From NCBI GenBank assembly GCA_038087875.1, contig CM075988.1, forward strand, positions 17,734,001 to 17,798,000: a stretch of DNA of 64,000 nt, given 5' to 3'. This stretch comes from Malacoraja senta (taxonomy: Eukaryota). The position numbers and the translations under genes were made by a program. The notes beneath the pieces were generated by a model. That model saw only the letters and a program-made list of their open reading frames with translations, searched no databases and had not been told where the DNA came from. Shown in pieces: positions 1 to 64,000 of the stretch (position 1 is the first letter of the stretch; each line of letters begins with the position of its first letter).

Positions 1-99
1 ACACCTCTCATAAGTTTATATACTTCCATCAAGTCTCCCTCAACCTCTGACGTTCCAGAGAAAATAATCCAAGTCTGTCCACTTCTCATGTCCTTTTCG

Positions 100-600
100 A
101 GATGTTCAGTTTTGGTCACCCTGCTATAAGAAAGATGTCGTTAAGCTGGAAAGAGTGTCGAGAAGATTTTTGAGAATGTTGCCAGGACATGAGCTATAGG
201 GGAAGGTTGATCAGGCTAGGACTTTATTCCTAGGATCGCAGGAGACCGAGGGGTAATTTTATGAAGCCGTATAAAATCATGATTCTCAGAATTCTCAGAC
301 TTTTTTTTACCCAGAGTAGGGGAATCAAGAACCAGAGAGCATAGGTTTAAAGTGAGATGGGAAAGATTTAATAAGATCCTGAGGGGCAACATTTTCATTT
401 GGAGGGTAGTGGGTATCTGGAACGAGCTGCCAGATGAGTTATTTCAGGCAGGTACTATAACAGCATTTAAAAGACGCTTGGACATGGATAGGTAAGGGTT
501 GGGGGGATGTCGGACAAATGAGAATTGTGAGATGGTGAATTTTGGTCGACATGGACGAGTTGGGCCGAAGGCCCTGTTTTATGCTTTAGTACTCTATGTT
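100..600 (+). mobile_element. CR1 3' fragment
   Basis: cagttttggtcaccctgctataagaaagatgtc...accagagagcataggtttaaagtgag...ttgggccgaaggccctgttt. Confidence 0.85.
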
Positions 601-729
601 CTAAAATACATTGCATCCTGTTTACTATTTTTAACGTGTATTCAGTGATGTAAGAGATGCAACAGACATTTTACAAACAGCAATGTGTTCGCAACTGGAT
701 AATCTGTTTTTAACATTTAATGTTGAGTC

Positions 730-1350
730 ATAGTCACATAAATGGCCCCTTCAGCCCACCACGTCCATGCTGATCTTTTTGCCCATGCACACTCATACAG
801 TTTGGTCACATTAGGACCATACACTTCTACGCCTTACCTATTTAACTGTCTGTCTAAATGCATATTAAAAGTCATAATTACTTCTGATACAACCACCACC
901 TCTGGTAGCAAATACCTGATATCAACTGCTTTCTGTGTAAAAAGCTCACCTCACAGATCCCCTTTAAAACTTACGTCCCTTGTTTTTGATGACATGGGAA
1001 ATAGATTTTGCCTCTCTATCTCATCTATGCCTCTCATAATCCAATATACTTCCATCAGGTCACCTCAGCCTCTTTCACTCCTGGCAGTGAGTCTGGATTT
1101 TGCCTTTGGTTAGTTGAATATGCTATCCAACTCTAATGAGTGGACTTCAGTATACATTCTCTGTGGCAGAGAATTCCAGAAATTCACAACTCTGGGTGAG
1201 AACATTTTTTCTCATCTCAATATTAAATATCCTCCCCTTTATACTTAGACTGTAGCCCCTGGTTCTGCCCCCCCCCCCCCCCCCCCCCTCCAACATTGGG
1301 AACATTTTTCCTGCATCTAGCTTGTCCAGTCCTTTTATAATTTTATATGT
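730..1350 (-). mobile_element. Two CR1 3' fragments, one containing a poly-C run
   Basis: ORF 1147-1401 TYKIIKGLDKLDAGKMFPML...TRGYSLSIKGR. Confidence 0.8.
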
Positions 1351-1924
1351 AAGACTTTCATGAGACTTTACGTAAAGGGGAAGAGTCCTGGTTTTTATCA
1401 CTAGATTATCAGGTCATTATTACGCTACCGTTTGTAGGAGCTGGTGTGTGTAAAGTGACCGCAGTGCTTTCCACACCAGTCAATACTCTCCATTATCTGT
1501 AAAGCTCTTTGGAATATCCTACGGCACGAGAAAAGCTATGGAGATACAAGAGACTCACTTCTGTAACTACAATTTTTATTTTCCTTTTCTAATTTGTATG
1601 CAATGGGTTTCACAGATTACAAACAGATTGGAGAAACAGTTATTTCTAATCTTATATTGAATGCTCCTACAGGGACACTTTCTGAACTAGTATTTAAGAA
1701 ATGTAATCTTCCCACATAAATCTTTGACATCTTTATAGATCACTTAAGCCAATTTATGCAGCTTGTGAGCACAAAATGTCTCAGACATCAATGGGACTGG
1801 CAGTGCAATGGAGCCACTTTTTTCCTGGGAAACGCGGAGCCTCTGTACACAGTGAAGCCGAGGAGCTCCCAGTTAGTGTACAGTTCACTCTGCTGAAGTT
1901 CCAGGGATCTGTTTCCATAAACGA

Positions 1925-2230
1925 GGCACAGCAGTACAGATACTGCCTTACAGCGCCAGAGACCCTGATTTGATCCCAACTATGGGTGCGTGTCTATATG
2001 GAGTTTGTACCTTCTCCCCATGACCTGCGTGGGTTCTTTCTGGGATCCCTGGTTTCCTCCCACACTCCAAAGACATACAGGTATGTAGGTTAATTGGCTT
2101 GGTAAAATTGTAACTTGTCCCTAGTGGATGTAAGATAGTGTAAGTGTGCAGGAATCGCTGGTCAGCTCGGACCTGGTGGGCCGAAGGGCCTGTTTCTGCA
2201 CTGTATCGCTAAACTAAAAATCTAAACTAC
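1925..2230 (+). mobile_element. tRNA-derived SINE (HE1/V-SINE type)
   Basis: tgccttacagcgccagagaccc..ggagtttgtac..cctcccacactccaaagac..ggccgaagggcctgtttc..ctaaactaaa. Confidence 0.85.
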
Positions 2231-4096
2231 ATCTAAAAACTGCCCTCTGGGGTTAGAGCAGTCCACACATTTATCTGTGTGAAGAAATCTCTCCTCATCT
2301 CAATGAAAATGGTCATTGCCATCTTCTGCGGCAGCCCCTCGCACATGAACATTGCAGTTTGGTGTCTCGCCTTCGACCCTATCCATTCCTCACACAATCT
2401 TATATCTCAACGAGGTTGCCTCCTGTTGACAGTAACTAGATGTAATCAAATGATTTATCTAATCATTACCACACAGAAGGAGCCCATTTGATGTGTGGCC
2501 CATGTTGGTTCCTAGGGTAGATATTCTATATTTTCCCATTCCTCAGCAACATTTTCTTTCATAGGCCCAGCATCTCCCCGTTGATTCTTTCTGTCATTCT
2601 CAGCACTATTTAATTTTGTTGGAGATCAGATTGTTTATCAAAATACAGGGAACAGTTATATTGCCAGAATGGCATGGGAAACACCGACCATTTCCCTTGT
2701 TCAGGAATGTGCCATTGATCTACACATTTGCTTGGCTCATTCGGATGCATGGTTTTTGCTTTGGGGGTTGGTAAATATTGAATACTCTGGATGTGTGCAG
2801 GACTAGCTCTGACATCAACCAGAAAGGAACAAGTCTCTTGATTGGCGTTTCATCCATCATCACAAACGTCCAAGCCCTTCATCACTGGCATAGTCCATCT
2901 GCTATATGTATAATTTACAAAATGCATTGCACCATCTTCTTTGGCATTACCTCCAAAACTTGTCATTTAGGTGAAGAACTGCAACTGCAATTCTGCAAAC
3001 CCCTGCAAGTTCCTTCTTGTGTTCACCTGCTGTGATTCAGAGCCAGCTTCTCAAGGATAATTAAAGATGGGCAATAACTACTATCCTTGGCAGCAATATC
3101 CACATTCTATAACCCAATTAAAGGATGAATTAAAAAGAGTCAGGGATTAGCTAGGAGAAAAAGATCAAATGATTGCTGGGTTTATTTAGATTAACCTGAT
3201 AATTGTGCTCTGATCCTTTGCAATTCCACTGGGGAAGAGTGTCATATAAAAGCAAGGAATTGCAATTGCTGGTTTACAAAAACGTCTCCCCTCAACCTCT
3301 GGCGTTCCAGAGAAATCAATTTCTCCTTATAGCCAATATCCTCCCATCCAGGCATCATTCTAGATCGGCAAGTGAATGACTCCCGCCCCTATTTTCTTGT
3401 TTCTGATGGCCATTGATTTCATCTTTCACTACAAACCAAGTTATACATCACTTAGTCTCAACATCAGCCTCAATATCATTTTTTTCCATCTTTTACTGGT
3501 ACATTTTGAAGATATTTTTGTCAATCTATCACCAAATCTACCCAATTAAAGGGAGTGCCTTAAACCAGTGATAACCTTAACTTGAACAATTGCTGAAAAT
3601 CCTAAAACTTTAAAATACTAGTTTGTTCTTTGGTGGAAGAAGGAACTGCAGATGCTGGCATAAAGAAAAGACTCAACGTGCTGGAGTAACTCAGCCGATC
3701 AGGCAGCATCTCTGGTGAAGGGGGATAGTGATGTTTTGGGTCGTGACCCGCTTTCAGACATTGTTGGGGGGCAGGGGAGAAAGCTGGCAGAGAGGAGGGG
3801 AAGGACAAAGAAAATGGTTTCATACATCTGGGAAGCCAGTCTGCACTTTCTCAGACCGGCACGTTACACTTTAATTGATATGGCGATGGTGGCGTTGTCC
3901 ACAATCCATTGGTGAATGCAAGCTTCTAAAAGTTGCTCTCACAGACTCCCATCTGATGCCTACAGTCATAACAGCTGACCAAAATGTCTTCAATGATGAT
4001 GTTGTCAAGGAAAGGTTGTGAGTGGAATGCACAACCTCACAAGAAAGGAACATCATAAATAACCTCGTCTGACCAGCAGTACTGTGTTCTATTTGA

Positions 4097-4246
<150 letters not shown>

Positions 4247-4972
4247 TAAAAATAGTTTGAAATTATCTTTTTTAGAAATTAGCTTACTCTTTTGAAATGG
4301 TTGATTTTATTTCCAGGGATTAGAATCATAGAATCATACAGCCAGAAATAAGCCTTTCGACCCACTTCATCCATCCCATTAATGCTATCCCATTTGCCTG
4401 CATTAGGCCCATATCCCTGTACTCCATTCCTATCCAACTACCTGTCCAAATGTTCTTTAACCATTGTAATTGTATACGCCTCCACCATCTACTCTGGCAG
4501 CTTGTTCCAGATATCCATCATTCTCTGTGTGGAAAACCTACCTCAGAGATCCCTTTTAATTTCTTCCCACTCATCCTAAACCTGTGCTCTACTTTGGGAA
4601 AATGACTGACTATCTTCATAGCTCCATACTTCAAATTAGAACAAACCCAACCTATCGGCTGTTCAAGAAGGGAGCGGAGCAAAGGAGGGAACTGGGCGGG
4701 TTAACCCGACTTCAGTGGTTGGTAAGATTTTAGAGTCCATTATAAAGGATGAGGTTTCCGAGCACTTAGAACTACATGATAAAATAAGCCAAAGTCAGCA
4801 TTATTTTGAGAAGGGAAGATCTTGACCAACTAATCTGTTGGAATTCTTTGAGGAAGTAAAGGGCAGGATAGACAAAGGAGAGTTAGTGGGTGTTGTTTAC
4901 CTGAATTTTTTGAAGGCCTACCCATTGAACTGTAGATTATGAACAATATAGTATTTTCCAATTTCTATATAA

Positions 4973-5161
<189 letters not shown>

Positions 5162-6559
5162 TGAGTCATTCGTATCAAACACAGCGTCTGGTTGAATGAC
5201 GTCGCTCGTGATTTAAATGGGAGCAGGGCTCCCGGCTAGACTTGTTTTACTTTCAGCATTTCAAAATTGTATTTCACTCTGACTGATGTGTCTGCTGAGA
5301 TTGCACTATTGATGAGTGTGATCATCATGGCAGCATTGGTATTGGTTTATTATTGTCATGGGTACTGAGAAATGGTGAAAAACTCTTAACAGTTTTGTGG
5401 AAAAATGTACTTTGAGTCAATATCCCAGGGAGAACATCCAGTGAGTCTACATGGGAAGAATTTAAAACTAAGAAAGGGGTGATCACTTCAAGGTTTCACG
5501 GTTAAGATTAGTTTATTGCCACATGTACCAATTAAGGTACTGTGAAATTCAGAGTACCATACAGTCATACTAAAAAAAGCAACAAGACACACAACTACAT
5601 AAAAGTTAATATAAACATCCACCACAGCAGATCCCCTACGTTCCTCACTGTGTTGGAAGGCAATAAAGTCCAATCTCCTTCCTCTTTATTCTCCCGCGGT
5701 CGGGGCAGTCGAACCGTCCACAGCCGGCGGTCGAAGCTCCCGTCGGGGTGATCAAACCTCCCGCTTTGATGGGATTATACGATACTCCCCCAACTAGGCA
5801 GTGGGAATTAGAGGCGAAAAATGTAAGCAAATCACAGATAGACGTAAGAAAAATGGGATTGTAAAAGTCAGTGATTTTAACTTTACTTTATTGACTGAAG
5901 TTGCCTTATTGCCAAGGGATAAAATGGGGTAGAAATGTCAAGGAAAGTTTTCTTACGCAATGGGTTTTCTTAAGTAAGTAGGATGTTCCTACTTGAGAAG
6001 GGGTTGCACTGCAAATGAGGCTGGGCAAGCAGTTGTTGAGTCAATGGGAGAGCCTTAGGCAGGAACTCAATGGCATCAGGAAGGAGCTCTCAAATATTTA
6101 CTCTGATTGCCCAGGAGAGTCTGTTTGCAGGTAAAAGGACATTAGGCAAGGGGCATGGATTTTAAAAGTGAGGTAGGAAGAATTCAGAATTTACGTGTTC
6201 CTATTAGAGTGAAGTGCAAGGTTGGCAAGATTAGGGAACCTTGATTGATGGGTTGTATTGAGGTCTAGTCTGGAAAAAGGAGGACCTGTCCCTACGCAGT
6301 ACAACAGGTACTGCTCCAACATGGAAGGCTAGATTCTGAACTTTTTGAGAAGTTCAGGGGAGGGCATTGGTCTGTGGCAGTGTTAGATTGTTCAACTCTG
6401 TGCGCCAGCCCAATCCTTTCACTTGATGCCATGTGTGGGAGCAATAATCCGACATCCAAAACTGTTGCACAAATGTTTATTTGTAGGAACCTTGATTAAT
6501 ATGTGATCCAGTTGTTGGTGACCATAACATCAGTTCATCAAGACTTTCTCACCTGCTAG

Positions 6560-6780
6560 ACTGTGAACATCTCATTCGACGCATGCTGGTCTTAGACCCT
6601 TCCAAAAGACTCACAATTAGCCAGATAAAGGAGCACAAATGGATGCTGGCTGAAGTCCCAGTGCAGAGACCAGTTATATATCCGCAACCCAGTGAGAATG
6701 AAGTCAGCATGGGCGAATACAACGAACAGGTTCTACGACTAATGCACAGCCTGGGGATCGACCAGCAGAAAACTATTGAG
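6560..6780 (+). CDS. SIK2: SIK2 coding exon (exon 7 equivalent), end of kinase domain and start of UBA
   Basis: gctag|AC...GAG|gtacaa; 221 nt, phase-compatible; [29 protein letters not shown]...[21 protein letters not shown]. Confidence 0.96.
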
Positions 6781-7819
6781 GTACAAGCGGTACTTTTTTT
6801 TTACCTGAGCATTAAATACTCTGAGTATTAGGAGTATTAGTGCACAACAGCACAATTAGGCCTGCAATACTTTGAATACTGACCCTTATAGCTTGGGATT
6901 TATTATTATCTGGAATGTAAATGATTTAAGTAAATATTTCGGGAAAAGAAGGTTGCGGGAGGAGAGGTCTTTAGAGAAACAACACAGATTGTGATGGAAA
7001 TTTGGAATTCTCTGAGAACTAAATCTAAAATCTGGAACTACCATTCATCAGTTACAGCTGCTCAGACACACCTGTAGTGAGCAGTCTTGCCTCCTGGTCT
7101 AGGAATCTCTGTGGTACTCAGCAGTTAGCTTACTCCCAAGCCTTAAGTGGGGGTAAAACGAGGCAATCTCCAGCTCTTCCTGTCTTTCCGCTTCTCTCCT
7201 GCGGTTTCACTGGAGGTGAGCAAGTGCAAACCCCTGGTGTCCGGGTTTGGTCCCTTGAATGAGTGGACTCTCATCCAAATTTCATTGAGCAGTTTTGTGT
7301 CTCCAAATCCATAGCCATCAGGCATATTAACGTGGAACTATTCACCAGTGGCAGGAAGAAGTAGAATTAAATATTCATTCCTGCAGCATTCCTTTCACAA
7401 AATCTCAAAATGTGCTACACTTATTTCATAAGAAGAAAATCCCCAATTGAAATCTCTGTCCTTTTATGTTTGTTCCTTTCATTCCCCGGAGAAGTTGCTT
7501 TTATTTCCTGAGAAATTCTGCAGCCTTTATTTCCTTGTCTCTGCTTTGCGCAGAATGTAATAATCACACCTCTACTCAATTTGTAAAAAAAAATTGTTTC
7601 TTTCCAGTCTGGATTATATATTGCTGAGAATTTCCCCCACAATACTCAGGAAGGGAGAAAATGACCTGGGCAACATCTTAATCAATGGACAGAAGTGGAG
7701 CATTGATCAGGGAAAAGAGAAACACTCAGAAATCACATCAGGAGGAAAGTAATGAGGCTCAAAGAGGCCAGCCATCTGCAGAACTCTCCTGATTTAAACA
7801 AGTCAGATCCTCAGAAATA

Positions 7820-8045
7820 TAAACACAAAATGCTGGAGTAACTCAGTAGGTCAGGCAGCATCTGCAGAGGACATGGATAGGTGACGCTTCAGATCGGGAC
7901 CCTTATACACACCATTCTAAAGAAGGTTCCCAACTAAAATGTCACTTATCCGAGTCCTCCAGAGATGCTGCCTGAACTGCTGAGTTACTCCATCACTTTG
8001 TGTTTTTTTCTGTAAACCAGCCACTGCAGTTCCTTGTGTCTACAC
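7820..8045. repeat. Inverted pair of Penelope-derived terminal repeats (degenerate)
   Basis: tgctggagtaactcag...ctgagttactccatca arms. Confidence 0.8.
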
Positions 8046-8178
8046 GCCTTCAGACACTACTTCCCCACTACATATTTTCTCTTGGAAATTATGTAGAAAT
8101 AAATTGTAATATAAACATTGAAGTCTCCCACTATTCCTCTCCACTTTAACATTTGCTTTCACTTTGTCGCCCTTACAG

Positions 8179-8331
8179 TCTTTACAGAACAAGAGCTATA
8201 ACCATTTTGCTGCTATCTATTATCTTTTGGTGGAGAGACTAAAATCTCACAGAAGCAGTTTCCCTGTAGACCAGAGATTGGATTCTCGTCAACGGCGACC
8301 AAGCACAATTGCAGAACAAGCTGTTGCCAAG
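8179..8331 (+). CDS. SIK2: SIK2 coding exon (exon 8 equivalent), end of UBA and PKA sites
   Basis: ttacag|TCT...AAG|gtaatg; 153 nt; [51 protein letters not shown]. Confidence 0.96.
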
Positions 8332-8865
8332 GTAATGCAGTAATTGTGTGAGTTACCTATGTGGCATGCACTGTACAAAATGAAATGATTGTGTAAAGGT
8401 TCCAGGCCTCAGTCCTCCACTCAGTCGACTCACCCACTGGATTTAATCATGTAGGGTTGGCACGGACATATCAGGTGTTAGAGGATGCATTTTTAAACCA
8501 CAGCTTGTCTGTGGATTTGCTTTGATCAGCAAAGGGTTTCACTGAAACTTTTCTTCAATCCACAGCTTTTCAGGAGCATGCAGTTTTGCTAAAAATAAAG
8601 ACCGTCTCATGCCGTTTTAAATTATTTATGGTTCTCTTCACACTTGGATCTTGCCAGTGATTCACTGATATCCGTTTTTAGCTCCTCCTTTCCTTGTGCC
8701 TGTGGTGCAGATTAACTGAATGCTAATTGAAGGCACAATTGAGCGGAACATTAAAAACCATTATCCCCGCCAGCCCCATCTCTCCCCACCTCCTCATTAA
8801 TCTCTGTCATTACTATGTCGAGTTACATTCTGGACTGAAAACTCCAGAACAGGGTCAATGAGAGT

Positions 8866-9095
8866 ATGTAGGAAGGAACTGCAGATGCTGTTTTAAACCG
8901 AAGATATGCACAAAGTGCTGGAGTAACTCAGCCGGATAGGCAGCATCTCTGGAGAGAAGGAATGGGTGACGTTTCGGGTTGAGACAGGTTTGGGTTGGGT
9001 CTGTAGAAAGGTCTCCACCCGAAACGTCACCTGTTCCTTCCCTCCAGAGATGCTGCCTGTCCCGCTGAGTTACTCCAGCATTTTGTGTCTGTCTA
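8866..9095. repeat. Inverted pair of Penelope-derived terminal repeats (hairpin)
   Basis: gctggagtaactcagc..ggcagcatctctggag..ggtgacgtttcggg is mirrored by cccgaaacgtcacc..ctccagagatgctgcc..gctgagttactccagc. Confidence 0.85.
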
Positions 9096-9794
9096 GGCTC
9101 AAAGAGAAGGTCATCCCTCTCTCTAGACTCATGGCCAATTACAGATTGTCAGCATTGGTCACCAACCCTGCTGCCAGTGAAAACACCTCTTTATTTACTC
9201 CTAATAAACCCAAATCATTTGGAGAGTTTTAATATAAAATGGATCAAGTCAAACGGTTAGTGTGGTGTCAAGGTTCTGAGAATGTAATTTTCCCATTGTG
9301 AACATGTTTCTCCCAGTGTGTAGGAAGGAGTAGGTTTCTCAAATACTAGGTGAGCCACTCATCATGAGTGCACATTGGGCTCAGCCAACATGTGGAAACA
9401 TTTTGGGATTGCTTACCTATGGTGATCTTTGTACTACACATTGGAAAGACTGGATTTGTCTTGGCAGGTTTGAAAGTTGTATGGTTCTACTTTGATGTTA
9501 TTTTTTTTTGTTTGAAAATAGTGTACTTTCCCAACACAATGAACTGAAAATCTGCAGTGCTTTCCCCAGTCGTTCCATGGCCCATGGTCAGCTGGGTCAC
9601 TCCCTGCTCCCATTAAGCTTTAACTGACAACTTTGGTGCCTGTCCATAAGCCAGTGTCGGTAGAGAAGAAAACACACAGAAAGCTGGCTCTTCCTGATTA
9701 AACAACGTTGCACCTTCTGAGCCACCCTCTCCCACAGGAGTAGACAGTGTCAAAACCATCCGGGTAGTCTTTATTAGAATGCAAGCATTCGGGG

Positions 9795-10406
9795 TGGCAT
9801 GGTGGTGCAGCAGTAGAGTTGCTGCCTTACAGCGCCATAAACCCGGGTTCGATCTTGACTAAGGGTGCTGTCTGTACGGAGTTTGTGTGTTCTCCCTTTC
9901 ACCGCATGGTTTACTCCAGGTGCTCCGGTTTTCTCCCACACTCCAAATATGTACAGGGTTTGTAGGTAAATTGCCTTCGGTAATATTGTAAATTGTCCCT
10001 AGTGAATGGGATAATGCTATTGTGCGGGGATCGCTGGTTAGTGCGGACTCGTTGGCCCACAAGAACCAGGGGTTCCTCCAGAACCAGGGGTCACAGTTTA
10101 AGAATAAGGGGTAGGCCATTTAAGACTGAGGAAAAACTTTTTCATCCAGAGAGTTGTGGAATTCTCTGCCGCAGAAGGCAGTGGAGGCCAATTCACTGGA
10201 TGTTTTCAAGAGAGCGTTAGATAGAGCTCTTAGAGCTAACGGAATCAGGAGATATGGGGAGAAAGTAGGAACGGGGTACTGATTTTAGATGATAGCCATG
10301 ATCATATTGAATGGCGGTGCTGGCTTGAAGGGCCGAATGGCTTACTCTTGCACCTATTTTTCTATGTTTTTCTATGTTTCCGTGCTGTATCTCTGAATCA
10401 AACTAA
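9795..10406 (+). mobile_element. HE1-type SINE interrupted near its tail by a CR1 3' fragment (about 10062-10375)
   Basis: Box A tggtgcagcag, box B ggttcgatc; SINE tail resumes at tgtttccgtgctgtatctct. Confidence 0.85.
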
Positions 10407-10943
10407 ATTTTCCTGCCTTTTTGAAAGTGGGATTAAAAAATAAGAACTTTCTTCGGGTCTTTTATATTTTTAAAGTTAATCTTCAAATAAAATCTTTGAG
10501 ACCCTGGGTGGCTACTGTTGCTCCCGGTGCCGCCCTGCTCAGTGCTTGATGTATTGAACATTAGTTGTTGGTTCCAGCTGACTAACGCACTCCACTTCTT
10601 CTGCATGGTTCCTGCTGAGGGCTTTTCTATTACCTGAATAACTTACTTCTCAATCAGGTCTCTGGAGTAAAGTCCTGGCACCTGCAGCTGAATACCACAA
10701 GCTGGCTTCCTCGGCGCAGTGTTCATCCTTTACTTCCTTCTCTTCTGCAACCCCTCAGGGTAGAGGAAGACTCACTTCCACTACAGTTCTTTAACTTTTG
10801 AAGTGGTTGAAGAGTCCTTTGCGGGAACCGCAGACTCTACCACAGGGGGGCCTGAGCGGTTAATGAAGCCAGTAGGTGATAGTCTGGCTTTTGTGAAGCT
10901 TCTGAGTGCTCCCATCCATCAGAGCAACTTGAGATGCTCCATG

Positions 10944-11034
10944 GTAGACAAAAGTGCTGGAGAAACTCAGCGGGTGCAGCAGCATCTATGGAGCAAAGGA
11001 AATAGGCAACGTTTTGGGCCGAAACCCTTCTTCA
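10944..11034 (-). mobile_element. Penelope-derived mini-element
   Basis: Reverse complement of the 33328 type; flanked by aacttgagatgctccatg repeats. Confidence 0.8.
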
Positions 11035-12037
11035 AACTTGAGATGCTCCATGTTCCCCACCCCACACACATACATACTTCTCTGCTTCCTGCCATGTATG
11101 GTGAGAGCCTTCTACAAGTTGGTGAGGATGTCACATTTTTTTCAAGGCCTTAAAGCATTTTCTCTACCCTCTGACAAATCGTTTGCTGTGACAAAGCAGG
11201 GAACCTGTTTTGGGAATTGGTGTCATGTGTTGGCTGTGTGGCTCGGCGTAATCTGAGGCTGGGCGAGGATATGGATATTGATCGACATAGACAACATTGG
11301 TGGAACTTGTTCTCGATAGTACACGGCTACCTCAGGGGATGTCTTCTGCCAGATGGACCACTAGAGTGGTGCAGGCTTCAAGTCTTCGCCTTTAAACATT
11401 CTTTATCAGATCTAGCGAGCATGGTGTCAGGTGTCAGGAGTTGCCCATTTCAAGAGATGAGAAGGAATTTATTCTCTAAGAGGATTGTGAATTGACATGG
11501 GAGTCGATGGGGATGGTGGGAAAGGAGGAAAATGGCACAAATAGTGATTGAATGAGTCATGTTATTGTAAGGCAGGGCAGTCTCGGGATCGCCTCCTGCA
11601 CATGGTCCTTGCCGTTACACTCTTTCCCTATTGCTATTTTTTGACGAAATGGCCTAATTGATGGTTTCCAGAGTGGAATGAGTCTCAATCTCCTTGAAAA
11701 ATATTTGTGTTTATGCAACACCTGGAGAAACCTCACCAAAGAGGGTCATTATTGTATTACTGATGGCATATTTAGTCCGGTGACGACAGGACTACTGACA
11801 GTAGGATCTTGTCTGGTGAGGACAGGATTGGATTTAACGTGATGAACCTCTGAATATTGAGTCAATGGGCTGGTTCCCACTGCTAATATCCCACGGTCTG
11901 GCCTAGGTTTGTATTCTAGAGATGAAGTACAGTCGATGTTTACTGATAAATAGAACAGTTAAGAGAATTAAAAGTGATCAGTTAGCAAGAATTTGTCTTC
12001 AAAGATATTAACACCCTATTTTTTTAAATAATTTTAG

Positions 12038-12199
12038 GCAAATACTGTGGTTCCACAGGTGAACCTTCTGTCACAGAACATCCGGCTGTTGAGGTCTCCT
12101 GTCCTGCCCCAATCCTCTGCTGTAGATTCATTCACCTTTCTACAGACCACATGCCAACCAGAATTGGGCTTCATGGAGGAAGATGTGAACACTCCTAAG
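12038..12199 (+). CDS. SIK2: SIK2 coding exon (exon 9 equivalent)
   Basis: ttttag|GCA...AAG|gtttgg; 162 nt, phase 0-0; ANTVVPQVNLLSQNIRLLRSPVLPQ...GFMEEDVNTPK resembles the SIK2 segment RLLRS...FMEE..DTPK. Confidence 0.88.
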
Positions 12200-12554
12200 G
12201 TTTGGCCTTTTAATTTGTGATCTGCTTAAAGGTCAAAGAGAGAAAAGCACTTTGTAATTTAGTCTTCTCTGCAAAGAAAGTAATGTTTGATTCCTGTTAT
12301 AGTAGTCCTTAGATCAAAGTGCTTTCTGTTCATGCCCAACAGGAGAATGCACTGTTTAATATGGGTCACATTATTCCAGTGTGGACCCACATTCATCTTT
12401 ACAGCTATTGGAGATGAGGTGCAGCTTTGCAGTGAGAAAGATTTCAAAAGTGTCGGGCTAATGGCTCAGCTGTACTTTATCCAATCTGTACTCGTGATTT
12501 GTAGAATGAGATCACAGCTATCCAAGGGAGATGTTTCTGTGAGTACGTAGACAG

Positions 12555-13965
12555 TCCCATTCGGAATGGGGCAGTGCTAGACATAATCCTAGGGAATGAA
12601 GCTGGGCAGGTGGATAAAGTGTCAGTGGGCATGCACTTTGGGAACAGTGGACATCACTCAATAAGTTTCAAAGTAGTTATAAAGGGATACATATATTGCC
12701 TATTTCCTCCGCTCCATAGATGTTGCCTCAGCCGCTGAGTTTCTCCAGCATTTTTGTCTACCAAGGGATACATATAGTCCAGAGTGTGAATTGAGAAGAG
12801 GATGATTTCAATATGAGACAGGGTCTGGCAAAACAATCTGGGAACAACTATTAAGAGATAAATCTACATTCATGGTTGGAGCCTTTAAATGTGAAATAGT
12901 GAGAGTTCCCGGCCAATGTGTGTACCATAAGGTGGAAGGGTAAGGCAGCAAGTCCAGGGAACCCCGGATGTCAAGGATCTAGGAGAATATGACCAAGGAT
13001 GGAAGGATTTGGTACACGTGGAACACCGAAAGCAAGGGACTCCCTTCAGGAGTAAGGACAATATCAGGGGACGCTCTGTTGCCAAGAGGGGGCACAAAAT
13101 ATCACTGACAAAAATGATTTGGGAAAATTCTAAGAGCAAGGGAGCAACTGAGGGAAAGAACATAACATAGCACAGAAACAGGCCCTTTGGCCCACGGTGT
13201 GCGTGCATGCTGACCATAATGTTAATTTAAACTGTACAACTGCCTGTACACGGTCTATATCCCTCCATTCCCTACTGCTCATGTGTGTGTCTAAATGCAT
13301 CTTAGATGTTGCTATTGTGTCTGCTTTCATCACTTATCCTGGCAGCTTCCTCCAGGCTCCTTGCCTTATACATCTCCTTTAACCCTTCCCCCACTCACCT
13401 TAAAACTATGCCCTTTGACATTTGGCATTTCAACTCGAGAAAAAAAGGTTCTGACCATCTATCTATATTAATGATTTGGATGTGAATGTTAGAGGCATGG
13501 TTTGTAAATTTGTAGATTACACTAAAATTAATGGTATAGTGGACAGTGAAGACAGCCATCTCAGATATTACCGTGGGATCTCGATCAGCTGGGCTGAAGG
13601 ATTGCAGATGAAATTTAATTTAGATAAATGCGAGGTGTTACATTTTAGGAAGGCAAACCAGGGCAAGCCATACATGGTAAATAGTAAGGCCCTGGGAAGT
13701 ATTGTAGAACTGAGAGACCTAGAGGTGCAGGTACACAGTTCCACAAAAGAGGAGACACAGGTAAAGAGGGTGGTGAAAAAGCATTTAGCACACTTGTCTT
13801 CATTGTTCACTGTATTGAATACAGGAATTGAGACATCACGTTACAGCTGCACAAATCATTGGTGAGGCCAAACTTGGAATACTGTGTACAGTTTTGGTTG
13901 CCCTGCAAAAAAGCTGCAGGAGGATGTTACCGGATCTGGAAGGTTTGAATGATAAGGAGAAGCTG
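12555..13965 (+). mobile_element. Old degenerate CR1 pieces, with an inserted minus-strand CR1 3' end at about 13160-13460
   Basis: ORF 13476-13865 resembles CR1 RT (KFVDYTKING..MKFNLDKCEVLHF); upstream part resembles the endonuclease end. Confidence 0.8.
12696..12762 (+). mobile_element. Penelope-derived mini-element (67 bp)
   Basis: ttgcctatttcc...gtctacc flanked by aagggatacatata repeats. Confidence 0.8.
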
Positions 13966-15536
13966 GAGTCATAGAGATGGGTATTTGATGGTCAGAAGGA
14001 TACGATTGTCCTCAGGGCCTGTGCCTGTGCTACGTGATCTCAGCTGCCATCATTATAGTACTTTGTCCTTACTGAAAGATCCCCACAGTGCGTTGGGGTG
14101 CAGAACCATTGGAGGTGATGTGCAGTGGATGAACACCAACTCGGTCAGACTGCTAGGTTTAGAGTGGCTGCTGACAGGAGGGAGAGGTGTGGGAGGAAAG
14201 CTAAGGAAGGGAATACCTTGAAAGTTGAAGACATGGCGGTTGGAGAGGGAACAATTGTTTTGGAGCATGGTCATCCAGAATTGGAGCAGTGGATTTATCC
14301 GAGAGTAATCAAGCTGATGGGGTATACAATAGGGAGAGGATGTATGGCAGTGAATTCAAATGATGTCCCTCACTGCTCCAGGTCCCATTCTACATTCAAT
14401 TTTAATGACATGGCCTGAGATCGGAATGCATCATCTCACATCCAAAATCTTTCAACATTATTTTGGTGTCCCAGGATTATTGAGGGAGACCCAGTAATCC
14501 CAGCAGACACAGGCATTGACAATCAACGCTCTCGAGATCCTTTTAAAATCCTGGCGTCATTGCAGCAAATGTCTCCCAAGTATTTCTGAAGGCAGTCACT
14601 GCAATTATCACCCAGGTATTCGGTGTCTGAACAAAAGTATATTTAGCATCTAGGCAGTGAGAAAGCCCACGACAACTAATCATAACCCTTCACGGTTTCA
14701 CAAAACCTGAAGCTCGGATTCCATGTTTTCGGGAGTCACTCAGTCAGACACTTGAGGACTCTGGCAACCCTGGAGACAGTGGGAGGGAGATTCCCATTAC
14801 ACGCATGTGTTTCCACTGGGAGTTCAAGCCAACGGTGGATGTGGGTGTTGTGGAAGGCACGCGTTAGTACCCGGCCTGCCTTTGAAGTTCATTACAGGAT
14901 CAGACTCCCTTGCGCATATTTGAGGGCAGCACAATTGTGGCTTTGCTGAGAATTAGTTACGCTTGCTTATGTATCTTTTATACTTGCTCTCCAGCCAAAG
15001 TGAGCCCAGTATGAATGAAACCAGAACCAGAGGAGTAGGGTTACTGCTGAGAGTAGATTGGCGGTGGCTCCCAAAACAATCCATCATCTGTGCAGCCACA
15101 TTGGGCCGAACCGTGTTGCAGTTTCAGTGGGTAACGGATAAGGTGGAAGCCGGTTTCACAGCAGGACACAATCATCATTTTAAACCTATCCACTCTTTTT
15201 GAAATCAAAATTGTCGCTGCTTTGGTCACTGCCATATGACGTTTTCAAAGTAACTGCTGTCAAATATTCACATTTATCTCAATCACTCACCCATTTAAAC
15301 TGGATTCCTTTGTCGTCACTGAGTAACACCTTGTGTGATTGTTTCACAGGCATTAAGGGCAGAGCTTTAACAGTACAGTATTCTCCGAACTGAGGCTATT
15401 GAAGCTCAGATATACAAAGTACTTTCAAAAATAAATGAACAGGAAATTATATAGTTGGCAAAATTGTTACTTTTTGTGGCACTTTGACTGACATATACTC
15501 TTTGATTTGTATTTGGGTGTATCATTTGTTGGTCGG

Positions 15537-15710
15537 TATACAAATGATGCACAGGTCTGAGTGCGTCGGTAGGAATTGTGCACAAGGTAACTTTGGAATG
15601 GTTTAAACACACGAGGCGCATCCGAGTGTGTTTTGGACCATTCCAAAGTTATCGCGTGCACACAATTCCTACCGAAGCACGAAATAGACCTGTGCATCAT
15701 CTGTTTTATA
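15537..15710. repeat. Long imperfect palindrome, Crypton/Eulor-like non-autonomous element
   Basis: Arms ATGATGCACAGGTCT..TCGGTAGGAATTGTG..TAACTTTGGAATGGT..AAACACAC are mirrored around CACGAGGCGCATCCGAGTG. Confidence 0.8.
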
Positions 15711-16104
15711 GAATGGGGGGAAAAAGTGAAATAAAAATAAAAATCTGCTATTTTCCAAATCATGCATCCATGATTTGCCATGCGTCCGGTAAAACTAATT
15801 ACACGGTACAGCAGTGGCTTTTAGCCAATCAGTTTGCAGAGATTCTTAGACCCATTCTAAAATAGTTCATTCACAATTAAATTCCAACTGCTAACTCATG
15901 GGTTTCTCATTTAAACATGTTCCAAATCAGGCAGATTGAAGTCTTGATTTCAGATTTTAAACCCTGAGCACTGTCTGCAAAGACCCCTCGTTGCTGGGTA
16001 GGAGAACGTCAGGAAATCTTTGTCTCAGGTAGGAGGCAACAATCCCTGCAATTGAGTGGTTGTGGGATTCTGCGGGACATTCTGGAGTTAATCAGGTCAG
16101 GAGA

Positions 16105-16480
16105 CACAGGGAACTGCGGTTGCTGGTTTACAAAAAAGGACACAAAGTGCTGGAGTAACTCAGCAGGACAGGCAACATCTCTGGAAAATCACCAGAATGG
16201 ACAGACTGCGGAAAGGTCCTGACCCAAAACATCACCTGTCCATGTTCTCCAGAGATATTGTGGAGGAAGAACTGCAGAGGCTGGTTTACACCGAAGGTAG
16301 ATACAAAATGCTGGAGTAACTCAGCGGGACAGGCAGCATCTCTGGAGAGAAGGGTCGAGACCCTTCAGCAGACCCCAGACTTCAGAATTTGAAGACGGGT
16401 CTCAACCCAAAACATCACCCATTCCTTCTCTCCAGAAATCCTGACTGTCTCGCTGAGTTACTCCAGCATTTTGTGTCTTT
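16105..16480. repeat. Two adjacent inverted Penelope-derived repeat pairs
   Basis: ggaactgc..gctgg..gctggagtaactcagc occurs twice, followed by reverse-complement arms. Confidence 0.8.
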
Positions 16481-17149
16481 GAACCTTGAATGTACCAATA
16501 GACAAGATTGGAAATGTTAGTATATCTGAGGATGCTTGGTATCTGTGTAGGGGTAGCAAGAGTGTGACATTTAAAAGGGAATTGCTCTGTCGGAAGCTGT
16601 GAGCAGCTGAGAGCGAGGTTGAGAGGAAGTGACTCAGACATAACACTCACCGATAAACTGAGTGATCAAAATGAAGGAAATGAGTTTGGTATTTCCGGAA
16701 TCTTCTGCCTGAGCGCCTGTCCTGAATGGCAGGCTATCTCCCTGTTCATTGAGAACATGCAGAACATTTTGTTACGAACATTGTGAAGTTTGCAGTGAGT
16801 CACTGTTCTCTCCACGCCCACTTTCCTGACATGACATCTCTGCTTTTAGACCTCTGTGAAGTTATATTTACTAAACTATTGTGACTGCAACTATACCAGA
16901 ACATGTTAGGGATGCTTAGCAGGCCAAACAGCTATTGTTCTAAAAGGTCATTGATCTGAAATGTTAACTCTTCACAGATGCTGCCTGACCTCAGCATTTC
17001 CTGTATTTTCTGATGTTATACTTTCAGAAACACAATATTTTGGTCTTACATTTGCAGTTTTTTTTTGTAATTTCTTACTGCACCTTCAACGCCTCCTCAA
17101 AAACCTCGATAAAGTTAATAAAACACCACCTGCCGCACACAAAGTCATT

Positions 17150-18050
17150 GGCTATGTCTAATTAGCCCATTCTTTTCTAAATGGGACTAAATCCTATCCC
17201 AAAGAATTATCTCTGTTAGTTTCCCATCTACTGATGTGAGGCTTCCTGTAATTCCCTGGATTCATTCTACATCCCTTCTTAAACAAAAGAACAACTGGCT
17301 ACTCTCCAGTTCTCCAGTACCTCACTTGTGGCTAGAAAACATGCAAAGATATTCGCCAAGGCTCCTGCAATCTCCTCTCTTGCTTCTCTTTATAACCTGG
17401 GATAGATCACACAAGAGAATTTATCCACCTTAATGCTTTTCAAGAGCCCCAACACCGTCTCGGTTGATGTAGGACATAACTCAAGCTAATGCTTGATTTC
17501 AAACATTAATATTCGCCACACTGATGTCACTGTCCTCATTGACAAATGCAGATGATGCAAGATACTCCATTAGTACCTTGCCTACATCCTCTGACTCCAA
17601 GCATAAATTCCCTACTTTATCTTTGAGTGGTCTGACTCTCTTGTTTTTATTTTCTTCAGTCCAAGCCATTCATGAACCCTTATGGCCCTTCTAATCGCCC
17701 GCTTGAGTTATGTCCTACTTGTTTTATATTCCTCAAAGGCCCTGTCTGATTTCACCTTCTTAAACCTCACATGCACTTCTTTTTACATTTTGACCAAATT
17801 TATAGCCTCTTTGATCGTCCAAGGTTCCCTCAGCTTGCCATTGTTATCACTCCTCCTTACTGGAACATGCCACCCTGAACTTTGATCAACTGCCCTCTGA
17901 ACGACTCCCACATACTAGACTTACCCATTAACAACTGCTCCTGATTTACTCTCCCTCGCTCCTGCCTAATAATGTTGTCATCTTCCTTGCTCCAATTTAG
18001 AACCATCCCCCAAGGTCCAGACTTACCTTCATTCAAAACAATCTTAAATT
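17150..18050 (-). mobile_element. Degenerate CR1 ORF2 fragment
   Basis: Similar in pattern to the 43500-44450 part of the large CR1 (e.g. ccttcttaaacaaaagaaca...ctccagt). Confidence 0.65.
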
Positions 18051-18277
18051 AACTGGCTGAACGGTGCTGTAAATTTCTATAAATATAGAAACTAAATAAA
18101 TATAAATAAAGGATGTATAGCTTAAGAGTAACATTATCTTTCTAGAATAACCATGGAAGGAAATCATTCAAGTGTTTGCCATTTATATGTAATTTGACCA
18201 CAGATATGAATTGCACTAAAATGACCAAGGGCGAATGTATTTTGCACAATGACTAATACATTCCCAACTTCTCACAG

Positions 18278-18506
18278 GTGAACGGTTGTCTCCTTGATCC
18301 TTTGCCTCCATCAATATCAAGGAAAGGATGTCCACCATCTCCCAGCAACATGATGGAGACATCTATAGACGAGGGCATAGAGACTGAAGATGACTCTGAG
18401 GAGGATCCAGCCCAGGTCTATGCATCGTTTCAGGCAATGCGCTGTGGCCAGAGACGGCACACTCTCACTGAGGTCACCAACCAACCAGTATTGTTGCCCG
18501 GCACAG
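18278..18506 (+). CDS. SIK2: SIK2 coding exon (exon 10 equivalent)
   Basis: cacag|GTG...ACAG|gtagga; 229 nt; VNGCLLDP...[15 protein letters not shown]...[13 protein letters not shown]. Confidence 0.95.
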
Positions 18507-19166
18507 GTAGGAAGGCATTGAACTCTTGAGCTACACGTCTGAACATCAACGTTAAGAGTGAAAATTACATGACCATGAAAAACAGCAGAATTGACCCAAA
18601 CCTGTTTGACTCCACATCAATGCATGGACGATCAGGGTGGGAACTGGGAATGTTTTTTGTTTTACATACCCTGGCAGTAGATTTAAGATGATTGACAAAG
18701 GTATCAGAGAGGAGGAGGTGAGGAATTTGCTCCTGGACCTGAAATGTGCCATTGGAAAGAACGGTGCCACCATACTGAAAAATCAGTTAAATATATGCAT
18801 AGTAAATACTTGCACTGGTGTGAGATGGCATTAGATTGCAAACAATTGGATGCCTATTTCAGAAAAGGCTTCTTTTGACAAGAAGTGCATGTAGTGCTGA
18901 AACAGGCCCTTTGGCCCAGCTAGTCTTACTCCCGACCAAATTACCTAACTGAGCTGGTCTTACCCACTCCTGACCCATATCCTCTCCGACCCAAGGGTGG
19001 TTTAAATGTCATAATTGTGCTTGCCTCAATCATTTCCTCTGGCAGCTCGTTACATATGTGCTCCTCCCTCTGTGTGAACAAGTTGCCGCTCGGGTCTCTT
19101 AAATCGGGATGAGATTGCCTCAGTGGCTTAATGTTCAATTCCCTCCTGTCTCTGTCGCCCACCCAG

Positions 19167-19448
19167 GGAAGCTGTTGACTGTCTGCAATAACCCGTCCTT
19201 GGGCAGTGTTGATTCTGAATACGACATGGGACTGATGCACGGGGAGCTCAGCATCCTGGAGGACACACCACCGCTGGCGGACGTACTTGCCAACCAGCCG
19301 CTGTCACGGATCACCCCGCCTCTGGTTGGCATCAAACCACCAAACCCGGCAATGGAGGCACTGACGTCACAGAAACGCGAGATGCACAACAGGTCGCCCG
19401 TCAGCTTCCGAGAGGGTCGAAGAGCTTCCGACACGTCGCTAACACAAG
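19167..19448 (+). CDS. SIK2: SIK2 coding exon (exon 11 equivalent)
   Basis: cccag|GG...CAAG|gtgacc; 282 nt; [12 protein letters not shown]...[21 protein letters not shown]. Confidence 0.95.
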
Positions 19449-19999
19449 GTGACCACCTAACCTCTTGTCCCATTGATGCAGTGTCGAGTCAGTAACAAAG
19501 TCAAATTCTCTGCCATTAAAGACCCACCGGCCATTTCACGCCTACAATAACTAAGACACTCCCAGTGATTATAACCATACGATTTAGAGTCATAGTCGGG
19601 CAGTGTGGAAACAGGCTTTCTGCCCAACTTGCCCATATCAACCAAGCTTCCCCATCTACACTCGTCCCACCTACCCACATCTGGTCCATGTCCCTCTAAA
19701 CATTTCCTGTCCATATCCGTGTCTAAATGTCTTTAATCGTTGGTATTTCATAGCTTTGGTTTCTGCTGGCCTCCAGGATAGACCGCACCAGGTGTCAGGC
19801 GCAGTCTGAGCAATTGTTGCGTCTCACTGTTACTGCGGAATTTAATGGTCACCCTTCCTTGCCGTTTTGGTGGGTGGGGATGAGCCTCCTCTACACTCTG
19901 TGCCGTTTCAGAGGGAGCGCAAAGTCAGTTTACCAGGGTGTAGAGTTACATGTTGATTAAACTGAGTGAAGAATGTAGATTGCCTTTATTGAAGACATA

Positions 20000-20680
20000 T
20001 AAAATCATGGGTTGTATGGAAATAAACTCTTTGGCTCCACTCCACCCAGGATGCCCATCTTAGATAACCCCACCTGCCTACATGTGGCCCATATCCCCTA
20101 AACATTTCCTATCCATGTACCTGTCCAAATGTCTTTCAAATGTTGTTATAGTACCAGCTTCAACAACCTACTCCGGCAGCTCATTCCATATACCCACCAC
20201 CCTCTGTATGGAAAAAGTTGTCCCTCGGGTTTCTATTAAATCTTTCCCCTCTCACCTTAAACTTATGTCCTCTGGTTTGTGATTCCCCATACTCTGGGTA
20301 AAAGACTCTGCTCATACCCCCTATTCCCCTCATGATTTTATACACCTCTATAAGATCACCCCTCGGCCTCCTGCTCTCCAAGGAGTAAAGTCCGAGCCTG
20401 CCCAACCTCTTCCAGTAGTTCTGGAGTCCCAGCAACATTCTTGTAAATCTTCTCTACACTGTTTCCAGCGTAATGGCATCCATCTATAGAAGTCGTGCAA
20501 GAGATTGATGAGGTCGCACGTGGGCACAATGCTCCAAGTGTTGCCTCACCAACATCTTGTACAATTCAACAAATTTGTGAGACACGATCTCTCATAAACA
20601 AAACCATGCTGACTATCTCCAATCAACCCGCCTTGCCAAATACCCATATATCTTATCCCTCAGAATCCTCTCCAGTAACT
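20000..20680 (-). mobile_element. CR1 3' fragment(s)
   Basis: ORF 20181-20438 RLGLYSLESRRPRGDLIEVYKIMRG...TRGHKFKVRGERF. Confidence 0.88.
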
Positions 20681-20706
20681 AGGCTGCTCTCGACTTCTTC
20701 CTTTAG

Positions 20707-20867
20707 GTATCGTCGCCTTCCGCCAGCATCTCCAGAATCTGGCCAGAACCAAGGGGATTCTGGAACTGAACAAGGTGCAGTTGCTTTATGAACAGATGAA
20801 CTCTGATGTGGATCTTGATTCTCTACCAGCAGCGCATTTACAAAGCCTCCTCACCACCCATCACCAG
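20707..20867 (+). CDS. SIK2: SIK2 coding exon (exon 12 equivalent)
   Basis: ctttag|GT...CAG|gtaaac; 161 nt; [31 protein letters not shown]... Confidence 0.95.
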
Positions 20868-21259
20868 GTAAACCTCCCTGCCTCCGTGATACGGAGGTAT
20901 GACATTTGAAGTACCTTTCCATGACTGGATTAATCACATGCACTCCATGACAAGTAGCATTTGGTTCCATACCATGACAACACATTTTCTAATTGGATTA
21001 GCAGCTACCTAATTAATAAATCATGGAGAAAAATTCTGATCAAGAACACACGCAATTAGGAAATGATCCCTGTTTCATCGTGTGGAACCTCATTAGGAAA
21101 TGATCCCGATGTTATGATGTGTAACTGCATTAAGATGTATCCTTTCCTCAAGACCAGAAACAAACTCCTCACTGCATTGCCATCACGTGTGGTGCCATTA
21201 TTTATTCCTCCATTTGACCTCCAGAAATCTGAACAGGGATGGTTACCACCTGGGTTTTA

Positions 21260-21945
21260 GAACATGGAACAGTACAGCAAATGAACACACCCTTCCATGC
21301 ACAGCATCTGTGCCAAGTTAAACTAATTGCCTCTGCTTGTACATGACCTATATCCCTTCACTCCCTGCATATCTGTGTGTCTATCTAAAATCCTCTTAAA
21401 TGTCATTATCGTATCTGCCTGCACCACCATCCCTGGCTGTGCATTCCAGGCATGCACCACGCTCTGTATATTACTTGCCGCACAGATCTCCTTTAAAGTT
21501 TGCCCCTCTCTCCTTAAAGCTATGCCCTTTGGTATTTCCACCCTGGGGAGGAAAGGTTCTATCTACCCTATCTATGCCTCTCATAATTTTATATACTTCT
21601 ATCAGGTCCCCTCAACCTCCAATGCTTCAAAGAAACAATCAAACTAGTTTACAGCTTATACCCTCTACTGTACTGTGCTGTTCCATGTTCTAAAACACAG
21701 GCATCTAATCCAGGCATCATTCTGGCAAACTCTTCTGCATCTTGTCAGTTGTAAATGACATTGGTGAGGCCACAGTTGGGGTATTGTGTTCTGGTCACCC
21801 TGTTTAAGTGAGGATGTTAAGCTAAAAAGAGTGCAGAGAAGGTTTATGAAGATGGTGGCAGGACTTGAGGGCCTGTGCTATAGGGAGAGGTTGGGCAGCA
21901 TAGGAGTATATTTCTTGGAGTGCAGGAGGCTGAGGGGGTGACTTT
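21260..21945. mobile_element. CR1 fragments in opposite orientations (minus to about 21745, plus after)
   Basis: ORF 21323-21541 VVHAWNAQPGMVVQADTIMTFKRILDRH; ttggtgaggccacagttggggtattgtg. Confidence 0.8.
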
Positions 21946-22103
21946 ATATTCAGTCTGAAGGAAGGTCTTGACCCGAAACATCACCCATTCCTTCTCTCCA
22001 GAGATGCTGCCTGTTACTCCAGCTTTTTGTGTCCATCTTCCGTTTAAAACAGCATCTGCAGTTCCTTCATACACATTATGATCAGCCTTACTTTTTCTTC
22101 CAG

Positions 22104-22217
22104 GATGAAGCTTTACGACCGCAGGAAAATGTAGCATTATTCCCCAACGGAGTGCATCCCCACTTGTTGTCAAGACGTCAGAGCCTTGAGACACATTATT
22201 TACAGCACCGAATGCCG
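22104..22217 (+). CDS. SIK2: SIK2 coding exon (exon 13 equivalent)
   Basis: ttccag|GAT...CCG|gtaagg; 114 nt; DEALRPQENVALFPNGVHPHLLSRRQSLETHYLQHRMP. Confidence 0.92.
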
Positions 22218-24157
22218 GTAAGGAGGTTTATCTCTGGAACTAATTACAGGTCAACGCAAAAATCTAAGCCTGATAAAATGAGACGGGGAAAGTTGAGCAA
22301 ATGAAAGGCCAACATTTATGGAGAGGAGCAGAGTTAAGAGTGGATGGTCCTTCCTCTTTACTGCAGTGTGTTTCTTTGCTATCAGGGTTAAACCTGATAG
22401 GTTATTCTCTTTCCACTCCCCATCACCAACTACCCCAAAATAAAAAGAGTTTTGATAAGTTGCTCACACTCAGGAAGTGAGGCAGGTTACATTTGAACAA
22501 GGTGTAGCTAGTCATGGGAATATACACCACAGAAAGGTGCTGAAATGCACCAGATCTATGCTGCTTATAAAATATCCCATCCAATGTAATGCAAAATGCA
22601 AAAGGCTGGTGTCACTCAGCAGGTCAGGCAGCATCTGGAGGGAATGGATAGGTTGCAGTGTGTTGCTACAGATGCGACATAACTTGCTGAGTTACTCAAA
22701 TACTTTGTGTTTTGTTCAATATTCCAGCATCTACAGTTCCTTGTGCCCCTATCCAACTTAATCACAGGTTTTGTACACATCCCAGCACATTCAAACACAT
22801 TGGGAATTTCTGGCTCCATGGCAGAATACCAGTCACTTAAACCCAATAGAGTAAGTTTTCATCAACTTTCCTCTTGCCTTGGCCACTCCGCAGTGAAAAT
22901 GAAGAGAAGCTTCATCTGTAGGATCTACTGAATCCCACGACAGAAAGCAATGTGGGCGTGAAGGTGCCACAGATCTCTCTGAATTACTCGAAGACTACGA
23001 ATCATTAAAATCATGAAAGGACTGTCAATGCCCTGTTGATGGGTTCTGAGATTACCAGATCTTTGAGCTGCAGGAGAGTGGAAAGAATATAGAAATCCAT
23101 TCCTGATATTTATTACTGAATAGCAGAGCAGGCTGTGGGGGGCTGTACCAGTTAGTCTGGCTCCACTTCTAGTGAGTAGTGCAAACAAACTACTTGTGAG
23201 AGGAACTTCCATCAGCTGTGAATAAACACCGAGAGTGAGATGATAGTCTGCTGAATGTGTTTCCAAAACTATTTCAGTCATCATATTTGCGATGTTGCCA
23301 GATACATCTACAGAGTGGCAGAGAACATTGTGATGCTGTTTGTCCAGCAGAAATGGAAGGGAAATTAAATATAAAAACATTTCAAATATGAGTGAATTTC
23401 ATTTTTTCATAGGTGGAATTAATTATTTAATTTACACAATCAAAATATGGCATTTTTTCCAGCAAAATCCTAAATTCTTGCAAATTTTGAAATATGCTAG
23501 GGATATTAATTTCTAAAACATTTGAGGTGCCCGAGTCTGGCTGCTGAGTGGCGCTGGGTGCCTCTAACTAGGTGCACAGCTGATGGGCAGAGCAGAGCAG
23601 AAGTTCAGACTATGAGGAAAACATCAGAGCATGTTGAATGATTACTCTGCATCACGCCAAACATTACAAAGTAATCTTATCATGTGTTGTGAAATTGATG
23701 CACTTCGCACCCGGTCCCTCCACATCCCCTTCGCCTCTCCTGCTTCAGCCTTGTGCATATCTCTTTTTTCCATTGTCCCTCCGTTGGTGAGAGTCCCATC
23801 AGTAGCCAAGGTCGCAGCTCCTTAGCCTCTGTGCCTGTCTACTTTTAATATTACAGAGTCACCCAGCATGGAAACAGGCTCTCCAACTCATCCATGCCAA
23901 CCAAGATGCCCCATCTGCACTAATCTCATTTGCTCACCTTTGTTCCATATCTTTCTAAACCTTTCCTATCCATGTACGTATCCAAATGTATTTTAAACAT
24001 CGTTATTGTATGTCAATGTTATTGTGAGCCACCTACCTAATAGCTCCTTAATGATTTGCTGCCAGCGAAATGCTCAGGGTCAGTGTTGATGCGTTAATGA
24101 TGTTACTGGCATGTTGCACTTGTGGTAAATTAAATACTCTTTTACTGTATGTTACAG

Positions 24158-24249
24158 AACCCAACCTTACTGACTAAAGCACAAAACAGCTGCCCGATGT
24201 ATTGCAAGGAATCGCCCCGTAGCCTGGAGCAACAACTGCAGGAGCGCAG
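24158..24249 (+). CDS. SIK2: SIK2 coding exon (exon 14 equivalent)
   Basis: ttacag|AAC...GCAG|gtgaga; 92 nt; [30 protein letters not shown]. Confidence 0.93.
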
Positions 24250-24264
24250 GTGAGACCAGTGTGC

Positions 24265-24573
24265 GGCACAGTGGCGCACCAGTAGAGTTGCTGCTTTGCA
24301 GCGCCAGGGACCCCGGGTTCGATCCTAACTACGGGTGCTGTCTGTACGGAGTTTGTACGTTTTCCCCGTAACCTGCATGGGTTTTCTCCGGGAGCTCCAG
24401 TTTCCTCCCACACTCCAAAGCTGTACATGTTTGAAGACTAATTGGCTTCAGTAAAATTGTAAATTGTCCCTAGTAATAGTATTTGTAGAATAGTGTTAGT
24501 GTGCAGGGACTGCTGGTCGGTGCGGACTCTGTGGGCTGAAGAGCCTGTTTCCGCGCTGTATCACTAAACTAAA
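24265..24573 (+). mobile_element. Full-length HE1-type SINE
   Basis: ggcacagtggcgcaccagtagag..gggttcgatcc..ctaaactaaa; starts about 15 nt after the SIK2 exon 14 donor. Confidence 0.88.
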
Positions 24574-24964
24574 CCGATGTCTCGGGTGAGGCCAGTGATG
24601 TCACAGGTGGGGCCAGTGATGTCAAAGTTGAAAGAAGCTTCCCAGGTTAATGTCAATATTCTTATATCCCATGCCTAGGGCTTCCTCCAGTGGATGTCAG
24701 AGGTAATAGGGTACCCCAGTAGATGGGTCAGAGGTCATAATGTCCCTGAGGTCGGTCAGACATCAGGGTGCTGTGGATATGTTGATGTGAATCAGTGGAT
24801 GATCTTGTTTATTGTCGCGTCATGGAAGTACAAAGTACATGCCGCGCCAAAGTACAGTGAACATCTTGTTGTATTCCTTTGACCAGTGGGAAGCATTGTT
24901 GAAGCTTGTGTTTGTTGCTCCATGGTGTGTTGCTTCATGTTCTGTGTATTATCTTCCATTTCAG

Positions 24965-25529
24965 GTTGCAACTGAAGCACATGTTTCTCCAAAAACAGTC
25001 GCAGCTCCAGGCTTATTTCAACCAAATGCAGATTGCAGAAGGTTCCTACCCTCACCAAACTCAGCAAATGCCTGCAGCCCACCCTGAAGCCCAGCAGCAG
25101 CAGTTCAGTATACCCCGGCCTCTAAGCCCTATGCTGGAGCCCCCAAATCAGATGCAGTGTGACCCGTTCCTCAGCCAGCACTACAATCTGCAACTTTCCC
25201 TACAACAGGTGGGGCCGGTGCAGCAAACAGCGCAGCCTCCACTGCAGTCCCTGGATCAGCACCAACAACTCCTGCAGTTCCCTTACCAGCCTTGTGATGT
25301 GGTTGGACCCACTGCCCCAGAGCTGGGTTACCCAGAACAATGTCCCTACACTCTCAACCAAACCCAACAAGCTGCCCTGCCCTTGAATGAAAGTCAGGCA
25401 AACAAGGTTGCTGCTGACTCAGCAGAGACCTACAAGAACATGACTCTCCCTGAACTGCCTGCGCTCTTTGATTGTGAGATGATGGAGACAGTTGATAGCC
25501 AACATGGAGGCTATGTCCTGGTAAACTGA
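24965..25529 (+). CDS. SIK2: SIK2 last coding exon, Q/P-rich C-terminus
   Basis: tttcag|G TTG CAA; LQLKHMFLQKQSQLQAYFNQMQIAE...LFDCEMMETVDSQHGGYVLVN then TGA, matching the SIK2 C-terminus. Confidence 0.95.
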
Positions 25530-28500
25530 CTGAAATAGATTTTCAGTGTTACTTCAACAGAGAGAAGGGATGACAAGAAGAGAAATGGAAGTCAATTTAG
25601 TTTGTACATTTCAAGAAAATACTAAAATGGATGACTTGTATTCCATCTTAAAGCATTAGCTAGAAGAATGGAAATCAACGGTGTAGAATTGGCTCAGGCC
25701 AGGTCTCATTTGTTGAAACAATCGTCACGTGGTTCTGTTGGCCCCTGGTGCTGAGAAGACGAGAGGCAGGAGAGGCAAGTCTTAAAAAAAAAGAAGCAAA
25801 TGCACTTTCCTAAAAATGGCCCCAACCAATGTACCAGGTAACAAGCAGGCAACACTACATTGGAAGGGCGCAGAAGCAGAACAATTGGTTCTGCCAACAA
25901 AGCAATACGTCGCCAGGAAAGCTGGAGTTTAAGAGCTTACCATCCAAACGAAAAGTTGTCACTGAACACCCATGTACCTCCCTCACCCCTGGCCAATGCA
26001 ATCTACTTGGACAGACTGGGAAATGGGATGCCCTACACTGTGGAGCACAGCAAACAGAGTAACTGAGAGTGCTTCTCTGACACTGAGGTCTGGACATTGT
26101 AATCATCCCAGATCACTGAAAACAATGCTCAACACTTTTCATTTCTCACCAGAGGTTGTTGCTAGATTACAGTTAGCATTTTAGGATGGAAGTTTAAAAA
26201 ATATAGAATTGTTGAAAAGTGCCTCCTGCAGGGGCATTTTATCTCTGAATACCTCTGGATTCCCGAGGAGGTAATTAATGTGATAGTACTCGTTCAGTGT
26301 TTGCTTTTCCAAGGAATAATTCATTGTAATTTTGAATATGAGTTGCTGGTTGTTTATTGAAAGCTTTGTACACTTTACCTAGGGTTTTAGAAGTTATATG
26401 AGAAATAAGCTTTTGAAACAAACTGTTGCGTGAAGTGTGATGTGCTGTGCCTTTTTTGCTTCATTTAATTTAAAAGTAAAAGAAACACATTTCTGGAAAC
26501 TAGTTTGGATAAACAATGCCCCATTTATACTGGCAGGTTAACCAAAGTCACTTCAGAGTCTCAACTTCTGGGTCCGCCGTGTGGAGTCAGGACAAGGTCT
26601 TGCTTTGTGTTGAAATCGATCTGTATGTAAAGAGTAAAAAGCAATATTTATTAAATGTTTTCAAAAGATGATTGTACCATACATGTACTGCGACGGGTGT
26701 TTTGTGTACCATCGGAATAATCTCACTTCTCTTCCTCTTGTTGAAGTATTGTACAGGCAGCAAATGCTGATGATGCACTGGTCAGGGTATATTAGTTTGC
26801 GTGACCACCTGGCCTAGAATTTAGGTCAGCCGGACCTCCTGGATACAATGACCCTCATAATTGCCAGTTTATCATTGACAATTGGCATTTTACCATGATG
26901 AGTTAACACTATTGAAACTGCAGTCTGGATAATCACACCTCAAACCTTCTTCCCTGGGAATTAAATGCAAGATCTCTGAGCAGGCTGCACCAAGCAGAAG
27001 GCCTGGTAGGCGCAACACAGATGCATGCCTCCGGTGCATGTCAAATGCTTCGTGACGCTGTTTTATTTTATTTGCAATGTTCCTCTGCGTCAGATGGCCA
27101 ACAGAGCACTGTCTCTGTTGTTTTCTAAGTTCCGGAGTTTTGCAAAAAATCAATAAGCAACTTGCTCCAAGGCATTATCCTCGCTCCTAGGCTCATGCTG
27201 CTCTCTTTCATTCTGCTTTTCTTGTCCCACTTTCAATCGCATTCATTGACTTTCTAGCCGGACAGGGTGCAGGGTGGACAGAGGCAGGCTGTTTGCCCCT
27301 GCAGCGTCCTGGAGTAAACAGTATCTGTGATAGTCCTCCCTCCTCCACACCTCCTTCTCTACCCATTCCTCCCATCGCCATCACCTGGTCTCCATTGACA
27401 GTAGGAAGATGAATTCACGCCGTGTGTCTTCCAGACCTCCTGTGGAATTATGTGACCATTCACACCCTCAAGGAGACAACAGGAAGCCCTCTGGGCCTCC
27501 TCTCTGCTGCCTTCAGGTCAGTGGTGGGGCTGACCCATTGGATTCCCCTTTCTCAATGTCAGAATCTCCTCTCCACTCTTTCACACCAATCCCAGGCTGA
27601 AGGTGAGAAAAGTCCAGATTTCAAATCACAACCTGCTCCTCTCCAAAACCCTTTCCCACTATCTGACAATCAGGTACTAAATCCTGCCTGATAATGCTTT
27701 TTTTTTAAAACTTTATTTCTCTCAGCAATCAATATTACCATAAAACATTCTTAATGTGTTGTTCAACACCAATGTTACAGCAGAGGAATTTAATTTATTG
27801 TGTTTACTAACAACCTCTCTCCATGCACTCAGTACAATATGAGTTGGCTTTGGCTGTGACAACGTAACTCCTTTGAGAAAGATGTAATTGGTCTATAGCA
27901 TCAATCAGTGATACAGCCCTGGCTGCACTGGGTGATAATATTCTCTGTGGAGTATTGAACGCTGCAGTTTAATGTGTAACCTTCCAAACAGATAGGTTTG
28001 AAATTAGACCCGAACAGTGCTGCAAAATGAACAGCATCTGTGAGATGTGAACAGCCTTTCTCTGAGCCTTTGGTTCCTCAGTCACTTGTTACCTCATGAT
28101 ATTAAAGCTGTTTAATATGAGTGAATACCCAACACGTCCCCCAGTGTGTAGCCGGTGAGCTGATGCCCGTTCTATACACAATCTCCACAACATGTCCAGC
28201 TGAAACTCAGCTTCCTCGCCCCACACCTGCACCCGTATGGCAGTAGTCAGAGCACTTCACATCAGGAGCAGATGACACAGTCCATGGATTGATCCAGAGA
28301 CATTCACCATTCTCCTCAGCCAGGGGGCAAGAACCTGTTCCAGTGCCACCTTGGTTTTCATCTTCAACTTGTTTTCAAGAGACAAAAGAAGTCTATTATC
28401 TGATTTCTGATTTTGCTGTAGGAAGTGTTTTTACCTTTGTGATTTTTTTTCATACAATTAATACTTTGAAGAGACTTTGGTGCAATGTATAAAGGGTAAA

Positions 28501-29045
28501 GGTATACATGGAGATAAGTGCAATATGTGTGGTACATAGGATGCATTCTGTTAAATAGTTGATGCTTCAGAAATGCACTAGGTTCTATACGCTCTTGATG
28601 TATGGAAAAAGCTGCTTTTTTACAATTTGGTAATTAAAACAATAGTTGTTTCTACGATAAAGAGTGTGATACACCTTATGGACCTTGTGAAGAAAAGAAC
28701 ACTCTGGATACAATGAAGAACTGTGTTATAATTGTGTGATGCTGCCTTTTTCTGTCTGTAACTCGAAAGGAGAGAGTCGGCAGTCCCTGGTACCTCAAGA
28801 GCAAGTTTTTGTACGACTATGAAACAATGAGAGAGACACTTTTTTTGAACTATATGGCAGACTTCTGCACCAGACCACTGGAGAAGATGCTGAGATTATG
28901 GCAGTTTGATAAACAATCTTTGTACTGTTAACCAAAGGATAAGTTAAACAGGTAACTTCAAGGATCTAACTAAATGCAGTTCATGTATTGGTCCAAATCC
29001 CAGTTTGATTGAAGCAAGAATAAAGGCTGTAGTGTTTGAGCCGTG
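25530..29045 (+). other. SIK2: Putative long 3' UTR of SIK2
   Basis: Follows the stop codon; lacks the LINE/SINE fragments seen everywhere else; ends near an AATAAA followed by a GT-rich tract. Confidence 0.6.
29019..29024 (+). terminator. Candidate polyadenylation signal (AATAAA) of SIK2
   Basis: First canonical AATAAA I found after the stop; downstream gagtgagtgttttatg; repeats resume about 350 bp later. Confidence 0.5.
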
Positions 29046-29519
29046 GCACGGAGTGAGTGTTTTATGCGGTGGAATGAGGAGGCTTTGAGTTTGCAATCCT
29101 GCTTTGTGTTTCCCAAAACTCTGATCCCTGCTGCAGTTGCCACATTCACTGTCATCTGTCACCTAACCACTCCTTGCATGAGCTGAGAATTAGTATTTCT
29201 CTCTGAGCCTGACTGAAGCCCAGAGACCTCCCAAACCCATGCGTTGGGTCTGGTCGGTGTATACTGTGCTAGAACATTTGGTTAAGTCAGGCAGAGATGC
29301 AATGGCCCAGCTCATGAGTCGGTCATTGTGGCTTGTGCAGTTTGCTGATGTGATGACATGTGCACAGCAGCTCACTTTCCTGCTATCCTTTAAACTGTAA
29401 AGATACAGCGCAGAAACAGGCCCTTCGAGTCCACGCCGACCAGCGATCACCCGTACACCAGCACTATTCTACACACAATTTACAATTTGCAGAATCCAAC
29501 ACTTTGCACTTGTCAAAGT

Positions 29520-29940
29520 TAAATTCCAAGTGTCAATCTGGACAGTTCTGAAATAATGCCCCAGTCTATTGGCCACAGTCTTCACCGACATCTTCATCCT
29601 CTCAGTTCAATAGAGTTCTTTCCCCATCTGCTTCTGAAATCATGCCCCAGCCTATTGTCATCCAGGAAAAATAGGTCCACAGAAAGACCATCTCCTCACA
29701 TGGTCCCTTTACATCGATGCAGTGAATAAGAAAGCACATCAGCATATCTAGGCTTTTAGGTGCCTGAGAAGATTCAGCATGTCCATGAGGATTCTCTCGA
29801 AATACAGAAGTGCTATAGAAGGTGTTCTGATGGGGTACATTTCAGCCTGGTATGGTCTCTTGATCACTAGATCCTGCAGAGAGTAGTGAACACAGTCCAG
29901 TCCATCACAGGCTTGTCACCCTTCCATCCAGTCCATCTTC
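29520..29940 (+). mobile_element. Degenerate LINE RT C-terminal fragment, Rex1/Babar-like
   Basis: aagaaagcacatcagcatatctaggcttttaggtgcctgagaagattcagcatg resembles the KKAHQRLYFLRRLRRFGM segment recalled for this clade. Confidence 0.55.
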
Positions 29941-29951
29941 ACGGTGAGTCT

Positions 29952-30250
29952 TTAGTTTACTTTACTTCAAAGATACAGAATGGAAACAGGCCCTTCAGCC
30001 CACCGAGTCTGTGCCAACCAGCAACCATCCTGTACTCTAACGCTATCCTACACACGAAGGACATTTTTACAATTTTTACCAAAGCCGTTTAACCTGCAAA
30101 CCTGTACGTCTTTGCAGTGTGGGAGGAAACCGGAGCACCCGGAGAAAAACCCACATGGTCATAACTCCGTACATACAGCATCTGCAGTCAGGATCGAACC
30201 CAGGGTCTCTTGCGCTGTAAGACAGCAACTACCGCTGTGCCACTGTGCTG
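29952..30250 (-). mobile_element. HE1-type SINE
   Basis: Reverse complement of the 24265 element. Confidence 0.85.
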
Positions 30251-30289
30251 AATTATAAAGTCATACATCACAGAAACAGGCCCTTAAAC

Positions 30290-31500
30290 ATAAAAACATA
30301 GAAAATAGGTGCAGGAGTAGGCCATTTGGCCCTTTGGGCCAGCACCACCATTCAATATGATCATGACTGATCAACTCAAATCAGTACCCCGTTCCTGCTT
30401 GCTCCCCATATCCCCTGATTCCATTAGCCCTAAGAGCTACATCTAACTCTCTTGAAAACATCCAATGAATGCGCCTCCACTGCCTTCTGTGGCAGAGAAT
30501 TCCTCAGATTCACAACTCGCTGAGTGAAAAAGTTCTTCCTCATCTCAGTCCTAAATGGCCCACCCCTTATTCTTAAACTGTGATCCCTGGTTCTGGACTC
30601 CCCCAACATCGGGAATATTTTTTCTGCATCTAGCCTGTCCAATCCCTCAAGAATATTATATGTTTCTATATCTTCAGCCCAACTTGCCCATGCCCCATCT
30701 AAACTAGTCTAGGACTAGTTAAATGTGCTCGGGAAAGTTTCCTCCAGCAAATAAGGAGAGGGTTCCCACAGGGGAGAGGACAACACTTGATCTAGGCTTG
30801 GGAAATTGGGAGGGGAAAGTGGATGAAGTATTCCTGGATGAGCCTTTTGGGACCAGTGACCAGTGTTCTATTAGATTTAAGAGAGTTACGATCAGTTCAG
30901 AACATAGAACAGTACATCACAGGAACGGGCTCCTCAGCCCACAATGTGCCGAACATGATGCCAAGTTAAACTGATCTCATCTGTCTGGACATGATCCATA
31001 TTCCTCTATTCCCTGCACTTCTAGGTGCCTATATAAAATCCACTTAAACGCCACTATCATATCTGTCTCCACCACCACCCCTGGCAATGCGTTCCCAGCC
31101 CCCATTACATTCTGTGTAAAAAAAAACTTGCCTCGCACATCTCCATTAAATTCTCCCCTTCTCACCTTATAGCTATGCCCTCTAATGTTGGACATTTCCA
31201 ACTGAAGGAAAAGGTTCTGAGTGTCGACCCCATCTATGCCTCTCATCATCTTATCTACTTCTATCACGTTTTCCCCTCAACCTCCGACGTTCCAGGGAAA
31301 AAGTTTATCTGAACTCTCCCTGTAGCTGAAACCCTCTAATCCAGGCAGGTAAACCTCCTCTGCACCCTCTCCAAAGCCACCACATCTTTCCTATAATGGG
31401 GCAACCAGAACTGCACGTAATACTCCAAATGTGGCCACAACAAAGTCCTACAGAGCTGCATCATGACTTCCTGACGCTAATACTCAATGCCCCCTAGCAA
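30290..31500 (-). mobile_element. Cluster of CR1 3' fragments
   Basis: ORFs 30430-30642 and 30977-31267 match the CR1 ORF2 C-terminus (FFTQRVVNL, IVAFK..L.RHL). Confidence 0.88.
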
Positions 31501-33327
31501 TGAAGAAAACCATAACATCACATCAAATGGTGCAGCAGCCACAGGACCGACTGGACAGTTCTTCCCATTTTCTTTCATTTGAGAGGTGCTTGAGGGTAAA
31601 TCATTTCCAGGGAAAGATGGACGTGGATCACTCCTGAACTGGCATGGACCCGATGGGCCCAATGGCCTCCTCGCCACTCAAATTATCCTGTCATCCAGAA
31701 GTGTTATTGAGCACAGAGATCTGTCAGATGTAAGTTCATGTTCCATCAACACACTTGGAGGACTGGAATTAAAAGATCTGGGAGTAACTGCGGATGGCAG
31801 CACCACTGACAGTGATGGTGATTTAGAGAACAAAGCATGCACTGACTTTGGCTGTCCTTCCGTGTTCAGCTGCTGAACCCAGTCTCATTCCGATGTGGTT
31901 CTGCCTCGTCTGGCAGGTTGTTCAGATATCACACGATCACACATTACACGATCAAATCTCCAGGAATGCCTCCAAGCGGAGTTGGCAACCCTACTGAGAT
32001 TAACTAACTCTAAATGACTAGAGATTGAATTTGCAATTTTTTTCTGGTTGAGATAACTCAATTATACACCAATTTGGGCTTGCTGAGTCATCAGAGCAGC
32101 TGAACAGTAAGTCAGAGCTAATGAGCCACGTTGGATATTTTGAACTGATGTTTTCCAGAGGCCCCACATCACCCCTGGAATCGTAATGTCGGCTGAGTTG
32201 TCTCTTGCTCACTCCTTCAACCATAAGAGGGTGATGTTACACTTCATCTCCCTTGGGAAAAGTTATGAATTTTAGAACTATAATTAACTAATGTCATTGT
32301 ATTTTAATGATAGCTGCTAGCAATTATTGCGTAATATTTTGTTAACAAAATGTCTTTATTAATTAAACATAATGCATTCAATTCTTGAATACATTCAGCT
32401 ACAATCTGGCCATTGGGAGCCATGCTCTGGCTTTCCATTAGACATGTCCCATGTCAACCATTGTTTCCATTTGATCACAAAAGGACACATTTTCTGATAA
32501 CGTGAAACCCCCCAAAGTCATAAAGTCGTACATCATGGAAACGGACTATTCAGCCCAACACATGCCGTTCCTTCTGTCATATATGTTTAGTTTATTGTCA
32601 CGTGTACCGAGGTACAGTGAAAAGCTTTTTGTTTGCATGCTATCCAGTCAACGGAGAGACTAGACATGATTACGATCAAGCCACCCACTGATACAAGATA
32701 AAGGGAATTACATTTAGTGCAAAGTAATGTCTAATTAAAGACCAAGGGTCTCCAATGAAGTAGATGGTAGGTCTGGACCACCCTCTAGTTGGTGATAAGA
32801 TAGTCCAGATCACTCTCTAGTTAGTTTCTGTTAAGTTGGTGCTAAGATAGTTCGGTTGCCTGATAACAGCTTTTTGTTTGACTGTATGTGGTGGATGTAT
32901 GGAACAAGCTGCCAGAGGACATAGTTAAAGCAGGTACTATAACAGCATTTAAAAGACACTTAGGTATCATGGGGAAAGTGCATGAAGGATAAATGGCAAC
33001 GTCAGGTCTGCTCCAGCACTTACTTCACAAGAGTCTGTAAAGACTATGGTACAGGGAATGTTGTAAGTTCATAAAGTCACAAGGAATAGGAGTAGAATTA
33101 GGCCATTTGGCCCATCTAGTCTACTCCGCCATTCAATCATGGCTGATCTATCGCTCCCTCCTAACCCTATTCTCTTGGCTTCTCTCATAACCTCTGACAC
33201 CTGTACTAATCAAGAATCTATCTATCTCTGCCTTAAAAATATCCACTGATTTGGCCTCCACAGATTCACCACCCTCTGATTAAAGACATTTCTCCTCATC
33301 TCCTTCCTAAAAGAACGTCCTTTAATT

Positions 33328-33420
33328 CTGAAGAAGGGTCTCGACCCGAAACGTTGCCTATTTCCTTCGTTCCATAGATGCTGCCTCACCCGCTGAGTTT
33401 CTCCAGCATTTTTGTCTACC
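33328..33420 (+). mobile_element. Penelope-derived mini-element with a hammerhead-like core
   Basis: CTGAAGA-A-GGGTCTCGACCC-GAA-ACGT-T, then a tail like that at 48984-49048; flanked by tcctttaattct repeats. Confidence 0.8.
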
Positions 33421-33895
33421 TTCCTTTAATTCTAAGTTGCCATGTGCCAGTATGTAAGTCACGTCAGATGCTCGGGATCACCTGGTCAATTCTGGTCAAA
33501 GCTAATGGAAAACAACTTTGTGTTAATACCTGCTCAATTACAAGAGAGATTCAAGAGTGTTTTATTGTCATATGTCACAGATAGAACAATGAAATTCTTA
33601 CTTGCAGCAGCACAACAGACTATGAATACATTGAACAAGATTGAACAATCTCATTGTAAAGCCAGAATATATTCTAAATGGTTAGATGCGAAGGATTGTT
33701 GAGGTGTTACATTTCGTACAGTATTATGTCCAAGAGTCACTGGACGATTGATGGGGCAGGTTGCACTGACCTGGGCTGTATTTCAACGTGTGGAATCAAG
33801 TTACCATCAACTGAGGTGTCTCAGCATTAAGGAGGTTAATAAAATACTTCATTCATTGGAATTACACAACCCAGGATATTTTACTGAGTCAAGGA

Positions 33896-34200
33896 TGGCA
33901 GGCATACAGCGGTAGAGTTGCTGCCTTACAGCACCAGAGACCCAGGTTCAATTCTGATTACGGGTGCTGTCTGGATGGAGTTTGTACATCCTCCCAGTGA
34001 CCGCATGGGTTTTCTCTGGGTGCTCCGGTTTCCTCCCACATTCTAAGACGTCCAGGTTTGTAGGTTAGTTGGCTTTGGTAAGTTGTAAAATTATCCCTTG
34101 TGATTGTAGGTTAGTGTATGGGGTGATCGCTGGTCGGCGTAGACTCGGTGAGCCAAAGGGCTTCTTTCCAGGCTGTATCTCGAAAGTCTAAAAGTCTAAA
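33896..34200 (+). mobile_element. HE1-type SINE
   Basis: cagcggtagagttgctgccttacagc...aaagtctaaaagtctaaa. Confidence 0.85.
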
Positions 34201-34844
34201 GTGCAATGCATTCACACAATATTTACAATGTCCCGAATATTCTACCAGCAATTACGTTTGAGAAGTTGGGACACAGCCTGTCCTAGTGGTGAGGAGGTGC
34301 TGGCCAGTGCTGATCCCCACACAGGCAAAGCTGGTAAAGCAGTAAGTCCTGGGTTAGGGACAAACCACAGCAAGGACCACTGCATGCCTTTCCAGAGCTT
34401 TCTGGCAAACGTGCAGTGTAACAGGAGTGGGCGGTCCCTTGCAACGCTGAGGGAGTGTGCAGAGGACTGAAACCTCGACTGTACACGGAGGGTGTGACAG
34501 GGAGAGCCCAGCTCCCCAAGTGCTCTGGGAGAGCTGCCAAGCCCGGCGCTGGGACCTGTTGGAGAGTTCTTTGATGAGGCATGCTGTGACTTTGACAGGA
34601 AACCATTTGCCAGGATCCTGCTCACATACGTAGCCACTTGGGAACCGTCCATACACATCACTGACTGTAGACAGACACAAAATGCCAGACCCGCTGACTT
34701 ACTCCAGCATTTTGTGTCTACTTTTGGTGTTTCGACTGTGACTGTCGCCGGCAGTCGCCGAAAAAATTGCCTAAGTGGGACAGGCCCTTAACTCAGACAT
34801 TTAAAATAAAGAGTGCGTAACGTTGATTGCACAACGTAACTCAG

Positions 34845-35150
34845 GGCAGCACGGCGGTAGAGTTGCTGTCTTAAGCGACAGAGAAACGGGAACGATCCTG
34901 ACCACGGGTGCTGTCTGTATGGAGTTTGTACATTATCCCTGTGACTTGCATGGGGATTCTCCAGGTGCTCTGGTTTCCTCCCACACTCCAAAGACTTACA
35001 GGTTTGTAGGTTAATTGGCTTCAGTAAAAAATGTAAAATTGTTCCTAGCGTGTAGGATAGTGCTAGTGTATGGTAATCACAGGTCGGTGCAGACTCGGTG
35101 GGCCGAAGGGCCTGTTTCAGCACTGTATCTCTAAATGCTAATGTCTAAAG
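34845..35150 (+). mobile_element. HE1-type SINE
   Basis: ggcggtagagttgctgtc...ggccgaagggcctgtttc..tctctaaa. Confidence 0.85.
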
Positions 35151-35201
35151 TGATTGTGGGATATCATTTTGAGTACCAGTCAAAAGGAAGCTAACATCCA
35201 C

Positions 35202-35326
35202 CTGAAGAAGGGTCTCGACCTGAAACGTCACCAATTCCTTCTCTCCAGAGATGCTGCCTGTCCCGCTGAGTTATTCCAGCATTTGTGTCTGACTTTGGTG
35301 TAACAGTATCTGCAGTTCCTTCCTGC
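35202..35326 (+). mobile_element. Penelope-derived mini-element with a hammerhead-like core
   Basis: CTGAAGAAGGGTCTCGACCTGAAACGTC...gcagttccttcct; flanked by agctaacatccacct repeats. Confidence 0.8.
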
Positions 35327-35975
35327 AGCTAACATCCACCTTGTCAACACCCTGGTGCCCGGGTCACTGGGCAGAGGGCACCTGCTTTGCTGGATGTGCA
35401 GCCCCTCCTGCAGTCTGAAGGGGAGCAGTACCATCGTCCCTGCTCACAGCAGGAGCTGACTGCTGCCCATCTGTGAGCCATCATATCTGTTAGCTCTTTG
35501 ATTAACTTGAATAATTCATGGCTGCTGACAATGTTTAATACAGCGAGAGTGACGCACATGGTGACACCTTGGAGATAAGACTGTCTCAGTAAGCACCCTC
35601 TGATGTAATGAATGTATAATCCGCGCTCCCATGGCGAGAAAATATTAATATGCATTTTCATGGTGTTATGAAGTTGACTAATAAGATCAGTCACTACTTC
35701 TCTCATTAAAAAGAGCCTGCATTCACCTACATCAGGGACATATGTTCAGCTAACGATGAGTTTCTTCCTTGGAACAAGGAAAGTCACTTTAACCCTTTGT
35801 GTGCCCCCCTGTTTAACTGAAGTAGGAATCGTATCAATCACAGGATTGAGAAGGGCAATCCAGACCCATACTGATGCCTCCTGAAAGAAACATCAGGATC
35901 TTCTAGCTCTGAGTGTGTAGGCTGGAACTACAGGTGCTGATTTACACTGAAGATAGACGCAAAATGTTGGAGTAA

Positions 35976-36289
35976 TAGCCCTGTCCCACGGTACGAGTTC
36001 ATTCCAAGAACTCGCCCGAGTTTTAAAAAAAATCAAACTCGTGGTAAGCACGGAGAATGAACATAGCGGGTACGTCGGAGCTCGGGGACGTCTCTTAGCG
36101 CTAACGGCAGGTACTCGGGAAAACTCGCTAACGGCAGGTAAGCACGGGAAACTTGTGAAGATTTTTCAACATGATGATAAATGTCCACGAGAGCCCCGAG
36201 TACCGACGAGTGGCCATTACCGTAAATATCTGAGTCAGGGCAAACTCGGGAGAACTCTTGGAATGAACTCGTACCGTGGGACAGGGGTT
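35976..36289. mobile_element. Non-autonomous DNA transposon (PIF/Harbinger-like MITE)
   Basis: Terminal inverted repeats ccctgtcccacggtacgagttcattccaaga / tcttggaatgaactcgtaccgtgggacaggg; TAA on both sides (35973-35975, 36290-36292). Confidence 0.85.
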
Positions 36290-36509
36290 TAACTTAGCGA
36301 CCCCTGAACGGTCTCGACCCGAAACGTCACCCATTCCTTCTCTCCAGAGACACTGCCTGTCCCGCTGAATTACTCCAGCATTTTGTGTCTATCTTCTCTC
36401 TCTGATGTGAGGACAATGACATGGGCCACAGTGAAGCCTCGTGATCTCCAGAAACATGGTGTCCGGGATGGTTGGTCAAAAAAACAAAGTATGAAATTTG
36501 GGGATCGTA

Positions 36510-36870
36510 GAGTCATAGTGTGGAAACTGGCCCTTCGGCCCAACCAACCAAAACCGATAAACATGTCCCATCTACACTAGTCCCACTAGTCTGCGTTTAG
36601 CCCACATCCCTCTAAACCTGTCCTATCCATGTACCTGTCTAATTGTTTCTCAAACACTGTGATAGTCCCGGCCTCAACTATCTCCTCTGGCAGCTCGTTT
36701 CATACACCCACCACCCTTTGTGTGAAAAATGTACCCCTCAGATTCCTGTAAAATCTTTTCCCCTGCACCTTAAACTTATGTCGTCTGGTTTACGATTCCC
36801 CTACTCTGGGCAAGAGAATCTGTGCATCTACCCGATCTCATGATTTTATACACCTCTATAAGATCACCCC
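36510..36870 (-). mobile_element. CR1 3' fragment
   Basis: Nearly the same sequence as 20060-20365. Confidence 0.85.
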
Positions 36871-37146
36871 TCCACAGAGTCTGGACAGATGCTGGGAACA
36901 GGTGACCCTGCACCTCTTGTGAAGCACATTGGAGTCAGTGTCTGGTTTCCTAGTTTCTTGCTTCACCCAAGAGTCAGGAGTGTTTACTTGTTATATACTG
37001 TACACCTACACCAGGAACGGAACAATTACTTTAGCACTTGCTGCAGCTTTCAAGGCCCATTGACGCACCAACACAACAAATTAAGATACAAAAAAACAAA
37101 ATACAATGCGTTATCAGTTACACCTGATAATTCCCCTGTACTGATG

Positions 37147-37360
37147 GGCAGTCACGGTGGCGCAGCGGTAGAGTTGCTGCCTTATAGCAAAATGCAGCGC
37201 CAGAGACCCGGGTTCGATCTGTATGGAGTTTGTACGTTCTCCCCGTGATCTGCGTGGGTTTTCTCCGAGAACTTCGGTTTCCTCCCACACTTCAAAGACG
37301 TACAGGTTTGTAGGTTAATTGGCTTGTTTAATTGGTTTGATAAAATGTTAAATTGTCCAA
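37147..37360 (+). mobile_element. HE1-type SINE, 3'-truncated
   Basis: ggtggcgcagcggtagagttgctgcc..gggttcgatc. Confidence 0.82.
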
Positions 37361-38344
37361 GTTGGCGATATGCAGAGTACTGCCCTGCCGACTACAAAAT
37401 TCAGAAGGTTCAGAAAGTTGTAGTGGAGTTAGTCCAAGCACTGGAGGGTGTTCAGCAGGCTTGACTTTTAACCCAGAAATAGGTGAGAAATTGTTACTTA
37501 ACTAATTAAATAACTGAATCTTGAGTGAAACACAAAGTGCTGGAGAACTCAACAGGTCCAGTACCATTTGTGCAGGACATGGATCATACGTTCATAAGTG
37601 ATAGGAGCAGAATTAGGCCATTCGGCCCATCCCGTCTACTCCGCCATTAAATTTTGGCTGATCTATCTCTCCCCTTCAACCCCATTCTCCTGCCTTCTTC
37701 CCTTAACCCCTGACCCGTACTAATCAAGAAAATCGACGATGTTTCAAGACTGAGGAAGCTCACCCCCACCCGCTGAGTTACTCCGGCACTTTGTGTTTTA
37801 ATTATCTAACAGCCTTGACTTTTGAAAATGTTAGTGGAGAGGACCGTGAAATCTCAGAAGAAGGGATGATTTGTTTAAGCTGAGGTAAGGAGGAATTTCT
37901 TAGGGTTGTGAATCTTGGAATCTTGGAATAAAACAGGAAGTATGGGAGAGCTCGGCATAATTAATCAGAATTTTCCATGAATGATTGTCGATCTGAAAAG
38001 TGCCGACTCTTGAATACCTGGCAATCTGAAGGCTGATGCTTTATCTCTCTAGCTGAATCTGCCTCTCTGCTTGAGCGTTTCCAAAATGTTCTCATTTTTC
38101 TTTCAAATTTCCAACAGCTGGAGTATTTCCCCCTTTTGTGAAACTCTGCAATTCCCTGCCGGAAGGTTGTTGAGTGAGAATATTCACATCGGAGATCAAA
38201 CGATTGGTTGGGTTTGGGTGAAGGGGTAATAAGGATGAGGAGATGAGGCGGGTTTAGATCAGTCAGATTCTTGCCCAGTGACAACCACCACGAGGGCTGG
38301 TCCACTTCCAGTTTCTACACAGCTGCTGAATTCCATACAGAACA

Positions 38345-38705
38345 GTGAAAGGCTTGGATAGAGTGGATGCGGAGGATGTTTCCACTAGTGGGAGAGTCAC
38401 GGACTAAAGTTCACAGCCTCAGAATTAAAGGATGTTCTTTTAGGAAGGAGATGAGGAGAAATTTCTTTAGTCAGAGGGTGGTGAATCTGTGGAATTCTTT
38501 GCCACAGAAGTCTGTGGAGGCCAAGTCAGTGGATATTTTTAAGGCAGAGATAGATAGATTCTTGATTAGTACGGGTGTCAGAGGTTATGGGGAGATGGCA
38601 GGAGAATGGGGTTAGGAGGGAGAGATAGATCAGCCATGATGGAATGGCGGAGTAGACTTGAAGGGCCAAATGGCCTAATTCTACTCCTATTACTTATGAC
38701 CTTAT
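38345..38705 (+). mobile_element. CR1 3' fragment
   Basis: ORF 38367-38615 RMFPLVGESRTKVHSLRIKG...FFSQRVVNLWNSLPQ. Confidence 0.9.
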
Positions 38706-38714
38706 GAATTCCTG

Positions 38715-38950
38715 TGTACAAAGGAACTGCAGATGCTGGTTGATACTAAAGATAGCTACAAAGTGCTGGAGTAACTCAGCAGGTCAGGCAACATCTCTGG
38801 AGCAAAAGGATAGGTCATGTTTTGGGTCAGAACCCTTCTTCAGACTCAATCTATCTACAGACTGAAGAAGGGTCCTGACCAGAAACGTCACCCGTCCTTT
38901 TTCTCGAGATGCTGTCTGAACTACTGAGTTACTCCAGCGCTTTGTGTCGA
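38715..38950. repeat. Inverted pair of Penelope-derived terminal repeats (hairpin)
   Basis: Same architecture; centre acccttcttcagact...agactgaagaagggt. Confidence 0.85.
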
Positions 38951-40284
38951 ATTTCTCTGGCGACACCCAAACCATTACCGTACATCCAACCGTACACCTA
39001 CATATCGCACAGGTTATTGAGATTGGACAGGACAGGACACGGGATGGTATAATGTGGACAGTTACAGCCCGCTGTCGTCCAGAACACCGCCACTTCTTGC
39101 TGTAGAAGGTGTGAAGAAGAGTGCCGACCCGAAAACATCAGCTGTCCATCTGCTTCAGAGAAGCTGCCTGACCCGCCGAGTTACTCCAGCACTTTGTGTC
39201 TATCTTCACTTTGAGGATGTGCCTGAGGGATGCACACACTGGGACCTCACTCTGGATACAGTAAGGAGTGACCCACACAGTCACTGACCGGTGAGCTTTA
39301 CTGACGCAGATTGAATTACCTGCCAACAATGCCAGAACCTACCATCGATCAGTCGTTGAACAATTCACCATTTTTTGTTCCACTTCGACATTGATACACA
39401 AAATGTGGCACTTACTGATGAAGAGCAGCTGGAATCACGGGGCCTGGTGTTTGCCTGGTTTGCTGGTGTGGACAATGGATATCCAGTCCAGGCCAGCCAG
39501 TGGGCAGTGCTTTCAGCCCAGTCAGAAGACAATGGTTCAAATCCCACTCCCCATGAAAATTCAGTGAAAAGCTTTGCTGGAGATGGGCATGGCTGGGATT
39601 TAACTTTCTGTACATGCCAGACCTTTGAAGACAAAAACTAACGAGTCATTAAGGCTTCACAAAAGCTCAGGTTGCTCAGGTCATTCCACTTTCACTCTAT
39701 CTCCCTTGTGTGGGAAGGAACTGCAGATGCTGGTTTAATTGAATGAATATTAAGTAAAAAGAGAGAGAGTGAAGATGGATGCAAGAAGCTGGAGTAACTC
39801 GGCGGGACAGGCAGCATCTCTGGAGAAAAGGAATGGGTTCCTTTCTCTGCCATCCTCTCCCACTCCCTCCCATTCCTTCTCTTGAATTGAATACTTTATT
39901 GTCACATGTGACAAGGCACAGTGAAATTCTTTGCCTGCAAATAGTTTGCCCATATAAAGGGCGCTTACAAAGTTACAAATCCCCCCCCCACCGTGACAGG
40001 TCCCTTTTTGTTCTTCATCCTGCCCCTCCCCCCACACCCTCCCACCTCCCTCAAGGCAGTCCCCCCACACACTCTCCAGAGATGCCGTCTGTCCTGCTGA
40101 GTTACTCCAGCCTTTTGTGTCCATCTTCACTCTCTCTCTTTTTACCTAATATTCATTCAATTCGTTTAGTAGGAAGCTTCAGGGGAGCATCAGTCCCACT
40201 GTGACTTAGCGATGTAATGTTGACTGAAGATTAGCCCATTCCAGTTCAGGCCCACAGCAGAGTCCGGAGCCCAACATCAAGAAT

Positions 40285-40826
40285 CAGTGGAGTACTGGGG
40301 AAGGGCTGCACTATCAGCAGCGCTGTCTTTAGTTTTTAGTTTAGTTTAGAGATACAGCGCGGAAAAAATACCCCTCGACCCACTGGGTCTGCACAGACCA
40401 GCGATCTCCGTACACTAACACCATCCTACACAGAACAGGAACAATTTACAATTCTACCAAGCCAATTAGCTCAGTCTGCAAAAATGTCAGTGTCGACCCG
40501 AAACATCACGCATTCCTTCTAAGCAGAGATGCTGCCTGTCCCACTGAGTTGCTCCAGCATTTTGTGTCTATCTTCGCCCACAAACCTGCATGTCTTTGGA
40601 GTGTGGGAGGAAACCAGAGCTCCTGGAGAAAACCTACGCAGGCCAAGGGGAGAACAGACAACACCCGTAGTCAGGATCAAACCCGGGTCTCTGGCACTGT
40701 AAGGCAGCAACTCTACCGATGTGTTACTGCCCTGCCTCAAACTGTTGTCAAAAGAGATGTGAAACCAAGGCCCACATTTCTCTTGAGTGGATGTGAAATG
40801 TTCCCAAGGGCATCATTATCAAGAAG
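40285..40826 (+). mobile_element. Ancient Deu-domain SINE (SacSINE1-like), split by the HE1 insertion
   Basis: cagtggagtactggggaagggctgcactatcagcagcgctgtcttt (40285-40330) resumes as gagatgtgaaaccaaggccc..gtggatgtgaaatgttcccaagggca..aagaag; resembles my recollection of the Deu domain; tail-like copies at about 1400-1550 and 53130-53300. Confidence 0.6.
40331..40735 (-). mobile_element. HE1-type SINE with an internal Penelope-derived mini-element (about 40472-40575)
   Basis: Reverse-complement SINE halves flank gacccgaaacatc..gagttgctccagcattttgtgtctatc. Confidence 0.82.
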
Positions 40827-41760
40827 TTTTGTTTTGGAGTACGATTTGCAGATACTATCACAATGTTTAAGAAACATTTTGACAAGTTCATGGATAGGAT
40901 AATAATTCCTATTATTAATTAATAGGAATTAATAGTATAATTACTATTATACTAAATAATAGTATTAGAGGGATACGGGCCAAACGCAGGCAGGTGGGAC
41001 TAGGGTAGATGGGTCAAGTTGGTTGGTGGGTAAGTTGGTCTGAAGAGCCTGTTTCCACGCTGTATGACAATAACTCTGAAAGTTGGGGAGTTATGTCTTG
41101 TCAGTGTTTACACCTCAATCAACAGCGTTTGTGTCATGGTTCAGCTGCCCGTTTAGTATCTGGGGCCTGACCCTTCGGCCCATCAAACCCGCTGCGATCA
41201 GCGATCAGCGATCACCTAACAATGTCTCTACCACTTGCCAAGGTACTCCACCCAGATGCCAATAGGCTGATCCAGGTTCCACTGGCCTCACTTAAGTGAA
41301 GATTTAGACTTTAGAGATACAGCACGGAAACATGCCCTTTGGCTCACCAAGACCACACCGACAAGTGATCTCCCCGTACACTAGCACACACTACACACTA
41401 GGGACGATTTACATTTTTTACTGAAGCCTTTGAACCTACCAGACCTGCCTGAGTTACTCTAGCACTTTGTGTATATGTATGGCTGTGTATCTGTCGATGT
41501 ATCTGCAATGTATAAAATACCACTTCACACAGGGTCATAGACCTGGTGTGCAGGAGCTTAGAGCAGCTGGTGAAGTAAGATGGGGGGTGGGTGGTGTATA
41601 TGTACAGCTATGTATTCCAGTCTGTGGAATTCTCTGCCTCAGAGCGCGGTGGAGGCAGGTTCTCTGGATGCTTTCAAGAGAGAGAGCTAGATAGGGCTCT
41701 TAAAAATAGCGGAGCCAGGGGATATGGGGAGAAGGCAGGAACGGGGTACTGATTGGGGAT

Positions 41761-44613
41761 ACATAGATACATAGAAAATAGGTGCAGGAGTAGGCCATTC
41801 GGCCCTTCGAGCCTGCACCGCCATTCAATATGATCATGGCTGATCATCCAACTCAGTATCCCGTACCTGCCTTCTCTCCATACCCCCTGATCCCTTTAGC
41901 CACAAGGGCCACATCTAACTCCCTCTTAAATATAGCCAATGAACTGGCCTCAACTACCCTCTGTGGCAGAGAGTTCCAGAGATTCACCACTCTCTGTGTG
42001 AAAAAGGTTTTCCTCATCTCGGTCTTAAAGGATTTCCCCCTTATCCTTAAGCTGTGACCCCTTGTTCTGGACTTCCCCAACATCGGGAACAATCTTCCTG
42101 CATCTAGCCTGTCCAACCCCATAAGAATTTTGTACGTTTCTATAAGATCCCCTCTCAATCTCCTAAATTCTAGCGCGTATAAGCCAAGTCTATCCAGTCT
42201 TTCTTCATATGAAAGTCCTGACATCCCAGGAATCAGTCTGGTGAACCTTCTCTGCACTCCCTCTATGGCTATAATGTCCTTCCTCAGATTTGGAGACCAA
42301 AACTGTACGCAATACTCCAGGTGTGGTCTCACCAAGACCCTGTACAACTGCAGTAGAACCTCCCTGCTCCTATACTCAAATCCTTTTGATATGAAAGCTA
42401 ACATACCATTCGCTTTCTTCACTGCCTGCTGCACCTGCATCCCTACTTTCAATGACTGGTGTACCATGACACCCAGGTCTCGCTGCATCTCCCCTTTTCC
42501 TAATCGGCCACCATTTAGATAATAGTCTGCTTTCCTGTTTTTGCCACTAAAGTGGATAACCTCACATTTATCCACATTATACTGCATCTGCTAAACATTT
42601 GCCCACTCACCCAGCCTATCCAAGTCACCTTGCAGTCTCCTAGCATCCTCCTCACATCTAACACTGCCCCCCAGCTTAGTGTCATCCGCAAACTTGGAGA
42701 TGTTGCCTTCAATTCCCTCATCCAGTTCATTAATATAAATTGTAAATAGCTGGGGTCCCAGCACTGAGCCTTGCGGTACCCCACTAGTCACTGCCTGCCA
42801 TTGTGAAAAGGACCCGTTTACTCCTACTCTTTGCTTCCTGTTTGCCACCCAGTTCTCTATCCACATCAATACTGAACCCCCAATACATAGATACATAGAA
42901 AATAGGTGCAGGAGTAGGCCATTCGGCCCTTCGAGCCTGCACCGCCATTCAATATGATCATGGCTGATCATCCAACTCAGTATCCCGTACCTGCCTTCTC
43001 TCCATACCCCCTGATCCCTTTAGCCACAAGGGCCACATCTAACTCCCTCTTAAATATAGCCAATGAACTGGCCTCAACTACCCTCTGTGGCAGAGAGTTC
43101 TAGAGATTCACCACTCTCTGTGTGAAAAAGTTTTTCCTCATCTCGGTCTTAAAGGATTTCCCCCTTATCCTTAAGCTGTGACCACCCCTTGTCCTGGACT
43201 TCCCCAACATTGGGAACAATCTTCCTGCATCTAGCCTGTCCAACCCCATAGAATTTTGTACGTTTCTATACCGTGTGCTTTAAGTTTGTATACTAATCTC
43301 TTATGTGGGACCTTGTCGAAAGCCTTCTGAAAGTCCAGATACAACACATCCACTGGTTCTCCCCTATCCACTCTACTAGTTACATCCTCGAAAAGTTCTA
43401 TAAGATTCGTCAGACATGATTTACCTTTCGTAAATCCATGCTGACTTTGTCCAATGATTTCACCACTTTCCAAATGTGCTGCTATCCCAACTTTAATAAC
43501 TGACTCTAGCAGTTTCCCCACTACCGATGTTAGATTAACTGGTCTGTAATTCCCTGTTTTCTCTCTCCCTCCCTTCTTAAAAAGTGGGGTTACGTTTGCT
43601 ACCCTCCAATCCTCAGGAACTACTCCAGAATCTAAACAGTTTTGAAAAATTATCACTAATGCATCCACTATTTCTGGAGCTACTTCCTTAAGTACTCTGG
43701 GATGCAGCCTATCTGGCCCTGGTGATTTATCGGCCTTTAATCCATTCAATTTACCCAACACCACTTCCCGACTAACCTGGATTTCACTCAGTTCCTCCAT
43801 CTCCTTTGTCCCGCGGTCCCTGCTATTTCCGGCAGATTATTTATGTCTTCCTTAGTGAAGACGGAACCAAAGTAGTTATTCAATTGGTCCGCCATATCCT
43901 TGTTCCCCATGATCAATTCACCTGTTTCTGACTGCAAGGGACCTACATTTGTTTTAACTAATCTCTTTCTCTTCACATATCTATAAAAACTTTTGCAGTC
44001 AGTTTTTATGTTCCCTGCCAGTTTTCTTTCATAATCTATTTTCCCTTTCCTAATTAAGCCCTTTGTCCTCCTCTGCTGGTCTCTGAATTTCTCCCAGTCC
44101 TCTGGTATGCTGCTTTTTCTGGCTAATTTGTACGCATCATCTTTTGCTTTGATATTATCCCTGATTTCCCTTGTTATCCACGAATGCACTACCTTCCCTG
44201 ATTTATTCTTTTGCCAAACTGGGATGAACAATTTTTGTAGTTCATCCATGCAGTCTTTAAATGCCTTCCATTGCATATCCACCGTCAACCCTTTTAGAAC
44301 TAATTGCCAGTCAATCTTGGCCAATTCACGTCTCATACCCTCAAAGTTACCTTTCTTTAAGTTCAGAACCGTTGTTTCTGAATTAACAATGTCACTCTCC
44401 ATCCTAATGAAGAACTCAACCATATTATGGTCACTCTTGCCCAAGGGGGCACGCACAACAAGACTGCTAACTAACCCTTCCTCATTACTCAATACCCAGT
44501 CTAGAATAGCCTGCTCTCTCGTTGGTTCCTCTACATGTTGGTTTAGATAACTATCCCGCATACATTCCAAGAAATCCTCTTCCTCAGCACCCCTGCCAAT
44601 TTGATTCACCCAA
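41761..44613 (-). mobile_element. Young 5'-truncated CR1-clade LINE (end of endonuclease plus reverse transcriptase), interrupted by an internal insertion
   Basis: ORF pieces 43788-44642, 43231-43800, 42591-42971 and 41853-42587 carry CR1 motifs [32 protein letters not shown] and [13 protein letters not shown]; frameshift near 43800; stop near 42591; microsatellite-like 3' tail at 41761. Confidence 0.95.
42886..43270 (-). mobile_element. CR1 3' end fragment inserted inside the RT of a near-identical CR1
   Basis: Near-identical to 41762-42144; interrupts the peptide LKAHG|IGGSVL. Confidence 0.92.
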
Positions 44614-45216
44614 AATTCAGCGGTGCTGGCTCGAAGGGCCAAATGGCCTGCTCCTGCACCTATTGTCTATTGTCTATCTGTGTATATATGTATATGTACA
44701 GCTGTACATCTATCTGTGTGCGTATGTGTGTGTATGTAGATACAGTATATATATATACACAGTCTAAAGAAGATCCCGACCCAAAACGTCACCCCTGTCC
44801 ATGTTCTCCAGAGATGCTGCCTGGCCTGTTGAGTTAATCCAGCACTTTGTGTGTATGCACAGCTGTGTATCTATGCTGTGTATAAAATACCACATTACAC
44901 TGGGGGGAGGGGGGAGGGGGTCAGAGGACCTGGTGTGAGTAAGATGCGTGAGGGTAGTGTAATGTGTGAGCTGGCAGTGGCGGAGGCTCACTGGCTGTGA
45001 CGATGGGTTTGATGAGGGATTCATCCCCCCACTGGTCCCTGTCTATTAATAGCAACATAGATTTTGATGTTGAATCAGCTTTATTAAAAATGGAAGAGTC
45101 TGTGTTGTCTGCTGGTGAGTGAAGGTCCTGAAAGCCCCGGCCCACTGGTGTCACCTCCCTGTGATCGGCCCTCTCTGCAGCGACCCCGACCTGCACCCTC
45201 TGATTCCCGGATTCCG

Positions 45217-45230
45217 GTTGCCATGGAGAC
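45217..45230. promoter_or_regulatory. RFX X-box motif
   Basis: GTTGCCATGGAGAC (reverse complement GTCTCCATGGCAAC) in a locally CpG-containing, repeat-free patch. Confidence 0.55.
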
Positions 45231-45755
45231 TGTTCACAATGGGAATCGAGGACTTCTGCAGAACAGGAACTGCACGGGTTTCAGTTGAATAAAGTTGCTA
45301 ACGTTGTGGCCATCTGTAGGCCAGCAGTGGGCCTGTAGCGAACATCATTGCCTTGCAGTGAGCTGCACAAAACTCTATCCCTTCACAGGAGGGAGAGGGT
45401 AGCGGGGAAACAAAAGCCTCCACAGTTAACATCACAGAGGGGGAGGGGGTGAAAGATTGCAAACTTCACGTGGCCCGATCACGTGCACAATCAAATAAGA
45501 TCAAATAGAACAAGTTGTCCTACAACTTTAGGCTGTGCACGCCATACGCAAGAAGAAGACAGAGGGGGAGCAGTGAGCTTCCACTGGTATCTGATTGTCA
45601 GAAGTACAGGAGAGTTCTCCATGGTATTTCACACTTGCAAAGTTGTGACCAAGGGTCTTCCACCTGTGATGTTGCCTCTATTTCTCTCTCCACAGATGCT
45701 GCCCTCCCTGCTGTTTGCTGCATTTACTGCTCATTTCATCAACTCAGTTAATGTG

Positions 45756-45769
45756 GTTGCCATAGTAAC
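45756..45769. promoter_or_regulatory. RFX X-box motif
   Basis: GTTGCCATAGTAAC fits the consensus GTNRCC(N0-3)RGYAAC. Confidence 0.55.
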
Positions 45770-46244
45770 CTTGATATTTCATTACATTTTTCAGCTATTA
45801 ATAGTATTGATAGTTTATAAGTTCTAGAAGCAGAATTAGGCCCTTCGGCCCATCATCTACTCTGCTATTCAACCATGGCTGATCTATCTTTCCCTCTCAA
45901 CCCCATTCTCCTGCATAACCCCTGACACCCATACTAATCAAGAATCTGCAAATCTCCGCCTTAAAGATAGACATTAAAATGAATTTTGTAATTTTACTTT
46001 TCTGCCTTCATACCCTTTCTGAAGATGTTGATCTTTTCCACAGGGCATCAGAAGTTCTGAAGACTTCTGACGTCCTCGCTCTCACTCAAGGGCCATGGTT
46101 TCTTTGCTATTTGCGAGGTTTTGGTGGGTGTTTGGGTGCAGGGTAGATTGGATGTGATGGTTGTCAACACTAAGGAGACACTAGAGACTGCAGATGCTGG
46201 AATCTGGAGCCCGCTGACACAGGATCTCTACTTGAAAATTCAAT

Positions 46245-46466
46245 CTTTACTTTAGAGATACAGAGTTACAGCGTGGAAACAGGCCGATTGGCCCACCGAG
46301 TCCGCGCCGACCAGTGACCGCCCCGTACACTAGCACTATCGTACACACGAGGGACAATTTATAATTTTTACTGACGCCAATTAACCTACAAATCTGTACG
46401 TCTTGGAGCGTGCGGGAAACCGGAGCACCTGGAGAAAACCCATGCAGTGACAGGAGAACACTCTAT
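46245..46466 (-). mobile_element. HE1-type SINE truncated by the gap
   Basis: ggaaacaggcc..cccaccgagtccgcgccgaccag..ggaaaccggagcacc. Confidence 0.85.
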
Positions 46467-46666
46467 NNNNNNNNNNNNNNNNNNNNNNNNNNNNNNNNNN
46501 NNNNNNNNNNNNNNNNNNNNNNNNNNNNNNNNNNNNNNNNNNNNNNNNNNNNNNNNNNNNNNNNNNNNNNNNNNNNNNNNNNNNNNNNNNNNNNNNNNNN
46601 NNNNNNNNNNNNNNNNNNNNNNNNNNNNNNNNNNNNNNNNNNNNNNNNNNNNNNNNNNNNNNNNNN
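46467..46666. other. Assembly gap, exactly 200 N
   Basis: Run of N; the round length suggests a scaffolding placeholder of unknown true size. Confidence 0.99.
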
Positions 46667-46749
46667 CCGGGGTGACCCTGGACTGACGGGACACCGGCCC
46701 GTTGCAGTCGTGGCCCAGGCTTACAGCCAGGATGGAGAAGAAGCCATTG

Positions 46750-47498
<749 letters not shown>

Positions 47499-48324
47499 TA
47501 AAGCACCACACAGTATAGAACGCAGCACGGCACAGGAATAGTCCCTTTGGTCCATAATGTATGTGCTTAACATGATGGCAAGATAAACTAATCTCATCTG
47601 TCTACATGATTCATATCCCTCCATTCCTTGCATATCCATGTGCCTATCTAAAAACCTCTTAACCACCACTATGGTATTTGCCTCCACCACTACTCCTGGC
47701 AGCATATTCCAGACACCCAGACACTGTGTTTAAAAAAATCTTGCCCTGCCCATCTCCATTCAACTTTGCCCATCTCACCTTAAAGCTATGTCCTCCAGGT
47801 TTTGATATTTTCATACTAGGATAAAGGCTATGATAGTCTACCCGATGTATGTCTCAATTTAAAAAAAAACTTCTATCAGGTCTCCCCGCACGCAATATGC
47901 CAAACGCGGCCTATCCAGAGTCCTATAAAGCCGCATGTTGACTTCCTGACCTGCACTCAATGCCCCGACCTATGAAAGCAAGCATACCAATTTCTTTCTA
48001 AACCACTCTATTTCCCTACCTCACTGACTGAACCCTCACTACCTCAGTGAACTGTCTGCTACTACTGCTGCTGCTGTGGACATTATTATGCTGCTGTCTT
48101 TTAACCATGCAGCTTTTTTACTTTTTACAATTTATTCATAGGCTCATTATTATTTAGATTTTATTGTGGAAGGTTTTTATATAAGTTAGAATTTATTGAT
48201 GTCTTTACTGCACTTTATTGATGTCTTACTGCACTATTACACTGCTCGGACCTGAGTACAAATTTCGTTCATGATTCATGTGGAAGCATGTTTTCATCGA
48301 ATGACAATAAATAAATAAATAAAA

Positions 48325-49080
48325 ATGCTGGAGAGACTCAGCGGGTGAGGCAAGGTACTTGCAAGGGAAAGTACCAGGGGAGGGGGTGGTTTGGGTGGGA
48401 AGGGACAAATTGACCAGGGAGTTACGGAGGGAGCGACAACCGCAGGAAATGCTACACTTGTCGCTTTACCTTCCCCCCTTGACTCCATCCAAGGACCTAA
48501 GCAGTCTTTCCAGGTGCGGCAGAGGTTCACCTGCACCTCCTCCAACCTCATCTGTTGCATCCGCTCTCTAGGTGTCAGCTGCTCTGCATCGGTGAGACTA
48601 AGCGTAGGCTTGGCAATCGCTTCGCCCAACACCTTCACTCAGTTCGCAATAACCAACCTGATCTCCCAGTGGCAGCGCACTTCAACTCCCCCTCCAATTC
48701 CGAATCCAACCTTTCTGTCCTGGGTCTCCTCCGTGGCCAGAGTGAGTCCCACCATAAATTGGAGGAGCAGCACCTCATATTTCGCTTGGGTAATTTACAC
48801 CCCAGCGGTATGAACATTGACTTCTCCAATTTCAGGTAGTCCTTGCTTTCTTCCTCTTTCCCCTCCCCTTCCTCGCTCTCCCACAGCCCGCTGTCTCCGC
48901 CTATTCCTTTCTTCTCTCCTCCCCCCCATCAGTCTCCTCCCCCCCCCCCATCAGTCTGAAGAAGGGTTTCGACCCGAAATGTCACCTATTCCTTCGCTCC
49001 ATTGATGCTGCCTCACCCGCTGAGTTTCTCCAGCATTTTTATCTACCTTGAATTTTTCCAGCATCTGCAGTTCCTTCTTA
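48325..49080 (+). mobile_element. Penelope-like element 3' part: GIY-YIG endonuclease, pyrimidine tract and terminal repeat, preceded by an inverted piece
   Basis: QGPKQSFQVRQRFTCTSSNLICCI / LLCIGETKRRLGNRFAQHL...AHFN...LEEQHLIFRLGNLHPSGMNIDF (frameshifted); 48325-48460 is inverted, as is typical of PLE pseudo-LTRs. Confidence 0.88.
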
Positions 49081-49306
49081 AACATTCTATCCACTGATGT
49101 TGCCACTTTCAGGGAGTTGTGGACTAGCTGGCATTGTTTTCTTGTACATCCAAATATTATTTTGCCTTTTCATATTCTCTGTCGCATTTTCTTTTATTCC
49201 TAATTCCCAGGAATTTTATCGAGCTCTTCTTAAACAAAGATTCTTTTTAAATTGTTATTTTTTTAAATGTAGATTAAATGAATTCATAGCATTCATTTCA
49301 TTTTAA

Positions 49307-49558
<252 letters not shown>

Positions 49559-50355
49559 TAAGTATATGTTTCACTTTGACTGCTGCAGAGGTTTATGATG
49601 TTAATAGATTAAAAGTTAGCAAGAAATGTTAAAAGATCTGAATTGATGGAGATGAGAGGTGGATATTTCCATTTGGTGAGCATGGCTTTGTGTTAATTGA
49701 GTGGGTACAAGCTTTTTGGGAATTACCAACAGTGCTGCAGAAACCGCAGCAATTTTGTTTAATGCCGCGTGAATTTGAGGTTTTTGTGGGCCAAAAGGAC
49801 AATAGACTAAACGTACATGGTTCTAAATGGGCCTCTACACTTGGTTTTCTAAGCTGTGCTATTGAGGTAGCCTTGTATTGTTTTTATACAGAGAGTCATG
49901 TTTTGGCAAACTTATTGATATAGATAAAATCTTTTGTATCAATGTGGCATGCAGAGGATTGACTTGTTCAAAAGTAAGCTTATTTAGAAATTTGGGTTTT
50001 ATAGGACAGAAGCAGGTTGTTTAGTCTGCCTGGGTCTGGTACCTCTGAGCTTGTGCATGGCCAATCATACTGACTTGTACCACATGCATTTATGTGTTTT
50101 AGCAATATATTAAACTGCCTTTCTGCTGCTGCTCCTCTACCTCCTCACTTGTCAAGTATCACTTTTTAAAATTTGGCCTGAAATAATTTAAGCTTCCAGT
50201 CCTACAGGAACTACTTTATATTACAGAGTATCATAAAACGATTTGGAGATAGCTAGTATGCATGTTTGTTAGAATAATAAATTGCTTCATAATAGCACTT
50301 TTGGATCACTCTTATAGACACAGCTATAAACCATTATTGACATGGTCTTCTCTAG

Positions 50356-50503
50356 GCATTTCCGTAGCCTGTGTTCAGATGACACACCAATGGTCCGCCG
50401 AGCTGCAGCCTCAAAGTTGGGTGAATTTGCCAAGGTTCTGGAGCTGGAGTTTTTAAAAAGTGACATTATACCTCTCTTCACTTCCCTGGCTTCTGATGAA
50501 CAG
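50356..50503 (+). CDS. PPP2R1B: PP2A A subunit, exon 5 equivalent
   Basis: tctag|G...CAG|gtatgt; 148 nt; [29 protein letters not shown]...[11 protein letters not shown] (FRSL and PLFTSL are B-like). Confidence 0.94.
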
Positions 50504-50618
50504 GTATGTGGTTGCAGAAGATGCCCCCATTGTCAATAAGGTAAAAGGAGTTAATATTGTACTCATTCAGCTTTTAATGAAGAACCATCGTGAACTTTGT
50601 CTGAAAATGTTTCTGCAG

Positions 50619-50774
50619 GATTCAGTGAGGTTGTTGGCGGTCGAAGCATGTGTGAGCATAGCACAACTACTTCCCCAGGAAGATCTGGAAGCTTTAGTCA
50701 TGCCTACACTACGGCAAGCTGTGGAGGACAAATCATGGCGTGTTCGCTACATGGTGGCAGACAAATTTTCTGAA
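50619..50774 (+). CDS. PPP2R1B: PP2A A subunit, exon 6 equivalent
   Basis: ctgcag|GAT...GAA|gtatgt; 156 nt; [18 protein letters not shown]...[17 protein letters not shown]. Confidence 0.94.
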
Positions 50775-51012
50775 GTATGTACTGCGCTTGTATGAATGGA
50801 TTATTGATCTAAGCACAAAGTGCAATTTTCTGGGGTGGTGACATTGTGCATCTATATTTTAAAATTAAATTATAATCTTTTCATTGTTTTACTTGACTAT
50901 TCCAGCACCACTCTTTCCGATTTTATCAAAAGAGGTCCTATAATAACATTTAAAAGACATTTGGAAGGGTACGTGGATAGAGCTCTAGGGGCTAGCGGAA
51001 TCAAGGGATATG

Positions 51013-51782
51013 CAGAGCTGCCAAGTTGTACGGATTTTCCGTATTTTGTACGGAAATGCGATAAGAATACGGATGTACCGATTTGCTTTGTAAAACACGG
51101 ATTTTTTAAAAATCGGCCCGACTTCCTGTTTCATCTTGCTGCTTAAAAAATGCAAATATATAAAAAGTCATACTGTAACTCTAAAAATTATGGCAGATTA
51201 AATCCATTAGTATTTTAAATTTCAAAATCTAGATGATTATTTTTGTAAGCTTTGCCTGTCCCGCTACAAGTTTAAACAGCGCTGTCAGTTTAGCGCTATG
51301 GGTTCTAATTATAGCGCTACCAGCTGGAGCGCTATTACCGTTACACATAGCGCTATGGCCACAGCGCTATGGGTCACAGACTGTTAGGGGAGGGAGAAGG
51401 AGAGGGGGAGGGAGGGAGGGAATAAGAGAGGGAGGGAGAAAAAAAGGAAGGAGAGAGGGAGGGGGAGGAGAGAGGGAAGGTGGGAGGGAAAGAGGGGGAG
51501 GCTTCCAAAATGGCTTCTACATCATCATCTGGTGCTAAAAGCAGGAAGCAGCCGTTCAAACAGCAATATACAAAGAGATGGCAATGAATGCACTATCAAG
51601 TAAGGTGCGTAGAAGACATATCAATTGGTAGCAAAGTTATGCATTCTTGTACTCTTACATGGGTATGACCGCACACTTTTTTCAGCAAAAAGGCACCGCG
51701 TAAAAATACTGATTTCCTCAGCAAAATACTGATTTTCAGGTACTAGAATACTGAAATGCTCTGACAAAACTTGGCTGCTCTG
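51013..51782. mobile_element. Non-autonomous DNA transposon with 15 bp TIRs (hAT-like)
   Basis: CAGAGCTGCCAAGTT ... AACTTGGCTGCTCTG; gatatg duplicated on both sides; splits a CR1 3' UTR. Confidence 0.85.
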
Positions 51783-52910
51783 GATATGGGGAGAAGGCAG
51801 GCACGGTTTACTGATTGTGGATGATCAGCCATGATCACAATGAATGGTGGTGCTGGCTCGAAGGGCCAAATGGCCTCCTCCTGCACCTATTTTCTGTTTC
51901 TTTGAAAAGTTTAGAAGGATATGGGCCAAACGTGGGCAGGTGGGACAAGTGTAGATGGGGCATCTTGGTAGGCATGGACAAGTTGGGCCGAAGCAATTAA
52001 CTAGATACATTCAAACAAAATCGGAATGTTTTGATAAAATTAGGAACTGTTTCCACAGGCAAAAAGGTCAATAACCAGAGGTAAAATAGGTAAGTCTCAA
52101 AAAAGTCAGAGGAATAGTAAGGCAAAATGATTAGCCATGGGCACCTAGCCACACTTGTTTTTTAGTTGACGATATGTAACAGTCTTGTTCTGTCAATTCC
52201 AACTGACCATGCCCCTTCCCATCTCTTTGCTACATCACCAAGTGCATTGCTCCTGTCTTACATCCGTTCATATTAGCCACCAATATCCACACAGCATTCA
52301 AATTCACTTCTACTTACTATGACACTGGTTCCAGGGTCTGGAACCTGAAATGTTGGCTTATACCTTTTGTCTCCACTGATGCTGCTTGACTCGCTGAGTT
52401 CATCCAGCATTTTGTTTTTTGTTCCAGATACGAATATCTGCAGTCTCTTTTGCTTAATGGGGCAAAACTATTTATATAGGGAATCATCATACGATGCCCT
52501 GTCAAAGGACGCAGATTTAATAATTATCAAAACAAATTGAGTAAATCTAGGAAAAACTCTTTGAACACAAGGTCCAAGTTCTATATAAAATCACGAGAAC
52601 ACTTGTGAAATTAGTACTATACCACGATTGGAAAAATAATTGTATTTAAATTGATATAGATTTTAGTATTTCTTTGATAATTTTCTGTGATTGTTGCCAA
52701 TGGTAGACCTGTAACCTGCTATGCTTTCTAATATTGCACAAGTCTTAAGTATCTGTCCATTTATAACCTAATTTGAAATAATTTAAAACCAAAAACAGGA
52801 ACTGGTTTGTGTTAGCACTGTTTATGTGCTTTTTATTACATAGACTGCTGGCACTGATTCTCTGTGAGCAAACTGCTTTTACTTTGTTACTCATTTCATT
52901 TCTCTTAAAG

Positions 52911-53025
52911 CTTCAGAAAGCTGTGGGTCCAGAAATTACAGAAAATGATCTGGTTCCAGCTTTCCAAAACCTGTTGAAGGATTGTGAGGCTGAAGTTCGT
53001 GCAGCTGGAGCCAATAAAGTTAAAG
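52911..53025 (+). CDS. PPP2R1B: PP2A A subunit, exon 7 equivalent
   Basis: ttaaag|CTT...AAAG|gtaagt; 115 nt; [38 protein letters not shown]. Confidence 0.94.
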
Positions 53026-53829
53026 GTAAGTTTGGAATTTCCTTTATTTTTTTTGTCTTCACCTCCTTGGTTTCAATATAGCACCAAATAAGATTAATAC
53101 TGAGAGTACTGCCAGGTGGCACTTTTGCATTGGTGTCCTGACCTGATTATTAGACTAGCTTTGTAGAAATCCATTGTAGTAAATGGAAACTCATTGTCAG
53201 ACAATAGCCACCTTTGTTTCATGACATCTCAGTAGTGGCTGGTCTTCAAAGGATGTATTTTATTGACTATGAAGTGTTTTGAAGATTTTGAAATAGTGAA
53301 AAACAGTAAATGTGTTATTGCAGTCTTAATCGTCAACTATATCTGAGAAAGTAAATTCAGATAGACACAAACAGCTGGAGAAATTTAGCGGGTCAGGCAG
53401 CATCTCGAGAAAAGGACTAGGTGACGTTTCGGGTCGAGACCCTTATTCAGACTGTTTGAATTCAGTATGTAATGACAGCATCTCATTTTTATGATGCCTC
53501 TACATGACATCAGAATTTTGGGTCATAATCTCTTTGTGCGAAACTGGGAGATGTCAATCAACATAGCTACACTGCTATCCATCAATCACGTCTGCAGCTG
53601 CATCTCATCCCCGATGGAGGTTGCAGAAGTACTTTACTCCTACTTTCCTAATATATTTGATATACACAGTATTGGAGAGGTCGAGTACTCCATGTACTGA
53701 ACCTGGCATGATTGGAGATTTTGAATTTTGCCCATTTTAACCAAACAGATGCAAGGCAAAATCCACAAGAAAATCATAACATACTGGCAATACCTTGCAC
53801 GTCAGACAGCATTCGTGAAGTGAATCACT

Positions 53830-55500
53830 GCAGATCAGCAGGGCAAATAGGCTGAGGAATGGCTATTAGCCATTTATCTGCATTAAGTTCTATTACTTAA
53901 TGCAGATAAGTGTGAAGTGTTGCATTTTAGGAAGTCAAACCAGGACAGGACTTTCACAGTGAATGGTAGGACCATGTGGAGTGTTGTAGAGCAGAGGGAT
54001 CTAGGAGTGCAGGTACATAGTTCCCTAAAAGTGATGTGCATTGGTTTTCATCAGTCAGGGCCTTGAGCATAGAAGTTGGAATATTATGTTGCAGTTGTAT
54101 AAAACGTCGGTGAGACAGCATTTCGAATATTGTCTTCAGTTTTGTCTTTCAATTTCAGTCACCCTGCTACTGGATGGATTTCATTAAGTTGAAATGGGTG
54201 CAGACAAGATTTATACGCCTTGGGGGCATAATTGGGCCATTCGGTCCATCGAGCATACTCTGCTATTCAATCTATCTTTCCCTCTCAATCCCATTCTGAT
54301 CTATCTTTCCCTCTCAACCCCATTATCCTGCCTATCCTTTTAACCCGTGACACCCTTAATAATAAAGAATCTTAAATCTCCATCTTAAAAATACCCAAAT
54401 GACTTGGCCTCCACAGCTGCCTGTGGCAATAAATTCCACAGATTCACCACCATCTGACTAAAGAAATTCCTCCTCATCTTCTATCTAAAGATATGTCCTT
54501 TTTATTCTGAGGCAATGTCCTTGGTCTTAGGCATCCCCAGTGGAAATGTCCTTCCCACATTCACTATCCATGCCTTTCGCTATTTGGTAAAACCTTGTAA
54601 ACTCCAGTGAATACAGATCTAGTGCCGTCAAATGCTCATCATACGTTAACCCAATCATTCCAGAAACCTTCCTATAAGCCTCCTCTGGACCCCCTCCAAT
54701 GCCAGCACGTCCTCCTTCAGGTTCAGGGCTCAAAAGTGCTTACAATACTCCAAATGCAGTCTGACCACTGCCTTATAAAACCTCGGATTTACTTGCCAGA
54801 GGAGGTAGCACTGTAACAGAATTTAATGTAATACCGTGACAGCATTTAAAATATATTCGGCCAGGTAGATGGATAGGAAAGGTTTAGAGGGATATTTGGG
54901 CAAACGCAGCTAAATAGGGCAAGTGTAGATGGGCATCTTGGGCATCTGTCCAACCCATCTACAGTTTGGGCCAAAGGCCCTGCTTCCGTGACTGCTATTG
55001 GATGGAATTCATTAAGTTGAAATGAGTGCAGACTGCATTAGTTATTTGGTGCTTTATGACATTTCGCGTTTAATTTAACAATTTGAGTTTGTTATTAGAT
55101 GTTAATCAACTTGTTTTTCATTATTATTTTAGATTTACAGCTTTTATAGTTTACGTTTTAGAGAATCTAAGCCTTTGCTGTGATGTATTTTGTCTTTTAA
55201 ATGCTATTATACCTGCCTCTGTTTTCTTTGACAGCTCTTTCCAGTCATTATTAATTTTTTCCCTCTCACCTTCAAGCTATGTTCTCTGGTTCTTTATTTT
55301 CCTCCTCTGTGTAAAAGACTGGGCATTCACCTCATCTATTCACCTCATGATGATATACACCTCTATAAGATCACCCCTCGGCCTCCTGCACTCCAAGGAA
55401 TAAAGTCCTAGCTTGCCCAATCTTTCCATTTAGCTTAGGCCCTTGAGTCCTGGAAACATCTTCATAAATTCTCTCTGCACTCTTTCCTGCTTAAAGACAT
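53830..55500. mobile_element. Nested CR1 fragments in both orientations in PPP2R1B intron 7
   Basis: gataagtgtgaagtgttgcatttt.. on plus; tccacagattcaccaccatctg.. on minus; ctataagatcacccctcggcctcctg on minus. Confidence 0.8.
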
Positions 55501-56105
55501 CAAGGTGTAAAGAGTGCCATAATTTTATTCAGAATGGCATAATTTTATCCATAAAATCTGGCTTTAGCCCTGCATCTTGAAATGAGGTACATCAGTTATA
55601 TTTGGTATTTCAGATTGTCCAACTTATCAGTTGTATTTCAGCAAAGCACCTCACCTGTGGAAGCACTGTGGAAATGAAGCCAACACTAGAAAAGCATCGC
55701 TGCATCAGTCATCTGGCCTATCTCCATAAGGCAAATGTTTCAAATATTGTGATATCTGCCAACATGCTTTGGCAATCGTCTCTCGTGCAGTAGCTGGCAT
55801 CTTGCCTCCATTGATGCCAAGTGGCTATCCAAGTTCATTTGGATTATTTGCCCCTGCACAAGAGTATACAAAGGGAATATGGCACTTTGACACTTCCTTT
55901 AAATTTTCATGATATTTATGCTTTAGATGCGAGCCTTGTGCTATTTTAAATTGTATTTCAAAATATGTTTTCTTGCTACCATCTTCTGGAAAGATATTCA
56001 AATAGGTATACAGACATCTTTCAATTGTGCAAATTTGCTTAGTCTGTTAAAATATAATCATTATATTTTAAATATAACAACTTTTTAACATACTTCATTC
56101 TGTAG

Positions 56106-56176
56106 ATTTCTGTGAAAACTTGCCAGTGGATTGCAGAGAGACTGTCATAATGAATCACATCTTGCCATATGTTAAG
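56106..56176 (+). CDS. PPP2R1B: PP2A A subunit, exon 8 equivalent
   Basis: ctgtag|AT...AAG|gtaaca; 71 nt; DFCENLPVDCRETVIMNHILPYVK. Confidence 0.92.
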
Positions 56177-57494
56177 GTAACATTCTCATGTTCATTCACA
56201 TTCTCATGTGAATAAGGAGCAGAATTATGCCATTCGGCCATCAAGTCTAATTCTTGGTTTATTATATAATTAAATTGACGTAGCAATTGATTTTATTTGC
56301 TTTAGAAAAAAACCAGTTCCTTCATTTCTGGGGTGGATTGGAAATCACGATGAATGGTAAAGGTCAACCACGAGTTACAACAAAGTTCCTTTCAGGTGTA
56401 CTATCCTTAATCCAAACAGTTCTGTAGCAGGAAATGCAGCAGCTAACTGAGTTGCCATACAGCAGATGATGCCTGCAGCAATGGCAAATCCATCTTGCTG
56501 ATCTCCTAAAGGTTTGATTGTATGCATGGTCTGTACTTAAATCAGGCATAGTATGGTGAGGGTGTCCTTCAGATAGGTGCCTTTTGAATTATGACAGCGA
56601 TCTGCTTGTAACTGGACAATCTCAATATTATAGCGTCTAATTAAAATGAGTAACTTCTGAAGGCACATTACCACATTAGCTTGATTTTGTGATCAATAAA
56701 AAGGCACATCTTGCCATTAACTTTAATGAAAATTAATATGCAACTATTTAGCAGTATCTTTCTCTTGATCTACTGTAACTTTCGTTCTGGAGTCACTCAC
56801 AGGGATAAGTGTAGCATCAAGCATACTGAATTAATCAGACTGAAGAATTCTCACACCACACCACAGAATAGGTCTTCGTTCATAATGAACATTTTACTCT
56901 AAACACATTGTTTTGATACAAACTGAAATGTCAAACTTTTAAAGAAACTAAGTAACAAATATCCATGGATCTTTCATCATGGCCTGGACAGATCAATATT
57001 GCTTTTTTAAATTACTTCCTCAGGACTGGGAAAATCAAACATTTTCATGTAATACTTGAGTGTTATGCGAAAATTAAATCAATAACATTTTCAGTAGTGT
57101 TTAACTATAATCAACTTAAAACTAAATCACTGTTTCTGTGTTGATTAGAATTGTGAGTTGCAAAATGCCCCCTCCACCTCCTACACACACAACGCAGGGA
57201 GCTTTTGTCACCCAACTATACATTTATGGATGCAGTATTATTTAAGTAGTCCGTTTTTCTGTGATTGCAACCCCAAATCCTGGACCATAATCATCAAACT
57301 AGGACAGTTCAGAAAGCTACTGTAATGAGTTTTCATGCACAGTTAATGATGCAAAGTTGCTCTGAATATTCTAAATAATTATATAAAATATGTTCAATTT
57401 TGGAGTATAATGTGGTGGTTCATTTCCATTTTTGAAAGAAAGGCCAAACGCAGGCAAATGGGACTAGCTGAGGTGGGAATTAAAAGATTAATAG

Positions 57495-58437
57495 AGGGAT
57501 TGCACGTAACTTTAGCAAATTTGCCGATGACACAAAGTTGGGTGGCAGTGTGAACTGTGAGGAGGATGCTATGAGGATGCAGGGTGACTTGGACAGGTTG
57601 GGTGAGTGGGCAGATGCATGGCAGATGCAGTTTAATGTGAATAAATGTGAGGTTATCCACTTTGGTGGCAAGAACATGAAGGCAGATTATTATCTGAATG
57701 GTGTCAAGTTAGGAAAAGGAGAAGTACAACGAGATCTGGGTGTCCTTGTTCATCGGACAGTGAAAGTAAGCATGCAGGCCACAGGCAGTGAAGAAAGCTA
57801 ATAGCATGTTGGCCTTCATTACAAGAGTATAGGAGCAAAGAGGTCCATCTGCAGTTGTACAGGGCCCTAGTGAGACCACACCTAGAGTATTGTGTGCAGT
57901 TTTGGTCTCCACTTTGAGGAAGGACATTCTTGCTATTGAGGGAGTGCAGCGTAAGTTCACGGGGTTGATTCCGGGATGGCGGGACTGTCATATGTCGATA
58001 GAATGGAGCGACTGGGCTTGTATACACTGGAATTTAGAAGGATGAGAGGGGATCTTATTGAAACATGTAAGATAATTAAGGGATAGGACATGCTAGAGGC
58101 AGGAAACATGTTCCAGATGTTGGGGGAGTCCAGAACCAGGGGCCACAGTTTAAGAATAAGGGGTAGGCCATTGAGAACAGAGATGAGGAAAAGCTTTTGC
58201 CCCGGAGAGTTCTGAATCTCTGGAATTCTCTGCCTCAGAAGGCGGTGGAGGCCGATTCTCTGGATGCTTTCAAGAGAGAGTTAGATGGAGCTCTTAACGA
58301 TAGCGGAGTCAAGGGATATGGGGAGAAGGCAGGAACGGGGTACTGATTGTGGATTATTAGCCATGATCACAGTGAATGGTGGTGCTGGGTCAAAGGAGCG
58401 AATGGCCTACTGCTGCATCTTTTGCCTATTGTCTATT
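57495..58437 (+). mobile_element. 5'-truncated CR1 LINE (RT C-terminus and 3' UTR)
   Basis: [50 protein letters not shown]; ends in a ctattgtctatt tail. Confidence 0.92.
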
Positions 58438-59148
58438 GAAAGGTTCAGAAAAATGTGGGCCAAACGCAGGCAGGTGGAACTAGCTATGTGAGGGATCTTG
58501 TTTGGCATGGGCCGAAGATTTTGTTTCCACTTCAACCATTTCAAGAGGGAAAAGATTTTCTGAAATGCAACATTTTAACTTTGGTTGAAATGTATAAACC
58601 ATGGATTTTAACATAATTAGATTGTTATTACTGCTTTACTTTTGAGTTTGAATACATAAGATGGAATGATCAATAGGCTTTAAACACCCTCAAACCAGCT
58701 CTGCTGTTGACATGGTTCATCTGATCTTTGGCCATAATTCCATTCTGATCATTTCCCCATAAAGTTTAATTTACTCTTTACTCCAACGATCCCACTTCAA
58801 ATTCTGGAGCACCATCTGCATCTCAAGGAGGCGCAATTAAACATTTTAGGTCTCAGAACATTTTCTGAAGCAAACAAACTTTTTTTTTGGCTCGTGGTAA
58901 ATGTTTTCTGGGAAAACGTCAATACATTGTTTAATTAGGTTTTGTTTTCAGTTTTGCAAGCTTATAGAAAAATTGGAAAATCACCGTTGGGCTTTGACAT
59001 TTATCTAGATTTTACGAACAAAGGTTATTAATATGTTGATGTACACATGCAATTTATTCAGGTTTTGAGCTGTTGCTCACAGTGCATTTAAGAAGAACAC
59101 TTCACTTATGTAAGTTTTTATTTGATGATTTTATGAATTCCTTTCCAG

Positions 59149-59283
59149 GAACTTGTCTCCGATACCAATCAACATGTGAAGTCTGCTCTTGCCTCTGTTA
59201 TTATGGGTCTGTCCACCATCTTGGGCAAGGACAGTACAGTTGAACATTTGCTTCCTCTGTTCTTGGCTCAGCTCAAAGATGAG
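59149..59283 (+). CDS. PPP2R1B: PP2A A subunit, exon 9 equivalent
   Basis: ttccag|GAA...GAG|gtaatt; 135 nt; [45 protein letters not shown] (SDTNQ and GLSTIL are B-like). Confidence 0.94.
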
Positions 59284-60280
59284 GTAATTTTATCATGAAT
59301 AAAACTATCACAAATTTTTAACTGCTACACGGTAGTTGTAGTTAATGGAAATAATTAATGGATTAACGATACCATTTACCACAGGAAGCTGAGACTTTTT
59401 TCTCTGTGTATTGTTTCAAATCTGTTGTCAAATCAATGTTGATGAAAGATCACAATAATCCAGTTGGTCATAGCCTTTTATGCCTGACCGATACAAGTGC
59501 TTGTCTAGGCACATCAGAAATGCTGTCAGTGACTCTGCTTCTGCCAACCCCCCTCAGTGTAGTCTGGTATATCCATATCTTCTTCTTGAATGGTAGTTTT
59601 GCCAGGTAAAGGTATGAGCCAGCTTCATTGATCTTTTATTGATAGGTTATGTCGCTTGTAACTTTAAATGAATGCTGCTTTTTCTACACATTTAAAACCA
59701 GGTTTGTGTTTTAAACAGCAAGACCTGTAAACTATGTTACTTTTATTATAGCTTCTTCATAAGCGCTTGTTTCTTGTAGGATCCACAAAATTAATTAGAC
59801 TCTGTTACTGAAGCAAATTGTGGTTGTAACCAAATAAACCAGATTTCCAAAGTTTACAGTATTTTGATTTTGAAATTTACTTAGAAAGCTTGTTTCAAGG
59901 AAAATCATACCTCAGCCACAATTTAAGCATGGTACTGTGTACTCATTCCGATTCCATGACTTCATTTCTGCAGTCCACCCTGGATTTGCTGCCTTTTAAA
60001 GATTCTGTTAGTAAATCTCTCATGCAGCAATTTTTACAATGTTTAATCTAAACCATAATATATGCATAAAAAGCTGCATTTAGATTTATTTTGTCAGGTC
60101 GATATTTAATGAATGTCCGCCAAACTAATTAGAAAGGAGAAAGTCTGGGGGGGGGGGGGGGGGGGGCAGCAATTGTTGACTATGTATTTTTTCATTCCAG
60201 CATCCCAGGGTGTTCCCAGCATCTATTGAGATAACATTTTTCACATTGCATTAGTAAAAAAAATTGCCTTTCTTTCCTAG

Positions 60281-60496
<216 letters not shown>

Positions 60497-61375
60497 TAGT
60501 AAAATGTAATTGCGGTGAACTATGCATTGAATATATTCGTTGATTCTACCTGATGTTTACTTAGGGTAATTTGGGATAATTTGCCCATTGCATGTAAGGA
60601 GTTGACATGGTCCAGATAAATGCAATGTGCACAGATCAATTGGGTTGGATATGAAAGCCAAATAACCTAAAGTTGTGCGAGCACGCAATAACAATGTGGG
60701 AAATTGTTAATTTATTCCCAGTGATTGAATCCTTGTTGAAAGCGGAAAACTAATTCCATTAAAGAATTGCATAATAAGAAAGTGAATCATATTTTGCAAT
60801 ATAAAGGGAGAGATACTTTGCTGGTCAGAAGTATCGAGTGTCACTCTAGCAGTGTGGCACAAGATAAATAGCACATCTAATTTATTTTGAGTCATGAAAC
60901 TACTTCCTGCTATGGACCTGGTGGGGTAGTACTTAGTTGGTAATGCTCCTACTGTTTTCATTCAACCACTGAACACTGTAAAGTTTGTTTTTTTGTTTAT
61001 ATTGGACCATGGTCTTGGTGTTATATTGGCACCAATAAACTCACGAGGATATACAAAATCCTTGATACAAGGGCCTTAACTAAATGAAATCAGATGTGAA
61101 TATATTTTGCAAAGCCTACTGCTACAGTATGATCTAGGAATTATAATAGTTCATTCAAACACTTTTCACTCTTTCGCATTCCACCCCTTCACTCCCTACC
61201 CATTGGGTCGGAATAAGTTATTAGATATCTGAAAAACATACTGCTGTGTATAGAAACAAACTACAAAGGCTGGAATGAGAATATTTGGCACATTTTAGAT
61301 AGCTTTGAAGAAATATATTGCTGTGCAAGAGATTGGAAGTGTTATTTTATTGACATTTTTTTTCAATCTGTTTAG

Positions 61376-61436
61376 GGAGTAGAGTTTTTTGATGAGAAGT
61401 TGAACTCCCTGTGTATGACATGGCTGGTGGATCATG
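61376..61436 (+). CDS. PPP2R1B: PP2A A subunit, exon 11 equivalent (gene continues beyond the window)
   Basis: gtttag|GGA...CATG|gtgagt; 61 nt; GVEFFDEKLNSLCMTWLVDH. Confidence 0.94.
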
Positions 61437-61549
61437 GTGAGTGAGTGATAAACCATTACATTTGCTGTTACAAAGGTTCTTAGTTGTTTGCTGGAGCTTC
61501 CATGTTCTTGATTTCTCATTTTGCAAAAATAGTTTTTTTTCAACATTAA

Positions 61550-61900
61550 AAGACCCTGTTGCTCTTGTGTTTTGGCTTGCGATGTTTGCTGAGCTCTGGC
61601 GATGTTAACCAGCAGGGAGATATTTTGTGGTGTCTAGAGTCGATGCAAAAAGTCGACAGATGAAATTTGTATGAATTTTGTGGAGCCGAGATCCTAACCA
61701 TCTCAGGGAAACAAACTAAGTTGGTGTAACTGAAAGACAGCTATTTTATTGACCTGACCCGCAATGTCGCGCACAACTACATACCTCTCCGCGTATCTCA
61801 GTGGGAACGGCCCAGCGCGGCCATACGATGCCCGTGCGCCTCAACGCGACCACGAGATAGTGTAATTTGCGTACCAAGGACACGTACGTGGGACAGGCTC
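61550..61900. mobile_element. Degenerate Harbinger-like MITE
   Basis: CpG-rich patch ending gtgggacaggctc-ttaa, the same terminus type as at 36289 and 34788; left end uncertain. Confidence 0.5.
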
Positions 61901-63644
61901 TTAAGGATTATTTTTAAGTGTTTTGCCATAATCATTTTTAATTTACAAGAATACTTAAGACCATGTGTTCTGGCACTTTCCACTTGAAGAATTTACTATT
62001 TTTCCATTTCTTTATGTTGTGATGTGAACCTTAATTTGTAATTCCTGTTCCAAAATTGCCTTAACGGTAAGGCAGATAGCAGATCAGTCTTTCTAAAATA
62101 ACAGAAAGAGCAGAAACAAGAAATATGTTGGCTTACAAAAAAAAAAGACTGGAGTAACTCAGCCGGCCCTGCAGCCTCTCAGCAGAACATGGTAGGTGAC
62201 GTTTCGAGTTGGGACCCTTCTTATGGTGGGGGAAAGAAAGATGAAAGAGTGGAGGGACAGGACAAAGCCTGGCAATGAATTGATGGATACGCGTGAAGGA
62301 AGGGGAGGAGGCGGATTGTTCAGCAGATGGTTGGACATTGACCAGAGATGAAAAGACAGCAGGTGTGAGGCAAAAGGATTGAAGGATTGCGAATTCTGAA
62401 GCTAGAGGAAGAAAAGTAAGGGGGGGAGGGGCAGTCCAGATGGAGCACAGGGGAGGGGGTGGGGAAGAAAGGAAGGAGGGGGGGGGGGGAATAAATGGGG
62501 CGTGGTTGGTTTTGTAGTAGTTACCTAAAAGTGGGAAAATTCAACTTTCATATCATTGGGTTGAAAATACCCAAGTGAAATATGAGGCGCTGTTTCTCCT
62601 TAAGCCCAAGCTTAGACGCGGCAACTGTTCCACCAAACACTTGTGTACGGTCCGCCAATGCGTACTGGATCACTCGGTTGCTAACCATTTTAATTCCTCT
62701 TCCCGTTCCCATACTGACTATTCGCTCCTGGGCCAAATCTTAGGCAACTTCTAAAACCATCCCCATTCCCAGCCCTCTCCTCTGTGTCCCACTTGGACTT
62801 GCACCTATTTCTCCCTTCCACTGATGTTCCATCCTCTAGCTTCACAACTTGCAATTCTTCAATCCTTCTGTTTCACACCACCTTTCTTTTCACCTCTGGC
62901 TTTGCCAATCAAACCACCATCATTTGTGCTCACCTACTAGTTGCCAGGCTTTGACCTACCCCTCCTCCTCTCTTCCAGTTTTCTTTTCTTCACGCCTCCC
63001 CCATCCTCCACCAACACCACAATCATTCTGAAGGGTGCCAACTCAAAATGTTACTTATCCATGTTCTCCAGAGATGCTGCCTAACACTGAATCACTCCAG
63101 CATTTTATCTTTTTTGATTAATGGAACGAGCCTGCCAGACCAGAATGCAATTATGATTTTTAATTCTGACATTATGTATCTCGTTCCATACTACTACATT
63201 TATACTAATGATGAAAGAGGGGCAGTGCTAAACCATTACCAGCTTTGTAACTGGAATAAAGAGGAATATAATTATGGGGTGCATTAAAGAGTGCATTAGA
63301 GATCTTTGTACATTGCAGGAAGTCCTAGCCCAGTTCCTCCTGCTGGTGACTGTAGGAATAGCAGATAAGACGGGTGAATGTGTGAATCACTGCAACAGCT
63401 TCTGACCTGTCTGTACAAGCTGCATGGGTTACAACTGAACCAAAATGATGGATGGTATGGTTTACTTATGTATGGCATCATTTGCCTGAATAACGCGCAA
63501 ACAAAAGTTTTTCACTGTATCTTGGTACGTGACAATAAAGCAGTGCCAATCTGCGCAGGAATGTTTGCTGGTACTGTGGGACTTGGTAGAAATAGGCAAA
63601 GAATAGATGTGCAGTTGAGGGGGAGGTGCAGTCAAATAAACACC

Positions 63645-64000
63645 CACCACCATTTGTGTGTAAAAAAAAAGTCTTATTAAATCCTTCCCCCCCCCCCCCT
63701 CACAAACTTTTGCCTCTGGTTCTTGATTCCCTTACTCTGGGCAAAATACTGCATTTATCAGATCTATTCCTCTTGTGATTTTGTACGCCTCTATAAAGAT
63801 CACCCCTCATCCTCCTGCGCTCCAAGGAATAAAGTCCCTAGCTTGCTCAACCTATCCCTATAGCTCAGGCCCTTGTGTCCTGGCATCATCATCATAAATC
63901 TTTCTGCAATCTTTCCAACTTAAACATGGTGACCAAAATTAAACACAATACTCTAAATGTGGCCTCACCAATGTCTTATATAGCTGACCTCCCAACTTCT
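63645..64000 (-). mobile_element. CR1 3' fragment running off the window
   Basis: gatcacccctcatcctcctgcgctccaagg...cacaatactctaaatgtggcctcacc. Confidence 0.85.

What the first reader, a model, noticed from the sequence alone, without database searches (positions are those of the whole stretch)
33328..33355. Dispersed family of minimal hammerhead-ribozyme-like motifs in Penelope-derived mini-elements
Seen: CTGAAGA-A-GGGT(CTCG)ACCC-GAA-ACGT-T/C. This is the CUGANGA and GAAA core boxes around a stem II hairpin, with palindromic ACGT replacing helix III and a following H nucleotide. Copies lie at 33328, 35202, 38862 and 48956, at 53423-53450 (minus), and in decayed form near 7915, 9001, 11010, 16389, 21955, 36304, 39111, 40495, 44764, 62200 and 63028. 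The 48956 copy sits just downstream of a GIY-YIG Penelope ORF, which ties the family to a PLE terminal repeat. Established: PLE pseudo-LTRs carry minimal type I hammerheads lacking helix III that cleave as dimers. Inference: about 15 copies in 64 kb, many in introns of two essential genes, suggest a very high-copy retrozyme-like family that may be uncharacterised in batoids. Caveats: stem I pairs only about 2 bp (gt/ac) and there is an extra A after A9, so most copies may be inactive.
Basis: partly seen in the sequence, partly recalled or inferred. Interest (0 to 1): 0.75.

Follow-up and report, generated by a model that had tools for sequence, protein, structure and literature searches.

The report
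Penelope retrotransposon stubs with minimal hammerheads
This very common 95-135-base repeat, in what is likely a skate or ray genome, is the end piece of a Penelope-like jumping gene and carries the tiny hammerhead-ribozyme motif already described for such elements; no copy in the window keeps every part of that motif, so the copies likely do not cut RNA and are likely ordinary transposon debris.

Summary
The motif is real and more abundant than reported: 37 segments in 26 loci, none in shuffled controls. It is the terminal repeat (pLTR) of a Neptune-type Penelope-like element (PLE). Two loci join it to GIY-YIG remnants. Eleven loci are head-to-head pairs, 9 of them with a ~36-nt tail on one arm only, a published PLE signature. 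The layout matches the published minimal hammerhead of PLEs, and the 'extra A' is a conserved feature of that motif, not a defect. Of 18 copies spanning the core, 2 keep it intact, and both have lost stem I; neither lies in a mapped intron. Among copies, the core is no better conserved than its flank. In public contigs, 5' edges pile up 2-3 nt before the core, mostly behind a G. Most stubs are therefore likely run-off copies of capped, uncleaved PLE RNA, not retrozyme circles. No head-to-tail array lies in the window; such joints are rare in the runs. Cleavage is untested. This scan has noted the same kind of element at least 8 times on other shark or ray DNA. Verdict: new member of a known kind, low interest.

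The parts
33328..33355 (+). Minimal hammerhead motif: CUGAAGA box, unpaired A, 4-bp stem II with 4-nt loop, GAAA box, palindromic ACGU, H17=U; predicted cut after 33355; stem I only 1 bp
33328..33421 (+). Solo short (tail-less) pLTR stub, flanked by a 12-bp TSD (33318-33329 / 33422-33433) that overlaps the first 2 nt of the motif
35202..35326 (+). Solo tailed stub with intact core letters (G.U closing pair, stem I 0 bp) and a 15-bp TSD (35189-35203 / 35327-35341)
48320..48352 (-). Inverted, 5'-truncated, tail-less pLTR arm at the 5' end of the PLE remnant
48354..48432 (-). Locally inverted piece of the PLE ORF (linker upstream of the nuclease); contiguous with ~48440 in other copies
   Evidence: opposite-strand joints 48359/48362 to 48437-48442 in all 4 runs
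48435..48839 (+). Broken 3' end of a PLE ORF (frameshifts): Cys-rich linker plus C-terminal GIY-YIG endonuclease
   Evidence: (74% to Leucoraja P0001, 64% to Mobula P0002)
48840..48952 (+). Pyrimidine-rich 3' UTR / upstream part of the pLTR
   Evidence: loose ends before 48950-48951
48951..48957 (+). Initiator-like TCAGTCT; inferred transcription start at A48953, 3 nt before C3
   Evidence: 5' edges at 48953/48954 preceded by G; start site inferred, Inr consensus from my own knowledge
48956..48983 (+). Hammerhead motif in the PLE's 3' pLTR: core letters intact, 2-bp stem I, palindrome broken by a CpG change
49049..49085 (+). ~36-nt optional tail (short end near 49048, long end near 49084)
62124..63126 (.). 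Second, older PLE remnant: inverted arm (motif, UTR, ORF end on minus strand) plus GIY-YIG fragment 62590-62733, UTR and motif at 63028 on plus strand
7815..8035 (.). Head-to-head pair, tail on + arm
8870..9095 (.). Head-to-head pair, tail on - arm; + arm starts behind a G
10943..11039 (-). Solo short stub with an 18-bp TSD
12695..12762 (+). Solo stub truncated inside the motif, 14-bp TSD
16109..16480 (.). Two abutting head-to-head pairs (16109-16260, 16267-16480)
16935..16991 (+). Decayed copy of a more divergent family with different stem I (GTT/AAC) and stem II letters
22592..22742 (.). Head-to-head pair, both arms lacking the motif; - arm starts at the predicted cut site
35919..36407 (.). 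Head-to-head pair split by a later 330-nt insertion with terminal inverted repeats
38717..38969 (.). Head-to-head pair including the listed 38862 copy, tail on - arm
39716..40130 (.). Head-to-head pair whose arms share a private 3' insertion; split by a later insertion
53353..53456 (-). Solo short stub; G8 mutated
3637..52448 (.). Further solo or fragmentary copies at 3637(-), 21949, 34683, 37522/37767 (pair), 39108, 40471, 41436, 44759, 45646, 52333

Best explanation
The repeats are the terminal-repeat (pLTR) ends of an abundant GIY-YIG Penelope-like retrotransposon, likely of the Neptune clade, and carry that element's minimal hammerhead motif; most were likely made when the element's reverse transcriptase primed 95 or 135 nt into a capped, uncleaved transcript and ran off its 5' end, and the decayed copies likely do not self-cleave. 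Step 1 (inferred): Pol II starts at the Inr-like TCA(+1)GT, 3 nt upstream of C3, which leaves at most 3 nt for the 5' strand of stem I. Step 2 (inferred from the Anolis Poseidon element): the endonuclease nicks the target and RT starts internally at one of two sites, giving short or tailed 3' ends. Step 3 (inferred): RT copies through the intact motif to the cap and leaves an extra G. Step 4 (structure shown, mechanism inferred): the 5' junction closes either by microhomology with a 12-18-bp TSD, or by adding an inverted second arm with the other 3' end. Step 5 (shown): copies then decay at a similar rate in core and flank, fastest at CpGs, three of which lie in the motif. In the master element the motif would cleave, if at all, only as a dimer through the ACGU palindrome or with help from the PLE protein (literature, untested here).
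For: GIY-YIG remnants lie upstream of the motif at 2 independent loci, 48435-48839 and 62500-62733. 11 of 26 loci are head-to-head pairs; 5000 random placements give a mean of 4.3 and a maximum of 10, and 6 abutting pairs compare with a mean of 0.66 and a maximum of 5. The tail is on exactly one arm in 9 of 11 pairs, on neither in 2 and on both in 0, as described in PMC8557442 and PMC3846280. 4 of 15 solo loci have 12-18-bp TSDs (null P(>=11)=0.005). The motif fits the published consensus including the unpaired nucleotide after A9, the G10.1-C11.1 pair and the palindrome. In public contigs, 46-71% of the summed depth at C3 is gained between 48951 and 48955 in 4 of 4 runs. Loose ends at 48953/48954 have random AT-rich flanks and a consensus last letter G in 9 of 10 displayed run-by-place rows. 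6 of 6 displayed joints landing on 48953 carry letters ending in G (binomial P about 0.0009). Untemplated 5' G is the accepted mark of cap copying in L1/SVA (PMC4859970). In Anolis, uncleaved RNA is the dominant insertion substrate and two internal RT starts define the tail (PMC11167929). Non-CpG divergence is 20 of 213 in the core against 150 of 1436 downstream (P=0.72), and 41 of 146 at the motif's CpG columns.
Against: No RT-coding sequence is in the window, and no tree was built, so the clade rests on the linker motif and homologues. The window fragment itself has no Pfam hit, and the homologues score below the GIY-YIG gathering cut-off. The G signal comes from consensus letters of contig ends in truncated tables (24 of 3088 and 24 of 152 rows shown); the share of G is not given, 1 of 10 rows ends in A, and joints landing on 48952/48954 do not all end in G. 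In the window only 4, perhaps 5, copies show G before the +1/+2 edge; 3 TSD-flanked copies that reach the edge do not. Two minus arms (22653, 39844) begin exactly at the predicted cut site, which could mean some templates were cleaved. The pyrimidine tract plus CAG before the motif could also be a splice acceptor. None of the 11 pairs shows a TSD, whereas some rotifer pairs do.
Confidence: 0.8

Rival explanations
1. The ~97/135-nt unit is a non-LTR retrozyme: head-to-tail arrays are transcribed, cleave as dimers, circularise and are reinserted by PLE proteins; the dispersed copies are its offspring.
For: Head-to-tail joints 49048 to 48951/48953 and 49084 to 48950 occur in all 4 runs (for example 11, 15 and 10 contigs for 49084 to 48950 in X1, X3, X4). 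Retrozymes are described as PLE pLTR derivatives, with a family in one chondrichthyan genome (bioRxiv 2026.07.22.740005). The majority letters at 48968 and 48980 in the runs restore the loop and the palindrome.
Against: 0 head-to-tail arrays among 26 loci. Tandem joints have depth of order 10^2 against 10^7 over the unit. Edges sit before the motif rather than being permuted at the cut site. The motif is minimal, not canonical, and the unit is shorter than the ~170-400 nt reported. Partial PLE tandems give the same joints. 8 of 9 Xenopus dimers did not cleave in vitro.
Confidence: 0.08
2. Same PLE origin, but the sharp 5' edge is a reverse-transcription stall or fold-back at the short TCAG-T-CTGA palindrome, or a splice acceptor, rather than a capped start.
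For: Palindromes at inverted junctions are read as self-priming in rotifer PLEs. Two + arms start CAGA-CTG, the fold-back form (38862, 16206). A pyrimidine tract ending in CAG precedes 48955, and the D. virilis intron ends at helix I.
Against: It does not explain the G before +1/+2. Upstream loose ends are heterogeneous (agreement 0.31-0.35), not a shared exon. A spliced start would begin at 48955, not 48953/48954.
Confidence: 0.1
3. Some copies are active or co-opted intronic ribozymes that affect SIK2 or PP2A-A pre-mRNA.
For: 21 segments lie within the two gene spans; 48956 keeps all core letters on the sense strand of a PP2A-A intron.
Against: The 2 core-intact copies lie outside mapped introns and lack stem I. 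No strand bias inside genes (8+/7- and 3+/3-). No excess conservation of the core. In pairs the motif is buried in a long hairpin (about -110 to -160 kcal/mol). In 5 folded native copies stem II has probability 0.41 or less, and the hammerhead dimer is 7-10 kcal/mol worse than the best cofold.
Confidence: 0.02

Closest known systems
Minimal hammerheads (min-HHR) in pLTRs of metazoan PLEs (Cervera & De la Pena 2014, PMC4209133)
   Same: CUGANGAH box with one unpaired nucleotide, G10.1-C11.1, GAAA, palindromic ACGU without helix III, UH; position 3' of the ORF; mostly single dispersed copies, some as close opposite-strand pairs.
   Different: Stem II is 4 bp and stem I 2 bp, at the short end of the published range. 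No cartilaginous fish is in their 56-motif alignment. They report thousands of motifs per genome; the density here (26 loci in 64 kb) would imply far more if the window is typical (extrapolation).
EN+ PLE insertion units, Neptune clade (PMC8557442, PMC3846280)
   Same: C-terminal GIY-YIG, Cys-rich linker, 5' truncation, inverted truncated pLTR, 30-40-bp tail at one end, short TSDs, Inr-like sequence in the pLTR.
   Different: 24 of 26 loci show no ORF remnant by tblastn. TSDs are seen on solos, not on pairs. Clade not tested by RT phylogeny.
Poseidon element PAc of Anolis (PMC11167929)
   Same: [quoted passage not shown]
   Different: Different clade. PAc activity and protein-assisted cleavage were shown in vitro; nothing is shown here. 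The cap-G edge is not described in the parts I read.
Metazoan non-LTR retrozymes (PMC7229834; bioRxiv 10.64898/2026.07.22.740005)
   Same: Non-coding, hammerhead-bearing, pLTR-derived, many monomers.
   Different: Retrozymes are head-to-tail arrays, typically with canonical type I hammerheads and abundant circRNAs; here there are solos and head-to-head pairs, a minimal motif and no RNA evidence.

Membership tests
PLE minimal hammerhead (min-HHR) | Core boxes CUGANGA, GAAA and UH | tested here: met
   Family majority and 4 of 18 spanning copies keep all core letters
PLE minimal hammerhead (min-HHR) | Unpaired nucleotide between 9 and 10.1, and G10.1-C11.1 closing stem II | tested here: met
   A in 22 of 24 copies; G/C are the majority letters; published consensus
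PLE minimal hammerhead (min-HHR) | Palindrome at 15.1-16.1, no helix III | tested here: met
   ACGU in 7 of 18 spanning copies; most others carry CpG-type changes; majority restored in the runs
PLE minimal hammerhead (min-HHR) | Helix I | tested here: inconclusive
   2 bp in the family (U-A or U.G, plus G-C), 3 bp in one divergent copy, 1 and 0 bp in the two core-intact copies; published examples are mostly 3-5 bp with a few of 2
PLE minimal hammerhead (min-HHR) | Located in the pLTR of a PLE | tested here: met
   2 loci
PLE minimal hammerhead (min-HHR) | Core conserved with covarying stems across families | tested here: inconclusive
   No excess conservation among dead copies; no outside families obtained; one divergent copy hints at covariation
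PLE minimal hammerhead (min-HHR) | Self-cleavage as a dimer or with protein help | not testable with these tools
   Energy model does not favour the active dimer; needs an assay
EN+ Penelope-like element, Neptune clade | C-terminal GIY-YIG endonuclease | tested here: met
   64-74% identity to proteins that hit PF01541 below the cut-off, ORF ends after the domain; fragment alone has no Pfam hit
EN+ Penelope-like element, Neptune clade | CX2-5CxxC linker between RT and EN | tested here: met
   C-x4-C-x2-C in P0001 and P0002; split by a local inversion in the window; feature per PMC8557442, shared with Nematis
EN+ Penelope-like element, Neptune clade | PLE-type RT and placement in the Neptune clade | not tested
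   No RT in the window; P0002 has an RT-like YIDD stretch by my reading; no tree built
EN+ Penelope-like element, Neptune clade | Inverted truncated pLTR and one-sided 30-40-bp tail | tested here: met
   11 pairs; tail on one arm in 9 of 11; about 36 nt
Non-LTR retrozyme | Head-to-tail tandem array with a hammerhead in each unit | tested here: not met
   0 of 26 loci; rare tandem joints elsewhere in the runs
Non-LTR retrozyme | Canonical type I hammerhead with 6-bp helix I and loop-loop contacts | tested here: not met
   Helix I is 2 bp or less; the 2026 preprint also admits minimal motifs
Non-LTR retrozyme | Expressed as circular RNA | not testable with these tools
   Only contigs were available

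The most novel reading that the evidence does not exclude
Each 97/135-nt stub carries an internal Pol II start, the hammerhead and both RT priming sites, so it may be a self-propagating SINE-like unit. Its head-to-tail dimers, seen as rare joints in the runs, may cleave and circularise into retrozyme RNAs smaller than the ~170-400 nt reported, making it one of the most abundant ribozyme-bearing repeats in a vertebrate genome.
Probability: 0.1. Interest if true: 0.55.

Novelty: new member of a known kind. Interest (0 to 1): 0.2.

Why it matters
The pairing of minimal hammerheads with PLE terminal repeats is established, so the family adds a lineage rather than a principle. Its use is as material. 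The role of PLE hammerheads is still open, and this family offers a very large set of natural insertions whose 5' edges can be counted as capped-start, cut-site or random. If the cap-G edge holds, it shows in genomic data that PLE RNA is mostly copied uncleaved from a start 3 nt before the ribozyme core, which matches the Anolis in vitro result. The frequent head-to-head pairs are also a large predicted source of intronic double-stranded RNA.

Tried and rejected
No whole genome is held for this window, so no assembly-wide count was possible. Rfam: no hammerhead hit at E<=10. A motif scan and a protein scan of viral contigs found nothing. A metagenome scan for the downstream motif gave 55 loci; none has the hammerhead upstream, only 2 score weakly on the pattern itself, and none has a PLE protein match, so I treat all 55 as chance. 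Cross-family covariation could therefore not be tested. Pfam and NCBIfam: no hit for the window fragments. No RNA holder was listed among the sequencing runs, and contigs show neither ends nor expression. The second read-laying on a 51-nt stretch returned no variant table, so no per-position spectrum was obtained. No ALG9 match and no PP2A-A exon 1 were found. Rejected: the extra A as an inactivating lesion; a single palindromic master element (pair spacers are unrelated); intronic regulation. Lunse et al. (dimer cleavage) is not held; I saw only a review's statement and reference entry. Earlier-findings searches by sequence and by place returned nothing; one more did not complete. A paper search for cap-derived G with five terms returned 0.

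Full report
Observation. The motif at 33328-33355 is as described. Six near-exact copies are found against none in shuffles. An HMM from nine window copies finds 37 segments against none in 10 shuffles and the reversed window. They form 26 loci and 5.4% of the window. Rfam has no hammerhead match. The host genes are SIK2 (coding exons 4100-25526) and the PP2A scaffold subunit A (exons found 47198-61435), both on the plus strand. The closest named SIK2 is from Pristis (83%) and the closest named nuclease fragment from Leucoraja (74%), so the genome is likely a batoid. PP2A-A exon 1 was not found and may lie in the N gap. The copies at 33328, 35202 and 38862 lie between the mapped genes.

Origin. 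The copy at 48956 follows a broken ORF end with a C-terminal GIY-YIG-type nuclease, 74% identical to P0001 and 64% to P0002. Both homologues hit PF01541 below the curated cut-off and carry a C-x4-C-x2-C linker, the Neptune/Nematis feature named in PMC8557442. A second, older remnant lies at 62124-63126, with the motif on both inverted arms around a GIY-YIG fragment. The repeat is thus a PLE pLTR end. No RT is in the window and I built no tree.

Insertion anatomy. Eleven of 26 loci are head-to-head pairs. Random placement gives a mean of 4.3 and never 11 in 5000 trials; six pairs abut, against a mean of 0.66. A tail of about 36 nt is on exactly one arm in 9 of 11 pairs, on neither in 2, on both in none. 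This is the published PLE signature of an inverted truncated copy and a one-sided 30-40-bp tail (passages of PMC8557442, and PMC3846280). In Anolis the tail is the stretch between two internal RT start sites (PMC11167929, parts 1-2 of 4). Spacers between arms are unrelated, while by eye the two arms of a pair share subfamily letters, and the 39716/40072 arms share a private insertion. Each pair was therefore likely built at insertion from one template. Four of 15 solo loci have 12-18-bp TSDs; no pair shows one.

The hammerhead. The layout matches the min-HHR consensus of Cervera and De la Pena (PMC4209133; main text parts 1-2 of 4, supplement parts 1-2 of 3): an unpaired nucleotide after A9, G10.1-C11.1, and a palindrome in place of helix III. 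The 'extra A' is expected. That paper also notes that most motifs are single and some lie close on opposite strands. Of 18 copies spanning the core, 4 keep all core letters and 2 (33328, 35202) also keep stem II and the palindrome. Those two start at C3 inside their TSDs and have 1 and 0 bp of stem I. 48956 keeps a 2-bp stem I but has lost the palindrome. No copy in the window meets every feature. Non-CpG divergence is 20 of 213 in the core and 150 of 1436 downstream (P=0.72); the motif's CpG columns diverge at 41 of 146. This is neutral decay, which says nothing against function in the master element. One divergent copy at 16935-16991 has other stem I and stem II letters that still pair, a single hint of covariation. 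Folding does not favour the active form: stem II probability is at most 0.41 in five native copies, the hammerhead dimer is 7-10 kcal/mol worse than the best cofold, and pairs form long hairpins that bury the motif. Published min-HHRs cleave weakly as dimers (review passage) or only with the PLE protein.

Abundance and edges. Of 24 listed runs I laid 7 different ones, from six coded organisms, all as contigs. Three runs laid 115,520-132,941 contigs on 48200-49200. In X1, summed depth is about 10^7 over the repeat against under 50 on the unique flank; the tool warns that this is no copy number. Majority letters restore the loop and the palindrome at 48968 and 48980. 3' ends fall near 49048 and 49084. 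At the 5' side, 46-71% of the depth at C3 is gained between 48951 and 48955. Loose ends at 48950-48951 continue into pyrimidine-rich UTR variants. Those at 48953/48954 continue into unrelated AT-rich DNA, and their consensus last letter is G in 9 of 10 displayed run-by-place rows. Six of six displayed joints landing on 48953 carry letters ending in G. I looked for this after two earlier notes of the scan proposed it. An untemplated 5' G is read as cap copying in L1 and SVA (passages of PMC4859970). A48953 is the +1 of an Inr-like TCAGT (Inr consensus recalled; an Inr-like TCACT is noted in rotifer pLTRs, and an internal promoter in D. virilis, passages of PMC2377424). Limits: the tables are truncated, the share of G is not given, one row ends in A, only 4-5 window copies show the G, and two arms begin at the predicted cut site.

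Mechanism. The best reading is that internal priming 95 or 135 nt into a capped, uncleaved PLE transcript yields complete short copies that end at the transcription start. A start 3 nt before C3 also caps stem I at 2-3 bp. The PLE origin and anatomy are shown; the start site, priming and cap copying are inferred; cleavage is untested.

Retrozyme reading. The window has no head-to-tail array. Such joints exist in all four runs (49048 to 48951/48953, 49084 to 48950) but at depth of order 10^2. Retrozymes are defined as tandem arrays (passages of PMC7229834; bioRxiv 2026.07.22.740005, parts 1-3 of 5). That preprint found some in one chondrichthyan genome, with a mean consensus of 363 bp; its supplements were not seen and may bear on whether this family is already recorded.

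Novelty. I found no paper describing this family: searches, and a term search of the 2014 supplement (one of its two files could not be read). PLE expansion in whale shark introns is reported (passages of 10.1101/443036). Repbase and Dfam were not searchable. The scan's own notes list eight similar findings on other shark or ray DNA; these are unchecked AI notes and not independent evidence. Verdict: new member of a known kind; interest 0.2.

Noticed in passing
window 35976-36305, and a related end near 34770-34790: A 330-nt insertion with long terminal inverted repeats and TAA-like flanks splits a head-to-head pair; it looks like a PIF/Harbinger-type MITE (label recalled, not tested).
   Followed up: no
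window 46467-46666: A 200-N gap followed by GC-rich DNA; PP2A-A exon 1 was not found elsewhere and may be in the gap.
   Followed up: partly
window 25526-47198: SIK2 and the PP2A-A gene are both on the plus strand here; from memory the human orthologues are convergent. No ALG9 match was found in the window.
   Followed up: partly
window 41853-44666 (-), 46386-47132 (-), 13455-13865 (+): Broken CR1/L2-type LINE ORF2 pieces (label recalled from the translations).
   Followed up: no
window 48354-48440: A short piece of the PLE ORF is inverted between the inverted pLTR arm and the direct ORF remnant; public contigs show the two pieces contiguous in other copies.
   Followed up: yes
window 22653 (-) and 39844 (-): Two arms begin exactly at the predicted cleavage site; a weak hint that a minority of templates were cleaved.
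   Followed up: partly
window 44676-44860: One copy sits in a TA/CA microsatellite, which also explains the weak Rfam microRNA hits; microsatellite bias is reported for Neptune.
   Followed up: no
window 34670-34730: A very short inverted arm (about 12 nt) abuts a truncated plus-strand copy, probably a twelfth pair below the HMM threshold.
   Followed up: no
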